Positions 1 to 64,000 of a DNA stretch of 64,000 nucleotides are shown here, piece by piece. The stretch lies in the NCBI GenBank assembly GCA_045540335.1, contig JAZQHC010000037.1, positions 1,104-65,103 of the forward strand, given 5' to 3'. The notes under the pieces were generated by a model. The model saw only the letters and a program-made list of their open reading frames with translations. It searched no databases and was not told the origin of the DNA. The stretch's first letter is position 1. Every line of letters begins with the position of its first letter. Origin of the DNA: Eubacteriales bacterium (GTDB taxonomy: Bacteria; Bacillota; Clostridia; Oscillospirales; CAG-272). Made by a program: the position numbers and the translations under genes.

Positions 1-338
1 ACAAACTTGCAGATATGTCAACCGAATTTGCGGTTAAAGTATTGAATTTGACAGACGGCATTAAAGGCCATTATTCTTTAGCCAATCAACTTGAAAGAAG
101 CGGTACAAGCATCGGTGCAAACATCCGAGAGGCAAAGTATGCCCACAGCAAAGCGGATTTCGTTGCAAAATTACAGATTTCTCTCAAAGAGTGTTATGAA
201 ACAGAGTATTGGATCGAGATTGCGCAAAAGGCAAATATCATTTCAGAAGAAATTGCAAAAAATGTTCTGCACGATTGCGGTTCCATCCGCAGAATGTTGA
301 TCGCCTCCATCAACACGGCAAAATCAACAAATCCGTGA
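1..338 (+). CDS. four-helix-bundle protein (23S rRNA intervening-sequence protein family), possibly 5'-truncated by the window edge
   Basis: ORF 15..338. Family-typical motifs LERSGTSIGANIREA and ECYETEYW. The frame stays open back to base 3, so the true start may lie left of the window. Confidence 0.6.
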   Translation, partial: KLADMSTEFAVKVLNLTDGIKGHYSLANQLERSGTSIGANIREAKYAHSKADFVAKLQISLKECYETEYWIEIAQKANIISEEIAKNVLHDCGSIRRMLIASINTAKSTNP

Positions 339-417
339 GTCCTTTTCTCGGTTTTCGATTTCACAAAATAACGGAAATGCGTTATAATGTATGCAAAACG
401 AGAGAAAGGAATTTACT

Positions 418-789
418 ATGAAAGATTTTTGTGAAATATTTAAAGCATTGCGTAAAGAAAAAGGATTAACGCAAGATCAAATAGCAGAAGTTTTGGGTAC
501 ATCACCCCAAACGATCAGTCGTTGGGAAACGGGAACCTCATGCCCTGATATTACGATGTTACCGGCAATTGCTTCCTATTTTGACATCACCACGGATGAA
601 CTCTTAGGAATCAAAAAGCCTGTTAAAAAGCAAAAAATATTGTATATTCAATTTCGCTGGCAAGAAAGTGCTGACGTGGTAAATAAATATTTGGACGAAG
701 GATGGACGATAAAGGAAGTGCAATCTCACCCTTTATATGATCAGCATCCCGAGGGTGTTGTTATTATCGAAAAAGTAATTTACGAATAA
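418..789 (+). CDS. XRE-family helix-turn-helix transcriptional regulator
   Basis: HTH core GLTQDQIAEVLGTSPQTISRWETG. The internal ATG at 418 is preceded by GAGAAAGGAA. TATAAT at 383-388. Confidence 0.75.
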   Translation: MKDFCEIFKALRKEKGLTQDQIAEVLGTSPQTISRWETGTSCPDITMLPAIASYFDITTDELLGIKKPVKKQKILYIQFRWQESADVVNKYLDEGWTIKEVQSHPLYDQHPEGVVIIEKVIYE

Positions 790-964
790 TTAAATTCACA
801 TACTATGGTACATAGCTTCGTTTGCAAGCATGGAGTAGCACCCCGGAAGACAGCGGTAAAGTGCAGCTCCCATCATCGCCAAGGGATAAGTCTATTCGCT
901 GACTTGAAAACATGGATCGATTTCGAAAAACTTGCCCTGCGGATCGATTTTGTAAGGGTGTGCC

Positions 965-996
965 AAAAAATCCAAGTCGCAAGACTTGGATTTTTT
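965..996. terminator. intrinsic terminator hairpin, usable in both directions
   Basis: AAAAAATCCAAGTC-gcaa-GACTTGGATTTTTT: perfect 14-bp stem including an A-run and a T-run. Confidence 0.75.
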
Positions 997-1016
997 CATT
1001 TGTATCCGTAGGACAC

Positions 1017-1102
1017 AAATGAACGATGTTGCACTTCGTGCAAATGATGTGCTTCGCAATGATGTGGGCTTACGCCCAATGATGTTTCGCTTCGCGCAAA
1101 CG
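1017..1102 (+). repeat. hairpin array D: short GC hairpins separated by three exact AATGATGT linkers
   Basis: AATGATGT at 1043-1050, 1058-1065 and 1078-1085. Hairpins gcac-ttc-gtgc, gc-ttc-gc, gggc-ttac-gccc and cgc-ttc-gcg. Confidence 0.7.
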
Positions 1103-1137
1103 TAATTATGCCGCTCGTTTGATGCACCAAAATGTAG

Positions 1138-1166
1138 TTGATTTTTAACTTGAAGTATGGTATAAT
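1138..1166 (+). promoter_or_regulatory. sigma-A-type promoter (TTGATT-17 nt-TATAAT with TGn extension)
   Basis: TTGATT 1138-1143 and TATAAT 1161-1166, preceded by TGG. Sits 27 nt upstream of the ATG at 1193. Confidence 0.6.
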
Positions 1167-1192
1167 GAAAAAGGAAAGGCGGTGAACTCTCT

Positions 1193-1666
1193 ATGGAATT
1201 TTTTCATTGTAATCACGATGAAAAACATCTGTCATTACACGATTGTATTGCTGAACGGGCATATTTTGAAAACGGAAAGTTGGGATTTGAATTTAACGAC
1301 GGATTTTGGATTTCGCCAGATCACCCCGAAAGTAACCTATCCAATCTTGTAAGAACAGATTTTTCAAAGGTAGAGTACACATTGGAAGACGGTGCAGACT
1401 ACGACGTTACAATATACGTTTTTAAGAACAATTTTTTCAAAAAAATAATTCGTATTGAATGGACAATTCAAGAATTGCTGAATAACATCAACAGCGGAAA
1501 ATGCAAGCTCGAATTTCTATATCAATACGTTGATTATAATTCAAGAATTGTTGAGTGTGAGTTGAAAATCAATAAAAAACCATATCACCAAGAGTGTATA
1601 ATGAAGATATCTGCGCCCCAAGTCAGTTATTATTGGAATAATTTGCGCGAGGATTGTCCATGGTAA
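1193..1666 (+). CDS. hypothetical protein (no family recognised)
   Basis: 157-aa ORF with RBS AAAGGAAAGG and its own promoter. Soluble, Asp/Glu/Asn-rich. Confidence 0.5.
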   Translation: MEFFHCNHDEKHLSLHDCIAERAYFENGKLGFEFNDGFWISPDHPESNLSNLVRTDFSKVEYTLEDGADYDVTIYVFKNNFFKKIIRIEWTIQELLNNINSGKCKLEFLYQYVDYNSRIVECELKINKKPYHQECIMKISAPQVSYYWNNLREDCPW

Positions 1667-1716
1667 TTTTTACATGAAACAACACTCAGATAGATAGCTG
1701 TCAAGTCCCCCATCGT

Positions 1717-1839
1717 CGCGCTTCGCTTCACGGCGCGTACGCGCCGCTTCATGATAGCAGAGAATTGCAAAGCAATTCGCCGCGAGTGCTTCATATCGCC
1801 AAAGGCGGTGCATCATTAAAGCAAATAATGCTTCCGCCT
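1717..1839 (-). repeat. hairpin array A (paralogue of array B), linker ATGAAGC when read on the minus strand
   Basis: Plus-strand GCTTCAC 1725-1731, GCTTCAT 1746-1752 and 1788-1794, GCATCAT 1810-1816. Hairpins ggcgcg-ta-cgcgcc, gaattgc-aaa-gcaattc, atcgcc-aaa-ggcggt and aagca-aataa-tgctt. Confidence 0.75.
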
Positions 1840-1867
1840 TGATTTATTTGCAAAAATGTGATATAAT
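1839..1867 (+). promoter_or_regulatory. sigma-A-type promoter (TTGATT-17 nt-TATAAT with TGn extension)
   Basis: TTGATT 1839-1844 and TGATATAAT ending at 1867. Same -35 hexamer as the promoter at 1138. Confidence 0.55.
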
Positions 1868-1898
1868 CTAACCGATAAGAATTTGTAGGAGGTTTATT

Positions 1899-2111
1899 AT
1901 GGAATCGAATGTATTGATACCTTTAATATTTGCAGGACTATTCCTAACGATAGATATTGCAATGTTCATTAAAATGATATATTTATTAAAGAAAAGCAAG
2001 GATGACACGGTAGAAAATTTAGGAAATAAATTGAATCCTTATCTATACGCAACAGAAATTGTCAGTGTATTAATGGCAATCTGTATGATTATTGTTACAG
2101 TCATGAAATAA
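1899..2111 (+). CDS. small two-TM membrane protein, hypothetical
   Basis: 70-aa ORF with strong RBS GTAGGAGG. Two hydrophobic segments. Confidence 0.5.
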   Translation: MESNVLIPLIFAGLFLTIDIAMFIKMIYLLKKSKDDTVENLGNKLNPYLYATEIVSVLMAICMIIVTVMK

Positions 2112-2134
2112 ACAACAAATTGGAGGATATTTAT

Positions 2135-2356
2135 ATGAAATGCCCCTACTGTGGCAGAGATATGAACATAGGATATTTATTTAACGAAAGAAAGCCCAAT
2201 CAATGGATACCGGCTAATAAAAAGCCGCCTATATGGGTAAAGTCAGTAGCTGACGGTGGAGTTAAATTGAATAACAAGTTGGGTATAACAGGATATAAAG
2301 CTGCCGCATATTACTGTAATAACTGTAAAATTATAATCGCATCAACGACAGAATAA
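2135..2356 (+). CDS. small zinc-ribbon-like protein (two CxxC pairs), hypothetical
   Basis: The ATG at 2135 lies 8 nt after GGAGG. CPYCG and CNNCK motifs. The ORF-track start at 2120 is TTG inside the RBS. Confidence 0.5.
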   Translation: MKCPYCGRDMNIGYLFNERKPNQWIPANKKPPIWVKSVADGGVKLNNKLGITGYKAAAYYCNNCKIIIASTTE

Positions 2357-2434
2357 ATCACAATTTGTTGAATTGACGGTATCTGTTGGTTAAATGGTTT
2401 TTAGGTTATCCAACGTATTGCCGCCAATTAAATA

Positions 2435-2466
2435 CAAAAAAGACGACTCTGCAAACGAGCCGTCTT
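2435..2466 (-). terminator. intrinsic terminator downstream of pyk
   Basis: AAGACGACTC/GAGCCGTCTT stem (one mismatch), followed on the minus strand by TTTTTT. Confidence 0.65.
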
Positions 2467-2490
2467 TCTTACATTTAAAGCATTAAAGTT

Positions 2491-3906
2491 TTATTTGACA
2501 CATTCTACCTTGATGGTGTTCGTATTGCCGGACGTGCCGTTTATCATACCGCCGGTTAACACCACGTTATCTCCCGACTTGAGAGAAAAGATGCGTTGTG
2601 CGTGGTTAAGCCCCTGGAAAAATACGATATCGAGAGAGTTGTATTCCTCACTCATAACAGGCGTTACACCCCAGCTTAAATTAAGCTGACGCCACGCACG
2701 CTTGCTTGTCGTGATGCCGATTATATCGGCAGGACAGCGGAATCGGCTGACCATACGCACGGTATTGCCTGAAATTGAGTTTACAACAATGCATTTTGCC
2801 CCGACGTCTATCGCCATTGCGCACGTTGCGTGGGATATGGCATCGAGTGTATTTCGTATTTTGAATTCCGTTGACACGAACCAATTTTTGTAATCTATTC
2901 TTTCCTCTGTGAATTTTGCTATCTGCGCCATGTTCATAACAGCCTCAACGGGGTATTTGCCCATCGCCGTTTCACCGGAAAGCATAACGGCTGAAGCCCC
3001 GTCGTAAACGGCATTTGCAACGTCTGATATTTCCGCCCTGGTAGGTCTTGGATTCTGTATCATAGATTCAAGCATTTCCGTTGCAGTGATGACACGCTTG
3101 CCAAGCAGACGGCACTTCTGTATAAGATATTTCTGCACTGACGGCACTTCAACAAATGGAATTTCAACGCCGAGATCGCCGCGTGCTACCATAATTCCGT
3201 CTGCGATGCTGCATATTTCATCTATATTGTCAACACCGGAACGGTTTTCTATCTTTGCGATTATATTTATCGCACTGCCGCCGTTTTTGTTTAAAAACTC
3301 ACGAAGTTCGGCGATGTCTTCCTTTGTTGACACAAAGGAAGCGGCAATAAAATCTATCTCGTTTTCTATACCGAACAAAAGGTCTGACATATCCTGATCG
3401 CTTAAAAATTTATGCTTCAGTACCTTATTGGGGAAATGCATACTTTTTCTGTCGGAAAGAACACCGCCGATCTTGACACGGCAGACAACATCGTGCCCTT
3501 TTATTTCTTCGACGGTAAAGGCAACAAGTCCGTTGTTGACGGTCACTGTGTCGCCTATTGAAAGGTCATCGGTCAGATTTTTGTAGTTTACCGAAACTCG
3601 TGTCTTATCACCGTCAATATCGTCTGTTGTGAAAATGAACGCGTCACCCTCGTTAAGCGTGATATTTTTTTCTTTAAAAACACCTATTCTGTATTCGGGA
3701 CCCTTTGTGTCAAGCATTATTGCTATCGGCAAGCCGAGTTCATCTCTGACGCTTTTTATAAGGTCTATCAATTTTTTATGTTCAGCATGTGTGCCGTGCG
3801 AAAAATTAAGTCTTGCGACGTTCATTCCCTCAAGACACATTTTTGTAAGCGTTTCTCTGTTATCGCACGCAGGACCTATCGTGCATATTATTTTTGTTTT
3901 TCTCAT
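2491..3906 (-). CDS. pyk: pyruvate kinase
   Basis: MRKTKIICTIGP start. Motifs MNVARLNFSHG, MVARGDLGVE and MLSGETA. The ATG at 3906 follows GGAGG, and the upstream ATG at 3918 overlaps that RBS. Confidence 0.93.
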   Translation of the reverse strand: MRKTKIICTIGPACDNRETLTKMCLEGMNVARLNFSHGTHAEHKKLIDLIKSVRDELGLPIAIMLDTKGPEYRIGVFKEKNITLNEGDAFIFTTDDIDGDKTRVSVNYKNLTDDLSIGDTVTVNNGLVAFTVEEIKGHDVVCRVKIGGVLSDRKSMHFPNKVLKHKFLSDQDMSDLLFGIENEIDFIAASFVSTKEDIAELREFLNKNGGSAINIIAKIENRSGVDNIDEICSIADGIMVARGDLGVEIPFVEVPSVQKYLIQKCRLLGKRVITATEMLESMIQNPRPTRAEISDVANAVYDGASAVMLSGETAMGKYPVEAVMNMAQIAKFTEERIDYKNWFVSTEFKIRNTLDAISHATCAMAIDVGAKCIVVNSISGNTVRMVSRFRCPADIIGITTSKRAWRQLNLSWGVTPVMSEEYNSLDIVFFQGLNHAQRIFSLKSGDNVVLTGGMINGTSGNTNTIKVECVK

Positions 3907-4007
3907 AATAACCTCCAAAAGCGTTACCTTGACATTATATCATCTTTTATCAAAAAAGTCTATACCGCACAAAATTTTTATATGTAGAAAATACGGCAAA
4001 AATTCAA

Positions 4008-4140
4008 CGAAGCGCACCTACGGTACAGGGGAAAGTTTGTGTGCGCTTCGCTTCATGGCGCTATGCGCCGCTTCATGCGAGCAAAGAATTGCAAAGCAAT
4101 TCACTGCGAGTGCTTCATATCGCCGCAGGCGATGCTTCAT
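4008..4140 (-). repeat. hairpin array B (paralogue of array A), linker ATGAAGC on the minus strand
   Basis: Plus-strand GCTTCAT at 4049-4055, 4069-4075, 4111-4117 and 4133-4139. Hairpins gaagcgcac..gtgcgcttc, ggcgc-tat-gcgcc, gaattgc-aaa-gcaattc and atcgcc-gca-ggcgat. Confidence 0.75.
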
Positions 4141-4184
4141 TTTAAAAAAAATGTGCTTATTTCAAAATTCAGATTTGGATATGG

Positions 4185-4895
4185 TTATAATTTTACGTAA
4201 TAGTTTTTGACAAATTCGCGGTACGCTTTTTTAAAGCCCGTTGAATATCGCCTGCTTAAAAGGGCTTTGTCCCCATTTGACATGATAACGCAGTCGTTTT
4301 CTATTTTAAAAACGAAATACATATTTATAACATATGATTTATGCGTTCTGTAAAAGCAAAATTGCGGAAGCAAGCGTAATGCACCGCCCATCGTTTTTGA
4401 ACAAAACATTGCTTTTGTGCACGTATGTATTTTGCAATACTTGCCATCGCCCGCGATCATAACGATGTCATTGGCGGGGATAGATACTTGCCCATCGAAA
4501 TCGTTTATAATTATAGGGTGCAGTCTTTTTTGCTGTTGAATATATGAATCAAGCATTGCGTATATTGCATCAGCGCAGATGGGCTTATCAAAAAATCTGT
4601 ATGCGTTTACTTCAAATGCGTTTTTTATAAATGCATCTGGATAGCTTGTTATAAATACGATGCTGCAAAGACTGTTTTTTAAACGCAGCTGCTTTGCTGT
4701 TTCCAGCCCGTTGATATCAGGCATTTGAAAATCTAAAAAAACTATATCAAAATTAAGCTTGGAATCAAGAAATGATTTTCCGTTTTCAAATTCGTATATA
4801 TCCAGTTGAATTCTTCTTTCGGATTTATAGGAGGTAATGTATTCGCGCAGCTCTGTTCTGAAAATTTTTTCATCGTCGCAAATTGCAATTTGCAT
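4185..4895 (-). CDS. LytR/AlgR-family response regulator (receiver + LytTR DNA-binding domain)
   Basis: N-terminal MQIAICDDE...VFLDFQMPDINGLE receiver. C-terminal LytTR-like segment (FYRTHKSYVIN). Confidence 0.8.
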   Translation of the reverse strand: MQIAICDDEKIFRTELREYITSYKSERRIQLDIYEFENGKSFLDSKLNFDIVFLDFQMPDINGLETAKQLRLKNSLCSIVFITSYPDAFIKNAFEVNAYRFFDKPICADAIYAMLDSYIQQQKRLHPIIINDFDGQVSIPANDIVMIAGDGKYCKIHTCTKAMFCSKTMGGALRLLPQFCFYRTHKSYVINMYFVFKIENDCVIMSNGDKALLSRRYSTGFKKAYREFVKNYYVKL

Positions 4896-5056
4896 AACGT
4901 ACCCCCTTATAATTTAGTGTTATAATATGTTTACATTATACCTTAACAGACAGTTTTTGTCAATAATTGAATGTATAGAATGAAAAATTATACTTGAAAG
5001 TATAATCAATATATGCTATAATGCGTGTAGTAAGTTTTGACTGTGTAGGATCTAAT

Positions 5057-5614
5057 ATGAATAAAACGACCAAACAAATATTGTTGATAACGGCTTTATA
5101 CGCCGTTGCCACGTTTATATGTTATAATGTTATAAACTATACCCTCAGCGGTTGGGATCTGCTTGGCGGTATTATAGTGATGCTTTTAACGCTGCCGATA
5201 TATTTTCTTCTCGTAACTATACCCATATACGTAAAAATATCAAAAGAAATAAAACAAGCCCCTGCGCTTTTGAACAATAAATTAGAAAAGGTTTTAAACA
5301 CGCTGTCTATATGGTGCGCTTGTATATCCGCCGTTTGCTTGATACCGTGTTTTATTGCGATAAACTTCCATATAAAAAACGATGTTTTACGCATGCTTTT
5401 TTCTGATGCAGCGATCTATACAACGTTTTTTTCATCTATTATCAACATTTCCGTTTTGATAAGCAGAAAATTATCTTATTTGGTGGTTTTTTTTGCACAA
5501 AAATCAAATAAAAACGTAACTATAAACAGTAAAGGTGTATTTGCTTTCAGAATTTTCGCAACCGTGATCGTGCCGCTGTTACTGCTAATTTACGTTATCG
5601 GTGAAGTGATATAA
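5057..5614 (+). CDS. polytopic membrane protein, hypothetical
   Basis: Five to six hydrophobic segments. The ATG at 5021 overlaps a TATAAT-like box, so the ATG at 5057 is preferred. Confidence 0.5.
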   Translation: MNKTTKQILLITALYAVATFICYNVINYTLSGWDLLGGIIVMLLTLPIYFLLVTIPIYVKISKEIKQAPALLNNKLEKVLNTLSIWCACISAVCLIPCFIAINFHIKNDVLRMLFSDAAIYTTFFSSIINISVLISRKLSYLVVFFAQKSNKNVTINSKGVFAFRIFATVIVPLLLLIYVIGEVI

Positions 5615-5635
5615 ACGTTTGCTTTTAAAACAGAA

Positions 5636-5683
5636 TAAAAAAACAAATTGCCCAAGCGCATAACGTGCTTGGGCAAAATTTTT
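5636..5683. terminator. bidirectional intrinsic terminator
   Basis: TTGCCCAAGCGC-ataac-GTGCTTGGGCAA stem, flanked by an A-run and a T-run. Confidence 0.7.
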
Positions 5684-5692
5684 TAGTTGTTT

Positions 5693-6169
5693 TTACACAG
5701 ATTCTATAAGGCAGACTGCGTGTGCGGCAATGCCTTCGCCTTTTCCCGTAAATCCAAGGTGCTCTTCCGTCGTTGCTTTAACGTTAATACAGGAAGGAGC
5801 AACGCCGAGAACAGATGCGATGTTTCTTTTCATCATTGGGATATGCGGCGCAAGCTTAGGCGCTTGGGCGATAACCGTAGCATCAATGTTTACAAGCTTG
5901 AAGGAATGCTTTTTCATCAGCAGGCAAACGTTTTCTAACAGCAGCATGCTGTATATGCCCTTGTATTTGTCGTCTGTATCGGGGAAGTGCTTTCCTATAT
6001 CACCTTGACCCAACGCCCCGATTATGGCGTCGCAAACTGCATGTATAAGCACGTCTGCATCGGAATGCCCATCAAGCCCGAATCCACATTCGATAAATAC
6101 GCCGCCGAGAACTAACTTCCTGTCTTTTGCGGTGGCGTGTACGTCATATCCGTGGCCGATTCTGATCAT
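5693..6169 (-). CDS. ispF: 2-C-methyl-D-erythritol 2,4-cyclodiphosphate synthase
   Basis: MIRIGHGYDVH, GHSDADV and TTEEHLGFTG motifs. Confidence 0.93.
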   Translation of the reverse strand: MIRIGHGYDVHATAKDRKLVLGGVFIECGFGLDGHSDADVLIHAVCDAIIGALGQGDIGKHFPDTDDKYKGIYSMLLLENVCLLMKKHSFKLVNIDATVIAQAPKLAPHIPMMKRNIASVLGVAPSCINVKATTEEHLGFTGKGEGIAAHAVCLIESV

Positions 6170-6182
6170 GATATGCCCTGCC

Positions 6183-6944
6183 TTACTTCGTTTCTTTTCT
6201 GTGTTTTAAAATACCTTCTGCAATGCGGATATCCTCGGGCGTGGTTATTTTTATATTTTCATGCCCTGTATCGCACAGAAATACTTTAAATCCGATACGC
6301 GTTACAAGCGAATTATCGTCTGTCGCATCGAACCCTTCTTCTTTCGCGGAAAATGCCGCCGCGCGGTATATATCCGTTCTGAATATTTGCGGTGTTTGTG
6401 CATGGCGAACAACGTTTCTGTCTATGGATTCATCTGCTATAAATCCACCCTTGTCGCAGATTTTTATCGTGTCCTTGGCACAGCAGCAGGCGGTTGCCCC
6501 GCCGAAGCGATATGCCGCCTTGCACACCTCGCTTATCATTTCGGGGGTTACAAGGCAACGCGCCCCGTCGTGTATGCTTACAAATTCGCTTTGCTTGTCA
6601 ACCACGGAAAGACCGTTTAAAACGGATTGTTGGCGCGTTTGTCCGCCCGAAATAACGTGTGTTATTTTTTTGAATTTATATTTTTTGATGATCTCGCCGA
6701 TTTCGGCAAATTCATCCTTTCGGCAAACGAGAATTATTTCGTTTATGTGCGGGCACTTTTCAAATTGGCGCACTGTGCGCGCAATTATGGGCATCTGGCA
6801 TATCTCCATCAACTGCTTCGTTTTATCAGAGTTCATGCGTTTGCCCGTGCCTGCGGCAACGATTATTGCGCTGTTAAAATAACTGTCTTTTTCTTTGCCG
6901 AAAAGCTTTGTTAATATGCCCGTTTTTTTGCCTGACTTACTCAT
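6183..6944 (-). CDS. ispD: 2-C-methyl-D-erythritol 4-phosphate cytidylyltransferase
   Basis: AIIVAAGTGKRM, IHDGARC and QTPQ motifs. The start overlaps the stop of the upstream gene (ATGA). Confidence 0.9.
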   Translation of the reverse strand: MSKSGKKTGILTKLFGKEKDSYFNSAIIVAAGTGKRMNSDKTKQLMEICQMPIIARTVRQFEKCPHINEIILVCRKDEFAEIGEIIKKYKFKKITHVISGGQTRQQSVLNGLSVVDKQSEFVSIHDGARCLVTPEMISEVCKAAYRFGGATACCCAKDTIKICDKGGFIADESIDRNVVRHAQTPQIFRTDIYRAAAFSAKEEGFDATDDNSLVTRIGFKVFLCDTGHENIKITTPEDIRIAEGILKHRKETK

Positions 6945-7477
6945 TCAGCGTAGTTGTAGCCTGCAAGAAGGGCTTTTTGGTTAAGCTCTCTTAACTCTGC
7001 TTTAGAATCGGGAACGGAAGCGGCAAGCTTTTCGGAAAAATATTCAAAATCGAATATTTTCGTTTTAGCTATAACGTAGCCAAGCATGATAACGTTTGCA
7101 AGCTTGGGTGCGTTCATTTCGTTTGCCATTTCGGTTGCGGGGATTCTGTATGCGGATATATCCGTTCTTTCTGATTTTTTTGATATAAGCGTGCTGTCAG
7201 AGAAAACCGCACCGCCTGCAACTACCTTGGGTTCAAACTTATCAAACGAAGGTGCGTTGAAGGCAATAAGAATATCGGGCGTATTTACCAGCGGCGAGCC
7301 TATCTCCTCGTCGGATACGATAACGCTGCAGTTGCACGTACCGCCCCTTTGTTCCGGCCCGTAGGAGGGAAGCCAGGTTACGCATTTTCCCAACTGCATA
7401 CCTGTTTTAGCGCATTGTTTGCCTGAGAACAAAATTCCTTGGCCGCCGAATCCGGCGAATAAAATTCTGTTTGTCAT
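6941..7477 (-). CDS. 2-oxoacid:ferredoxin oxidoreductase, gamma subunit
   Basis: MTNRILFAGFGGQGILF start after GGAGG. Operon context with the alpha, beta and delta subunits. Confidence 0.85.
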   Translation of the reverse strand: MTNRILFAGFGGQGILFSGKQCAKTGMQLGKCVTWLPSYGPEQRGGTCNCSVIVSDEEIGSPLVNTPDILIAFNAPSFDKFEPKVVAGGAVFSDSTLISKKSERTDISAYRIPATEMANEMNAPKLANVIMLGYVIAKTKIFDFEYFSEKLAASVPDSKAELRELNQKALLAGYNYAE

Positions 7478-7490
7478 AATAATCCTCCTA

Positions 7491-8234
7491 TCAATAGCCC
7501 GTGGTGTCTTTATATACACCGAGGGGATATATGGGTTTCATTTTTTCTTCAACAAACTTCAACGCTTCAACCGGTGAAAGACCCCAGTTGGTGGGGCAAG
7601 TTGAAAGAACTTCTACAATGGAAAGGCCTTTTTTATCTATCTGCGCTTGGAACGCCTTTTTAATAGCCTTTTTAGTAGCCCTTACACCCTTAACATCGTT
7701 TACCGCAACGCGTTCGGCATATGCAACGCCGTCAAGCGTGGACATCAATTCGCAAACGTGAACGGGGTGGCCCTGAATGTTTTTGTCACGGCCGTAGGGT
7801 GAAGTTGTAGTTACCTGGCCAAGCATCGTCGTAGGTGCCATTTGGCCGCCTGTCATACCGTAGTTTGTGTTATTTATAAAGATGATAGTTATGTTTTCGC
7901 CTCTTGCACCGACGTGAACCGTTTCAGCAGTACCGATAGCGGCAAGGTCGCCGTCGCCCTGGTATGTGAAAACAACGTTGTCGGGGTGCGTGCGCTTTAC
8001 ACCCGTAGCAACTGCGGGTGCACGGCCGTGTGCCGCTTCTATCATGTCACATTCGAAATAATTATATGCAAATACCGCACATCCTACAGGGGCAACGCCT
8101 ACTGTTTTGCCTTCTATACCAAGCTCGTCAAGCACTTCGGCAACAAGCCTGTGAACGATACCGTGCGTACAGCCGGGGCAGTAGTGCATGGGTACGTCGG
8201 ACATTGCGTTAGGTTTTTTGAATACTACCGACAT
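7491..8234 (-). CDS. 2-oxoacid:ferredoxin oxidoreductase, beta (TPP-binding) subunit
   Basis: YCPGCTHG and GDGD..AIG TPP motifs. Confidence 0.88.
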   Translation of the reverse strand: MSVVFKKPNAMSDVPMHYCPGCTHGIVHRLVAEVLDELGIEGKTVGVAPVGCAVFAYNYFECDMIEAAHGRAPAVATGVKRTHPDNVVFTYQGDGDLAAIGTAETVHVGARGENITIIFINNTNYGMTGGQMAPTTMLGQVTTTSPYGRDKNIQGHPVHVCELMSTLDGVAYAERVAVNDVKGVRATKKAIKKAFQAQIDKKGLSIVEVLSTCPTNWGLSPVEALKFVEEKMKPIYPLGVYKDTTGY

Positions 8235-9292
8235 TATTTATTACCTCCCATTTCTTCGATCTTTGCAAGAACGTCTTCAACGGTCATCATAGAACCGCCC
8301 GTTCTGCCCAAAAATTCTACGGGCTTGGAGCATTCGATAGCCAGCTTAACGTCTGTTATCATCTGGCCCATATTAAGCTCTACCGTAAGGAATTTGCTTG
8401 CCGTTTTTGAAAGTGCAAGCAACTCTTTTTCAGGGAACGGCGAAAGGGTGATGGGGCGCAAAAGGCCAACCTTTATACCCTTTGCCCTTGCTGCTGTAAC
8501 TGCACTTTTGCAGATACGGGAAGTAATACCGTATGCAACGATAACGATATCAGCATCTTCAGTCATAAACTGCTCGCATCTTACTTCGTTTTCGTCTATC
8601 TTCTTGTATTTTTCGTATCTTGCCAAAACGGAATTTTCAAGCTCTTCGGGGTTAAGGAAAAGAGAAGTGATTATATTCTTTTTACGTTTGCCCTGGTGGC
8701 CGCACGCTGCCCAATCCTTTTCGGGAATTTCGCGTTTTTTGATAACGTCGAAATCAACAGGCTCCATCATTTGGCCCAACGCACCGTCTGCCAGAATAAG
8801 AACGGGCACGCGGTACATATCTGCAATATCAAACGCTTCACAGGTAAGCTCTGCCATTTCCTGAACGGAAGAGGGTGCAAGCACGAAAAGGTGCATATCA
8901 CCGTGGCCGAGCGCTTTCGTTGCCTGATAGTAATCTGCCTGCGAGGGCTGAATGCCGCCAAGACCGGGGCCGCCCCTTTGTACGTTAAGAATAACGCAGG
9001 GCAGATCGCAACCTACTATGTAGCTTATGCCTTCGCTTTTAAGGCTGATACCGGGCGAAGATGATGACGTCATGCAACGCGTACCGGAAGAAGCCGCACC
9101 GTAAATCATGTTGATTGCCGCAACTTCAGATTCTGCCTGCAAGCAAAGACCGCCAACCTTCGGCATTCTTTTTGCCATGTATTCGGCAATTTCAGTCTGG
9201 GGGGTTATAGGATAACCGAAGTAATGCAGACATCCCGCTTTGATAGCAGCCTCTGCAATGGCTTCGTTGCCTTTCATAAGTACCTTTGCCAT
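8234..9292 (-). CDS. 2-oxoacid:ferredoxin oxidoreductase, alpha subunit
   Basis: MKGNEAIAEAAIKAGC..FGYPITPQTEI N-terminus typical of KorA/VorA-type subunits. Confidence 0.88.
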   Translation of the reverse strand: MAKVLMKGNEAIAEAAIKAGCLHYFGYPITPQTEIAEYMAKRMPKVGGLCLQAESEVAAINMIYGAASSGTRCMTSSSSPGISLKSEGISYIVGCDLPCVILNVQRGGPGLGGIQPSQADYYQATKALGHGDMHLFVLAPSSVQEMAELTCEAFDIADMYRVPVLILADGALGQMMEPVDFDVIKKREIPEKDWAACGHQGKRKKNIITSLFLNPEELENSVLARYEKYKKIDENEVRCEQFMTEDADIVIVAYGITSRICKSAVTAARAKGIKVGLLRPITLSPFPEKELLALSKTASKFLTVELNMGQMITDVKLAIECSKPVEFLGRTGGSMMTVEDVLAKIEEMGGNK

Positions 9293-9294
9293 AT

Positions 9295-9525
9295 TTATGC
9301 CTCCTGTTCCTTTTCAATATCTTTTTCAACCGTTATAACGGCGTCGGGGCACATAGTCGCGCACATAGCGCATGCAATACAAGCACCCATATCCGTAACT
9401 TGTGCGGGGTGATAACCCTTTGCGTTAAGTACGGAGGTATCAAGCGATACGATTTTTTTGGGGCAGGCTACAACACAAAGCCCGCACCCCTTGCACCTTT
9501 CGGTGTTGAAGGTTACTCTGTTCAT
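9295..9525 (-). CDS. 2x[4Fe-4S] ferredoxin-type delta subunit
   Basis: CKGCGLCVVACP and CIACAMCATMCP cluster motifs. Confidence 0.85.
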   Translation of the reverse strand: MNRVTFNTERCKGCGLCVVACPKKIVSLDTSVLNAKGYHPAQVTDMGACIACAMCATMCPDAVITVEKDIEKEQEA

Positions 9526-9533
9526 AATTCCTC

Positions 9534-10193
9534 CTAAAATAACTTTTTTGTTATATTCTGCATTGTAAACACCTCTGTATTACAAACGGGCATCTCTCCC
9601 ATTACCGAGGTGAATTTTATATTCAAGCCCGAAAGGCGAGAAAATTCTTCAGCGTAAGAAAAAGAATTTTCAATATCTTCCTTTTGGGTGAATTGACCTA
9701 AATTGGAATTGTTTATACAACAAGTGCATTTTAAACGGCTTCTTGCTTCAATCTCTTTCAATATTTTCATTGCGCCGTCGGGCGTTTCGGTTATAGGGCG
9801 GTACATATTGAAAACGTATGCCATTTCGTACCCGAAAGAGGTTATTTCTTTGTTAAAAAAGCCGAGTGCCGCCGCACCTAAGCTGTCGCCCCCTACGTCG
9901 AATATACAAACACCGCCGTTTTTAAGGTGCGGAAATACCGAATATACCTCTGCCGGGATAGATGGAATATCAACGTTTGTATTAGCAAATACAGGGGCGA
10001 TCACGTTTATATTTTTTTCTTTCATAAGGCTTTCTGCATCTTTTGTGCGGAAATATGGGTTTACGGTATCAAGATCAACGATCGTAACGTTTTCGCCTGC
10101 TTCGGCGTATTTAGTTGCAATATTTACAGAAATATTAGTTTTACCGCTTCCGAAATGGCCGGTAACGATAATAAGCTTTGAAGAAAAAAACAT
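9534..10193 (-). CDS. P-loop NTPase (MinD/CooC-like), first gene of the oxidoreductase operon
   Basis: Walker A GHFGSGKTN. Sits 8 nt upstream of the delta subunit on the same strand. Confidence 0.5.
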   Translation of the reverse strand: MFFSSKLIIVTGHFGSGKTNISVNIATKYAEAGENVTIVDLDTVNPYFRTKDAESLMKEKNINVIAPVFANTNVDIPSIPAEVYSVFPHLKNGGVCIFDVGGDSLGAAALGFFNKEITSFGYEMAYVFNMYRPITETPDGAMKILKEIEARSRLKCTCCINNSNLGQFTQKEDIENSFSYAEEFSRLSGLNIKFTSVMGEMPVCNTEVFTMQNITKKLF

Positions 10194-10400
10194 ATAAACC
10201 TACCGCAAACTTGTATAATTAATCAACATTATACCACATATACCAACATATTTTAATATAATAAATAATTATCGTAAATGAATTTTTTGTAAACTTTATG
10301 TCCGACGTGATACAGTACATTTTTGCGTATTAAAAAAACTGCGTATAAAAAAAGCCATTGATGCAAAGAATCATAACAAACAAATAAAAGGAGAGAAAAT

Positions 10401-11069
10401 ATGTTTAAACACGAAAAAATGCTTTTCCACCCTGTGGAGGTAGAAAGACCGAATCCGCAGTACGCAGCCCTTTTGCACGAACAGCTCGGCGGGGCAAACG
10501 GGGAATTAAAGGCGGCGATGCAGTATATGTCGCAAAGCTTCAGAATAAAAGACCCCGAAATAAAAGATCTTTTTTTGGATATCGCCGCAGAAGAGCTTGG
10601 CCACATGGAAATGGTGGCGCAAACGATAAATCTTTTAAACGGGCATGAGGTTGATGCTTCAAGCGTTCCTGCAGGAGAAATACAAACGCACGTTATTCTC
10701 GGCTTGAATCCGGGCTTGATAAATGCTTCCGGCTATTCGTGGACGGGTGACTACGTTTCAGTAACGGGCGATCTTTGCGCCGACCTGCTTTCAAATATCG
10801 CCTCCGAACAGAGGGCAAAGGTGGTATATGAATATCTTTACAGGCAAATAAACGACAAAAAGGTGCGCGAAACGATAGATTTTCTTTTAAACAGAGAGGA
10901 AGCGCACAACGCTATGTTCCGCGAAGCCTTCAATAAGGTTCAGCACAGCGGTTCAAACAGAGATTTCGGAACGACTAAGGCGGCGAAGATGTATTTCAGT
11001 ATGTCAGAACCGTCGCCCGAAAACAGCCGATTTACAAACGTAGGCGGCAACCCTGTATCATTTAATTGA
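10401..11069 (+). CDS. manganese catalase family protein (CotJC-like)
   Basis: GGANGELKAAMQYMSQSF and AAEELGHMEMV motifs. RBS AAAGGAGAG. Confidence 0.85.
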   Translation: MFKHEKMLFHPVEVERPNPQYAALLHEQLGGANGELKAAMQYMSQSFRIKDPEIKDLFLDIAAEELGHMEMVAQTINLLNGHEVDASSVPAGEIQTHVILGLNPGLINASGYSWTGDYVSVTGDLCADLLSNIASEQRAKVVYEYLYRQINDKKVRETIDFLLNREEAHNAMFREAFNKVQHSGSNRDFGTTKAAKMYFSMSEPSPENSRFTNVGGNPVSFN

Positions 11070-11085
11070 TCGTTGCGAAAAATGC

Positions 11086-11147
11086 TTGACTATAACTTGA
11101 AAAGATAGTATAATCAGATCTGTAAGCGGTACAACGCTTGCAGATCT
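11086..11147 (+). promoter_or_regulatory. sigma-A promoter (TTGACT-17-TATAAT) immediately followed by a 13-bp inverted repeat (candidate operator or 5' stem-loop)
   Basis: TTGACT 11086-11091 and TATAAT 11109-11114. AGATCTGTAAGCG 11116-11128 pairs with CGCTTGCAGATCT 11135-11147. Confidence 0.6.
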
Positions 11148-11179
11148 TTTGTGTTAAGTGTTTAAAAGAGAGGAAGTAT

Positions 11180-13048
11180 ATGAAAAAGATCGTTGTACTT
11201 TTATTGATAATATCCGTTTTCCTTACCGCGTGCGAGAATAAAAACAATGCAGAAACCACGGCTTCAAACCTTCCGCAGGCAGATGCATCGTGCACGCATG
11301 AAGATGCCGACGGTAACGGCCTGTGCGACAATTGCAAGGGGGCGGTAACGGTAACGGTTGATTTTTACGCCATCAACGATTTGCACGGCAAATTTGGGGA
11401 TACTGATGCAAATATAGGGGTTGACGAGCTTACCTCGTACATAAAAAATTCAGGAAAGGCTGATGATAATTATGTCGTTCTTTCTTCGGGCGATATGTGG
11501 CAGGGCGGTTCGGAATCGAACCTTACAAAAGGAAATATAATTACCGAATGGATGAACGATCTTGATGTTGCTTCGATGACGCTGGGAAACCACGAATTTG
11601 ATTGGGGCATAGAATACATAGTTGAAAATGCCGAAATTGCAGAATTTCCGTTTTTGGCAATCAATATATACGATAAAAGTACAAATCAATTAGCTGATTT
11701 TTGCACACCGTCCGTTATTGTCGATCGCGGCGGAATACAAATAGGCATAATCGGTGCTATCGGTGATTGCTATTCATCTATATCGTCAGACAAAACCGAG
11801 GGGATATATTTTAAAACAGATGCAGCCCTTACGTCGCTTGTAAAGGTAGAATCAGAAAAACTTAGAAATGCAGGTGCGGATTACATAGTATATTCGCTTC
11901 ACGATGGATATGGAAGATCGAAAAACGGTGTATCATCAATAGACGGCAACATGATATCCTCGTATTACGATATCGAGCTTTCGAAAAACGGATACGTTGA
12001 TATCGTGTTTGAAGGGCATACACATAAAAATTACGTTCTTAAAGATACATACGGCGTTTACCATTTGCAAAGCGGCGGCGATAATGAAGGTATTGCCCAT
12101 GCAGAGGTTACTGTCAATTTTGTTACGTCTGAAAATACGGTAAATACGGTGGAATACGTTTCTTCCGACAGGTACGCCTCTATGCAGGATGACCCGATAG
12201 TTAAAAAGCTTCTTGAAAAGTACGCTGAAGAAATTTCACAAGGATCTTTGTCAATAGGCACTAACGATATTAAGCGTGAAAGCGACTTTTTGTGCCAGAC
12301 CGTGGCAGATCTGTACTACAAAAAGGGTATAGAACGCTGGGGCAGCAGATATGATATCGTTCTTGGCGGTGGGTTTATTTCCGCCAGAAGCCCTTATTAC
12401 CTTGCATCGGGCGAAGTAACGTATGCAATGGTACAAGCTGTATTTCCGTTTGATAATCCGCTTGTGCTTTGTACGGTAAGCGGAAAGGACCTTAAAAACA
12501 AGTTTCTGCAAACCTCAAACAAAAACTATTTCGTTTCTTACGAAAGCACGTTGGCATCACGTATCGATGATAGCGAAACGTATTTTATCGTGGTAGATAC
12601 CTATACCTCGACTTACGCGCCGAATAATCTTACCGAGGTAGAAATGTATAATCCGAACATATTTGCGCGCGATATTCTTGCAGACTATATTGCCGCGGGC
12701 GGCTTTACAGATTCGGGTAAAACTTATCAAAAACTTTCCATACCTGAAATAACCGTAATAGGAAACGCCCTGGCGGATAATGCCCAAACGGAAGAAAAGT
12801 ATATTACCAAAGGAAAAATAACGCAGATACACAATTCAAAATACGGCAATATGACAATAGAAGACGAAGATAAAAATACCCTTTACATATACGGCTTATA
12901 TGATGCTTTGGGCGAAAGATACGATAAAATGGCAAATCCGCCGCAGATAGGCGACGTTATTACCGTATGCGCCCATATTAAAAAGTTTGTTGATAAAAAT
13001 ACATCGCCTGCATTGGTAGAGCTTGTAAATGCAAAGCTGTACGAATAA
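11180..13048 (+). CDS. lipoprotein, calcineurin-like metallophosphoesterase/5'-nucleotidase family with a C-terminal OB-fold-like tail
   Basis: Signal plus lipobox MKKIVVLLLIISVFLTAC. Motifs NDLHG, GDMWQG, GNHEFD and GHTH. The ATG at 11180 follows GAGAGGAAG. Confidence 0.8.
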   Translation: MKKIVVLLLIISVFLTACENKNNAETTASNLPQADASCTHEDADGNGLCDNCKGAVTVTVDFYAINDLHGKFGDTDANIGVDELTSYIKNSGKADDNYVVLSSGDMWQGGSESNLTKGNIITEWMNDLDVASMTLGNHEFDWGIEYIVENAEIAEFPFLAINIYDKSTNQLADFCTPSVIVDRGGIQIGIIGAIGDCYSSISSDKTEGIYFKTDAALTSLVKVESEKLRNAGADYIVYSLHDGYGRSKNGVSSIDGNMISSYYDIELSKNGYVDIVFEGHTHKNYVLKDTYGVYHLQSGGDNEGIAHAEVTVNFVTSENTVNTVEYVSSDRYASMQDDPIVKKLLEKYAEEISQGSLSIGTNDIKRESDFLCQTVADLYYKKGIERWGSRYDIVLGGGFISARSPYYLASGEVTYAMVQAVFPFDNPLVLCTVSGKDLKNKFLQTSNKNYFVSYESTLASRIDDSETYFIVVDTYTSTYAPNNLTEVEMYNPNIFARDILADYIAAGGFTDSGKTYQKLSIPEITVIGNALADNAQTEEKYITKGKITQIHNSKYGNMTIEDEDKNTLYIYGLYDALGERYDKMANPPQIGDVITVCAHIKKFVDKNTSPALVELVNAKLYE

Positions 13049-13073
13049 TTTAATGGATAAGTAATGTAATAAA

Positions 13074-13114
13074 AACACCCGAAGAAGAAAACATCTTTTT
13101 CGGGTGTTGTTTTT
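13074..13114 (+). terminator. intrinsic terminator
   Basis: AACACCCGAA..TTCGGGTGTT stem followed by GTTTTT. Confidence 0.75.
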
Positions 13115-13117
13115 AGT

Positions 13118-13210
13118 AATGAAGCGTTTGCCTTGCAAACGTGAAGCAAAGGCTGAACGCCTTTATGAAGCGCAAGACCTTGTCTTGCATGAAGCGAAGC
13201 TGCGCTTCAC
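13118..13210 (+). repeat. hairpin array C: four different hairpins on ATGAAGC/GTGAAGC linkers
   Basis: Linkers at 13119-25, 13141-47, 13165-71 and 13189-95. Hairpins gtttgc-ctt-gcaaac, aaaggc-tgaac-gccttt, gcaagac-ctt-gtcttgc and gaagc-tgc-gcttc. Confidence 0.75.
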
Positions 13211-13225
13211 GGACGGAAACATCTA

Positions 13226-15265
13226 TTATTTTACGATGTATCTCATAAATATGGGATGGTGGTCAGACGGGAAATCACCGTTAACCTTTTCGTTGCAAAC
13301 CCTGTAAGACCTCAAGTTGAAGTCGGAAGCGGATGCAAATACGTAGTCAAGCACTCTGTTATCTGCACCGAAGTTTGTAAACGTAGATGCTTCATATCTG
13401 GAAGCGGCGTTCTTCGCGCTGTCAACAAAGCCGTTTGCAATTACGTTGTTGTAAGTAGCAGAGCCGGGCGTTGTGTTAAAGTCGCCTGTGAGAATCGTGG
13501 GGTAATCACCGTAAGACTTCAAGAAGTTATAAAGAACACCAAGCTGCTTTATTCTTATTGCGTCGTTCGTATATTCGACGTGCGTGTTAACTACAAGTAT
13601 TTTCTTGCCATCGTCGATTCTTTGAAGAAGTGCATAAGTAAATATACGAATATAAGAAGAATCGGGGAATTTAGAAACAACGTCAGGTGTGCCGGAAAGC
13701 CACTTTGTGCCGCTATCTAAAAGCTTGAAAATGTGCTTGTTGTACATGATTGCGCTGTGCTCGCCTTTAGAACCGCCTTCACGGCCCAAGCCTACGAAGC
13801 CGTATGTGCCGCCAAGGTTGTTTTTAAGCAACGTCATCCAGCTGGGGGTAGCTTCCTGAATACCGATGGTATCGGGCGTGTAGCTCTTCATCAAGGAAAG
13901 AACTCTGTTTGTTCTTGTCGTGTTGAACTGACCGCAATATACGTTGAACGTCATTGCAGACATAACGCCTTTAGTAATGTTGAAAAGCTGTGCGTTTGTA
14001 GAGTTGGACGTCCAAATCTGAACGTTTGTCATATTTGCTGTGCCTGCTGCTGCAACGTCTAAAACAAAGTTTTCGGACAAAGCAGAACAGAAGGTGTACT
14101 TACCGTCTTTTTCATAGATAAACCAACGTTGTGCAGCAGATCCGTTGCCGGGTGCAATGTAAACGTTTGTACCGTTTGCAGCACCGCCCTGTACTGTAAG
14201 AACGTAGTTTGTTGTGTTGTTGTTTACGATAACGTAGCTTCCGTCAGACTGACGTTCAAAACGCCATACCTGGTCGGAGTTTTGCGACGGGGAGTAAATT
14301 ATTACGTTAGTGCCCGAAACCGCAATGTTCTTGGAAACGTAAGAAAGGGAGATGCTTGCGTTGAAGCGTGTACCAAGGTTTGCAGGCTTGGGTGCTTCGG
14401 GTTCAGCGGGTACTTCAGGTACTTCGGGTTCAACAACGGGGGGCGTGGTGGGTTCTTCGTTTTCTGTGTTATCGTCGGATACGTCAACAGTAGTGATCTT
14501 GAACTGTTGAAGCGCTGCGCTTGCAAACGTGCTCATATACACATTTGCACCTGCGGAAGAGCTTGCAGCCGTAAGAACGCATGTAGTGCCGCATTTTGCA
14601 CGCAATGTGTAAGAACTGTTCTGGTTTTGGAAGATGTACCAGCGTTGTGCGTTGGTATCGTTGCTTGCGTAAATGTCAACGTTTGCGCCGGAAGCACGGG
14701 ATGCCGCATAAACATCAAGCACTTTGCCTGTTGCGTTGTTTGTGATCTTATAGCTTCCATCGCTTTGGCGTGTAAGCAGCCATGTTTGATTTGCGTTATC
14801 GGGGTTTGCCGTAACTACGTTATTGCCGCTGGCAGTTACGTTTTTGCTGCCGGAAACCGTGCTGATAACAACGTTGATATTCGTACCAAGATCAACAACG
14901 GGGGCTGTAACGCGGATTTCGTTGATACCATTGCTCATAAAATGGTTCATTGCAGATTCGCGGTTAGAACCGAATGCTGCTTTAAGGTCGCCGTTTTTCG
15001 TAAGATAGTAATCAGTGCTGAAAATAGGGCTTGCCTGACGGCCCTCTTTAACGCCGTGGTTTACAAAGTGATTGTAAAGCTGTGATTCGTTTGTGCCGAA
15101 TGCCGCTTTCAAATCCGCATATCTGTTGGCGTAATACGTAGCGTTAAAAACAACGGATTTAACGCTTGAAGAAATTGAAGCTGCTGCCATGGTCTGCAAC
15201 GGGAATATTGCCGCAACCATGAGGATTGCCAAAAACAATGAAGTCAGTTTCGTGAATCTTTTCAT
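13226..15265 (-). CDS. secreted protein: N-terminal YY..DLKAAFG repeats, two ricin-type beta-trefoil lectin domains, C-terminal endonuclease/exonuclease/phosphatase (EEP) domain
   Basis: Signal peptide. QxW-type triplets (NQTWLL, AQRWYIF, LQQFKI; DQVWRF, AQRWFIY, AQLFNI). Pro/Glu linker. EEP motifs IQE, NTH, GDFN and SDHHP. Confidence 0.75.
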   Translation of the reverse strand: MKRFTKLTSLFLAILMVAAIFPLQTMAAASISSSVKSVVFNATYYANRYADLKAAFGTNESQLYNHFVNHGVKEGRQASPIFSTDYYLTKNGDLKAAFGSNRESAMNHFMSNGINEIRVTAPVVDLGTNINVVISTVSGSKNVTASGNNVVTANPDNANQTWLLTRQSDGSYKITNNATGKVLDVYAASRASGANVDIYASNDTNAQRWYIFQNQNSSYTLRAKCGTTCVLTAASSSAGANVYMSTFASAALQQFKITTVDVSDDNTENEEPTTPPVVEPEVPEVPAEPEAPKPANLGTRFNASISLSYVSKNIAVSGTNVIIYSPSQNSDQVWRFERQSDGSYVIVNNNTTNYVLTVQGGAANGTNVYIAPGNGSAAQRWFIYEKDGKYTFCSALSENFVLDVAAAGTANMTNVQIWTSNSTNAQLFNITKGVMSAMTFNVYCGQFNTTRTNRVLSLMKSYTPDTIGIQEATPSWMTLLKNNLGGTYGFVGLGREGGSKGEHSAIMYNKHIFKLLDSGTKWLSGTPDVVSKFPDSSYIRIFTYALLQRIDDGKKILVVNTHVEYTNDAIRIKQLGVLYNFLKSYGDYPTILTGDFNTTPGSATYNNVIANGFVDSAKNAASRYEASTFTNFGADNRVLDYVFASASDFNLRSYRVCNEKVNGDFPSDHHPIFMRYIVK

Positions 15266-15507
15266 AGTAACTCCTTTTTTAAAATATTTTTAACAATACT
15301 ATTTTACAGTTTCAATGCGGTTTTGTCAAGTAAAAATATAGTTATACGCAAACTTTACATTCTATTAACATTCTATGACGAGTAAATATATGTATATTTT
15401 CCTAAAGATGAAAAAAACATCGGCTTTAAGACTTAAAAAGCTTTGCACCGGAGAAAAATACGTCGAACGAAAAAATAAAAAAATATGAAAAAAATCAAAA
15501 AAAGCTA

Positions 15508-15536
15508 TTGACAAATTCGAAAATATGTTGTATCAT
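15508..15536 (+). promoter_or_regulatory. sigma-A promoter TTGACA-17 nt-TATCAT driving the T-box leader
   Basis: TTGACA 15508-15513 and TATCAT 15531-15536. Confidence 0.65.
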
Positions 15537-15549
15537 ATCGGCATGTAAA

Positions 15550-15804
15550 CACTGTGAAGAAAACGGCGGAAAAAGATTTTTACAGAGAGTCGGCGTTTGG
15601 TGTAAGCCGATAGGATCAATTTCCAAAAAGCCACATCATTTCTGAGTGGGGGAGGCGAAAATTGCAGTAGCCTCTCACGATTAGCCGCGTTAAGGCGAAG
15701 GGCTTTGTGATGAGTCCGAAGTGGCATTTTATGCAAGTTGAGTGGTACCGCGGTGCTTTAACCGTCTCAAGGCTGGTAGTAGCTTTGGGGCGTTTTTTGT
15801 TTTT
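15550..15804 (+). promoter_or_regulatory. T-box leader (tRNA-sensing transcription attenuator)
   Basis: K-turn-like base (CAC-UGU-GA.. / ..UGA-GUG). AG bulge AGAGA 15584-88. Distal loop GTTTGGTGTAA 15595-15605. T-box sequence GAGTGGTACCGCG 15740-52. Terminator stem 15763-73/15782-92 followed by TTTTTTGTTTTT. Confidence 0.85.
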
Positions 15805-15866
15805 CACTCAAGCCGCTTTGAACACCAGAAGCAAACCAATTTCAAAAGAAAGAAAGGTATTGTAAA

Positions 15867-18158
15867 ATGGAGAAAACGGATTTGAAGAATCAATTGTGCG
15901 AGGTGGCACAGAGAATCAAAACATTGCGCGAGATCATGGGAATTACCCCTGAAGATATGGCGCAAAAAACAGGCTTAACAACAGAAAATTATCTTAAATA
16001 CGAGTCGGGCCAGGTAGATTTCAGCTTTACATTTATTTATAAATGTGCAAACAACCTTAATGTTGACCCCACAGATCTTATAAAAGGCGAAAGCCCCACG
16101 CTTTCAAATTATACCCTTACAAGAAGCGGCGAGGGCTTGCCGATAACGCGCCGCGAGGGCTGCAAATATCTTAACATGGCGCCCTTGTTTAAACAAAAAA
16201 CGGCAGAGCCTTTTATGGTAGAGATGCCGTTTAACCCCGCAGAGGTAAACGCACCAATCAAGCTTTCCACACACGAAGGGCAAGAATTTGACGTTATTAT
16301 CTCGGGAAGAATGAAGGTTCAGATAGGCAATCATACCGAGGTTTTGTGCCCGGGGGATTCGATATACTATAACTCGTCTGCACCGCACGGAATGGTAGCG
16401 CTTGATCCCGAAGGGGTTAAGTTTTACGCAATAGTTTTGAAGAAAACGGAAACTGCAGAAGAAAAGGATAAATTCCAGCAGATCGTTTCGCAAAGAAAAG
16501 CAAGAAAAGATGCACACGCTTCAAGCATTGCGGCAAATTTCATAGATACCGAATGCGATGAAAACGGCGTGTTGAAGAAGATATCCTTCAGAAACGAAGA
16601 TAAATACAATTTCGGCTTCGATACGGTAGATGCGCTTGCGGAAAAGTGCCCCGACAAGCTTGCAATGCTGCATGTTTCTGCAGATAAAACAGAAAGAAGA
16701 TTTACGTTTGCGGATATCAAAAAGTATTCCGCAATGACTGCCAATTACCTTGAATCCCTCGGCATTAAAAAAGGCGATAGAGTTATGCTGGTATTAAAAA
16801 GGCATTATCAATTCTGGTTTGCTATCGTTGCTTTGCATAAGATCGGCGCAGTTGCGATACCCGCAACGAATCAATTGATGCAGCACGATTTTGAATACAG
16901 ATTCAAGGCGGCAGGGGTAAACGCAATACTTTGCACGTCAGACGGCGACGTTGCACACCAAGCAGAAATGGCGGCAGCGGCATGCGGCGGCGTTCCTGCT
17001 ATAAAGGTTATTGTGGGCCAACCCAGGGAAGGATGGCTTGATTTTAACGCAGGCATCAGCAAAATGTCTGACGTTTATGAAAGAAGAGAAGATACCGCCT
17101 GCGGATTTGATCCAATGCTTATGTACTTTACGTCAGGCACTACGGGATATCCCAAAATGGCAACGCAGGATTACAGATACGCTATCGGCCATTACGTAAC
17201 GGCAAGATATTGGCATAACGTAAACCCCGAGGGCTTGCACTTCACTATCTCCGATACGGGCTGGGGCAAGGCTGTTTGGGGCAAGCTTTACGGTCAATGG
17301 CTGTGCGAGGCGGCAGTATTTACCTACGATTTTGACAGGTTTGATGCAAACGAAATATTGCCAATGTTTGCAAAGTACAATATCACTACCTTCTGCGCAC
17401 CGCCCACCATGTACCGTTTCTTTATAAAAGAAGATCTTTCAAAATTTGATCTTTCAAGCATAGAATATTCAACTACGGCAGGCGAAGCGCTTAACGCCGA
17501 AGTGTTCGAACAATGGCGCAAAGCTACGGGATTAAGCATAATGGAGGGATTTGGCCAAACCGAAACTACGCTTTCTATATGCAATCTTGTCGGCACAACG
17601 CCGAAGCCCGGTGCAATGGGCAGGCCCAGCCCCCAATACGACGTTGATATAGTAGATGAAGACGGCAACAGCGTTCCCGTAGGGGAAACGGGTGAAATCG
17701 TTATCCACGTTGATAAAAAGATACCCTGCGGTCTTTTCAAGGGCTATTACCGTAACGATGAAAAAACGAAAGAGGTATGGCACGACGGATTGTATCATAC
17801 CGGCGATACTGCTTGGCGTGATGAAGACGGATATTTCTGGTACGTTGGCAGAACAGACGATGTTATCAAATCCTCCGGTTATCGCATAGGCCCGTTTGAG
17901 ATCGAAAGCGTGATAATGGAGCTTCCGTATGTGCTTGAATGCGCCGTAACCGCAGTGCCCGACCCGATAAGAGGGCAGGCGATAAAGGCTTCTATCGTGC
18001 TTGTAAAGGGCAAAGAGGGAACAGACGAGCTGAAAAAAGAAATTCAGAACTATGTTAAAGAGCATACTGCCCCTTATAAATATCCAAGGGTGGTACAGTT
18101 TATGGAAGCTTTGCCCAAAACGATAAGCGGTAAGATAAAAAGAAACGAATTAAGATAA
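15867..18158 (+). CDS. fusion protein: XRE HTH + cupin domain + AMP-forming medium/short-chain acyl-CoA synthetase (ACSM/MACS-like)
   Basis: HTH ITPEDMAQKTGLTTENYLKYESG. Cupin GDSIYYNSSAPHGM. Adenylation motifs YFTSGTTGYPKM, SDTGW, GFGQTET, TGDTAWRDEDGYFWYVGRTDDVIKSSGYRIGP, TAPYKYPR and PKTISGKIKR. Confidence 0.85.
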   Translation: MEKTDLKNQLCEVAQRIKTLREIMGITPEDMAQKTGLTTENYLKYESGQVDFSFTFIYKCANNLNVDPTDLIKGESPTLSNYTLTRSGEGLPITRREGCKYLNMAPLFKQKTAEPFMVEMPFNPAEVNAPIKLSTHEGQEFDVIISGRMKVQIGNHTEVLCPGDSIYYNSSAPHGMVALDPEGVKFYAIVLKKTETAEEKDKFQQIVSQRKARKDAHASSIAANFIDTECDENGVLKKISFRNEDKYNFGFDTVDALAEKCPDKLAMLHVSADKTERRFTFADIKKYSAMTANYLESLGIKKGDRVMLVLKRHYQFWFAIVALHKIGAVAIPATNQLMQHDFEYRFKAAGVNAILCTSDGDVAHQAEMAAAACGGVPAIKVIVGQPREGWLDFNAGISKMSDVYERREDTACGFDPMLMYFTSGTTGYPKMATQDYRYAIGHYVTARYWHNVNPEGLHFTISDTGWGKAVWGKLYGQWLCEAAVFTYDFDRFDANEILPMFAKYNITTFCAPPTMYRFFIKEDLSKFDLSSIEYSTTAGEALNAEVFEQWRKATGLSIMEGFGQTETTLSICNLVGTTPKPGAMGRPSPQYDVDIVDEDGNSVPVGETGEIVIHVDKKIPCGLFKGYYRNDEKTKEVWHDGLYHTGDTAWRDEDGYFWYVGRTDDVIKSSGYRIGPFEIESVIMELPYVLECAVTAVPDPIRGQAIKASIVLVKGKEGTDELKKEIQNYVKEHTAPYKYPRVVQFMEALPKTISGKIKRNELR

Positions 18159-18170
18159 CGAAATAAAATA

Positions 18171-18224
18171 AAAAAAACGGCAAACGTTTGCGGTTTATAT
18201 CAGCCGCCAAGCGTTTGCCGTTTT
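18171..18224. terminator. bidirectional intrinsic terminator between convergent genes
   Basis: CGGCAAACG 18178-86 pairs with CGTTTGCCG 18212-20. A-run before, T-run after. Confidence 0.65.
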
Positions 18225-18232
18225 GTGCATTT

Positions 18233-19429
18233 TTAAGATTCTTTTTGCTTTATTTTTCGTTGAATAACGGTGTTGATAATTCGAAATATAAGTAAAATCA
18301 ACAGCTCGGTAACGATGATAAAAGCTATTTGCATTGTCCATTCAACGGTTACATCAGGCCCAATGTACGTATAATTCGGCGTTGTCGGCATATGATGTGT
18401 TTCTATAACAAAACAAGCACGGCTGATATTTAACGTATTAAGGCAGAGAAGTATGTTTCGTATGCCGAACAAGATCAACGAATACCTAATGCCTTTTTTT
18501 TGCACCAAAAATACGAGAAATATTACGATACATACTAAAACCATTGCAGCACCGATAATGTAAAAAATATCTATCGACCCAAATCCGATTATCTGCGAAT
18601 ACGGCGCTGTGATAAATAGAATTACGGCAATTACAAAGGCAATCAGCTGAAGCACGTTCATTTTTTGGGTTACAGGGTCGATATCGTTACAATAAGCTTG
18701 ATCCGTTATCCAACAAGAAAATCTGTTTTTTACAACGAAAAAAATATAAACAAGAAAAATTGCTATCGGCAAAAGAATATTCAAATAGCTGCTAACGGCA
18801 AGAACGCTGTCTATATAATTGTCAACACAGATAATAAGCGGAAGCGAGATGCACAAAACGGATATTATCGCAAAAAAAGCCCTATAAGAAAAATTTCCCA
18901 GCACGTTGTTGAACTTTTTTAACGTATCTTCATCAACGTTTTCTGTAAACAGCTCTGCTTCGTTTTTTATCTCTTTCATTTTGCCTACCGCACTGACAGT
19001 AATAACGAAAGCGGCTATTTCGAACAACGTCATCACCGCGTATCCTATGATGGGGCGCATAAAACCGTACGATATACCAAGCATACATACAAGACCGACC
19101 GCACAAAGAGATAACGATATCAGTATTGAAGTTTTAAATTTTGAAACAGAACGGTTTATAAGAATTTTTATTTGTTTTTCAACCTTTGGTTCTGCCCTTT
19201 CTTGATCGCGTTCCGTAAATATACGTTCGCCCTTTAAAAGCTCGTCGCAGGTAACGCCGAAAATTTCCGCAATGGCAGGTATTAAGGAGATATCGGGCGC
19301 GCATTCGTTACGTTCCCATCGGCTTACAGCCTTGTTTGATATATTCAGCTTATCTGCCAATTCCTGCTGCGTCATTCCGTTTGCTTTGCGCAAGGCGGCA
19401 ATAAATGTACCTATTGTTTTCTTTTCCAT
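18233..19429 (-). CDS. XRE HTH regulator with polytopic C-terminal membrane domain
   Basis: The internal ATG at 19429 is preceded by GGAGG (MEKKTIGTFIAALRKANGMTQQELADKLNISNKAVSRWE), followed by multiple TM segments. The 104-aa upstream extension in the ORF track lacks coding character. Confidence 0.75.
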   Translation of the reverse strand: MEKKTIGTFIAALRKANGMTQQELADKLNISNKAVSRWERNECAPDISLIPAIAEIFGVTCDELLKGERIFTERDQERAEPKVEKQIKILINRSVSKFKTSILISLSLCAVGLVCMLGISYGFMRPIIGYAVMTLFEIAAFVITVSAVGKMKEIKNEAELFTENVDEDTLKKFNNVLGNFSYRAFFAIISVLCISLPLIICVDNYIDSVLAVSSYLNILLPIAIFLVYIFFVVKNRFSCWITDQAYCNDIDPVTQKMNVLQLIAFVIAVILFITAPYSQIIGFGSIDIFYIIGAAMVLVCIVIFLVFLVQKKGIRYSLILFGIRNILLCLNTLNISRACFVIETHHMPTTPNYTYIGPDVTVEWTMQIAFIIVTELLILLIFRIINTVIQRKIKQKES

Positions 19430-19809
19430 AAGAAAGCCTCCGTAGTTTTGATGCCTGTATTCTACCGTTTTAAGACGAAAATTTGAAGACCGTAAAGCGG
19501 GATTTAATCTCGCAAAGCGGGAAAAGTGCCGTTTAGACTGCTTTTTTTTAAAAAAATCGGCTGAATAACCGCTTGCGGTACGTATTATATACCCTTTGAA
19601 AATCAAAGTCAATAATTTCTTTGTCATTTGCAAAATTAAAGCATTTTTAAATCGGGCATGTAAAAATTTACAATATATTGCGAAAAAGTTTCTAATAACA
19701 TCTTTGGAAAAAATGCAATGTATGATATAATTATAAATCAAAATTCAGTTATGTTGTAAATACCGAATTTGTATATGATGATTTATAAAGATTAAAGGAG
19801 AGCATATAG

Positions 19810-20907
19810 ATGAAGTTAGGTATCGTAGGTCTTCCAAACGTGGGAAAAAGCACGCTTTTCAATGCTATCACAAAAGCAGGGGCAGAATGCGCAAATTACC
19901 CGTTCTGTACGATAGAACCGAACGTGGGCGTTGTTCCCGTGCCTGATTATAGATTGGATGTTTTGGCAGAAATGTATTCCCCGCAAAAATATACGCCCGC
20001 AGTAATCGAATTCGTAGATATTGCAGGGCTTGTAAAGGGTGCATCACACGGCGAGGGGCTGGGAAATAAGTTTTTGTCCCACATTCGCGAGGTTGATGCC
20101 GTTGTTCACGTGGTAAGGTGCTTTGAAAACGAAAACATCATTCATGTGGAAGGCGACGTTGACGCTATACGCGATGTTGAAACTATAAATACAGAGCTTA
20201 TACTGTCTGATATGGAGATAGTTCAAAAAAGAATAGACAAAGATGAAAAGCTTCTTAAAGCAGACAAGTCTATTTTACCTGAAATAGAATTTTTAAAACG
20301 CCTTGCCAAACATTTTGACGAGGGTAAAACCGCCCGTTGCATTGAAATGGACGAGGATGAAAGGCAAATACTTGCAACACTTCCGCTTCTTTCTGCCAAG
20401 CCCGTTATATACGCGGCAAACGTATCGGAGGATGAAGTTTCGGGCGAGCCTATCGGTAATAAAAACTACGATGCTTTGAAGGCGTATGCCGAGGCGGAAG
20501 GTTCGGAAATAATACCCGTTTGTGCTTCGCTTGAATTTGAAATAGCCGCCCTTGACGAGGAAGAGGCAAAGGCCTTCCTTGAAGAGCTTGGTATGGGCCA
20601 AAGCGGGTTAGACAGGCTTATTAAAGCAAGCTATAAATTGCTTGGTCTTATCAGCTTCTTAACGGCAGGCCCGCAAGAGGTACGCGCGTGGACGATAAAG
20701 CAGGGCACTAAAGCTCCGGGTGCTGCAGGAAAGATACACTCTGATTTTGAACGCGGCTTTATCCGTGCAGAGATAATCGGGTTTGATGAATTGGTTGCCT
20801 GCGGAAAGAATATGACGGCCGCAAGAGAAAAGGGTCTTATCCGAAGCGAGGGTAAAGAATACGTTATGCGCGACGGCGACGTTACCCTGTTCAGATTTAA
20901 CGTTTGA
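19810..20907 (+). CDS. ychF: redox-regulated ribosome-binding ATPase YchF
   Basis: [19 protein letters not shown] and the C-terminal [15 protein letters not shown] motif. Confidence 0.93.
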
Positions 20908-20934
20908 TATAAAGCAAGAAACGAAAATAAAAAA

Positions 20935-20966
20935 CGGCAAGTTTCTTTCGGAACTTGCCGTTTTTT
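20935..20966. terminator. bidirectional terminator shared by ychF and tRNA-Thr
   Basis: CGGCAAGTT-tctttcgg-AACTTGCCG followed by TTTTTT, with AAAA upstream. Confidence 0.75.
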
Positions 20967-21041
20967 GGAGCTGCTAGACAGAGTCGAACTGTCGACCTCA
21001 TCCTTACCAAGGATGTGCTCTGCCAGCTGAGCCATAGCAGC
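20966..21041 (-). tRNA. tRNA-Thr (anticodon GGT), 76 nt with encoded CCA
   Basis: The reverse complement folds as a cloverleaf: acceptor GCTGCTA/TAGCAGC, D stem GCTC/GAGC, anticodon stem CATCC/GGATG with loop TTGGTAA, T arm GACAG-TTCGACT-CTGTC, then T-CCA. Confidence 0.9.
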
Positions 21042-21052
21042 ACAACACTTGT

Positions 21053-21081
21053 ATATTATCAAAAAAAAGGTGATTTGTCAA
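21053..21081 (-). promoter_or_regulatory. sigma-A promoter for tRNA-Thr (TTGACA-17-TAATAT on the minus strand)
   Basis: Plus-strand tgtcaa 21076-81 and atatta 21053-58. The -10 lies about 12 nt upstream of the mature tRNA 5' end. Confidence 0.6.
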
Positions 21082-21117
21082 GTGTTTTTGCGAAAAAAAT
21101 AATATTTGGGGTGCAAA

Positions 21118-22077
21118 ATGATAAAACAAGCAAAATGGGCGTTTATCGGCTGCGGTTGGGCAGGCGGCGATATGGCGGAAATATTTGCAAGATCGAATCG
21201 AAAAATATTTGCCGTTTACAGCCGTACGTATGAAAAAGCGTGCGACTTTGCAAAAAAATACAACATCGAAAAGGTGTATAAAACGGCAGAGGAGTTATAT
21301 TCAGATAACGATATAAACTGCGTTTATATAGCTACACCGCACAGCAACCACGCGGAATTTATTGAAAAGTGCGTTAACAGCGGAAAAAATGTGCTTTGCG
21401 AAAAGGCAATAACCGTTAATCACACCCAATTATCGCGTATAAACCGTTTAGCAAGCGAAAAAGGCGTTACCGTTGCCGAGGGAATGACGGTTTATAATAT
21501 GCCTTTACACCGTGCCTTATCGAAGCGTGTTTTAAGCGGCGAATTCGGAAAGGTAAATCTTATACAGGTAAATTTCGGCAGTACGAAAAAATACGATCCG
21601 AACAACAGATTTTATAGTAAAAGCTGTGCAGGCGGTGCTATGCTTGATATAGGCGTTTACGCCCTTGCACTTGAAAGAATGTACAGCAGCTGCCGCGTTG
21701 AAAGCGTATCTTCAAGCGCGGTTTTTACAGAAAGCGGCGTAGATGAAGGCTTCGGTGCGGTAATAAACAGAAAAAACGGGCAGATAAGCACTTTAACGGT
21801 GTCTTTAAATTCAAAGCTGCCGAAGCGCGCAGTTATATCCTGCGCAGATGCGTATATAGAAATATACGATTATCCGAGATGCGACAAAGCAGAGATAGTG
21901 TATCTGAATAAAGAAAAGGAAATATTCCAAATCGGAAACACGAAAGACGCACTTCTTTATGAAATAGAAAATTTTGAAAACAACTGCGATATGCTTCAGA
22001 ACCATACGTACGACGTTATGCAAATCGCCACGGAAATGCGTAAACATTGGGGGCTTGTGTATCCTTTTGAGGATTAA
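21118..22077 (+). CDS. Gfo/Idh/MocA-family NAD(P)-dependent oxidoreductase
   Basis: N-terminal Rossmann [10 protein letters not shown] and the EKA motif (VLCEKAIT). The ORF-track start at 21106 is TTG, and the ATG at 21118 is preferred. Confidence 0.75.
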
Positions 22078-22772
22078 AGCTTGCTTTCTATTTCGTTTTT
22101 TAACCGTTTGATTATCTTTTTTTCAAGCCGCGAGATGTAAGATTGGGATATACCAAGTGCATCTGCGGTTTCTTTTTGCGTTAATTCACGCTTGCCGTCA
22201 AGCCCGAAGCGCAGGCTGATTATTTGCCTTTCACGCGGGTCTAAACCGTTTACTATTCGGTTTATCATACGGCGTTCTTCGTCTTGCTCGATATCGTGCG
22301 ATACTGTATCTGAATCGCTTCCGATAACGTCGCATATAAGAAGCTCGTTTCCGTCGTAGTCAACGTTAAGGGGCTCGTCAAGCGACATTTCGTTTTTTAA
22401 ATAGCTGTTTTTTCTTATGTACATCAATATTTCGTTTTCTATACAGCGCGATGAATACGTTGCTAATTTTATGTTTTTGTCGGGATCGTACGTGTTTATG
22501 GACTTTATCAATCCGATAGTGCCTATCGATATAAGATCCTCTATGCCGATGCCCGTGCTTTCAAATTTTTTTGCAATATATACTACAAGCCGCAGATTTC
22601 TTTCTACAAGTATTTTTCTTGCACAAGGGTCTTCCTTTAACCGTTCCATTACAGATGCTTCTTCTTCCGGTGTGAGGGGCGGCGGCAGCGTTTGCGAGCC
22701 GTTTATATAAAAAACGGTATTATCTTCCACCTTTAAGCCGAATATTTTTTTAATTATTTTTTTTAACAGCAT
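22074..22772 (-). CDS. sigE: sporulation sigma factor SigE (pro-sigma-E)
   Basis: Pro-sequence plus [43 protein letters not shown] and [15 protein letters not shown]. Immediately downstream of spoIIGA. Confidence 0.9.
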
Positions 22773-22788
22773 ATTATTTTCCTTTCTT

Positions 22789-23628
22789 CTATTCGCAAAT
22801 GTTTAACGGGGCAACACCTTCAAACCCCGAAAAATCTGTTTTTTCTCCTGCGGCTATCACTGCGCGTACGTTTATTTGCCCGCTTGACGTTTTTACCGAT
22901 ACGTTATCCGGCAAAATGCCCGTAAGCACACCGTTTCCCGATGCGGTGGAAATCGGAATATAGCGAAGCTTTGCCAAAACGTCTTTTTGCAAAAGTATGT
23001 CTTCAAATTTGCAGCCGATCAGTTGCTCTATTACGTGCGGCGGCACGACTACGACGGGCGCACCGCTTAACGGTTCAACCAACAGATTTCCGCTATCGGC
23101 AAGAACGCGTATTTTGCAAGATCTTTGCCCAAGCACTGCCGTAATATCGGCGTGCTTTACTGAGGTGCTTTTTAAAAAGATCCTGCCTGTTATGTATGAA
23201 AGCAAAAGACAAGCCGAAACCACAAGCACGAATACCCAAACGGGTATTTTTTTTTCGCTTGAAAAATCGGTGTTTATATTTACGTTGTAAAAAAGCTTAT
23301 CCAAAAAAGAATAGCTTGATGTAACCGCACCGCCGCACAGTAAAGAAACGCCGTAAAATATTATGCAAAGCTTGATATATCTTTTTTTCGATTTTGGATA
23401 TGCAATAAAGCACATTAAAAGATATACAGCAATATTCAAAAGCAAAACGACGGTATTGCTTTTTATAAAAAGCGCAAAAACACCGTATATACCGCCAAGT
23501 AAAGATGCAATGCATAAAAGATGGCGTTTTGCCTGCAAATGAAGCAGTTTTCCGCTTATATAAAGCGAAATAAGATCCATTGAAAAATTTATAACGAAAA
23601 GTATATCACCGTAAACCGTTGTTTTCAC
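22789..23628 (-). CDS. spoIIGA: sigma-E processing peptidase SpoIIGA
   Basis: The GTG at 23628 lies 5 nt after [33 protein letters not shown]-terminus, five TM segments and a C-terminal protease-like region. Confidence 0.85.
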
Positions 23629-23649
23629 CTTATCCCTCCTTGCAGATAA

Positions 23650-23682
23650 ATTATATATCGAACGGGTTGATTTTTTTGTCAT
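23650..23682 (-). promoter_or_regulatory. candidate spoIIG-type promoter with over-long spacer (ATGACA-21 nt-TATAAT) containing a Spo0A-box-like TATCGAA
   Basis: Plus-strand tgtcat 23677-82 and attata 23650-55. TATCGAA 23656-62 versus the 0A-box consensus TGTCGAA. Confidence 0.4.
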
Positions 23683-23824
23683 ACCGTGGAGCAATCTAAA
23701 ATTTAACTTTTAGGTTATATCTGCAGAAAATTTGAAAAACAGCACTATTCAGAAGCTTTTGTATAAAAATCACATTAAAGGATATAATTTCATTATCACA
23801 ATAAGTATGCAAAGGGTACGATCT

Positions 23825-26800
23825 ATGAAAAAAGGGCAGTTGTTAAAGGGGATAAAAAAAAGCCTTGCGCGCGCAGGTGATATGCGCTGTTCGGAAATAG
23901 CAATAAGGGAAAACTATTATTTATTGGCGCAAAAAGGAAAATACGCCTATAATCAGATAGCGCACAGTAAAGAAAAATGCTATGAACACGTTTTGGATAT
24001 ATTGTTTATTCTTCAAAGATATCATTTTGATATATCGCAAGATGAGCTGTTCAAAGAGGTAAAGCCGCTTAAATTAAGCGATGGGGAATTAAAGCATCTG
24101 TATGAAATAATAGTATATTGCTGCCTTTTTTCCTTGGGCGAAAACAAAAATAACGACAAAATAATAAATTTTATAAGGCGTGCAGGCTTTTATGATTATA
24201 AACGCTTTTACCGTCTGTTAAGCGAGCTGGAAAAGGTGCTTTTGCTTAATCACGATTATAAAATAAGCGATGAAGAAACACGTCAGTTGTATGTTTTCGC
24301 TTTAAAAAAGTACGCAAAAAAACATAAAATGCCGATTTTGAAGGCTGCCGCAAAGGTATCCGAAGGCGGTATATCGCAAGTATTGTTCGAAAAACCGCAC
24401 CCGATAGCAGAAAAACTGTATTTTGCGGTTATTTTTTCTTTTTTTGCCTTTTTGGCTTTATCCGAGGCTTTCGTAATATTTTTTCCGTTTTCTTTTTCGG
24501 CGATTTTGCCCTTTTTGCTTTCACTTGTTCCTATTTACGAATGCTCTGTATATCTTACCAATTATTCTTATTCAAAGCTGTTTTACCCGCGCGTAAAGCC
24601 TGCGTTAAACGTAAACGATATACCGAAGGAAGTCAAAACGCTTGCAGTAATTACTTCATTGTTAAACGGCAACGATACCGACGTTTTTGAAAAAATCGAA
24701 CAGTACTACGTAAGCAATAAATACGACGGGCTAATGTGCGGTATTCTTGCCGATTTGCCCGACAGCGACCTTCCCGAAGAGCAGAATGACCTTAATATCC
24801 TGAAAAACGCCGAAATGGCAATAGACCGCTTGTGCGAAAAATACGGCGATATCTTCTTTTTGTTTTGGCGAAAAAGAGAATATTGCCCAACAGAGGGTAA
24901 GTTTATTGCCCCCGAAAGAAAGCGTCTTGCCGTGGGGCAGCTATGCAGTCTGCTTTATACCGGAAAGGGAAATATCGAGGTATATGGAAGCCAAAATCTG
25001 CTTTTCGGCACGAAATATCTTATAACGCTTGATTCCGACACCGTATTGCCCCCCGGTACGGCAATAAGAATGACAGCCGTGGCAGAGCATCCGCTTAACC
25101 GCCCCAAAATAGACGAATCTGCACGAAAGGTTGTAAAGGGGCACGGTATATTGCAGCCTGCGGTAGATACGCTGATATCGTCTGCGGCAAAAACTCCGTT
25201 TTCGCTTATTTCTTCAGGCAACGGCGGCGTTCAATCGTATAGATCTGCAAGATTTGACGTATATGAAGAAATATTCGGCAAAGGAATATTTTGCGGAAAA
25301 GGCATAATAAACTGCGAGGCGTTTTGTAAAACCGCAATCGATATCTTCCCGTGCGAAAAAATTCTTTCGCACGACGTTGTCGAGGGGTGCTTTTTAAACT
25401 CAGGTATGATACCGAATATTGCCCTGTACGATTCTACCCCGTCAAATGCGAATGCATATTATAAACGATCAGACAGGTGGATCAGGGGCGATCTTCAAAC
25501 GTACGCTGTTTTTAAAGGAAAATACGTAAAAACAAAAAACGGAAAAGTAAAAAATCCGCTATCCGCCTTTGATAAATACAAATTGTTTGATAATCTTCGC
25601 CGCGATATTACCCCCGCATTTGCTGTATCCGCAATGATAGCAGGTGCTTTTTGTAAAAGATACGTATGTGTTTCCGTAGCGTTTTTTTCTTTGTTTTACG
25701 TTATTATCCCTGCCTTTGTTTCGTTTTTGGAATGTGTAATTTCGGGTGCTTTCGGCGTTAAAAGAAAATTCTATTCTTTTGCCGTTTCGGATTTTTGGTA
25801 CGCTTTTTTGTATTTAATGTGGAAGATATCTGCTGTTGCACACGATGGGTACGTTGGCGCAAAGGCTGCTGTTACATCTTTATGGCGCTTGAATATCAGC
25901 GGTAAAAATCTGCTTGCATGGGTAAGTGCATCACAAGCGGAAAAAACGTTAAAGGGCAGTCTTGGCATATATCTGCTTAAAGGCGCATTTTCGGTTTTGT
26001 GCGGCTTTTGCTTTTTGTTGTTCGTTCCCTTCGGTATATATCGTGCATCAGGTGTGCTTTTTATTTTAAATCCCTTTGCAATGTACCTTTCTTCAAAGCC
26101 GGTAAAGCAAAAAAGCAAGGCGTGCAGCGAAAACGACCGAAAACAGCTTGCAAAATACGTGCACGATATGTGGCAGTATTTCGAAGACTACGTAAACGAT
26201 GAAACAAATTATCTTCCGCCCGATAACGTTTCGTTTATCGGCGGAGAAAAAATAGCACAGCGTACCTCGCCGACGAATATAGGGCTGTACCTTATGTCTG
26301 CCATGGGCGCGTATTATTTTGGTATTTTCGGCAAGGAAAAGCTTTACCAAGTTATAGAAAAAACGGTTTTTACCGTTGAAAAAATGAAAAAGTATAAGGG
26401 CAATTTGTATAACTGGTACGATATAACGAATATCAGTACGTTGAATACGTTTGTTTCTTTCGTAGATAGCGGCAATTTCGTCTGCTGTATGGTGTGCGTT
26501 AAAGAAGGTCTTGAAAAAATATTTTCGCCTAACGATAATCTGGTAAAAAGAATAAACGCCTTAATACTTCAAACCGACCTTGGCTGTATGTACGATGAAG
26601 AAGCGAATATGTTTTATATCGGTACAGACGAGGTGCACGGCGTTACGAAGGGCAACCATTACGACATGTATATGAGTGAGGCAAGAACAAGCGATTTTTA
26701 CGCCGCCGCCCATGGAATAACGAAAAACCGACTTTTGTGCAATACTTCAAGAACGGTAATAGGCAAAAACGGATATATGGGGCTTGCCTCGTGGACGGGA

Positions 26801-29800
26801 ACCGCGTTTGAATATTTTATGCCCGCTATATTTTTACCCGTTTATAAAAACAGCCTTGTAAGCGAAGCGTTAAGATTTGCTTTTAAACGTCAAAGGGAAT
26901 ACAGCGTGTGTATAAACGGCATGAAGCCTGTTTACGGCACGTCTGAATCTTGCTTTTTTGAATTTGATTCGGATATGAATTACCAGTACAAGGCGCACGG
27001 CGTACCGTCTTTGGCACTGAAAAACGGTATGGAAGATGATAAGGTTATCAGCCCGTATTCGTCTTTTCTTATGCTTTGTATGGGAAGTACCCCGTTTGAA
27101 AATCTTCAAAATCTTGAATTGTACGGCGCATATGGCAAATACGGCTTTTACGAAGCGGTAGATTTTACAAAAAGCAGGGTTAAAAACGGTTATGCGGTGA
27201 TAAAATGCTTTATGTCGCACCACATTGGTATGAGTATTGCCGCAGCATGTAATTATGCATTTAACGATATCTTTGTAAGGTGTTTTATATCAAATATATT
27301 TATAAAAAGCAGCTTGTGCCTTACGGAAGAAAAAATACCGACGGACGCCCCCGTATATAAACGGAAAAACGGTGAAAGCCAAGACGTGATTTACGTAAGC
27401 GGAAGAAAAACGCAAATCCCCGTTATCTCAAACTGTGTTATATCAAATTCCGTATGCCGATACGAGGTTGCCGAAAACGGAAGGGTTGCCCTATATTACG
27501 GTGATATAGCAATATCATCGCCACACGCAAGCGATGTGTGCGATATTGCCTTCGGGGTTGACGTGTATGAAGAATCAAAGCTGTATCACCTTATGCAAGA
27601 AAGCAAACCCGTGTGCGACGGCTTAAGTGCGGAATTTTATATTGATAACGCAGCATCTGCAAGGCTTACGTTAAGCGGCACTTCAAACGTTTTTTGTATT
27701 CATACGGGCGCGGCAAACGGCGGTATAACCGTTATGTATTTTTCACCTGTGTGCGCAAACGAGGAAGAATATTTTTCACACGTGTGCTATTGCAGATTGT
27801 TCACACAGGTGAAATGCAAAAACGGAATTCTTATATACAAGCGCAAGGGCTTTTATTTTGCCGTGTGCTTAAAATCGGAAAAAGGTATTTGCGAATTTGA
27901 ATACGGTACAAGCGTATCAGAATTGAATGAACACGGCGGAATTAACGAATATTCCATTACCGAATACGGCGCATCATCTGTTGAAAATACAGATTATTTC
28001 TGCCCCGTAGATCCGCTTGTGTTTGTAAAAAGCACATACGCCGATAGCTGTTTTCTTATATCGTGCGGAAAAAGCAGTGAAGAAGCTGAAAACGGTCTTA
28101 TCGACGCACTGCACCGCGAGAATAATACCGCGTATAATAAAACGACGCTTGCAAAGCTGTATGCAACGGTTTTGCAATGCACCTTTCAATCGGAGGATAT
28201 TTTGCGCGCCTTGCTTTTCAGACATCCTAAGCAAAGCAAAATGCACGGCAAAGATATGGATATTTTGTGGAAGCACGGTATATCGGGCGATGCACCTATA
28301 TGCGTTTGCGACCTAACGAAAGACGATTTGAAAAGCGGATTTCCGCAAAGTGCCCGCACCGCCGTGCTTACGCATAAATCCTTGTTGATAAAGGGTGTGA
28401 AATACGATACGGTATTGTTGTATAGCGATAACGGATATGATAACGAAAACCTGAAAAGTATAGAGGCTGCCTTAAAATCCCTCGGTACGTTTGCCCTGCT
28501 TGGGCAGAAAAACGGTATATTTGCGGTTAAATGTGAAAGCTGCGCACAGCGTGAATTTTTCTTTGATATGTCGTTTTATCCGCATGAAGAAAAAAACGAG
28601 GTTCTTCGTGCAGACGTTGTAAAAAGCACCGATACAATGCAAAGCAACGCCGTGTATCGCGTTGGCGAAAGGGGCGTACAGATATATTCAAAGCCGATAT
28701 TGCCGTGGAGCTTTGTATATGCAAACGAAGACTTCGGTTTTTTGCTTACTACAAGAACGCTTGGATACACGTGGTTTAAAAATTCCCGTATGGGCAAGAT
28801 AACCGCCTGGAATAACGACCCATGCTGTGAAAACGGCGAAAGAGTGTACCTTATAATACGCGAAAAGGCGTACGACCTTGTACTGCACAGCAGCGAAATA
28901 TCGTTTGGATTTGATAAAGCCGTTTACAGCGGTACGGTAGAGGGGGTAAGGTTTTTCCTTTGCGTTTGCTGCGGAGAAAGCGTTAAAAAAATAAACGTAC
29001 AGCTAACAAATACGGAAAAGTTTGATATCCCCTGTGAGGTATGCTATAAAGCAGACGTGGTTCTTGGCGAAAAAACGAAAAACTGCGGTATTTTGCACGC
29101 AACGTCAGACAGTAAGCGTATAACCGTGTACAATACCTTTAACAATATGCAGGAATGCTGTATGTACAGTCCGCAAGGTACTGTATGCTCGTTTAACGGC
29201 GGGCAGTGTGCCGTAAGAAGCCGCGTGAAGGTAATGGCTGACAGCTCTTTGTGTGTCGAGCTTTTTTTAGGGGTTGAAAAAAGCCGTTTTGAAAAATTTA
29301 CCTTTGAGCAAACAGCCCGTATTTACAAAAAAACAGTAGATGAATTTGTAAATGCCGTTACCATATGCACCGACGACAGGGACTTTGACGTTATGTTTAA
29401 TTTGTTTGCTAAATATCAGGCACTTTATTGCCGCGTATATGCAAGGTGCGGATTTTATCAAACGGGCGGGGCGTACGGATTCCGCGATCAGCTTCAGGAT
29501 ATGATCTGTATTATGTACCTGAAAAGCGAATACGCAAGGGAGCATATATTGCGCTGCGCCTGCCACCAATATGAAGAGGGCGACGTAATGCACTGGTGGC
29601 ACGTTTTGCCAAACGGAAGCGAAAAGGGCGTAAGAACGCGTTGCTCTGACGATATGCTTTGGCTTGTTTACGTTACGGGTAAATATCTGCGCGTAACGGG
29701 TGATGATTCCGTCTTGTTTACACCGGTTTTGTATCTCTGCTCTGACATTTTGCGTGATAACGAATACGATAGGTACGAAAGCGCACATCGGTCGGAAATG

Positions 29801-30763
29801 AAAGAAAGCCTGTATATGCATTGCGTGCGTGCAGTATGCAAAGCGTGCAATTTCGGCCCGCACGGCTTGCCGCTGTTCGGCAGCGGCGACTGGAACGACG
29901 GTATGAACAGCGTTGGCGGCGAAAGCGTTTGGCTGGCGTGGTTTTTATACGCCTCGCTTCTTGAAATGATAAATATGGCAGATATCGTAAAAGACGATAC
30001 AGGCAAGGCCGAATATATCGCCGTAAGCGAAAAGCTGTATAACGATATAGAGAATTTTGCCTATAACGGAAAGTATTATATTCGCGGAACGTATGCAGAC
30101 GGGCAGCCGCTGGGAAAAAACGGCGGATGTGAAACAGACGTTATACCGCAAGCCTTTGCAGCTATGTACGGCAAAAACAAAGAAAGAAAAATATCCGCAA
30201 TGAATACCGTGTGGGATCAGCTTTATGAAGAAGAAAATAAAATGCTTTTGCTGTTCAAGCCGCCGTTTGATGAAAACGGCAGATACGCGGGTTATATCAG
30301 CGATTATCCGCAAGGCATACGTGAAAACGGCGGTCAATATACGCACGGTGCCGTATGGGGGGCTATCGGCTTTTTCGAGGCGGGAATGAACGATAGAGCT
30401 ATAAAAGTATTGCGCGATATAAACCCGCTTGTGCGTTCGAAAAATGAAGCTGTTCGAAAAAAATATAAAGGCGAGCCGTACGTTTTCGCAGGCGACGTGT
30501 ATAAAAACGGGAAAAATACGGGCAGATGCGGCTGGAGCTGGTATTCAGGCGCCGCAGGCTGGTATTTCACTGCCGTGCTTGAAAAAATGATAGGGTATAA
30601 AGAGGAAGAGGGCGGCTTTTATCTTTCCCCCGCTTTGTGCGAAGGGTTCGATTCGTTCAAAATTAAAATAAGAAAAAAAGGCACTTCGTACGATATCAAC
30701 GTAAAAAGTGCAAAAGGGCAATTTTTTGAATTTGACGGGAAAGACCATACCGTTAGTATTTGA
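23825..30763 (+). CDS. cyclic beta-1,2-glucan synthase-like multidomain protein (GT84 glycosyltransferase + TM segments + central alpha/alpha domain + C-terminal GH94-like phosphorylase domain)
   Basis: ITLDSDTVLPPG and RWIRGDLQ (GT84-like). TSPTNIGLYLMS. GFRDQLQD, SGDWNDGMN, GESVWLAWF and QYTHGAVW (GH94-like). Start uncertain: TTG 23732, ATG 23807 or ATG 23825. Confidence 0.75.
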   Translation: MKKGQLLKGIKKSLARAGDMRCSEIAIRENYYLLAQKGKYAYNQIAHSKEKCYEHVLDILFILQRYHFDISQDELFKEVKPLKLSDGELKHLYEIIVYCCLFSLGENKNNDKIINFIRRAGFYDYKRFYRLLSELEKVLLLNHDYKISDEETRQLYVFALKKYAKKHKMPILKAAAKVSEGGISQVLFEKPHPIAEKLYFAVIFSFFAFLALSEAFVIFFPFSFSAILPFLLSLVPIYECSVYLTNYSYSKLFYPRVKPALNVNDIPKEVKTLAVITSLLNGNDTDVFEKIEQYYVSNKYDGLMCGILADLPDSDLPEEQNDLNILKNAEMAIDRLCEKYGDIFFLFWRKREYCPTEGKFIAPERKRLAVGQLCSLLYTGKGNIEVYGSQNLLFGTKYLITLDSDTVLPPGTAIRMTAVAEHPLNRPKIDESARKVVKGHGILQPAVDTLISSAAKTPFSLISSGNGGVQSYRSARFDVYEEIFGKGIFCGKGIINCEAFCKTAIDIFPCEKILSHDVVEGCFLNSGMIPNIALYDSTPSNANAYYKRSDRWIRGDLQTYAVFKGKYVKTKNGKVKNPLSAFDKYKLFDNLRRDITPAFAVSAMIAGAFCKRYVCVSVAFFSLFYVIIPAFVSFLECVISGAFGVKRKFYSFAVSDFWYAFLYLMWKISAVAHDGYVGAKAAVTSLWRLNISGKNLLAWVSASQAEKTLKGSLGIYLLKGAFSVLCGFCFLLFVPFGIYRASGVLFILNPFAMYLSSKPVKQKSKACSENDRKQLAKYVHDMWQYFEDYVNDETNYLPPDNVSFIGGEKIAQRTSPTNIGLYLMSAMGAYYFGIFGKEKLYQVIEKTVFTVEKMKKYKGNLYNWYDITNISTLNTFVSFVDSGNFVCCMVCVKEGLEKIFSPNDNLVKRINALILQTDLGCMYDEEANMFYIGTDEVHGVTKGNHYDMYMSEARTSDFYAAAHGITKNRLLCNTSRTVIGKNGYMGLASWTGTAFEYFMPAIFLPVYKNSLVSEALRFAFKRQREYSVCINGMKPVYGTSESCFFEFDSDMNYQYKAHGVPSLALKNGMEDDKVISPYSSFLMLCMGSTPFENLQNLELYGAYGKYGFYEAVDFTKSRVKNGYAVIKCFMSHHIGMSIAAACNYAFNDIFVRCFISNIFIKSSLCLTEEKIPTDAPVYKRKNGESQDVIYVSGRKTQIPVISNCVISNSVCRYEVAENGRVALYYGDIAISSPHASDVCDIAFGVDVYEESKLYHLMQESKPVCDGLSAEFYIDNAASARLTLSGTSNVFCIHTGAANGGITVMYFSPVCANEEEYFSHVCYCRLFTQVKCKNGILIYKRKGFYFAVCLKSEKGICEFEYGTSVSELNEHGGINEYSITEYGASSVENTDYFCPVDPLVFVKSTYADSCFLISCGKSSEEAENGLIDALHRENNTAYNKTTLAKLYATVLQCTFQSEDILRALLFRHPKQSKMHGKDMDILWKHGISGDAPICVCDLTKDDLKSGFPQSARTAVLTHKSLLIKGVKYDTVLLYSDNGYDNENLKSIEAALKSLGTFALLGQKNGIFAVKCESCAQREFFFDMSFYPHEEKNEVLRADVVKSTDTMQSNAVYRVGERGVQIYSKPILPWSFVYANEDFGFLLTTRTLGYTWFKNSRMGKITAWNNDPCCENGERVYLIIREKAYDLVLHSSEISFGFDKAVYSGTVEGVRFFLCVCCGESVKKINVQLTNTEKFDIPCEVCYKADVVLGEKTKNCGILHATSDSKRITVYNTFNNMQECCMYSPQGTVCSFNGGQCAVRSRVKVMADSSLCVELFLGVEKSRFEKFTFEQTARIYKKTVDEFVNAVTICTDDRDFDVMFNLFAKYQALYCRVYARCGFYQTGGAYGFRDQLQDMICIMYLKSEYAREHILRCACHQYEEGDVMHWWHVLPNGSEKGVRTRCSDDMLWLVYVTGKYLRVTGDDSVLFTPVLYLCSDILRDNEYDRYESAHRSEMKESLYMHCVRAVCKACNFGPHGLPLFGSGDWNDGMNSVGGESVWLAWFLYASLLEMINMADIVKDDTGKAEYIAVSEKLYNDIENFAYNGKYYIRGTYADGQPLGKNGGCETDVIPQAFAAMYGKNKERKISAMNTVWDQLYEEENKMLLLFKPPFDENGRYAGYISDYPQGIRENGGQYTHGAVWGAIGFFEAGMNDRAIKVLRDINPLVRSKNEAVRKKYKGEPYVFAGDVYKNGKNTGRCGWSWYSGAAGWYFTAVLEKMIGYKEEEGGFYLSPALCEGFDSFKIKIRKKGTSYDINVKSAKGQFFEFDGKDHTVSI

Positions 30764-30774
30764 AGAAAGCAAAA

Positions 30775-30919
30775 AAATAAAGCTTTCCCGCGCGAAGGGG
30801 CAGTCGGCGTTGCCGACGTTGGAAAAAGGTTAAGCTTAAATCAAAGCTGACTGCGTAACGTCTTTTCCAAACGGACGCGTAAAGCGTCCGAGCCCCTTCG
30901 CGCGGGTAAAGCTTTATTT
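30775..30919. repeat. 145-bp compound palindrome (about 27-bp closing stem enclosing three hairpins), likely a bidirectional terminator
   Basis: AAATAAAGCTTTCCCGCGCGAAGGGGC 30775-30801 pairs with GCCCCTTCGCGCGGGTAAAGCTTTATTT 30892-30919. Inner hairpins at 30803-17, 30818-72 and 30873-89. Confidence 0.7.
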
Positions 30920-31589
30920 ATATCCCATACTTTAATTTAATACGGTTAAATTTGTTTTTAAACGGGTCGGAAAGAAAAATTGCAAATACCGTGTTTGAAA
31001 TTGTGTAAAGCGCCATATGCGGTAATGATGTAATCACCGCGGCACCGTACAAAGAAAGGGAAAAAGTACCGTTGTACGATAAAACGGTAAATACGTCCAA
31101 CAGCAAAGAATAAACTATGCCGCCTGTGGCACAGTATAAGGTAAGGGCAAGCTTGCTTTTTTCAAGTCTTGAAGAAAGTGTTCCCGCAAAAAAACCTATT
31201 ATCCCCCAAGCAAGCATTTGAAAAGGCGTCCACGGGCCTTGGCCGAAATAAAAGTTTGAAATAAGTGCCGACATACTTCCCACAAGAAAGCCTGCCTCGC
31301 TTCCCATATAAACGGCGGATATAACCGATATTGCCGTGATAGGCTTGAAAAACGGTATAAACCTGCCTATAACACACAAAGACGTCATTACCGCACAAAG
31401 CACCAGCCTGCGCGAGGTAGTCTTTTTCTTTTCAAAACCGCAGTAGAACAGCGCAACGGAAAAAACAGATGTAAGCGTTATTACGTAAACGTAGAATTTT
31501 TCTTTAAAAACGAAAGCGCCCGATATTGCCAAGCAGGGAATTATCAAAAAAACGATTGCGTATTTTAGAAGGATTTTTAATTTTGTCAT
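30918..31589 (-). CDS. ECF transporter substrate-specific (S) component, substrate unknown
   Basis: About 6 TM segments, 223 aa. Overlaps the stop of the upstream duplicated ECF ATPase. Confidence 0.65.
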   Translation of the reverse strand: MTKLKILLKYAIVFLIIPCLAISGAFVFKEKFYVYVITLTSVFSVALFYCGFEKKKTTSRRLVLCAVMTSLCVIGRFIPFFKPITAISVISAVYMGSEAGFLVGSMSALISNFYFGQGPWTPFQMLAWGIIGFFAGTLSSRLEKSKLALTLYCATGGIVYSLLLDVFTVLSYNGTFSLSLYGAAVITSLPHMALYTISNTVFAIFLSDPFKNKFNRIKLKYGI

Positions 31590-33166
31590 ACAGCACCGTT
31601 TTCTTTCAATATTTCAACGCAGTCGTCAAACGTAATTATTTTGTCGTAGCGGCGGCGCGTTATTCTGCTTGTGCAGGTGGTGTAAAACGCATTTTCTGCA
31701 AAAAAATCAACGGTGGGCTTTTGTGCGGTTATCTCGCCTGCAAACATCATGGCACATTCGTCTGCACAGCGTGCGGCAAATTCGGCGTCGTGCGTTACGG
31801 CAATAATACATACGCCCTTGCGTTTTAAAGCGTTTATTGCGCTTATTACGGTGTTGACGCCGTCTGCGTCAAGGCCTTTTGTCGGCTCGTCCAAAAGAAG
31901 TAATTTTTGGTTTCGCGATACTGCCATGGCAAGCGCAAGCAGCTGCGCCTGACCGCCTGATATATCATACGGGTGCATATCTAAAATGGGGGTGAAATCG
32001 TAAGGTATCGTGGTTTCTGTATAATTTGCCTCTTGCAGCTCTTCCTTTACGGTGTTTTTGCAAAAAACGGTCTGCACCTCTTGCGGCAGCATGGTAACCG
32101 TGTCGTAAATAGAATTTTTATATGCCTTCAACGGCTTTTTAAATAACTTTATACTGCCCGAATACGGCGTATTTATCCCGCAGATAAGCGAAAGCAGCGT
32201 TGATTTTCCCGCGCCGTTTCCGCCGCATATGCAAAGCACTTGCCCGCTTTTGGCAACTAAAGACAAACGGCGCAAAACGTCGCTTGCGGTTTTTGAATAT
32301 CTGAAAAACACATTTGATATTTCAAGGCAGACGTTGTTTTCTTGTTTATCTTGTTGTTTTTTTAAGCTTTTTATATCAGATTTAAAATTATTTTCTATAT
32401 AATTTTGCCCGTCCTTTACGGTAAGCGGCGGGGCATTACCGCCGAATTTTTCATATAAGCGCAAAAACGCAGGTAAAGAAGCTTGCAACGGTGCGTATTT
32501 GCATAATTTTTTTACGGCAGCTTTTGTTTCTTCAAAGCAAACTGCTTTGCCGCCATCAATTAGAAGTATCTTGTCTGAAATGGGCAAAAACGGCTCTATT
32601 GCGTGCTCTGATACTATAACGGTGCATAAAAGCTCCGTATTTATCTTCTTCAACAGGGTTATAAATTTTTCCTTTGATATTGGGTCAAGGCGAGAGGTTG
32701 GCTCGTCAAGTATTAAAATGTCGGGCCTTGTTACAACTGCCGCGGCAAGATTTACTATTTGCTTTTGACCGCCTGAAAGGCTGCTGCAATCCTGCCAAAG
32801 AAGGTCTTCTATTGCAAAAAACGATGCTGCCTCGCCTATGCGAAGCTTTATTTCTTCGTTGGAAAGGGCAAGGTTTTCAAGCCCGAAGGCTATCTCGTGC
32901 CATACCTTGTCGGTAACTATCTGCTCGTCGGGGTGCTGGCATACGAAGGATACTTGCAAATTGCCGTATTCAATACCGCCGGTTGATGTTCCGTTCGGCT
33001 TCAAAGCAGGAACAAGGTGCCTTAAAAGCGTGCTTTTACCGCCGCCCGTTGCGCCGCATACAAGCAAAAATTCCCCGTGATTTACAGAAAACGAAATATC
33101 GTTAAGTGCAGGCGTTTTTGCCAAGGGATATGTAAACGTCAAATTTTTGACAGTAAGTATTTCCAT
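31586..33166 (-). CDS. ECF transporter ATPase, fused double ABC domain (EcfA-EcfA')
   Basis: Two Walker A motifs (GATGGGKST, GGNGAGKST), two LSGGQ-type signatures (LSGGQKQ, ISGGQAQ) and two Walker B motifs (ILILDEPT, LLLLDEPT). Confidence 0.88.
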   Translation of the reverse strand: MEILTVKNLTFTYPLAKTPALNDISFSVNHGEFLLVCGATGGGKSTLLRHLVPALKPNGTSTGGIEYGNLQVSFVCQHPDEQIVTDKVWHEIAFGLENLALSNEEIKLRIGEAASFFAIEDLLWQDCSSLSGGQKQIVNLAAAVVTRPDILILDEPTSRLDPISKEKFITLLKKINTELLCTVIVSEHAIEPFLPISDKILLIDGGKAVCFEETKAAVKKLCKYAPLQASLPAFLRLYEKFGGNAPPLTVKDGQNYIENNFKSDIKSLKKQQDKQENNVCLEISNVFFRYSKTASDVLRRLSLVAKSGQVLCICGGNGAGKSTLLSLICGINTPYSGSIKLFKKPLKAYKNSIYDTVTMLPQEVQTVFCKNTVKEELQEANYTETTIPYDFTPILDMHPYDISGGQAQLLALAMAVSRNQKLLLLDEPTKGLDADGVNTVISAINALKRKGVCIIAVTHDAEFAARCADECAMMFAGEITAQKPTVDFFAENAFYTTCTSRITRRRYDKIITFDDCVEILKENGAV

Positions 33167-34002
33167 CTTAAAGACTCCGAAAATTCAATTATCAACGGTA
33201 AAAATGCAAGTAATGCGTAAAAAGCATACCCAACGTATGAAAAAACGTCGGGCTGTGATTGAAATACGGGATAAAATATCGTATTTGAAGGCAATGCCAG
33301 CACTACTGATGCAAATCCTGTAACGGTAAATAAAATTACGTAAAGCACGTCTGCAGTACCGAATTTGTAAAACGAAAAGCAGGTGCGCCTTTTTTGCCCG
33401 AATCCGCGTGATTCCATGCTTTCGGCGGTTATTATGCCGTGCTCTGTTGCCCAGGTTATCATAATGGATAAAACGCGTGCTTCAAAACGTATTTTTTCAA
33501 TAATCGTATCGCATTTCGCAAGCCCCATAGCTTGTTGGGTAATTCTTACACGCTTGTATCTTTCCGAAAAAAGCGGCGTAAATCTTATTGCAGAGGAAGC
33601 CAAAAGGGCAATTTTTGGAGATATTTTTCCAAATAAATATATTGTTTTATCACTTGTCATAATTTTTGAAAACGACGAAAACCAATATATTGCAGATATC
33701 AGCGATATACCCGAAACCGTACCGTATATCAGCGCTTCAAGTGATATCGGCGTATCGTTTATAAAAAACAGCACGGTTGTACCATTGTTGTTTAAAAGCG
33801 GGTTTAAAGCTATCATAAGTATCAACGCCGACAACAAAAACAAATGGTGCTTTTGACTTTCAGAACGGTAAATATCAAACGATACAGCCCCTAAAAACGA
33901 TAATACCGCAATTACGGGATCCATTGCGAACATCGGTATTCCTGCGGCAAACGCAAAAAAAACGATTACCGTCAACGGGTGAAAAAAATCAAAATTTCGC
34001 AT
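33139..34002 (-). CDS. ecfT: ECF transporter transmembrane (T) component, CbiQ family
   Basis: Polytopic protein with an ITAESMESRGF coupling-helix-like motif. Operon position. Confidence 0.75.
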   Translation of the reverse strand: MRNFDFFHPLTVIVFFAFAAGIPMFAMDPVIAVLSFLGAVSFDIYRSESQKHHLFLLSALILMIALNPLLNNNGTTVLFFINDTPISLEALIYGTVSGISLISAIYWFSSFSKIMTSDKTIYLFGKISPKIALLASSAIRFTPLFSERYKRVRITQQAMGLAKCDTIIEKIRFEARVLSIMITWATEHGIITAESMESRGFGQKRRTCFSFYKFGTADVLYVILFTVTGFASVVLALPSNTIFYPVFQSQPDVFSYVGYAFYALLAFLPLIIEFSESLRWKYLLSKI

Positions 34003-34007
34003 TTACT

Positions 34008-35870
34008 TTATTTCCCGCCTTGTGCTTTGAAATGGTTTACTATCTCTTCGGCAAGCTGACGGTTTATACCTTTTATTTTTTCAATATCTTCAACCGATGC
34101 GCCCTTTAGCCTTTCAAGCGTTTCAAAGCTTTCCAAAAGAACGGCGGCTTTTTTCGGTCCAACGCCTTTTATGGCAGTTAAGGAAGAGGTTTTAAGACTT
34201 TTTCTTTTTGCTTTTTGCATTTTACCAAACGTGAAGCGGTGCACCTCTTCTTGAAGCTTGTATATAAATACGAATAAAGCGTCTGTGCGTGAAAGAGATA
34301 TTTCGCAATCAGCATCCGTTAATGCACGCGTTTTGTGATATTCGTCTTTAACCATGCCGAATATCGGCACGTTGGCGTATCCGCGCGCGTCAAACAGATT
34401 ACGTATTACAGAGGTGTGTGAGGCGCCGCCGTCAAGCAGGATAAGGTCGGGCAGAACGTCAAAGCCGGATGTTTTTTCCTCGTAATTATCAAGCCTTCTT
34501 CCCAACGCTTCAGCCATGGCGGCGTAATCGTCTTGCCCGTCGGTAGATTTAATATTGAAAACGCGGTATGCGCTTTTTTTCAATGTGCCGTTTTCGCAAA
34601 CTATCATTCCGGCGGTGATATGCTCGCTTCCGTAGTTTGATATGTCGTACGCCTCTATCCTTTCGGGAACGACCTCCAGTGCAAGCGTTTTTGCAAGTGA
34701 AAACAAAATATCGTTGTTCTTTACCGCTTCTGTTTCATATTGTACTGCTTTTTGGCGGGCGTTATCGCATACCAAGCGGCATAGCTGTGCCTTTTCGCCC
34801 CTTTGCGGATACGTTACGGTAACGCTTTTTCCGCGCAAGGCTTCAAAATATTCAACCAACAATTCCGAAGGGGATTGAAAAACAGATTCGTGTATCAGAA
34901 TCTCTTTTGGAACGTAACCGCGTTTTTCGTATATCCCACATAAGAATGATTCTATTTCCTCGTCACCGTCTATGGCGTACGCGCCAAGGCTGAAGCTTTC
35001 GGTATCGGAAATTATACCGCTTCTTATATAAAATACGGATATCACGCTTACGGGGTTGCCCCTGTAAATTCCTATAACGTCGTATTCGGTATCTGTTGCG
35101 GCAATAACCTTTTGGTTTTTATATAACGATTTCAGCGCGGTTATTCTGTCGCGGTATTTTGCTGCGGATTCAAACGCCAATTCTTCAGAACAGGCAAGCA
35201 TCTTGTCGTTAAGCATCTTTACAGCGTCGTTTATATCGCCTCTTAAAACAGGGCGAACGGCGTCTGTTAATGCATTGTACTCGTCTTTTGAAATATTTCC
35301 CGTGCAGGGTGCACAGCAACGCCCTATCTGACTGTTAAGGCAAGGGCGAGTGCGTCCGATATCGCGTGGGAAAACCTTTTTGCAAGAGGGAATACCGTAT
35401 ATTCTGCTAACGGTACGCAATATCTCCCTTGCTGTTTGCCCGCTTGAATAAGGGCCAAAATACGTACCTGCGCCGTTTATTCGCTTGCGCGTTATAACAA
35501 GGCGCGGGTAATCTTCCTTTGTCAGTAATATATAAGGGTAGCTTTTATCGTCCTTAAGTTTGATATTGTACTTCGGTTCGAACTGTTTTATTTTGCTGTT
35601 TTCAAGGGCTAGGGCTTCCGTTTCGGTGTCGCACAGAATGTAATCAAAATCGTAAACGCTGTCAACCATTCGTTTCGTTTTTGCAGAATGGTTAGTGTAG
35701 TGAAAATATTGGCTTACCCTGTTTTTCAAAGTCTTTGATTTACCAACGTATATTACGTTACCCGCAGAGTCCTTCATTATATAAACACCGGGCCTTTTTG
35801 GAAGGTCTGATGCCTTTTGTTGTAAATAAGAAAGCCTGTCTGTTCGGCTTTTTTTTGTATTTTCAGACAT
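34008..35870 (-). CDS. uvrC: excinuclease ABC subunit C
   Basis: GIY-YIG (GVYIMKDSAGNVIYVGKSKTLKNRVSQY), a Cys-rich CxxC region, and C-terminal (HhH)2. Confidence 0.93.
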   Translation of the reverse strand: MSENTKKSRTDRLSYLQQKASDLPKRPGVYIMKDSAGNVIYVGKSKTLKNRVSQYFHYTNHSAKTKRMVDSVYDFDYILCDTETEALALENSKIKQFEPKYNIKLKDDKSYPYILLTKEDYPRLVITRKRINGAGTYFGPYSSGQTAREILRTVSRIYGIPSCKKVFPRDIGRTRPCLNSQIGRCCAPCTGNISKDEYNALTDAVRPVLRGDINDAVKMLNDKMLACSEELAFESAAKYRDRITALKSLYKNQKVIAATDTEYDVIGIYRGNPVSVISVFYIRSGIISDTESFSLGAYAIDGDEEIESFLCGIYEKRGYVPKEILIHESVFQSPSELLVEYFEALRGKSVTVTYPQRGEKAQLCRLVCDNARQKAVQYETEAVKNNDILFSLAKTLALEVVPERIEAYDISNYGSEHITAGMIVCENGTLKKSAYRVFNIKSTDGQDDYAAMAEALGRRLDNYEEKTSGFDVLPDLILLDGGASHTSVIRNLFDARGYANVPIFGMVKDEYHKTRALTDADCEISLSRTDALFVFIYKLQEEVHRFTFGKMQKAKRKSLKTSSLTAIKGVGPKKAAVLLESFETLERLKGASVEDIEKIKGINRQLAEEIVNHFKAQGGK

Positions 35871-35896
35871 TTTGCCCCCTCCAATCTTGGTGCGTT

Positions 35897-35975
35897 AAAA
35901 AACAAAAGGCGAAAAACCGTATAAGCCGCACAGCCGCGCCCAAAGGGTGCTGTGGCGCAAACTACGGTTTTCGCC
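35897..35975 (-). terminator. long-stem intrinsic terminator downstream of ptsH
   Basis: GGCGAAAAACCGTA..TACGGTTTTCGCC outer stem with inner GCCGCACAGC/GCTGTGGCGC. The minus strand is followed by a T-run. Confidence 0.7.
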
Positions 35976-35997
35976 GAAAATTCTATAATGATTTATG

Positions 35998-36261
35998 TCA
36001 GTCGGTAAGACCGCTTTCGATAAGCTCTTCCAAGCCGTTGATAGCTTCAACCTCATCAACGCCGTCTGCGATAACTGTTATCGTAGAATCCTTCGTAATG
36101 CCGAGGGAAAGAACGCCCAGTAAACTTTTTGCGTTTACACGGCGGTCGTCTTTTTCAACCCAAATGGAACACTTGTAAGAGTTAGCCTTTTGAATGAAAA
36201 AGGTAGCGGGGCGCGCGTGCAAGCCAACGCAAATGCGAACTGTTATATTACGGGAAATCAT
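35998..36261 (-). CDS. ptsH: phosphocarrier protein HPr
   Basis: GLHARPA (His15) and NAKSLLGVLSLG (Ser46) motifs. 87 aa. Confidence 0.9.
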   Translation of the reverse strand: MISRNITVRICVGLHARPATFFIQKANSYKCSIWVEKDDRRVNAKSLLGVLSLGITKDSTITVIADGVDEVEAINGLEELIESGLTD

Positions 36262-36438
36262 ATCTTTATGCTCCTATCCAAAATAATGCTGTTTGTTTGA
36301 AAACCTATCAACAAAAAATAATTATGGATGAATTATATCAAATTTTATCAAAAAAATCAATAGGTATTTCGCATATTTTTTTATTTTTTTTCGAAATATT
36401 CGTATATAAGAGGAAATAAATGGTATTAAAACCTATAT

Positions 36439-36930
36439 TTATTCTACGGTGTTCGGCGTGGAAATGTTCTTAATTTCTTTAACGGTAACCGTGCAAACCG
36501 ACTGCTTTGAATGAAGCGTTATTTTTGAATTAACGAATAACTTCTCTGTCGAGCATAAAAAGCCGCCGTCGGTATCCCTGCCTGTTACGGTAAACGTACC
36601 CGTTATATCACATTTGCCGTCGATAGCGTTTTTTTCAAGCGAACCGTTTGCCAAACGAACGTACTGTACCGAATCGGAACGGGTGTACCCTTCCATAAGC
36701 ATACCGAATTCCGCACCGTTTTCCAAATAGAATATATCGCCTGCTGTTATTGAAGAGAAAAACTGCTCGTCTGCCTGTTCTATTACGAATGCGATTTCTG
36801 CCGTATCACTGTAAACCGCAGAGGAAAGCGCACCTGCTATGGAGCTTCTGAAAAGTATCCCGATAAAGCATACTAAAACGAATATTATTATCAACAGATC
36901 GCAAAAGTTGAATTTTGCCTTTTGTTTCAT
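36439..36930 (-). CDS. membrane-anchored protein, DUF4330-like
   Basis: N-terminal KFNFCDLLIIIFVLV anchor. Paralogous to the upstream neighbour. Confidence 0.45.
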   Translation of the reverse strand: MKQKAKFNFCDLLIIIFVLVCFIGILFRSSIAGALSSAVYSDTAEIAFVIEQADEQFFSSITAGDIFYLENGAEFGMLMEGYTRSDSVQYVRLANGSLEKNAIDGKCDITGTFTVTGRDTDGGFLCSTEKLFVNSKITLHSKQSVCTVTVKEIKNISTPNTVE

Positions 36931-36946
36931 TTTACTTTCCTTTCTG

Positions 36947-37357
36947 TTATTTCTTCTTGTATTCTATTTCCGTGCATACGCCCTCTGCGCACGCGCTATC
37001 GGAAGAAAAATATATTTTATGCCCTACTGCAACGGGCTGTGTGCCGATTGTAATGCTATCCCTATGGTCGGTTGCCTTTGCAGACAGTGTAAACGTAATA
37101 TCGCACGAATCGGCATTTTCGGATACGGCAACCTCTTTAACGGTGCCTATTTGGTTGCCGTCGCTTCCGTAAAGTGCGATTCCTGCGGTAAATTTATCCG
37201 CTATGAACAACGGGGCGTTTTTGGCTTCTATTTTATATTCGATATCTAACGGTGCCGTTCCTTTTGCAACCGTTACCCCCGCAACGGAGGTGAATATAAA
37301 CACCGTAATGGCAACGATAAGTAAAATATCGAAGGAATTGAATTTGTATTTAATCAT
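36947..37357 (-). CDS. membrane-anchored protein, DUF4330-like
   Basis: N-terminal KFNSFDILLIVAITVF anchor. Tandem paralogue. Confidence 0.45.
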   Translation of the reverse strand: MIKYKFNSFDILLIVAITVFIFTSVAGVTVAKGTAPLDIEYKIEAKNAPLFIADKFTAGIALYGSDGNQIGTVKEVAVSENADSCDITFTLSAKATDHRDSITIGTQPVAVGHKIYFSSDSACAEGVCTEIEYKKK

Positions 37358-37378
37358 TATTTGCCGCCTTTCGATCCG

Positions 37379-39241
37379 TTATACAGCCCATTTCATTTCT
37401 GAAATTAAAACGGCTTCCTCTTTTGCGTAGTTGACCGTTGCTTCGCCAAGACCCATTACGAGAAACATTAAAAGCAATGCATTGCCGTTTATTGCCTCAC
37501 AGCAGTAAAATGCGTGCAATGCCATTGCAAGCACGGAAAACATCGGCGCAATGATATAATACGCAGTTTGTGTGCGCAATACGTTTGAATGCATACCGTA
37601 AAGCCCTGAAAGGCATATTCTGAAATATCTGAACAGTATCGAGATAAACAGTATCAAGCAGGGAATACCGAACATCCTTGCCAAGGAAAGATAAGAAGAA
37701 AGATATACCGTATCAGTTCCTACTGCGCCCGTGCCGCCTATCGGATATGCGGCAATATCTTTAAGTGCGCTTAAATTTGCTTGAGAAGATGCAAAGTCGT
37801 TTGTAAAAACGTTTAATATCATCGTTTTGCTGAATTGCGATATTATTGCAAAAACCGCAACGGTAGGTACTGCGGCTATCACCGCGGTGGCAAAGGTTTT
37901 TTTGCTGTACGTAAGAAGAAGCATATAAACCGTTATAAACGCGGCAATATACCCGCCTAATGAAAGGGTAAAAATAAGGCAAACGGCGCACATCAATATT
38001 ATAACGTACGAGGTATTTTTCTCTCTATCAGTTTTATTTATCATTGCACAAAACAATACAAACGGTATCATTGCGGAAAGATAAACGGCAAATTGCTCTG
38101 CCAACGGGAAAACGGAAGAAACGCCGCTTGTGGCAGAATCAATTACTGTTTGAAAAACGTTTTCCGATATGCAAAGCCTGAAATAAGAATAAAGGCACGC
38201 CGACGTTACCGAAAGCACGCAAGTCATAAAGCAGCGTTTTATCCATTCGAAGGTAGGCATAAGATTTTTTGCTAAAAACAGGCATAGGGTAAACAACGCC
38301 ATTTTTATACCGGTGTAAACGGCGTTGATGCCGCCGGGGGAAACGATTCCGCCCAATAAAAGCAAAATTGCAAAAAGCAATATCCAAAAATCCGAATACG
38401 AAAATTTGAATGTTCTCTTTAGCTGCAAAACCTTAAACATGAAAGAAATAAGCGTTGTAAATGCCGTAAACGCTAAAGTTTTTACTGATACGAACGGGAA
38501 TATCAAAAACAAAAGAACAACGCCCGTTTCAGGCCTTCTTAAAACGCCGATGGTAAGAAAAATCCCGATAATGCAAAAAATTATCGTTTGCGGTGACGTA
38601 ATGAAAACCAAAAGACCGCACGCCATACCAAGTATCAACGCAATGCCCGAGGGGGCGCGCTTTGCCTCTGTTTGATATATTTCGTAATTTCTTGCACCGA
38701 TGATGCTGAAAATAACGAATTTTAAAAATTTATTCTTGTAAATGTAGCTTCCCAAAGACATTTTTTCGCGTAAAAGAGGTATTGCAAACAAAATACAAGC
38801 CCCGCTTATTACGGCTTGATACGCGTTAAACGTTACCGCTTTTGAAAAGTACGGCTTTATACTGCACATTAAAAGTGCGTAAATGCCAAAGGTCAAGATA
38901 AACGTACCTATATCGCGGCATCGGCAGCAAATAAGACTGTTTAAAACCGACCTCGTATGGCGTGCCAAAGGATTTTTACAAAGCACGCCTGCTATTTTTC
39001 TGCGGATGCGAAGCGTTTTTTCCGGATTTGATATTTTACCGATAAAAGCGGCAATAGCGCCGTTGTCGGCTTTGCTTTGTGTTTTATCGTACGAAAACAT
39101 TACGCGTGCAAATGTGCTTGTGCGTGCCTTTTTGCACAAAAAAGCATATAAGGCGTAAAGTAAGGAAAAAACGAAGCCGTCCTTTTGTTTTTTTTGCAAC
39201 TTACGCGGCTTTTTTTCGCGCGGTGTGTGGCTGCTGTTCAT
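37379..39241 (-). CDS. large polytopic membrane protein, O-antigen ligase/polymerase (Wzy_C)-like
   Basis: More than 12 hydrophobic segments, basic N-terminus. The family call is from overall architecture only. Confidence 0.45.
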   Translation of the reverse strand: MNSSHTPREKKPRKLQKKQKDGFVFSLLYALYAFLCKKARTSTFARVMFSYDKTQSKADNGAIAAFIGKISNPEKTLRIRRKIAGVLCKNPLARHTRSVLNSLICCRCRDIGTFILTFGIYALLMCSIKPYFSKAVTFNAYQAVISGACILFAIPLLREKMSLGSYIYKNKFLKFVIFSIIGARNYEIYQTEAKRAPSGIALILGMACGLLVFITSPQTIIFCIIGIFLTIGVLRRPETGVVLLFLIFPFVSVKTLAFTAFTTLISFMFKVLQLKRTFKFSYSDFWILLFAILLLLGGIVSPGGINAVYTGIKMALFTLCLFLAKNLMPTFEWIKRCFMTCVLSVTSACLYSYFRLCISENVFQTVIDSATSGVSSVFPLAEQFAVYLSAMIPFVLFCAMINKTDREKNTSYVIILMCAVCLIFTLSLGGYIAAFITVYMLLLTYSKKTFATAVIAAVPTVAVFAIISQFSKTMILNVFTNDFASSQANLSALKDIAAYPIGGTGAVGTDTVYLSSYLSLARMFGIPCLILFISILFRYFRICLSGLYGMHSNVLRTQTAYYIIAPMFSVLAMALHAFYCCEAINGNALLLMFLVMGLGEATVNYAKEEAVLISEMKWAV

Positions 39242-39249
39242 TTTATATA

Positions 39250-39975
39250 TTACCGTTCCTTTTTTCGGCGTGGCTCATTTTGCTTTTCCGTATCCTTCAA
39301 AAGATCGGGGCGCACGCGCAAGGTTTTTTCGTATGCGGCGTTGTATCTGAATTCTGCAATCTTTGCATGGTTGCCCGATATTAAAACATCGGGTACTTTT
39401 TGCCCGCGAAATTCGTACGGGCGTGTATATTGCGGATATTCAAGCATTCCGCTTGCAAAGCTTTCTTCCTCGTAGCATTCTTTATCCGATAAAACGCCGG
39501 GTATCAATCGGCATACGCAATCTGCCAAAACGCAAGCGGGTAGCTCGCCCCCTGTAAGCACGTAATCACCTATTGATATTTCTTCATCTACTATCTGGTC
39601 GATTATTCTTTCATCAATACCCTCGTAATGGCCGCACAGTATGATAAGATTGTCGTATTGGGCAAGCTCTTTTACCTTTTCGTGATTAAGCGTTTTGCCC
39701 CCCGGCGACATATATATCACGCGTCGTTTTGCATCTTGCGGGATCTGCGCGCATATTGCCTCGAAGCAGTTGTATATCGGCGGGGCTGCCATCAGCATGC
39801 CCATGCCGCCGCCGTACGGGGTATCATCTACGCGGCGATGTTTGTCTTCTGAATAGTCGCGTATGTTGAAAAAATTCATTTCCACAGCACCCGAAGCCCT
39901 TGCCCTGCCGATAATGCTTTCCGACATGAAGGCATCAAGCACTTGTGGAAACAAAGTCATTATATCTATCCTCAT
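39250..39975 (-). CDS. trmD: tRNA (guanine37-N1)-methyltransferase
   Basis: MRIDIMTLFP, DDTPYGGGMGM, CGHYEGIDER and GDYVLTGGE motifs. Confidence 0.93.
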   Translation of the reverse strand: MRIDIMTLFPQVLDAFMSESIIGRARASGAVEMNFFNIRDYSEDKHRRVDDTPYGGGMGMLMAAPPIYNCFEAICAQIPQDAKRRVIYMSPGGKTLNHEKVKELAQYDNLIILCGHYEGIDERIIDQIVDEEISIGDYVLTGGELPACVLADCVCRLIPGVLSDKECYEEESFASGMLEYPQYTRPYEFRGQKVPDVLISGNHAKIAEFRYNAAYEKTLRVRPDLLKDTEKQNEPRRKKER

Positions 39976-40475
39976 TCTATAAGCCCCGGTATTACCTTGA
40001 TATAAACCCCTTCGTTTATATCAACCCTTTTTATAAATTCATCTACGGCAGGTATCATAAATTCGCCATTTTGCGTTTTTACGGTATATACGAAGGATGC
40101 GGGCTTTTCAAGTATATCCGAAACTACCCCCAATTCTTCGCCGCTTTCAACGTTATAAACGGGCAAGCCTACAAGGTCGCTGAGAAAATAACTTCCGTTG
40201 TCTAACGGAATATCCTCGCGCTTTGCGTAAACCGTGCGGCCCTTAAGACGTGCGCCTGCCTCGGGGGAGGATACCCCACAGAACAGAACAACGGCAAACT
40301 TGTTTGCCGGGCGGCAACAAGATATTTTTAATTCCTCGCCGCTTTGTAAATAAAGGCTTTTTAAAGCCATAAAGTCGTCGGGCGAATCACACCAGAATTC
40401 TACCTTCATTTCGCCGCGTATGCCGTGGGTGTTGGTTATTCTGCCGATTTCTATAAATTCGGATAATTTTCTCAT
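39972..40475 (-). CDS. rimM: 16S rRNA processing protein RimM
   Basis: IGRITNTHGIRGEMKV motif plus a PRC-barrel tail. Internal ATG at 40475. Overlaps the trmD start. Confidence 0.85.
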   Translation of the reverse strand: MRKLSEFIEIGRITNTHGIRGEMKVEFWCDSPDDFMALKSLYLQSGEELKISCCRPANKFAVVLFCGVSSPEAGARLKGRTVYAKREDIPLDNGSYFLSDLVGLPVYNVESGEELGVVSDILEKPASFVYTVKTQNGEFMIPAVDEFIKRVDINEGVYIKVIPGLIE

Positions 40476-40730
40476 AAATACCTCTGAAATAACTGTATTC
40501 ATAATAATTATAACACATTTTGCAAGGAAATTCAACAGATAATTTATATTATTTTATTACCAAATCTCGTATTTGTGCGCTATATGCTGTTTTTATTATC
40601 AAAATGACTGTTTTGTATGAATGCCTTGCTTCGAATATAAAGATTTTATGGATTTAACAAGTATTTGTGAGGAAAAAAGCGTTTGAAAAGCAGTACCTAA
40701 AATCCCGTAACGGCGCAAGTGAAAGCAGAA

Positions 40731-41063
40731 TTATAATTTTTTAATCACAGTTATTGGCTTGTTGACCTTTTTTGCGTACTTTACGGTATATTCTGTGCCT
40801 TTTGAATATCCATCCCATACGACCAACACGGCATCTGCCATATCAACCATTTGTTCATTTCTTTATAAAGGTGCTGCTCGGCCGTATAGATCGTAACGAG
40901 GACGAAGTATATGTTTTGATATACGATGCATATCTGCATATTCTTCTGCAAGGGTGTCTATTCCATTTGCCCCGCCGCTTATGATTGTATCTACATTATC
41001 TGAGATATACGGCGAAAGATCAAAGCATTTAATACTGCGAGAACCGACTACCGCTAATTTCAT
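40731..41063 (-). pseudogene. SLOG/DUF2493-family gene interrupted by an in-frame TAA
   Basis: MKLAVVGSR...IISGGANGIDTLAEEYA...YGRAAPL-TAA(40863-65)-RNEQMVDMADAVLVVWDGYSKGT... continues in the same frame to 40731. Confidence 0.6.
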
Positions 41064-41170
41064 AATATAAACCCCCTTTTCTTGTATATACTCATATAAG
41101 TATATACCTAAATAGAGAAATTGTCAACAGGGTATATATCTTATAAAATATATATCGAGGAGGGGTGTTA

Positions 41171-41386
41171 ATGGTAAGACTAACGATAGACAAATACCTT
41201 GATAAGCGCGGCATTACCCGTTACGAGCTGGCAAAAAGAACAGAGGTTAAATTTCAAACGATAGACCGATATTATAAAAACCGTGTCGTTCGCTACGACA
41301 GTTACGTTTTAGACCGTATATGTTCTGCCCTTGGATGCGATCTGTGCGATATTATCCAATACGTTAAAGAAGATGAAAAACAATAA
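41171..41386 (+). CDS. small XRE/Cro-like helix-turn-helix protein
   Basis: ITRYELAKRTEVKFQTIDRYYKN HTH. The ATG at 41171 lies 7 nt after GAGGAGGGG. Confidence 0.7.
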   Translation: MVRLTIDKYLDKRGITRYELAKRTEVKFQTIDRYYKNRVVRYDSYVLDRICSALGCDLCDIIQYVKEDEKQ

Positions 41387-41421
41387 TATTTTTTCTGCCC
41401 GAAGGATATTTATACAAAAAT

Positions 41422-41475
41422 AAAAAACGATGCAAGGTGTTGTGCCGTATCGGCACAGCCGTTGCATCGTTTTTT
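41422..41475. terminator. bidirectional intrinsic terminator
   Basis: AACGATGCAA..TTGCATCGTT outer stem with inner GTGCCG-tat-CGGCAC. A-run and T-run flanks. Confidence 0.7.
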
Positions 41476-41514
41476 GCTGTTATTTAAAGTAAAGTGCTTG
41501 GATTGGAAAAGTAA

Positions 41515-42147
41515 TTATTTTTTTTTGATTCTTTCAAGCTCTTTTTCTTTTCGCCAAAGATAACTGATCCTTACTTCGGTTCCTGATAATATTCGCTTTA
41601 TATTTTCTGTGTGCTTAATGAGTATTATTACCGCTATGGCAAACAGCATAAGCGCACCTATGATATCTTCTGATATTACAATGTAAACGATAGGGAAAAT
41701 AACGGATGCAGTCATCGGAACGAAGCAAATGTAATCTGTTATCAAGGCAATTACAAGCTCTAAGAAAAGAAACACGAAAAATAACTTCCAGTTGTACATA
41801 ATAAGCATTCCGCCGTAGCAAGCCAAGCCCTTTCCGCCTTTAAAGTGCATATAAAACGGAAAAATGTGCCCCAAAATACACGCAACACCGCAAAGCACGG
41901 CAGAGGATTCCACCTCTGCAAACAGATGCCGGCAAACGAATATAGCCAAACACGTTTTGCCTATATCGGTCAACGCACATAAAACGCCGGCAAGCTTGCC
42001 GAAGTTCAAAAGTGCGTTTGAAGCACCTGCATTGCCCGAGCCTATCTTCCGTATATCTACGCCCTTTATCAATCCAAGTATATAAGACGGATTAAAAGTG
42101 CCGACAAGATATCCTATCAAAACGCACAACAAACATTGTATGACCAT
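41515..42147 (-). CDS. plsY: glycerol-3-phosphate acyltransferase PlsY
   Basis: GSGNAGASN and HIFPFYMHFKGGKG motifs. Polytopic. Confidence 0.88.
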   Translation of the reverse strand: MVIQCLLCVLIGYLVGTFNPSYILGLIKGVDIRKIGSGNAGASNALLNFGKLAGVLCALTDIGKTCLAIFVCRHLFAEVESSAVLCGVACILGHIFPFYMHFKGGKGLACYGGMLIMYNWKLFFVFLFLELVIALITDYICFVPMTASVIFPIVYIVISEDIIGALMLFAIAVIILIKHTENIKRILSGTEVRISYLWRKEKELERIKKK

Positions 42148-42324
42148 AAATATCCCTCTTCCCTACATCGAAGTATATAACTTTTTGATTAAAATACGGC
42201 AAAATACCGTATTCTATGTATCGTTGCAAATAATTTCGGCGAAATTGTGAAAATGCCAATAAAAGCACGGCAAAAACAAACGATTACACTTTACACTAAC
42301 AAAGAAACCTCAACCGAAGTTCAA

Positions 42325-43383
42325 TTATGTATCAACTTTTTTTGAATTTTTTTGCACTGGTAAATATACGGAGAATCTGCAGCCATTTTGCGGAAGATTT
42401 TCAAAATCAATGCTTCCGCCGTGTAAGGTCAGTATTTTTTTAACAAGCGCCAATCCAAGACCGTTTCCGTTTTGCTTGTGCGAGCTGTCTGCTTGATAAA
42501 ATTTGTCGAATATGTGCTTTTGTGCCTCTTTTGGAATACCTTGCCCCTCGTCGTCTATAACGAAATTCACGGAATCATCGTTTTTGCGAAGCTCTATGGT
42601 TATTTTGCCGCCGACAGGGCTGAACTTTATTGCGTTGTCGATAAGATTCGTCCATACGTGAAACAGCAGCCCGTCGTTACCTGTGAAGGTTACGTTTTGC
42701 ATTTCAATATCAAAATCTGTTTCTTTTTCCGCCCATTTAGGCTCTAACAGCATAACGGCACGGCGTATTTGCTCGTCTAAACGGAAGGTAGCCGTTTTTG
42801 ATTCTATGGCGGTATTGTCTATTTTTGAAAGCAATAAAATATTGCCCACAAGCTCTGAAAGACGCCGCGTGTTAAACAGGATTTTATCGATATATTCCTT
42901 ACCTGCGGGGCTTAAATTTTCTTCGCTTTGAAGAAGCGTGGCGTAACCTTCAACCGCGCTTACGGGTGTTTTTATCTCGTGTGATACGTTTGAAACGAAG
43001 TCTGTTTTAAGTATTTCCGTGGCGCTTAATTCCCGCGCCATAAGGTTGAAGCTTTCGTATATGTTTTGTATTTCGCGTATCTTGCCCGATTGTTCAAGCG
43101 TGATGTTGAAGTTGCCGCTTGCAACTTGTGTCATTGCCTTGCTTAAACGTCTTATGGGGTACAGTATTTTCTGGTTTACGAATGCTGAAATGAAAAAGCC
43201 CACCGTAAGGCTGATAAGCCACAGCCAAAGCATTGAAGGTGTATCAAGCGCAACGTCTAAAACGTGCGATAATACCGTAGCAATACCAACCGTTGCCGTT
43301 ATTTCGCACATAACGATAATGGTGAACATTATCGTTATATTCAGGCGCGGCTTTTCGTTTTTGTTTTTTTTCTTTCTTCTCAC
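42325..43383 (-). CDS. sensor histidine kinase (2 TM + HAMP + HisKA + HATPase_c)
   Basis: H-box FVSNVSHEIKTP, N-box NLIDNAIKF, G-boxes DDEGQGIP and GNGLGLA. Confidence 0.88.
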   Translation of the reverse strand: MRRKKKNKNEKPRLNITIMFTIIVMCEITATVGIATVLSHVLDVALDTPSMLWLWLISLTVGFFISAFVNQKILYPIRRLSKAMTQVASGNFNITLEQSGKIREIQNIYESFNLMARELSATEILKTDFVSNVSHEIKTPVSAVEGYATLLQSEENLSPAGKEYIDKILFNTRRLSELVGNILLLSKIDNTAIESKTATFRLDEQIRRAVMLLEPKWAEKETDFDIEMQNVTFTGNDGLLFHVWTNLIDNAIKFSPVGGKITIELRKNDDSVNFVIDDEGQGIPKEAQKHIFDKFYQADSSHKQNGNGLGLALVKKILTLHGGSIDFENLPQNGCRFSVYLPVQKNSKKVDT

Positions 43384-44051
43384 AGCTTTACCACCTTATA
43401 ACCAAGACCGCGCATGGTTACTATTTTGAAATCCCCGTTATTCTTGAATTTTTCTCGCAATCTTCCTATATGCACCTCTACGGTGTGCGAATCTGTTTCG
43501 CTGTCGTACCCCCAAATATCGTCCATCAACTGCTGGCGTGTGAATATTTTGCCGGGGTATGAAGCCATTTTATATAACAGCATAAACTCTTTTTGCGGTA
43601 AAATAAGCCGTTCTGTTTCGGTTATTACAGCCAAAGAATCGTATTCCATGGTGGTGTTGCCGATGGTTTGCCTTCTTTCGCTTATCATTTTTGCCCTGCG
43701 TAAAAGCGCGCTTACCCTTAACAGCATTTCGTTTACGTTTATCGGCTTTACCATATAATCGTCGCTGCCTGAAAGAAAGCCCTTTTCCATATCGTCAAAC
43801 GCATCCTTGGCGGTTATCATCAGCACGGGGGTAGAATCATTGCAGGTGCGAAGCATACGCACAAGCTCGTATCCGTCGATAACGGGCATCATAATATCTG
43901 ATATTATAAGGTCAAATTTTTCGCGCTCGATAGCGTCCAACGCCTCTTTACCGTTGGAAACACCCGTTACGGAATATCCGTTTTTTATAAGAACGTGGCC
44001 GAAAAGCTGGCGCAGCTCCCTATCGTCTTCAGCGATCAGTATTTGAAACAT
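43380..44051 (-). CDS. OmpR/PhoB-family response regulator
   Basis: MFQILIAEDD start after AGGAG. DLIISDIMMP receiver, C-terminal winged helix (TVEVHIGRLREK, RGLGYK). Confidence 0.88.
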   Translation of the reverse strand: MFQILIAEDDRELRQLFGHVLIKNGYSVTGVSNGKEALDAIEREKFDLIISDIMMPVIDGYELVRMLRTCNDSTPVLMITAKDAFDDMEKGFLSGSDDYMVKPINVNEMLLRVSALLRRAKMISERRQTIGNTTMEYDSLAVITETERLILPQKEFMLLYKMASYPGKIFTRQQLMDDIWGYDSETDSHTVEVHIGRLREKFKNNGDFKIVTMRGLGYKVVKL

Positions 44052-44311
44052 ATCGCAATACTCCTTATCAGAAATGCTTTTATAATACCGTGTTATATTC
44101 AACACAGCCTCAACCGTACTTCAACATTCGTTGAAAAATATCACCTTTTATGATAGCACAGTTGTAAAAAATATTCAAGGTGGATTTTGCAAATATATCG
44201 TCGGCGACGGCGTTGCGATAATTATCTTTTTTAATTTATTTATTATTTGTTAATTGAATTAAATAGTTGGATGTGATATCATTATAATAATATGTTCAAA
44301 ATGGAGGAGTC

Positions 44312-45208
44312 ATGGCTGAATTTATCAGATCGTTCAACAACGGCATCTACGGTTTTTTAGGGCAATTAAAATCCATGTCGGTGGTAGATTACATAGATAT
44401 TGCAATAGTTGCCGTATTGCTTTACCAGCTTTACAAGTTTATCAGAGGGCGCAGGGCGGGGAAGCTTGCCGCAGGCGTTATGCTTCTCGTTTTGATATTC
44501 ATTATCAGTGAATTTGCAGGTATGAATGCACTTGGATTTTTATTGTCTAATATATTCCAGGTGGGTATAATTTCCGTTATAATACTTTTTCAGCCCGAAA
44601 TACGCTCGGCACTTGAAAAGGTGGGGGCAGAACCCTTCAGGGGTCTGCGTAATATTACCGACCAAAAATCAAACGCAGATATTGCAGTTGCAATAAAGCA
44701 CCTTTGCGACGCCGTGTGCGATATGGCAAAAACGAAAACGGGCGCTTTGCTTGTAATAGAAAGAACCACGAAGCTTGGCGATATAATCAAAACGGGTACG
44801 GTTATAAACGCAAATATCACGTCTTTGCTTGTTAAAAACGTATTTTTCAATAAAGCCCCCCTGCACGACGGTGCGGCAATTATCGTAGGCACGCGCCTTT
44901 ACGCGGCGGGATGCTTTTTACCGCTTTCCGAAAAGGAAGATATAATAGCAGACCTGGGCACAAGACACAGGGCAGCCATTGGAATGAGTGAGAACAGTGA
45001 CGCCATAGTAATAGTGGTAAGCGAAGAAACGGGCACGATTTCAATGGCCTTGAACGGCGAATTACGAAGAAATCTTGATTATAACTCTCTTTCAAATCAA
45101 TTATCCTCGCTTTTGCTTTCCAACACCAAAAAAGCGAAAGACGAGAAAAAGGTAAGCAAAAGTATCTTTAAATTCATAGGCAGAAAGGATGAAGACGATG
45201 GCAATTGA
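44312..45208 (+). CDS. cdaA: diadenylate cyclase CdaA
   Basis: Three N-terminal TM segments. DAC domain motifs GALLVIE, HDGAAII and GTRHRAAIG. Confidence 0.9.
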   Translation: MAEFIRSFNNGIYGFLGQLKSMSVVDYIDIAIVAVLLYQLYKFIRGRRAGKLAAGVMLLVLIFIISEFAGMNALGFLLSNIFQVGIISVIILFQPEIRSALEKVGAEPFRGLRNITDQKSNADIAVAIKHLCDAVCDMAKTKTGALLVIERTTKLGDIIKTGTVINANITSLLVKNVFFNKAPLHDGAAIIVGTRLYAAGCFLPLSEKEDIIADLGTRHRAAIGMSENSDAIVIVVSEETGTISMALNGELRRNLDYNSLSNQLSSLLLSNTKKAKDEKKVSKSIFKFIGRKDEDDGN

Positions 45209-46454
45209 AGAAAACGCAGCCGTTGAAGGCGAGTATAAAGTAAAGCGCAACAAAATTGCAGACCATATTGCAAAGGTTCTTGCCGTGATAACCGCCGTTT
45301 TTATCTGGCTTTACGCTGTGGGTACTGATACGAGAATAGAAGAAAAGGTGTTTACTTCAAACGAAATAGAAATAACGGGTGTTGCAAGCCAGCTTTCCGT
45401 TATATACGGAAACGGCGAAACGGCAGACGTTACGATAGCAGGCAGATACTCTGACGTTAATGCAATGCGAAAAAGCGATATTCATGCATACGTTGATGCA
45501 AGCGGAATCACACAGGCAGGGCAGTATAATTTGCCCGTCAGCGTTAAATTGGATAACGGTATTACCTTGTCAAGCGTTTACCCCGAACAGATAACTGTTT
45601 ATGTTTCCGTAAATCAGAAAAAACAAATACCCATTCAGGTAAAGCCCACCGATTACCAGATACCTGATGGATGTACGCTTTCGGCCGTTGTAAAGGGTGC
45701 AGGCTACATAACGGTTGAAGGGCCGATAGACGTGCTTGAAAATATATCCTACGCCGGCGCGCAGATAGCACCCGGTAAAATATCAGATTCGGTAACGATA
45801 GTTGCACCTGTATCGCTTTACAGCGAGAACGGTACGGTGTTTACAAGCCCGTACGTAACTATGTCGGCAAACGAGGTAACGGTGAAAGCAACCGTTCTTC
45901 TTGAAAAGGAAATACCTATCGTTGTGCAAAGCGCAAACGGATTTTATAACGAACATAATACGGAAATAACGGTAGATCCCCCGTCTATCACGGTAAGGGG
46001 AGATGTATCGTACGTATCTACCCTTAAAGAAATAGTTGCCACCACGGTTGACGAAACGCAGATAACATCAGATACGGTGATCTACGTTGCAATATCCTTG
46101 CCGGAAGGTGTAGAAAACGTAAGCGGATACGAAAGCGCTACCGTAAAGATCAAGCATACGGGTTCTGTTACCAAGGATTTCCTTATCGGCGCTGAAAATA
46201 TTGTGATAAATAATGCTCCCGAGGGTAAGATATATCAGTTAGCAGAGGAATTTCTTACCGTTACCGTAAGAATGGATAAAAATAGCTCTTACTCCGCTTT
46301 TATGACGGCAGAGGATATAAGCGTAACGCTTGATTTTTCCGCGTATTCCGATGCCAACGGCAGATATAACGTACCTGCACAGGTGATTGTAAAAAGCAAC
46401 GGCGATGCCGTTTATAAGGTTGGAAGTTATTATATGCCGGTGGTATTTTCATGA
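45189..46454 (+). CDS. cdaR: CdaA regulator CdaR (YbbR-domain repeats)
   Basis: N-terminal anchor followed by repeated beta-rich modules. Overlaps the cdaA stop. Canonical position. Confidence 0.7.
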   Translation: MKTMAIEENAAVEGEYKVKRNKIADHIAKVLAVITAVFIWLYAVGTDTRIEEKVFTSNEIEITGVASQLSVIYGNGETADVTIAGRYSDVNAMRKSDIHAYVDASGITQAGQYNLPVSVKLDNGITLSSVYPEQITVYVSVNQKKQIPIQVKPTDYQIPDGCTLSAVVKGAGYITVEGPIDVLENISYAGAQIAPGKISDSVTIVAPVSLYSENGTVFTSPYVTMSANEVTVKATVLLEKEIPIVVQSANGFYNEHNTEITVDPPSITVRGDVSYVSTLKEIVATTVDETQITSDTVIYVAISLPEGVENVSGYESATVKIKHTGSVTKDFLIGAENIVINNAPEGKIYQLAEEFLTVTVRMDKNSSYSAFMTAEDISVTLDFSAYSDANGRYNVPAQVIVKSNGDAVYKVGSYYMPVVFS

Positions 46455-48025
46455 AAAAAATCATAATAACCGATATAAAAGTTCCGCTTTCCGCGTTTAA
46501 AACCAACAATGATTTTGATCTTTACGCTTTACAAGAGGCTGAAAAAAGGCTGAAGCATACGGATGCGTTCGGCTTTGCCGTTTATAAAAAATCGCTTGAC
46601 GTAAGAAAAAGGCATTTACCAACGTTCGTTTACTCTGTATCTGCTTTTTCAAACGGCAATATACCGCAGATAAAAGGCGTTACGGTTTACGACGGCGATG
46701 CTTTCACGGTAAACCCGAAGGGAAAGAAAAAAGTGTGCGTCGTGGGCTTTGGCCCGTGCGGAATGTTTGCATCGCTGCTTCTTTCGGAATACGGCTTTGC
46801 ACCCGTTGTTTACGAAAGGGGTGCAGACGTAGATAAAAGGGTCGAATTAACCGAAAGGTTTATTAACGGCGGCTCCCTTGATACGGAAACAAACGTGCAG
46901 TTCGGCGCAGGCGGCGCAGGTACGTTTTCAGACGGAAAGCTATATACCAGAATAAACGACCCGCTGTGTGATTACGTTTTAAAAACCTTGGTGCAGTTCG
47001 GCGCACCAAAGCAAGTGTTAACAAGTGCAAAGCCGCACGTCGGAACGGATATTCTGCGCGGCGTTGTTAAGGGAATATCGCAGCGCGTGTGTGAAAACGG
47101 CGGTATTATAAAGTACAACACCCGTGTTGATAAGATCAGTGAAGAAAACGGCAAAATTACCGTTAGTTCGTCTGATGGGTGCAAATCGCAGTTCGATGCG
47201 GTAATATTGGCTATCGGCCACAGCGCGCGCGATACGTACGATATGCTTTTGAAAAAAGACGTGTGCATAGTGCCGAAAGCTTATTCGGTCGGCGTCAGGG
47301 CAGAGCATCTGCAAGAAGATATCAACAACGCCCTTTACGGCAGCTTGTGCGATAAATACGGCGATATACTGCCCGTGGGCGAATATTCTCTTTCAGACAG
47401 AAACGCGGCAAACAGGGGTGTATATACATTCTGTATGTGCCCGGGCGGCGTTGTGGTTCCTTCTTCATCCGAAGGGGGCGAAATATGCACCAATGGGATG
47501 AGTTACAGTCAAAGAAACGGTAAATACGCAAATTCTGCAGTTTGCGTTTCAGTATTTCCCGAGGATTACGGAAATACCCCACGCGGTGCTATTGAATTTC
47601 AAAGAAAGCTTGAAAGGTGTGCCTTTGAAAAGGCAGGGGCTGATTATTCCGCCCCGGTTATGACGGTTGGCGACCTGCTTAATAACAGAAAACACTCACA
47701 GCCTTTATATACACCGTCTTATATGAACGGTAAATACACACTTTGCGACCTTGGGCAAATATTTCCGCAGTATATAACGAACGCGCTGAAAGAGGGCCTC
47801 GTTTCATTCGGGCGCAAATTAAAGGGATTTGACGCACCGCACGTTCCGCTTACGGGCGTAGAAACGCGTACGTCAGCCCCTGTAAGGATCATGAGGAATG
47901 ACGATATGCAAAGCGTGTCTATAAAAGGTGTATATCCGTGCGGCGAGGGCGCAGGATATGCAGGCGGCATAACGAGTGCCGCAGTTGACGGTATGCGCGC
48001 TGCGAAAGCCGTTATGGAAGGTTGA
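46451..48025 (+). CDS. FAD-dependent oxidoreductase (COG2509-like)
   Basis: Dinucleotide fold VCVVGFGPCGMFASL and C-terminal CGEGAGYAGGI. Confidence 0.7.
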   Translation: MKKIIITDIKVPLSAFKTNNDFDLYALQEAEKRLKHTDAFGFAVYKKSLDVRKRHLPTFVYSVSAFSNGNIPQIKGVTVYDGDAFTVNPKGKKKVCVVGFGPCGMFASLLLSEYGFAPVVYERGADVDKRVELTERFINGGSLDTETNVQFGAGGAGTFSDGKLYTRINDPLCDYVLKTLVQFGAPKQVLTSAKPHVGTDILRGVVKGISQRVCENGGIIKYNTRVDKISEENGKITVSSSDGCKSQFDAVILAIGHSARDTYDMLLKKDVCIVPKAYSVGVRAEHLQEDINNALYGSLCDKYGDILPVGEYSLSDRNAANRGVYTFCMCPGGVVVPSSSEGGEICTNGMSYSQRNGKYANSAVCVSVFPEDYGNTPRGAIEFQRKLERCAFEKAGADYSAPVMTVGDLLNNRKHSQPLYTPSYMNGKYTLCDLGQIFPQYITNALKEGLVSFGRKLKGFDAPHVPLTGVETRTSAPVRIMRNDDMQSVSIKGVYPCGEGAGYAGGITSAAVDGMRAAKAVMEG

Positions 48026-48054
48026 TCGGCATTTGCCGAATGAAAGGATAATTT

Positions 48055-48510
48055 ATGATTGCAAAGTGCACGGTAATAGGCGTAAACGGTGATATTGCAA
48101 CCGTCAGAACAGAAAGAAAAAGTGCGTGCGAGCAATGCCACGTATCAAACAACGGCAAAGGGTGCGGCGCGTGCGATCTTTTTCTTGGCGACGATAGCTT
48201 TACCGCCGAGGCGGAAAACCGTATAGGTGCGCGCGTAGGCGACGAGGTACAAGTGCAAACGCCCTCCTCTTACGTGATATTATCTTCCGCCTTGTTGTTT
48301 ATATTGCCGCTTGCTTGTGCGGGGATATTTTATGCAGTCACATATTTTTGTATTTCAAATACGTACGCACCGATAGGCGCGTTGGCGGGGGTTTTGATAT
48401 CGTTTTTTACGGTATTTGCCGCTGAAAAAAAAGCACAAAAAAAGAAACCGAAAATAGTAATAACCCAAATAATTAACGAAAAACGGGGATTAAGTGATGA
48501 TACTCAGTAA
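48055..48510 (+). CDS. RseC/MucC-family (SoxR-reducing system) membrane protein
   Basis: N-terminal Cys-containing beta region (ACEQCH..GCGAC) plus two TM helices. Confidence 0.6.
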   Translation: MIAKCTVIGVNGDIATVRTERKSACEQCHVSNNGKGCGACDLFLGDDSFTAEAENRIGARVGDEVQVQTPSSYVILSSALLFILPLACAGIFYAVTYFCISNTYAPIGALAGVLISFFTVFAAEKKAQKKKPKIVITQIINEKRGLSDDTQ

Positions 48511-50620
48511 AAATCAATGGATACTGAAAGAATATGATAAATTCAGCGCAGATGTGCTTGCATCCGCATTTGGGCTGAAATACCCCGTTTGCGCGTTGCT
48601 TGCCGCAAGGGGGCACAAAACACCCGAGCAAGCACGTCATTATCTTGAAAAGGATACGGCGGTACTGTACGATCCGTTTTTGATGAAGGATATGGATAAA
48701 GCCGTAAGGCGTATATTTACCGCCGTGGAAAACGGCGAAAAGATAACGATATACGGTGATTACGACGTCGATGGGATAACCAGCGTGTGCCTTTTGCACA
48801 AATACCTTGCAAAGCAAGGCTGCAACATCGGTTATTATATCCCCAGCAGAGAAAACGAGGGTTACGGCTTGAATACGGATGCAGTAGGAAAACTTATAGA
48901 TAAAGGCACTACCCTTATAATTACTGTGGATACGGGCATAACTGCCATAAACGAGGTGGAGTATGCAAAGTCCCACGGGGCAGACGTTATCGTTACCGAC
49001 CACCACGAATGCTCGCAAAGCATTCCAAATGCGTGTGCTGTCGTAAACCCGAAGCGTAAGGATAACGAATATCCGTTTAAGGACCTTGCAGGCGTAGGGG
49101 TAGTGTTTAAGCTTATATGCGCTTGCGAGCAGTACAGGGCAACGGGCAAAACTTATACAGACCAATCCGATACGGATGCGAATATCAAAGCGGTAAGCGG
49201 CGTATGTATTGATTATTCGGATCTTACAGCCATCGGTACCGTTGCAGACGTTATGCCGCTGGTAGATGAAAACCGCCTGATAGTAAGCTTCGGTCTTAAC
49301 AGACTTTCACATGGGGAAAACATAGGCATTTCCGCACTTGTCAAGGCAAGCGGCAATGCGGATTCTTATAAAAAAATGACGTCGTCCGTAATCAGCTTTA
49401 CACTTGCGCCGCGAATAAACGCCGCGGGCAGAATGGGCACGGCAGAAATAGCCGTACAGCTTTTACTTACTGATGATAGCGAACAAGCAGACGATATTGC
49501 ACAGCAGCTTTGCCGTGCAAATGCAGAACGCCAAGGCGAGGAAATGAAAATAATGGCGTGTGCAGAAGAAATGATAAGCAGCGAAAATCTTGCCAAAACG
49601 AAAAAAATTCTCGTGCTTTCGCACGATAATTGGCATCACGGCGTTATAGGTATAGTTGCCTCCAAGCTTACGGAAAAATACAATATTCCGTGCATACTTA
49701 TCTCATTCGAAGGGGCAGAGGGGGCAGGCAAGGGCTCGGGCAGAAGTATTGAAGGATTTAATCTTCACGGGGCTTTGCTTTACTGTGAAGATCTGCTGGA
49801 AAGATTCGGCGGCCACGCACTTGCCGCAGGACTTACCGTTTCGCGCGAAAGGTTTGATGAATTCAAGCACCGTATCGAGCAATACGCACAGGATAATATA
49901 TCAGACGGTGATACGGTTAAAAAAATAGCCGTAGATATGCAGCTTGAACCGAAGGATATATCGCTTGCCGTAGCAGAGGAATTGCTTTTGCTTGAACCTT
50001 ACGGTACTTCAAATCCAACGCCGTTGTTTATGCTTTCCGATGCTGACGTGGTAAGTATCGGATGCACTGCCACTAATAAGCATTCGCGGATCGTTTTGGA
50101 AAAAAATAACGAAAAATTTCAATGCGTTATGTTTGGCAGAACCCCCGAAACCATCGGTATAACCGAAGGGGATAGAATAGATGTACTTTTTAACCTTGGC
50201 ATTAACGTATATCGAGGCAGTAAAAGCAGGCAAATGATAATACGCGATATTGATTTTTGCAAGCAAACGTCGGAATACATACTAAAATGCGCGCAAAGAG
50301 CGCGGCAGGTCATCAAAGGCGAAGAAAAGGCGCAAATGTGCCACATTCCCAACAGGGGCGAATGTGCGGCAGTTTTCAAGATGCTTAAGGATATATCAAA
50401 CGGCTCGTCGGGGGTAACGTTTGTAACGCCTATATTGGAAAAGGGCATCGGATATGAAAAGCTGTTGATCATAACAGAGGTTTTTGCACAGCTGGGCTTC
50501 ATTTCATATACGTGGAATACCCCGTGGGAATTGGCGTTTGATATTATTCCGCAATCTTCCAAAAAGCCGTTGGAGGATTCGCCTCTTTACAAAAGACTTA
50601 ATCAAAATCTCTTTTCTTGA
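48494..50620 (+). CDS. recJ: single-stranded-DNA-specific exonuclease RecJ
   Basis: DHH motifs GDYDVDGITS, VDTG and TDHHE. DHHA1 GGHALAAG. Confidence 0.9.
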   Translation: MMILSKNQWILKEYDKFSADVLASAFGLKYPVCALLAARGHKTPEQARHYLEKDTAVLYDPFLMKDMDKAVRRIFTAVENGEKITIYGDYDVDGITSVCLLHKYLAKQGCNIGYYIPSRENEGYGLNTDAVGKLIDKGTTLIITVDTGITAINEVEYAKSHGADVIVTDHHECSQSIPNACAVVNPKRKDNEYPFKDLAGVGVVFKLICACEQYRATGKTYTDQSDTDANIKAVSGVCIDYSDLTAIGTVADVMPLVDENRLIVSFGLNRLSHGENIGISALVKASGNADSYKKMTSSVISFTLAPRINAAGRMGTAEIAVQLLLTDDSEQADDIAQQLCRANAERQGEEMKIMACAEEMISSENLAKTKKILVLSHDNWHHGVIGIVASKLTEKYNIPCILISFEGAEGAGKGSGRSIEGFNLHGALLYCEDLLERFGGHALAAGLTVSRERFDEFKHRIEQYAQDNISDGDTVKKIAVDMQLEPKDISLAVAEELLLLEPYGTSNPTPLFMLSDADVVSIGCTATNKHSRIVLEKNNEKFQCVMFGRTPETIGITEGDRIDVLFNLGINVYRGSKSRQMIIRDIDFCKQTSEYILKCAQRARQVIKGEEKAQMCHIPNRGECAAVFKMLKDISNGSSGVTFVTPILEKGIGYEKLLIITEVFAQLGFISYTWNTPWELAFDIIPQSSKKPLEDSPLYKRLNQNLFS

Positions 50621-50634
50621 AATCAGGTATAGTT

Positions 50635-52839
50635 ATGGAAGAAAACAGAAACGAAACATATATAACGATCCAGCAACTGATGAAAGAGCTGGATTCAACA
50701 GGCAAGCATTACGACAGGGAAAAAATACTTAAAGCGTACGATTTTTCCGCAATGCTGCACGAAGGGCAGTTTCGCCAAAGCGGCGAGCCGTATATAACCC
50801 ACCCGCTTTCCGTTGCTTGTATTGCGGTAAGTCTTGGGCTCGATACGGATTCGGTGTGTGCGGCACTTCTGCACGATACGGTGGAGGATTGCGCCGATAA
50901 GGTAAATCTTGCCGTAATAAAGAAGGAATTCGGCCAAACCGTTGCCAATCTTGTAGATGGATTAACAAAGCTTGTGGAATTTCCTTTTGAAGACAAAGAA
51001 GAGGCGCACATGGAAAACCTGCGCAAAATGTTCCTTGCCATGTCGAAGGATATCCGCGTGCTTTTCATAAAATTGTGCGACAGGGTACATAATATGCGCA
51101 CCCTTGATGGCAAGCCCGAAGAAAAAAGGCGCGTTATCGCGTTGGAAACGATGTATGTTTACGCACCGTTGGCGCATAGGCTTGGTATGCAAAAGATAAA
51201 GCAAGAGCTGGAAAAGCGCTCGCTTTCCTATCTTGACCCGATAGGCTATGAAGAGGTTCGCCACGATATTATGCGTAAATTTGGCGAAAATAAGGACTTT
51301 TTACAACGCGCCAAAGACCTTGTTTCGGAAAAGCTTGAAGAAAATAATATAAAATTTACCTTGCAAGGCAGGGTGAAATCGGTATATAGCATCTATAAAA
51401 AGATGTACAACCAAAATAAAAGCTTCGACGAAATATACGATTTTTACGCTATCAGAATAATAGTTGATACCGAGCTTGAGTGTTATACCGTTTTGGGTAT
51501 TATCCATGATATGTTTCACTCTATGCCGGGCAGATTCAAGGATTATATATCAACGCCGAAGCCTAATATGTACCGAAGCCTGCACACGACGGTAATCGGG
51601 CGCGACGGCATTCCTTTTGAAGTGCAGATAAGAACGTACGAAATGCACCAGATAGCAGAATACGGTATTGCCGCAAACTGGAAATACAAAACGGGTGCGA
51701 CCGCATCTGCCGATATCGACAAAAAATTAAAATGGATATCTGAATTTGTAGAAACGGAAAACGACACTAAAGACCCTGACGAGTTTCTTAATGCCCTTAA
51801 AGTGGATATTTTCCAAGACGAGGTTTTTGCATTTACCCCCAAGGGCGACGTTATAGCTTTGCCGTCGGGCTCTACTGTTATAGATTTTGCATACGCCATA
51901 CATTCGGCTGTCGGCAATAAAATGGTGGGCGCAAAGGTAAACGGTATGATAGTGCCGATAGACCACGTGCTTGCAAACGGCGAGATAATAGAAATATTAA
52001 CCTCGAGCCAATCAAAAGGGCCAAGCCGCGATTGGCTTAAGATAGTTAAAACGGGCGATGCGCGCAACAAGATACGCCAGTGGTTCAAAAAAGAACAGCG
52101 CGCAGAAAATATCGTAATGGGAAAGGCCGAAATAGACAGAGAGCTTCACCGTTTCGGATATACCTGTTCTGAAGCACAGAAAAACGAGGTGGTTCTTAAC
52201 GTTGCACGCCGTATCGGCATACAAGACGTTGACGATGCGTATAACATAATCGGTTACGGCGGTCTTAACGTTTCGAAAATATCCGCCAAGCTGAAGGACG
52301 AATTTGAAAGAATAGTAAAGCCATCCACAGCGGAAAAGCCCACGCTTGACGATATGGCGCAGGCAAATAAGAAAAAGGTTAAAAAATCGACAAGCGGCGT
52401 TATTGTCGATGGCGTAGATGGCTGCGTTGTTAAATTCGCAAAATGCTGTACGCCTATACCGGGCGATGCTATTTTGGGCTTTATAACCAAGGGCTTCGGT
52501 ATATCAATACATCGAAGCGATTGTGCTAATATCAGACCGCAGCTTGAAAATTATGAAAATAAAGACAGGTTCGTAAGTGCAGAATGGGCAAACAGCAAAG
52601 ACGACGGCATGTTTGAAAGCACCGTATGCGTTGTTGCACATAACAGTATAAACGTCGTGGCAGACCTTACCGCCGCCGTTGCTGAAATGCGTGTAAACTT
52701 AATTGCGATAAATATGCAAAACGAAAACGGCGCGATAACGGTTAATTTAACGCTGTGCTGCCGCAATACAGAGCATCTGCACCAGATAATATCCCGATTG
52801 AGGGCTATAAAAGACGTTGAAAATGTAACGAGAGGATAA
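50635..52839 (+). CDS. relA: bifunctional (p)ppGpp synthetase/hydrolase (RelA/SpoT homologue)
   Basis: HD domain HPLSVA..LHDTVED, synthetase RVKSVYSIYKKM..YRSLHT, then TGS and ACT tails. The ORF-track start at 50617 is TTG overlapping the recJ stop. Confidence 0.92.
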   Translation: MEENRNETYITIQQLMKELDSTGKHYDREKILKAYDFSAMLHEGQFRQSGEPYITHPLSVACIAVSLGLDTDSVCAALLHDTVEDCADKVNLAVIKKEFGQTVANLVDGLTKLVEFPFEDKEEAHMENLRKMFLAMSKDIRVLFIKLCDRVHNMRTLDGKPEEKRRVIALETMYVYAPLAHRLGMQKIKQELEKRSLSYLDPIGYEEVRHDIMRKFGENKDFLQRAKDLVSEKLEENNIKFTLQGRVKSVYSIYKKMYNQNKSFDEIYDFYAIRIIVDTELECYTVLGIIHDMFHSMPGRFKDYISTPKPNMYRSLHTTVIGRDGIPFEVQIRTYEMHQIAEYGIAANWKYKTGATASADIDKKLKWISEFVETENDTKDPDEFLNALKVDIFQDEVFAFTPKGDVIALPSGSTVIDFAYAIHSAVGNKMVGAKVNGMIVPIDHVLANGEIIEILTSSQSKGPSRDWLKIVKTGDARNKIRQWFKKEQRAENIVMGKAEIDRELHRFGYTCSEAQKNEVVLNVARRIGIQDVDDAYNIIGYGGLNVSKISAKLKDEFERIVKPSTAEKPTLDDMAQANKKKVKKSTSGVIVDGVDGCVVKFAKCCTPIPGDAILGFITKGFGISIHRSDCANIRPQLENYENKDRFVSAEWANSKDDGMFESTVCVVAHNSINVVADLTAAVAEMRVNLIAINMQNENGAITVNLTLCCRNTEHLHQIISRLRAIKDVENVTRG

Positions 52840-52848
52840 TCAAACGAT

Positions 52849-53298
52849 ATGAGGGCGATAGTTCAAAGGGTAAATTCCGCAAGCGTGACGGTTGACGGGC
52901 AAATCACCGGCAAGTGCGAAAAAGGCTATCTTGTTTTTCTCGGCATAGGCAAGGAAGACGACGAGAAAACCGCAGAAAAGCTTTGCGAAAAGATAGTTAA
53001 AATGCGGATATTTGAAGACGAAAACGGTAAAATAAATCTGTCAATAGGGCAGGTTGGCGGCAGTATGCTGGTAGTTTCACAATTTACACTTTATGCAAAT
53101 TGTGCACACGGAAACAGGCCCGAGTTTTTCTCTTCCGCCCCGCCGGATAAGGCAAACGCCTTGTACGAGCATTTTGTAAAACACGCAAAAACGCTTGTTG
53201 GCGAGGTTCAAACGGGCGTATTCGGCGCGTATATGCAGGTTGCCATTGATAACGACGGACCCTTTACAATCTATCTTGATACGGAAATGTTAAAATGA
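52849..53298 (+). CDS. dtd: D-aminoacyl-tRNA deacylase
   Basis: MRAIVQRV.., SQFTL and NDGPFT motifs. Confidence 0.92.
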   Translation: MRAIVQRVNSASVTVDGQITGKCEKGYLVFLGIGKEDDEKTAEKLCEKIVKMRIFEDENGKINLSIGQVGGSMLVVSQFTLYANCAHGNRPEFFSSAPPDKANALYEHFVKHAKTLVGEVQTGVFGAYMQVAIDNDGPFTIYLDTEMLK

Positions 53299-54773
53299 AG
53301 CTTATTATTGAAGGTGATATAGGCAGATACTATCTGCAAACGTTGTGCTTGTTGTTTTTTCCGGGCGCAAAATTTTCAGAATCGGAAGAAATAACCCCCA
53401 CTACCCCTGTGGTTACGGTAAAGCTTCGCTGTGACAGCCTCGGTGCTGATGCAGAGGCTACCCTTGCCATAGGCGATAGGTCGGTAACGAAAACGCATAG
53501 GGAAGAATACGGCACAACAACAAAAAAGAAAACAGAAAACATGGCGGCAAGTAAGGCGTTTTTCAGTGCCGCAGAAACCTTTTTCGGATATACCCCGTCT
53601 TGGGGAATAATGACGGGCGTCCGTCCTACGAAAATAGTGCTTGATTACCTTAATTCCGGTATGAATAAAGAACAGACGGTTAAAGAATTAAGGCGCGAAT
53701 ATCTTCTTTACCCCAAAAAGGCAATGCTTGCGGCAGATATTGCAAGAAACGAACAGAAGATAATTAAAAAGTATCCGTTGGATACGTGCTCGGTGTATAT
53801 ATCAATACCGTTTTGCCCAACGAGGTGCTCGTATTGCTCGTTTGTAAGCTTTACTACCAAAAAGCTTCTTGCGCTTATCCCTGCGTATCTTGAAGCTTTG
53901 AAGGTAGAGCTTTCGCTTATCGCACGCCAAATAAAACAATCGGGGTTTAAATTAAAAACGGTGTATATAGGCGGCGGCACACCCACGACTTTAAGCGAAG
54001 CACAGCTTGAAGACCTGCTTTCCTATATAGACGAATTGTTTGATACTGCCGGCCTTGATGAATTTACCCTTGAAGCAGGCAGGCCCGACACCATAACGAA
54101 AAAGAAGCTGCAAAGCGCAAAAAATCATAACGTAACAAGAATAAGTATAAATCCGCAAACGCTTAATAATTTCGTTTTGCAGGAAATCGACCGCCGCCAC
54201 ACCGCCGAAATGTTCTTCAAGGCGTATGAAATGGCAAGGGAAAGCGGTATTCCCTGCATCAATACAGACCTTATAATCGGCTTGCCGACGGACCATTTCG
54301 AATCGTATTCCAACACGCTTGATAAAATAATAGAGCTTGCGCCCGAAAATATAACCGCACATACCTTCTGTGTAAAAAGAAGTGCGGATATTTTGAAGGA
54401 AGAAGGCGCAGATATCTACGCCAGGGAAAATTACGAGGTTTCCAAATGCGTTGACTATACGCAGATCATGATGAAAAAAGCAGGCTATATTCCGTATTAT
54501 ATGTACAAGCAGAAAAACGCCGTAGGCAATTTCGAAAACGTCGGTTTTTGCAAAAAGGGAACAGAGGGGCTTTATAATATTCTCATGATGGAGGAAATAC
54601 ATTCAATATTTTCCGCAGGCGCAGGTGCTGTTACAAAGCTTGTCGGCGAAAGAAACGTAAAAATAGAACGAATATTTAATCCTAAATATCCATATGAATA
54701 TTTAGAGCAGGACCGTAACGAGGTTTTCTGCCAGACGCAACAAATGATAGAAAAGTTTTTCGTTAAGGCTTAA
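53295..54773 (+). CDS. hemZ: radical-SAM coproporphyrinogen-dehydrogenase-like protein HemZ
   Basis: CPTRCSYCSF cluster motif. Conserved position after dtd. Confidence 0.75.
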   Translation: MKLIIEGDIGRYYLQTLCLLFFPGAKFSESEEITPTTPVVTVKLRCDSLGADAEATLAIGDRSVTKTHREEYGTTTKKKTENMAASKAFFSAAETFFGYTPSWGIMTGVRPTKIVLDYLNSGMNKEQTVKELRREYLLYPKKAMLAADIARNEQKIIKKYPLDTCSVYISIPFCPTRCSYCSFVSFTTKKLLALIPAYLEALKVELSLIARQIKQSGFKLKTVYIGGGTPTTLSEAQLEDLLSYIDELFDTAGLDEFTLEAGRPDTITKKKLQSAKNHNVTRISINPQTLNNFVLQEIDRRHTAEMFFKAYEMARESGIPCINTDLIIGLPTDHFESYSNTLDKIIELAPENITAHTFCVKRSADILKEEGADIYARENYEVSKCVDYTQIMMKKAGYIPYYMYKQKNAVGNFENVGFCKKGTEGLYNILMMEEIHSIFSAGAGAVTKLVGERNVKIERIFNPKYPYEYLEQDRNEVFCQTQQMIEKFFVKA

Positions 54774-54794
54774 CGAAAATAAAAGGAAAAAAAT

Positions 54795-55709
54795 ATGTAC
54801 CTGTACGATAAAATATTCGCTTCCGAAAAGGAAAAATACGATTTTGTAAACGCCTGCGATAAAGATTTTTTCGGCAAGATAGCCGATGCCGCAGATAATA
54901 TAGCAAAAGATAAGCATATTCGCTTTATATTGCTTGCCGGGCCGTCGTGCTCGGGAAAAACCTCCGCAACAGAGGTTATAACAAAAACGTTGATTAAAGA
55001 CGGCCGCGGCGTTTTAAGTGTTTCGATTGATGATTTTTTTAAAGATTCCGCACAACAGAAAAAGCAGATACACAATGCTGATCAGAATATAGATTTTGAA
55101 TCTATCAAAGCACTTGATTACGAATATTTTTGCGAATGTGTAAAGCTGCTTAAGGAATTGAAGCCAACCGCTATCCCCACGTTTGATTTTGTCATGGGAA
55201 GGCGCAGTGCATACCGCACGATGCACCCTGATGAAAATACTATAATAATATTTGAGGGAATACAGGCAGTTTACCCCGAAATAACGCGCCTTTTTAACAG
55301 CGATGAATGTAAAAGCGTTTTTATCTGTGTAGATACCGATGTAAATGCTTACGGCAGCGATTTTACGAAACGTCAGCTTCGATTTGCACGCCGTCTTGTA
55401 AGGGATAACCTGTTCAGAGGGGCAGACGCACAGCTTACATTCCGCCTTTGGAAGGGCGTTGTTGAAAATGAAGAGGTAAATATAATGCCGTACGCCGCAG
55501 GTGCGGATATACGCATAAATTCTTTCGTGCCTTACGAGGTAAACGTGCTTGCACCGTTTGTAAAAAAGGTACTTGCAGGGTTGCCTGATGGCTCGGAATA
55601 TTCGCAAACGGCAAAAGAATTTTTGAAAAAGTACGAAAATGTTCCTGAAATAACGCATAAATACGTACCTGAAAACTCCTTTTTTACGGAATTTATAGGT
55701 AAAGAATAA
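54795..55709 (+). CDS. P-loop nucleoside/uridine-kinase-like protein
   Basis: Walker A GPSCSGKTS. About 300 aa. Confidence 0.5.
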   Translation: MYLYDKIFASEKEKYDFVNACDKDFFGKIADAADNIAKDKHIRFILLAGPSCSGKTSATEVITKTLIKDGRGVLSVSIDDFFKDSAQQKKQIHNADQNIDFESIKALDYEYFCECVKLLKELKPTAIPTFDFVMGRRSAYRTMHPDENTIIIFEGIQAVYPEITRLFNSDECKSVFICVDTDVNAYGSDFTKRQLRFARRLVRDNLFRGADAQLTFRLWKGVVENEEVNIMPYAAGADIRINSFVPYEVNVLAPFVKKVLAGLPDGSEYSQTAKEFLKKYENVPEITHKYVPENSFFTEFIGKE

Positions 55710-55735
55710 AACGATTTTAAAGGAAAGATAAAAAG

Positions 55736-56503
55736 ATGATAATTATCGGTGAAAAATTAAACAGCTCAATTCCCAAAACGATGCAGGCATACGCCAATCA
55801 AGATGATGCGTACGTAATATCGCTTATCAAAGCGATGGCAGAAAACGGCGCAGATTACATAGACGTAAATACCGCGCTTTGCGAAGACGAAATATCAATG
55901 ATGCAAAAAATCACCGCTTTCGTTTTGGAAAATACCTCTTGCGGCGTTGTGGTGGATTCGCCCGATATCAACGTTATTTGTAAATGTGCATCTCTTATAG
56001 ATAACAGGGATATTATCCTTAATTCCGTAAAATATGAAGAATTGCCCATTGCATTGCCCGTTATAAAAGGTAAAAACGCAGGCTTTGTTTGTATGCTTTG
56101 CCAGGATACGTTGGAAGAAAGGCTTGATGTAGCAGAAAAAACCGTTGCGTATGCCCGGCAAAACGGAATTTTAAAAGAAAAAATCTTCTTCGACGTGGCA
56201 ACGCAATCAATAGCAACGGATAGCGAAAGCGCAATACTTTCGTTAAATACCATAAAAGCGATAAAAGATAAATGGTGCGATGTTAAAACCGTGTGCGGTC
56301 TTTCAAACGCTTCGTTCGGTTTGCCGAAAAGGGCAAGTATAAATTCCGCATATCTTACGTGTGCCGTTTGGCAAGGGCTTGACAGTGCGATTATGGATAA
56401 CACAAGCCCCGTTATGCAAATGGCTGTAAAAGCAGCAGAGGTAATTGCAGGAAAAGACGAGTACTGCATGGAATATATTAGTTATGTGAGAGAAAATCAA
56501 TGA
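55736..56503 (+). CDS. pterin-binding (DHPS/MeTr-like) domain protein
   Basis: MIIIGEKLNSS start, ADYIDVN and GLSNASFGLP motifs typical of methyltetrahydrofolate-dependent methyltransferases. Confidence 0.55.
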   Translation: MIIIGEKLNSSIPKTMQAYANQDDAYVISLIKAMAENGADYIDVNTALCEDEISMMQKITAFVLENTSCGVVVDSPDINVICKCASLIDNRDIILNSVKYEELPIALPVIKGKNAGFVCMLCQDTLEERLDVAEKTVAYARQNGILKEKIFFDVATQSIATDSESAILSLNTIKAIKDKWCDVKTVCGLSNASFGLPKRASINSAYLTCAVWQGLDSAIMDNTSPVMQMAVKAAEVIAGKDEYCMEYISYVRENQ

Positions 56504-57792
56504 AAACCTTAATACAAAACATTACCGTAATTTATGAAAACGGCTCGTACGACGATAAAATGTACGTTGCATACGAAAACGATCGTTTTACCTATATTGG
56601 AAAAACGGCACCCGAAGGCGTATTTGACAGAAAAATAGACGGAAACGGCAAAATGATGATCCCCGGGCTTTATAACTGCCATACCCATACACCGATGACG
56701 CATTTTCGCGGCATGGCAGAAGACCTTCCGCTTGACCGTTGGCTTAACGAGGCGATATTCCCCGCAGAGGATAAGCTTAACGGTCAGATAGCCGCACTCG
56801 GTACGACGCTTTCATGCGCAGAGATGATCGCAAGCGGCACGGTATCAATGTCGGATATGTATTTTTTCTGTACCGACCTTGCCGATGCAATAGGCAAAAC
56901 GGGTATGCGTGCCAATATCTGCAGAAGCGTTGTTGCATTTGATGAAGGTGCAGACGTTAAAAATGATCCGCGCATGGCAGAAGGGGTAGAGCTGTTTGAA
57001 AAATTCAACGATACCTTTAACGGCAGAATAAAAACGGAAATGTCCGTTCATGCTGAATATACGAATACGGCAAAATCTTGCGAATATATAGCTTATCTTG
57101 CTGAAAAATACGGCTGCGGCGTGCACGTTCATTTATCGGAAACCGAAAAAGAACACGAAGAAGCAAAGCAACGCCGCCAAATGACAGCGTGCGAATTTTT
57201 CGAAAAAACAGGTCTGTTCAACAGCAGGGCAACAGCGGCGCATTGCGTATGGCTTGAAGACGGCGACGTTGATATTCTTGCAAAGCACGGTGTTTCAGTT
57301 GCACATAACCCTATAAGCAATCTGAAGCTCGGTTCGGGCGTTGCACCGATTGAAAAGTTTGTAAATAAGGGTGTAAACGTCGTTTTGGGTACAGACGGCG
57401 CCGCATCAAATAACAGGTTAAGTATTATAAACGAAATGAATGCTGCCGCGCTGATCCATAGGGGCTTCGGCAGAAAAGCAGATTTTCCGCGTGTTGATTC
57501 AATAGTTCCAATGGCTACCGTCAACGGTGCAAAAGCACAGGGCAGGGAAAACTGCGGAAGAATAAAAGAAGGCTTCAAGGCAGATTTTGCTTTGATAGAC
57601 GTAACAAGATGTCACAATTTCCCGTCTTTTTCACCTATAAACACTTTGATATACACGGTTTATTCAACCGACGTTTGTATGACGGTGTGCGACGGCGAAA
57701 CTCTTTACGAAAACGGTGTATTTAAAACGATAGATATTGAAAAACTTACGTTTGATATGAAAAGGTATAAATCTCTGTTTGCGGAGGGTTAA
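56500..57792 (+). CDS. mtaD: amidohydrolase, 5-methylthioadenosine/S-adenosylhomocysteine deaminase-like
   Basis: NCHTHTPMT, HLSET, AHC.W and GTDGAASNN motifs. Confidence 0.8.
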   Translation: MKTLIQNITVIYENGSYDDKMYVAYENDRFTYIGKTAPEGVFDRKIDGNGKMMIPGLYNCHTHTPMTHFRGMAEDLPLDRWLNEAIFPAEDKLNGQIAALGTTLSCAEMIASGTVSMSDMYFFCTDLADAIGKTGMRANICRSVVAFDEGADVKNDPRMAEGVELFEKFNDTFNGRIKTEMSVHAEYTNTAKSCEYIAYLAEKYGCGVHVHLSETEKEHEEAKQRRQMTACEFFEKTGLFNSRATAAHCVWLEDGDVDILAKHGVSVAHNPISNLKLGSGVAPIEKFVNKGVNVVLGTDGAASNNRLSIINEMNAAALIHRGFGRKADFPRVDSIVPMATVNGAKAQGRENCGRIKEGFKADFALIDVTRCHNFPSFSPINTLIYTVYSTDVCMTVCDGETLYENGVFKTIDIEKLTFDMKRYKSLFAEG

Positions 57793-59376
57793 TTGAAAAC
57801 CGATAAAAAAAACACCCTTATTTCGGGTGTGTTCATACTTACTGCGGCTAATTTGCTTGTAAAGGTTATAGGCCTTGTTTTTAAAATACCCATTCAGCGC
57901 CTTATAGGTGACGAGGGTATGGGATACTTCAATATGGCGTATAACATTTATTCGTGGCTGTACCTCGTTTCAACGGCAGGGCTTCCCGTTGCGATATCCG
58001 TAATGGTAAGCGCGCAAAACGCAAAGGGCTATGGGAAAAACGCAAAAAAAGTGTTTTCCGTTGCCGTTGGGCTGTTTTCGATAATAGGCTTGGCGTGTGC
58101 GCTTTCAATGTTTCTTTTTTCACGCAAAATAGCAAGCGCCGTCGAAATGGAAAATGCGTATCTCTGCGCTATGGCGATTGCCCCTACGTTGTTTTTTGTG
58201 TGTATTTCCTCTGCTGTGCGCGGATATTTTCAAGGGTTTGGCAATATGGCTGTAACGGCGGTTTCGCAGGTTACGGAATCGGCAGGTAAGGTGATTTTCG
58301 GCCTTATTTTTGCAATTTACTCTATATCAAAGGGGTACCCTGTTTACGTAACTGCGGCATTTGCAATCAGCGGCGTTACCGTTGGAACGTTTCTTTCAAT
58401 GGTGTTTTGCATAATTTGTAAGTCGTTTTTCTCGCCAAAATTAACAGGCGATGGCGATATTTCAAGAAAAACCGTTTTCAAACAGCTTATATCGGTTGCT
58501 TTTCCCATAACTGTATCTTCATCTATAATAGGCCTGATAAACGTGGTAGATACGGTGATTTCGGCAAGCCGCCTGCAGGATATCGGGTATTCACAAATAC
58601 AAGCAACGGAAATATACGGAAACTATACAACGCTTGCCGTTTCGCTTTTCAATATGCCCACGGTGCTTATATACCCAATTGCCTGTGCGGTCGTTCCGCA
58701 CCTTACGAAAATATTTACCATGGGTAAAAATGCAGAAAAGGTAATTTCTTCGACGGTTAAAACCGCTTGCGTAATTTCTGCCCCGTGTGCCGTTGGCCTT
58801 GGTGTGTTATCATATAACATACTTTCGCTGCTTTTTTTAAAAAGCTCTGCCGCGCTTGCCGCGCCTATGCTTACTGCACTTGCCCCGTCGGTGTTTTTCT
58901 GTGCAATGCTTTCGGTTACAAACAGCGTTCTGCAAGCATCGTCAAATGAACGGCTTCCCATTATTTCAATGATAACCGGTATAGCGGTAAAGCTTATCTC
59001 ATCGTATATTCTTATAGGAATACCGCAAATAGGCAGGCTGGGCATTCCGCTTGGCACGTGTCTTTGCTATCTTGTAATAATAATAATGAATTTTATATTT
59101 ATGTGCAAAAAAACACACGTTTCCTTCAACGTTTTCCAAACTTTTGTAAAGCCTGCTGTCTGTGCGTCGATTTGCGGCGCCTCGGCGTATTTTTCAAATC
59201 TTGCCGTTATGAAGTTTACAGATTCGTCATTTGCGGTTTTTCTGCCGATATTTGCAGCCGTTACGGTGTATGCAGTTTGCATATTTAAAACGAAAACGGT
59301 GGATAAATACGATATTTTGTATCTGCCCAAGGGCGAAAAAATTTGTTCAATTCTTGAAAAATTTAAATTGATATAA
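57793..59376 (+). CDS. MOP-superfamily flippase (SpoVB/YabM/MurJ-like polysaccharide biosynthesis protein)
   Basis: About 14 TM segments. TTG start 4 nt after GGAGGG. Followed by mazG, as in the Bacillus yabM-yabN arrangement. Confidence 0.7.
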   Translation: MKTDKKNTLISGVFILTAANLLVKVIGLVFKIPIQRLIGDEGMGYFNMAYNIYSWLYLVSTAGLPVAISVMVSAQNAKGYGKNAKKVFSVAVGLFSIIGLACALSMFLFSRKIASAVEMENAYLCAMAIAPTLFFVCISSAVRGYFQGFGNMAVTAVSQVTESAGKVIFGLIFAIYSISKGYPVYVTAAFAISGVTVGTFLSMVFCIICKSFFSPKLTGDGDISRKTVFKQLISVAFPITVSSSIIGLINVVDTVISASRLQDIGYSQIQATEIYGNYTTLAVSLFNMPTVLIYPIACAVVPHLTKIFTMGKNAEKVISSTVKTACVISAPCAVGLGVLSYNILSLLFLKSSAALAAPMLTALAPSVFFCAMLSVTNSVLQASSNERLPIISMITGIAVKLISSYILIGIPQIGRLGIPLGTCLCYLVIIIMNFIFMCKKTHVSFNVFQTFVKPAVCASICGASAYFSNLAVMKFTDSSFAVFLPIFAAVTVYAVCIFKTKTVDKYDILYLPKGEKICSILEKFKLI

Positions 59377-59386
59377 GGAAGAAAAA

Positions 59387-60055
59387 ATGGATAAAAAAAC
59401 GGAACTTAAAAACAAAACCAATTATACCTTCGACGATCTTCTTTCTGTGTTGAAAATTTTGCGTTCTCCGGGCGGATGTCCGTGGGATGCCGAGCAAACG
59501 CACCAATCCATAAGAGGGAATTTTATTGAAGAAGTGTACGAGGCTATCGAGGGCATCGACAATAACGATGATGAAATAATGAAAGAAGAGCTTGGCGACG
59601 TTCTTTTACAGGTCGTTTTTCACGCACAGATCGCCGCTGACGACGGCAGATACAATATCCACGACGTTATCAACGGCATCTGCCGAAAATTGATAATTCG
59701 CCACCCGCACGTTTTCGGTGACGTTACAGTTGGTTCTACAGAAGAGGTGCTTTCAAATTGGAATGCCATAAAAATGCAAACGAAAGGACAAAGCACCGCG
59801 AAAGAATCTGTTGAAGGCATATCAAAATCTCTTCCCTCACTGGTAAGAAGTGAAAAAATAGCATCAAAGCTTCATAAATATGGCGCACCGTACGCCACAA
59901 AAGATGATATTATCACTTTAAGTAAAGAACTTGACGGCGAAGAAAGCGTCGGAAAATTATTGTATGCAATCACATCATATGCAAAATCTCTTGAAATTGA
60001 CGGCGAACAATCACTTTACAACGAATGTGGCCGCATTGCGGAGGATATGAAATAA
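59387..60055 (+). CDS. mazG: MazG-family nucleoside triphosphate pyrophosphohydrolase
   Basis: LRSPGGCPWDAEQTHQS, EEVYEAIE and ELGDVLLQVVFHAQIA motifs. Confidence 0.88.
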   Translation: MDKKTELKNKTNYTFDDLLSVLKILRSPGGCPWDAEQTHQSIRGNFIEEVYEAIEGIDNNDDEIMKEELGDVLLQVVFHAQIAADDGRYNIHDVINGICRKLIIRHPHVFGDVTVGSTEEVLSNWNAIKMQTKGQSTAKESVEGISKSLPSLVRSEKIASKLHKYGAPYATKDDIITLSKELDGEESVGKLLYAITSYAKSLEIDGEQSLYNECGRIAEDMK

Positions 60056-60056
60056 G

Positions 60057-61034
60057 ATGCTTTTTAGGATTTTTAATCTTATTCGCAGATGCTTTAAGGC
60101 ACTTGTTGGTTATTTTCCGGATGCTAAAAAATTCGGTTTTAAAACCGCATTTTATATGTGGAAAGAATTCGTTTTTCCCGGAAGAAAGAATAAAAATTAT
60201 ATAAATGCAGTTGCAAAATACGTCGATAAATTTCTTGAACCTCTTACGGAAAAATATAAGGCAGGCGAATGGGAAAAAAATCCTGTAAAAAAGCATGATT
60301 TTGCCGGTAAAACACCGATATTCGTTTGTTGGTGGCAGGGGGAAGAAAAAATGCCCCCCATTGTTAAAGCTTGCTATGAAAGGCTTAAAAGCAAAATACC
60401 GGAAACTGCTGTTCTTTGTCTTTTAACCGAGGATAATTATACAAGCTATGTTGATCTGCCTAAAATTGTAATTGAAAAATATAACAATAAAAATATAACT
60501 CTTGTACATTTGACAGATATTTTGAGATACGCTTTGGCGCGTACGTATGGCGGTATGTGGATAGACAGCACCGTGTTTTTAACTGACGGGTTTGAATTTG
60601 ACTTTCTTCAAAAGCCGTACTATACGCAAAGATTTAAAAGTGCCGAGGACTGCCCCGGCGAAGCTTGTATGGGCAAATGGTGCAATTTCTTCTTTTGCGG
60701 ACAAACTAATAATATGTTGTTTTCGTATGTTTACGACGCACTTATATATTGGTGGGAAAAACACGATCGTCTTATTGATTATGTACTGGTTGATTATCTT
60801 ATAAGAGCTGCATATTTTAATTTACAAAATGTAAAAGCTACTATTGATGAAATACCGCCAAATAATGAAAATATGTGGAATATGATAAGACGGCTAAATG
60901 AACCGTATGACGAGCAGCAGTTTGCAAGCCTTACCGCTTCCTGCGGCTTCTTCAAGCTTTCTTATCAAGGAAATCTGATTGAACGGTTAGCAGATGGCAG
61001 AAAAACTGTATATGCCCATATAATAGGCAAATAG
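60057..61034 (+). CDS. capsular-polysaccharide-synthesis/GT32-like glycosyltransferase
   Basis: TDILRYALARTYGGMWIDSTVF motif. Confidence 0.6.
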   Translation: MLFRIFNLIRRCFKALVGYFPDAKKFGFKTAFYMWKEFVFPGRKNKNYINAVAKYVDKFLEPLTEKYKAGEWEKNPVKKHDFAGKTPIFVCWWQGEEKMPPIVKACYERLKSKIPETAVLCLLTEDNYTSYVDLPKIVIEKYNNKNITLVHLTDILRYALARTYGGMWIDSTVFLTDGFEFDFLQKPYYTQRFKSAEDCPGEACMGKWCNFFFCGQTNNMLFSYVYDALIYWWEKHDRLIDYVLVDYLIRAAYFNLQNVKATIDEIPPNNENMWNMIRRLNEPYDEQQFASLTASCGFFKLSYQGNLIERLADGRKTVYAHIIGK

Positions 61035-61043
61035 GAGAATACA

Positions 61044-62033
61044 ATGGCTAAGGTTAGCGTGATAGTACCCGTTTATAATGCTGAAAAATATTTGTTAGAC
61101 TGTGTTAAAAGCATTCAATCACAAACACACACCGACCTTGAAATAATTCTTGTTGACGATGGAAGCCCGGATAGTTGTCCGTCTATATGCGATGCACTTG
61201 CGCAAGAGGATCAAAGAATAGTAGTTATACATAAGCAAAACGGCGGTGTTTCTTCGGCGAGAAATGCAGGACTTGATGCAATGAGCGGTGACTACGTTTG
61301 CTTTGTTGATTCTGATGATATGCTGCAGCCTGAGTTTGTATTATTTCTTTTGAAGGGTTGCGAAGAAAATAATTGTAAAATGGCATATTGCAATATGCTG
61401 CGTTTTGCCGAAACTTCGGAAATTCATGGCGTGTCACCGGTGTTTAGTGATCAAGAATCCAAGATGTTTGATACTAAATATGCGATTGAGAATTTTTTTA
61501 ACACGTGGATGTGTCCGTACGTGTGTAATAAGCTAATAAAGAGCGAATTGCTTGAAAATATCCGTTTTCCCGATGCTGCACGTGCAGAAGATCTTTATGT
61601 GGTTTTCAGCTTGCTTAAAAAAGATTTTAATATTTTCGGTATGAAGTATTGCAGGTTGTACTGTTACCGAAATACGCCCAATAGTGCGATGACTAATAAG
61701 AGCCTCGCTGTTGACGATATAAAAATCAGGCTTAACGTATTTGAATGGCTAAGAATGCTGAAGGGATGCGAACGTACAAAGTACCGATTTGCAACACAAA
61801 CTCGTGGGATTTTGATAGATATCATTCCCGTTCGTCCGAATAATGTTACGCCTGAATATAAAAATGAAATTTTGATGCTTGCGCGAAGATCCGTGAAGGA
61901 AATGTTTCTTGAAGTAAAGATGCCTTTTTATAAGCGAATACAATATTATTTATTGTATATTTCCCCAACTTCTTGGCTATTTGCAAGAAGAGTAATTCAA
62001 AAGGTATTTAAAATATCCATGTATAGAGGTTGA
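61044..62033 (+). CDS. family 2 glycosyltransferase
   Basis: VSVIVPVYNAEKYL, VDDGSPD and DSDD motifs. Confidence 0.85.
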   Translation: MAKVSVIVPVYNAEKYLLDCVKSIQSQTHTDLEIILVDDGSPDSCPSICDALAQEDQRIVVIHKQNGGVSSARNAGLDAMSGDYVCFVDSDDMLQPEFVLFLLKGCEENNCKMAYCNMLRFAETSEIHGVSPVFSDQESKMFDTKYAIENFFNTWMCPYVCNKLIKSELLENIRFPDAARAEDLYVVFSLLKKDFNIFGMKYCRLYCYRNTPNSAMTNKSLAVDDIKIRLNVFEWLRMLKGCERTKYRFATQTRGILIDIIPVRPNNVTPEYKNEILMLARRSVKEMFLEVKMPFYKRIQYYLLYISPTSWLFARRVIQKVFKISMYRG

Positions 62034-62034
62034 T

Positions 62035-63045
62035 ATGTGTAAAGTAAGTGTCTTAATGCCTGTTTATAACAGCGAAAAGTACTTGAATAAAGCTATTGAC
62101 AGCATTTTGGGACAAACCTTTGAGAACTTTGAATTTATAATAATAGACGACTGTTCTACCGATAACTCGCTTAAAATAATTGAAAGCTATACCGATAAAA
62201 GAATCAAGCTTTTGAAAAACGACGTGAATTGCGGAATATGTAAAACGCTTAACAAAGGGCTTTTGCATTGCACGGGCGAATATATTGCACGAATGGATTC
62301 TGACGATATATCATCCTGCCAAAGATTTGAAAAGCAGGTGAAATATCTTGATGAAAACCCGCACGTAGGTGTGGTCGGCTCTTCGATAACGATAATCGAC
62401 GAAAACGATCGCGAACAAAGAGTTTCGCATTTTTCGGATTCTGTTGAAAATATGCGCGTCGATATGTTTTTTGCGTGCGGCGTTGCCCACCCGTCAACGA
62501 TGATAAGAAAAGATGCGTTTGATAATGCCGGAGGATACGATCACGATTTTTCGGGCGTTGAAGACCATGAAATGTGGTGCAGAATACTTGATAAATACCA
62601 GATCGTTTCGTTGCGCGAAACACTTCTTAAATACCGCGTTCATGAAAAACAAATAACGCAAAATCCATCCCCTCAGCTGCTTGAAAAGGTTAAGGTTATG
62701 AAAAGACGGCAAGTAAAGCGCATATCCGCAGAGCTTACGGAAGATGAATTTCTTGCTTATTTTGATTCGTGCTGCGGACGGGGCAGGGTGGAATATAAAT
62801 ACGTTAGTGATCTTAATAACGCCTTTGAAAAGGTTATAAAAGCAAATTCCGTATGCAAATATTATAACGAAGATATTTTAAAATGCACCATGGCAAACAT
62901 CATAATGGGGTGGTGCAGTGCGCTGGATAAGAACGATCGCGAAACGGTAATATCAAATACGTCTTTGTTTAATAAGCGTACGTTTAAAAAGATCATGCTT
63001 GGGCGAAGCATTAAGAATGCCTTAAGACGGATCGTAAAGAAGTAA
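62035..63045 (+). CDS. family 2 glycosyltransferase
   Basis: VSVLMPVYNSEKYL, IDDCSTD and MDSDD motifs. Confidence 0.85.
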   Translation: MCKVSVLMPVYNSEKYLNKAIDSILGQTFENFEFIIIDDCSTDNSLKIIESYTDKRIKLLKNDVNCGICKTLNKGLLHCTGEYIARMDSDDISSCQRFEKQVKYLDENPHVGVVGSSITIIDENDREQRVSHFSDSVENMRVDMFFACGVAHPSTMIRKDAFDNAGGYDHDFSGVEDHEMWCRILDKYQIVSLRETLLKYRVHEKQITQNPSPQLLEKVKVMKRRQVKRISAELTEDEFLAYFDSCCGRGRVEYKYVSDLNNAFEKVIKANSVCKYYNEDILKCTMANIIMGWCSALDKNDRETVISNTSLFNKRTFKKIMLGRSIKNALRRIVKK

Positions 63046-63080
63046 AAAAGATGCGGAACGTTAACGTTCCGCATCAGTTT
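63044..63080. terminator. bidirectional intrinsic terminator (perfect 13-bp palindrome)
   Basis: GATGCGGAACGTT|AACGTTCCGCATC 63050-63075, with AAAAA before and a short T-rich tail (AGTTTGATATTT) after. Confidence 0.75.
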
Positions 63081-63085
63081 GATAT

Positions 63086-63907
63086 TTACGCTTTTTCTAC
63101 CGCATCTGCGGCTTTTTCCATATGGTCGCCTTCGAAAAGCTCGATAAGGCCCTTGTCGCATTGATTTGCAAAATCCGGGTTTATCGGTATCTGCGCCAAT
63201 ACGGGTACGCCGAGGGCGTCTGCCTCTTCATGTACGCGGCTTTTTCCGTATATCTCAATGCGTTTTTTGCAATCGGGACATTCTAAATAACTGAAGTTTT
63301 CAACAAGACCCAATATGGGTATGTTCATCATTTTTGCCATCTCTGCAGCTTTGCCCACGATAAGGGAAACAAGCTCCTGCGGGGAGGTTACTATAATTAT
63401 ACCGTCAACAGGCAGTGATTGAAAAACCGTTAACGGAACGTCACCCGTTCCCGGGGGCATATCAACAAACATAAAATCTACTTCGCCCCAAAGAACGTCA
63501 GTCCAGAATTGCTTTACCGTTCCCGCTATAACCGGGCCGCGCCAGATAACGGGCGTTCTTTCGTCTTCCAAAAGCAGGTTTAAAGACATAACTTCAATGC
63601 CGGTTTTGGTAACGAATGGGAATATATTTTCTCCATCACCGTCGCAAATGCCGTGAAGCCCAAACGATTTTGGAATAGACGGGCCTGTGATATCCGCATC
63701 CATAATGGCGGTGCGATAGCCCCTGCGTTGCATTACGGTGGCAAGCATCGAGGTAACCAAGGATTTACCTACGCCGCCCTTTCCGCTGACAACGCCGATA
63801 ACTTTTTTTACATGAGAGTGCTTGTTTTGCGGTTCGTATTGCGGCTTTTTAGAGCTGCAATTTGCAGAGCAAGACGAACAATCATGTGTGCATTCTTCGT
63901 TTGCCAT
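63086..63907 (-). CDS. Mrp/NBP35-family Fe-S cluster carrier ATPase
   Basis: N-terminal Cys-rich CTHDCSSCSANC, deviant Walker A SGKGGVGKS, and CPDC motif. Confidence 0.85.
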   Translation of the reverse strand: MANEECTHDCSSCSANCSSKKPQYEPQNKHSHVKKVIGVVSGKGGVGKSLVTSMLATVMQRRGYRTAIMDADITGPSIPKSFGLHGICDGDGENIFPFVTKTGIEVMSLNLLLEDERTPVIWRGPVIAGTVKQFWTDVLWGEVDFMFVDMPPGTGDVPLTVFQSLPVDGIIIVTSPQELVSLIVGKAAEMAKMMNIPILGLVENFSYLECPDCKKRIEIYGKSRVHEEADALGVPVLAQIPINPDFANQCDKGLIELFEGDHMEKAADAVEKA

Positions 63908-64000
63908 ATCATTTTCACTTTCTTATTACATTATTTATTCTACATTATATACCTAATTTTCACTTTATCAATGAAATTATTATATATAATTTTTAAACAT

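Follow-up and report, generated by a model that had tools for sequence, protein, structure and literature searches.

A T-box leader with an isoleucine specifier precedes an XRE-like/cupin/acyl-CoA synthetase fusion gene that may serve branched-acid salvage in gut and rumen Clostridia

The locus and its T-box leader

The stretch of DNA analysed here (the window; 64,000 nucleotides of contig JAZQHC010000037.1, from a Eubacteriales bacterium) carries a σ70-type promoter followed by a T-box leader and a single long open reading frame that joins an XRE-like helical domain and a cupin to an AMP-forming acyl-CoA synthetase. A gene cluster for a VOR-type 2-oxoacid:ferredoxin oxidoreductase lies 5.7 kb from the fusion gene on the opposite strand. 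Table 1 lists the features and their coordinates.

Table 1. Features of the fusion-gene locus and of the putative partner cluster (window positions)
Feature	Position	Strand	Basis
σ70-type promoter: TTGACA (15508-13), 17 nt, TATCAT (15531-36)	15508-15536	+	11/12 positions match
T-box leader: Stem I, Stem II/IIA-B region, Stem III, antiterminator/terminator	15545-15802	+	RF00230; nhmmer profile
5' strand GAAA below the specifier loop, pairs with UUUC 15639-15642	15559-15562	+	covariance-model alignment; covariation
AG bulge AGAGA (15584-88) and distal loop with GGUG (15599-602), tRNA-elbow platform	15584-15602	+	alignment with consensus AGAGA / UUGGUG
Specifier AUC (Ile, 15635-37) and next base A (15638)	15635-15638	+	covariance-model alignment; ATC invariance
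T-box sequence AGUGGUACCGCG, including UGGU 15743-46	15741-15752	+	window sequence and Rfam alignment
Intrinsic terminator: 13-pair stem 15763-92, then T-run; competes with the antiterminator	15763-15802	+	
CDS, 763 aa: XRE-like domain, cupin and MACS-type AMP-forming acyl-CoA synthetase, Ile-type paralogue	15867-18158	+	
N-terminal module, aa 1-215: XRE-like domain aa 15-76, cupin aa 132-189, H136/E140/H174	15867-16511	+	
Acyl-CoA synthetase part, aa 215-763	16509-18158	+	50% identity to M. acetivorans Macs (PDB 3ETC)
Putative partner cluster: VOR-type 2-oxoacid:ferredoxin oxidoreductase and P-loop gene	6941-10193	-	
P-loop protein	9534-10193	-	
Ferredoxin-like delta subunit	9295-9525	-	
VorB alpha subunit	8234-9292	-	546 bits (NF005507 cutoff 399)
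Beta subunit	7491-8234	-	
Gamma subunit	6941-7519	-	

An earlier note, made from the sequence alone, had read this leader as a T-box with promoter, AGAGA bulge, GGUG distal loop, T-box sequence and terminator, and every element that it named is found at its coordinates by Rfam alignment and by sequence reading. Scanning with the Rfam covariance model RF00230, a check that the note had proposed, gave a forward-strand match at 15545-15772 that spans the whole model (1-219) with 99.1 bits (E 1.3e-20) against a gathering score of 93, and an nhmmer profile built from orthologous leaders covers 15547-15800. As in the Bacillus subtilis tyrS, ileS and ilv-leu T-boxes, Stem I is full, with a K-turn base, a specifier loop in which the codon and one unpaired base stand above the lower helix, an AG bulge and a distal loop, and the T-box sequence supplies the UGGN bulge of an antiterminator whose rival structure is a terminator. 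The UGGU is complementary to the 3' ACCA end of a tRNA with discriminator A and, as established for T-boxes, would pair with it when that tRNA is uncharged. The leader differs from classical T-boxes in its target, which is an acyl-CoA synthetase where aminoacyl-tRNA synthetase, biosynthesis or transporter genes are usual, and in its compact specifier loop, which lacks the AGUA/GAA S-turn, the AGUA of the model being aligned to a gap. An S-turn is frequent among T-boxes but is not needed for membership of RF00230. The leuA-like genes of the same genomes have Leu T-box leaders in which the S-turn is present.

The covariance model places in the specifier position the same AUC that the earlier note had chosen; this codon and A 15638 after it lead straight into UUUC, the lower strand of Stem I. 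The three-base-pair helix with which the note had closed the specifier loop (GGC 15565-67 with GCC 15630-32) is not part of the Rfam alignment, but an equivalent helix covaries among orthologous leaders (GTC/GAC, GTT/AAC, GAA/TTC, GCA/TGC) and is fully paired in 54 of 78. The lower helix covaries as well, being GAAG/CTTC in 63, GAGG/CCTC in nine, GAAA/TTTC in three and GGAG/CTCC in two of 79 leaders. Since both helices flanking the codon covary, its register is fixed. The transcript from this promoter thus carries a transcription-attenuating T-box riboswitch with the specifier AUC.

The same leader was found in 67 of 80 species-level orthologous loci, and the survey of orthologues agrees with the isoleucine assignment throughout: every one of the 65 readable leaders has AUC, whereas the three nucleotides before it and the one after it vary, and the covariance model also puts AUC in the specifier slot of the orthologous locus L017. 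A TTGACA/TATAAT-like promoter pair is present upstream in every orthologous leader. Of nine leaders of the family that were scored in related loci, eight lie at 74-92 bits, under the Rfam cutoff of 93, and routine annotation would therefore miss them. In 11 loci, mostly from rumen Ruminococcus, no T-box was detected by nhmmer --max over 1.5 kb upstream, and in five of the loci without a T-box an Rfam E-value scan returned neither a T-box nor another known RNA. Loci of this kind still have the promoter, and the leader survives in its first bases.

The acyl-CoA synthetase and its paralogues

Pfam domains within the one reading frame (HTH_19/HTH_3 at aa 15-76, Cupin_2 at 132-189, AMP-binding at 258-628 and AMP-binding_C at 678-756) corroborate the fusion of an XRE-HTH and cupin to an enzyme that the earlier note had inferred, and the ACSM/MACS class that it had assigned is borne out by matches to Methanosarcina acetivorans Macs (MacsMa; E 3.7e-193, 50% identity over 549 residues) and to ACSM2A (E 2e-102). 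The roles of the MacsMa pocket residues W259 and Gly, the latter replacing a Trp of Acs, and of the CoA-site residues Y460, R490, Y525 and Y527 have been described (PMC10455477). All of these are conserved in the window synthetase, as W471 (equivalent to W259), G563 (in place of the Acs Trp), Y672, R702, Y737 and Y739, and are invariant in 95 aligned proteins of the fusion family; K519, also tested in MacsMa, is likewise conserved in the window. MacsMa differs in having no N-terminal XRE-like/cupin module and, being archaeal, no T-box, and its K461 and C257 are replaced in the fusion protein by Arg and by Ala or Ser, respectively. The best NCBIfam model is that of MbcS (NF047394), with 424.1 bits against an equivalog cutoff of 850, so that the fusion synthetase is related to MbcS without being an MbcS equivalog. 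MbcS supplies fatty-acid primers (PMC10026030, PMC11167679) and has no cupin module fused to it, and no T-box control of it is reported in the MbcS literature examined. MacsMa prefers 2-methylbutyrate (PMC10455477), as the earlier note had stated of an archaeal enzyme of this family, and Staphylococcus aureus MbcS accepts 2-methylbutyrate and isobutyrate as substrates but leaves isovalerate unactivated (PMC10026030); both of the closest characterised relatives thus act on 2-methylbutyrate. Conversion of exogenous 2-methylbutyrate to 2-methylbutyryl-CoA is most likely the reaction of the window enzyme, an inference from the 50%-identical archaeal protein and from the logic of its paralogues, without an enzyme assay.

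The fusion family occurs in Oscillospiraceae, Acutalibacteraceae and Ruminococcus. Fourteen loci hold a second, tandem copy with a leader of its own and a valine specifier (GUA in 13, GUC in one), and the Rfam alignments of the L068 and L075 leaders agree with the Val codon. P-loop and VorB genes follow the Val-leader copy co-directionally, with overlaps or short gaps, in 11 of the 14 loci, as do the beta and gamma subunit genes wherever the fetched locus extends far enough, and L068 and L050 add ilvE (score 477, cutoff 307). All these downstream oxidoreductase and P-loop genes are homologous to the window cluster. In L106 and L173 a CUC (Leu) leader precedes a fusion gene, a P-loop gene and VorB, a case that rests on one lineage only. 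It is the Val- or Leu-type copy alone that is followed in this way; the Ile-type copy was followed by VOR genes or ilvE in none of the 80 loci. The Ile and Val types also differ in the pocket, by G467A, which adjoins the counterparts of MacsMa K256 and W259, and by S570I and A572G just past the GQTET motif. When metagenomes were scanned by pattern for specifiers that begin with a pyrimidine, the Leu case was the only one among fusion genes, and 120 loci yielded no fusion genes of Phe, Trp or Tyr type. A TIM-barrel/AMP-binding fusion under Leu T-boxes was also considered and set aside, a PDB sequence search having returned only generic ANL ligases. Within the paralogue family, comparison shows the T-box specifier (Ile AUC, Val GUA or GUC and, in the one lineage, Leu CUC) to name the amino acid that each copy is predicted to serve.

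The oxidoreductase that the earlier note had placed at 6941-9525 is of VorB type by the NCBIfam cutoff; its beta, gamma and delta genes adjoin VorB and match the corresponding OFOR-subunit models below curated cutoffs, and its carboxylation activity is inferred. No T-box was found by RF00230 in front of this cluster in the window.

The N-terminal XRE-like/cupin module

In its order of domains the module meets the membership criterion of XRE-cupin transcription factors such as PuuR/PauR, ErfA, PsdR and Vibrio cholerae 1Y9Q, and 1y9q is its best PDB sequence match (E 4e-10). Those factors are stand-alone proteins of about 190 aa, whereas here the module is covalently attached to an enzyme, its helical domain is acidic (mean net charge -4.3; helix 2-3 consensus VSxEEYxxxExGExDF) and no operator was found. 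It also meets the description of the HppE/HEPD/MPnS family, in which a helical XRE-like alpha domain is joined to an Fe(II) cupin: the HppE profile matches over its full length (aa 13-189, E 2e-6), with the iron ligands H138/E142/H180 of HppE falling on H136/E140/H174 of the module. This putative 2-His-1-Glu metal triad shows no variation among 43 sequences in one alignment and 55 in another. Identity is only 18-20%, and the use of O2 on phosphonates by that family would be unlikely chemistry for an amino-acid salvage gene of a strict anaerobe. An AF2 model of the module is confident for both domains but not for the linker or their relative orientation (pTM 0.54). Foldseek ranked HppE/HEPD/MPnS structures highest against it (E 3e-10), with a TM of only 0.32 owing to the uncertain orientation, and the attempt to decide between an HppE-like and a regulator-like fold in this way was dropped, as the comparison cannot separate the two. 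Given its acidic HTH part, and a similarity to HppE no less close than that to the XRE-cupin regulators, the module may not bind DNA at all. The type of N-module tracks the type of leader specifier. In L075 the synthetase parts of the two copies are 99% identical and their N-modules 49%, each N-module being of the type that its own leader predicts.

It is possible, though we regard it as doubtful, that the module is a true XRE-cupin repressor. The fusion protein would then silence either its own promoter or that of the VOR genes, a pathway metabolite bound in the cupin would lift the repression, and control of initiation would be added to the T-box in the manner of BirA or PutA. XRE-cupin factors do sense pathway metabolites in the cupin and repress neighbouring metabolic genes locally, and the 1Y9Q cupin holds D-methionine (PMC7901475); such a role would suit the Pfam and 1y9q matches, the retention of the module where the T-box has been lost, and an 18-mer, AAATTTGAATATCACAAA, that some 30 related loci share unchanged in the interval from the -10 box to Stem I. 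This 18-mer is absent from the window, however, and no palindrome or operator-like motif is common to all the promoter-to-Stem I regions aligned, which neither supports nor excludes DNA binding. In its acidity the HTH part is like the alpha domain of HppE, which does not bind DNA, and unlike 1y9q, and the full-length HppE match with its aligned iron ligands likewise speaks against a repressor. An 11-mer, AAAATATGTTG, common to the ACS and VOR promoter regions of the window is missing from the closest relative, L001, and is therefore treated as chance. We infer that pathway-specific control of the enzyme through binding of a small molecule or metal is more likely than classical DNA-binding repression, its mechanism being unknown. 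Only tentatively can this be extended to a new enzyme-attached sensor, in which the pseudo-HTH/cupin module, with its conserved His/Glu/His site, would gate the ligase on binding the amino acid at the end of the route or its keto acid, the T-box specifier telling which amino acid each paralogue supplies, with T-box loss in rumen Ruminococcus marking constant dependence on branched acids. If so, there would be two layers of control, by tRNA charging at the RNA level and by metabolite level at the protein level.

A putative salvage route to isoleucine

Reductive carboxylation of branched-chain acids to isoleucine, valine and leucine is classical physiology of rumen and gut anaerobes, and the steps predicted here (ligase, VOR-type oxidoreductase, aminotransferase) are those of that route, with genes that cluster in related loci. 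In the established mechanism of T-boxes, the terminator would form when tRNA-Ile is charged. Uncharged tRNA-Ile(GAU) would dock on Stem I through the specifier and the AG-bulge/distal-loop platform, and its free ACCA end would pair with the UGGU and stabilise the antiterminator, so that the fusion gene is read through. The fusion enzyme would then activate exogenous 2-methylbutyrate, the VOR-type oxidoreductase of the window would reductively carboxylate 2-methylbutyryl-CoA to 2-oxo-3-methylvalerate, and a branched-chain aminotransferase would yield isoleucine. We consider it probable that the AUC-controlled MACS fusion is the entry step, induced by isoleucine starvation, of such a branched-acid salvage, with paralogue specifiers naming the amino acid and the N-module giving pathway-specific control. 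The general scheme from branched acid through acyl-CoA and 2-oxoacid to amino acid, which the earlier note had proposed for isoleucine, is well supported by comparison, since the orthologous T-boxes have an invariant AUC and the Val- and Leu-leader paralogues stand beside VOR or ilvE genes; no enzyme assay supports it. As far as computation can reach, none of the three conditions under which the earlier note would have given up its idea was fulfilled: the codon in the specifier slot is AUC, most orthologues have T-boxes, and the closest characterised relatives act on a short branched-chain acid.

The same T-box logic would hold if the Ile-type enzyme activated propionate, with propionyl-CoA reductively carboxylated to 2-oxobutyrate and taken through ilvBCDE to isoleucine. 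Propionate is plentiful in gut and rumen, it is well established that OFORs can act as 2-oxobutyrate synthases, which would fit, and the absence of VOR genes and ilvE downstream of the Ile-type gene in the 80 loci is in keeping with this route. MacsMa does form the adenylate with propionate, but the reaction stops short of the CoA step (PMC10455477). Two residues of the branched-acid pocket, W259 and G351, are moreover conserved in the window enzyme, and the Val-leader paralogue can serve valine only via isobutyrate, which makes a branched acid the simpler substrate for the whole family; we therefore think propionate unlikely. Also unlikely, in our judgement, is that the acyl-CoA is mainly an anteiso branched-chain fatty-acid primer, with isoleucine shortage sensed because isoleucine is the normal source of the primer. 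Lipid-primer supply is the role of the best NCBIfam match, MbcS, and in the window the fusion gene shares its transcript with neither an aminotransferase nor an OFOR gene. The MbcS score is nonetheless far under the equivalog cutoff, T-boxes sense tRNA charging and hence the demand of protein synthesis, and the VOR genes co-directionally downstream of Val- and Leu-leader paralogues, joined by ilvE in two loci, point to amino-acid synthesis, the reading that we prefer.

Branched-chain volatile fatty acids are required by many of the Clostridia that degrade fibre in rumen and gut. The literature searched gave no gene-level account of branched-acid activation or of the regulation of the route, nor one tying reductive carboxylation of branched acids to T-boxes, and neither the full texts searched nor the T-box surveys and supplements examined mention an acyl-CoA synthetase or VOR under T-box control. 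The fusion gene and its paralogues are candidate genes for the ligase step, tied through operon structure to a VOR-type oxidoreductase and ilvE. They extend the T-box regulon to acid-activating enzymes, reveal a sizeable T-box class just below the Rfam cutoff, and bring with them an unexplored enzyme-fused XRE-like/cupin module whose type matches the specifier. By the T-box mechanism, tRNA charging would switch branched-acid salvage on. If the salvage reading is true, gut and rumen Clostridia could rebuild isoleucine from the fermentation acid 2-methylbutyrate, which makes branched-acid cross-feeding, the prediction of auxotrophy from metagenomes and branched-acid supplements in ruminant feeding open to test.

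The isoleucine-type T-box leader and its conservation

The leader upstream of the fusion gene is matched over its full length by the Rfam T-box model (RF00230; 15545–15772, + strand) with 99.1 bits against a gathering score of 93 (E 1.3e-20), and the Rfam scan found no second T-box in the 64-kb window. With promoter, AGAGA, GGUG distal loop, AGUGGUACCGCG and terminator all found, the T-box leader claimed in the earlier note stands. The covariance-model alignment places AUC (15635–37) followed by A (15638) in the specifier slot, the same codon as that note had proposed, and directly 3' of this A lies UUUC (15639–42), paired with GAAA (15559–62). Below the loop, the 4-bp helix carries compensatory pairs across 79 related leaders (GAAG/CTTC in 63, GAGG/CCTC in nine, GAAA/TTTC in three and GGAG/CTCC in two). 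The 3-bp helix closing the loop, corresponding to the GGC/GCC pairing of the earlier note, covaries too (GTC/GAC, GTT/AAC, GAA/TTC and GCA/TGC) and is fully paired in 54 of 78. Since both helices covary among related leaders, the specifier register is set independently by comparison. Unlike the textbook T-box leader, that of the window lacks the AGUA...GAA S-turn in its specifier loop in the covariance-model alignment. On the evidence of these alignments, a transcription-attenuating T-box with an isoleucine specifier precedes a MACS-type ligase.

The fusion protein is very common. A search of protein sequences yielded 120 clusters with at least 67% identity, of which only one did not show HTH, cupin and both AMP-binding domains, and at least 597 relatives were confirmed when one genome per species was scanned (597 of 600 among the matches listed). 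Our comparison set comprised the best 80 of these at least 597 loci, which are best matches and no random sample, almost all from metagenome-assembled genomes; their sources are gut and rumen Oscillospiraceae, Acutalibacteraceae, Ruminococcus and Christensenellaceae, with Neglectibacter timonensis among them. A T-box core lies 75–280 nt 5' of the gene in 67 of the 80, and another two are truncated at a contig end. The specifier columns read ATC in all 65 leaders with a readable Stem I (window counted), between bases that vary: the three 5' of ATC occur in 12 variants, and the one 3' is A in 47, C in 14, G in three and T in one. In the orthologue L017, AUC was found in the slot by Rfam alignment also. 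T-boxes with an isoleucine specifier in the orthologues, on which the earlier note had made its reading depend, are thus the rule in this set.

In the other 11 loci neither a T-box nor another known RNA element was found upstream of the fusion gene. These are a subclade of Ruminococcus whose members come mostly from rumen and hindgut (L030, L033, L038, L046, L048, L049, L067, L070 and L078), together with L027 and L076. Because promoter and first leader bases remain (the Ruminococcus loci start their leader with ATGTAAGC, where the window has ATGTAAAC), the T-box was most likely lost, which in the subclade might reflect a constant dependence on branched acids. About 30 loci (L011–L047 and relatives; e.g. 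L017, ~5640–5660) carry an invariant 18-mer, AAATTTGAATATCACAAA, at the transcript start between −10 box and Stem I; the adjoining spacer is variable. The window has no copy of this 18-mer, which might act as an operator or as a 5' RNA element.

Features of the window, with neighbouring genes
Feature	Position	Strand	Remark
Promoter TTGACA-17-TATCAT	15508–15536	+	near-consensus
AGAGA	15584–88		aligned to conserved block of T-box model
GGUG distal loop	15599–602		aligned to conserved block of T-box model
AGUGGUACCGCG	15741–52		aligned to conserved block of T-box model
Terminator	15763–15792 (stem)	+	13 pairs, then T-run
Fusion gene	15867–18158	+	763 aa
P-loop protein	9534–10193	-	219 aa; homologue in Val-type loci
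Delta	9295–9525	-	VOR cluster of the window
OFOR alpha (VorB)	8234–9292	-	homologue in Val-type loci
Beta	7491–8234	-	homologue in Val-type loci
Gamma	6941–7519	-	homologue in Val-type loci
Divergent neighbour	13226–15265	-	679 aa; four ricin-type beta-trefoil lectin repeats, endonuclease/exonuclease/phosphatase domain
Convergent neighbour	18233–19741	-	502 aa; internal XRE HTH (aa 110–172), no further domain recognised
tRNA gene	20969–21041	-	66.7 bits; anticodon loop GGU (Thr) by eye; unrelated to Ile T-box
sigE and spoIIGA-like genes	22074–23694	-	sigE 344 vs cutoff 339
2343-aa ORF	23732–30763	+	GH94 catalytic, supersandwich and glucoamylase-like domains; resembles cyclic beta-1,2-glucan synthase or phosphorylase

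Given sigE and the spoIIGA-like gene, the source is a spore-forming Firmicute, and pyruvate kinase, ispD/ispF, ychF, uvrC, trmD and plsY make up an ordinary chromosomal context.

Valine- and leucine-type paralogues and the oxidoreductase genes

As read from sequence and gene order, paralogues with valine and leucine specifiers exist, adjacent to and co-directional with VOR genes and, in two loci, with ilvE. Searching with a profile of the leaders uncovered another strong T-box in 14 loci, mostly directly 3' of the fusion gene, each followed by a second HTH–cupin–synthetase gene. The specifier slot reads GUA in 13 of the 14 and GUC in one, and hence varies synonymously for valine; Rfam alignments confirmed the valine specifiers of L068 and L075. 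The Val-leader proteins form one clade, the sole exception being L075. A pattern scan of metagenomes for leaders of this T-box class whose codon begins with a pyrimidine gave 120 loci, most of them with leuA-like, ilvA-like or Trp-transporter genes; two (L106 and L173) have a CUC (Leu) leader 5' of a 763-aa fusion gene. As these are 97% identical to each other they count as one lineage, on which alone the Leu-leader case rests.

In 11 tandem-copy loci, genes for a P-loop protein of ~225 aa and an OFOR alpha subunit come after the Val-leader gene, co-directional with it and with overlaps or short gaps between them. The gap 5' of the alpha gene could fit a small ferredoxin-like delta gene, and the beta (9/11) and gamma (6/11) subunits are present wherever the fetched locus extends far enough. 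The Leu-leader fusion gene has the same downstream arrangement. Alpha subunits of the window (546) and L068 (560) both pass the NCBIfam VorB cutoff of 399, and ilvE (477 vs cutoff 307) lies between ligase and VOR genes in L068 and L050. The window's own VOR cluster is 5.7 kb from the fusion gene, divergent and without a T-box. Since related genomes put VOR genes right after the Val-leader ligase, the oxidoreductase that the earlier note had singled out for the carboxylation is a homologue of the one associated with T-box-controlled ligases.

The P-loop protein heading the VOR cluster has a GSGKT motif and only weak MinD/ParA/Mrp-like matches. Its homologue is downstream of the Val-leader ligase in 12 related genome loci, and in 11 of these the VOR genes come immediately after it; L106 has the same order behind its Leu-leader gene. 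The protein may help to mature the oxidoreductase or serve it as an accessory factor.

Other leucine and tryptophan leaders were also seen. A canonical Leu (CUC) T-box with S-turn (117–119 bits) precedes a LeuA-like gene (HMGL-like plus LeuA_dimer, ~455–480 aa) and then an 825–850-aa fusion that joins a xylose-isomerase-like TIM barrel (AP_endonuc_2) to an AMP-binding ligase (L017, 1416–5587; L068, 1–4399; L011, L015, L022, L025, L043, L050 and L066). This unit is just 5' of the Ile-type gene in eight loci, and in L066 a homologue of the fusion lies on the other strand. Five metagenome loci (L098, L115, L122, L166 and L189) have the Leu T-box directly before the TIM-barrel–ligase fusion, whose function is unknown; it may be leucine-linked, with isovalerate a possible substrate. 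Many abundant human-gut contigs (within L082–L200, e.g. L083 and L084) carry a leader with CUC (Leu), of the T-box subclass sought in the pattern scan, before a ~400-aa gene (438 aa if the longest start codon is used), which from the look of its sequence, and without a Pfam run, we take to be PLP-dependent threonine-dehydratase (IlvA)-like. UGG (Trp) leaders in this set lie 5' of ABC-type substrate-binding proteins.

The synthetase and its N-terminal module

Pfam divides the 763-aa product into HTH_19/HTH_3 (aa 15–76), Cupin_2 (132–189), AMP-binding (258–628) and AMP-binding_C (678–756). The top NCBIfam model is MbcS, and with 424 bits, where the cutoff is 850, the protein is no MbcS equivalog. 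Residues 215–763 match Methanosarcina acetivorans Macs (MacsMa; PDB 3ETC) with 50% identity (E 3.7e-193). With the 3ETC numbering offset by 23 for the expression tag, verified in that every residue named in PMC10455477 lands on the right amino acid, pocket Trp259, the Gly replacing the Acs Trp, and CoA-site Y460, R490, K519, Y525 and Y527 (MacsMa numbering) are conserved in the window and 95 aligned fusion-family proteins. 2-Methylbutyrate is the preferred acid of MacsMa and the only one that it takes through the CoA step (PMC10455477), and S. aureus MbcS activates 2-methylbutyrate and isobutyrate (PMC10026030). Ile- and Val-type proteins differ beside the pocket at G467A, next to the equivalents of K256 and W259, and at S570I and A572G, just C-terminal to the GQTET motif; by inference, these differences would fit a pocket reduced in size for the smaller acid.

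Many residues that tell the two types apart fall within aa 45–141 of the N-terminal module. The two tandem copies of L075 (3323–8274) have synthetase parts 99% identical and N-terminal modules only 49% identical, and the module of the Val-leader copy belongs to the Val clade (60% vs 45%). The synthetase identity suggests that gene conversion recently took place in the catalytic part alone, or possibly that there is a MAG assembly effect. Judged by these comparisons, it is the module that tracks the specifier, and not the catalytic part alone.

A profile of 43 modules matched the XRE-cupin regulator 1y9q (E 4e-10) and, over its whole length (aa 13–189), HppE (E 2e-6), with H136, E140 and H174, all of them invariant, aligned to the HppE iron ligands; Foldseek with an AF2 model (pLDDT 79, pTM 0.54) placed the two near-equal (HppE, E 3e-10; 1y9q, E 1.3e-9). 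The module may add a repressor function, a reading favoured by the 1y9q profile match and by XRE-cupin factors being local repressors that sense pathway metabolites, the 1Y9Q cupin holding D-methionine (PMC7901475). However, the helical domain is acidic (mean net charge −4.3; helix 2–3 consensus VSxEEYxxxExGExDF) and comparison of the promoter regions found no common operator, so that DNA binding is disfavoured. We consider a ligand or metal-binding control module on the enzyme somewhat more likely than a repressor, both being without test.

Proposed route to isoleucine

In the mechanism we infer, uncharged tRNA-Ile(GAU) would stabilise the antiterminator, the ligase would form 2-methylbutyryl-CoA, VOR would carboxylate this to 2-oxo-3-methylvalerate, and a transaminase would yield isoleucine; neither tRNA response nor substrate specificity has experimental support. 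Alternatively, the ligase could act on propionate and so supply 2-oxobutyrate, or supply a lipid primer in the manner of MbcS.

Neither an acyl-CoA synthetase or VOR under T-box control nor this fusion protein was found in the literature, including T-box regulon surveys and their supplements, with incomplete coverage. This silence has in part a practical reason. Of nine family leaders from related loci that were scored, eight have only 74–92 bits, below the RF00230 cutoff of 93, yet with E 1e-14 to 1e-19 (74.5–91.7 bits and E of at most 1e-14 for the Ile and Val leaders of L017, L055, L068 and L071), so that Rfam-based annotation misses most leaders of this class. T-box, ligase class and physiology are each already known singly. 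What appears to be new is their combination, the cupin module fused to the enzyme, and a family in which the specifier of each member would seem to name the amino acid that it serves.
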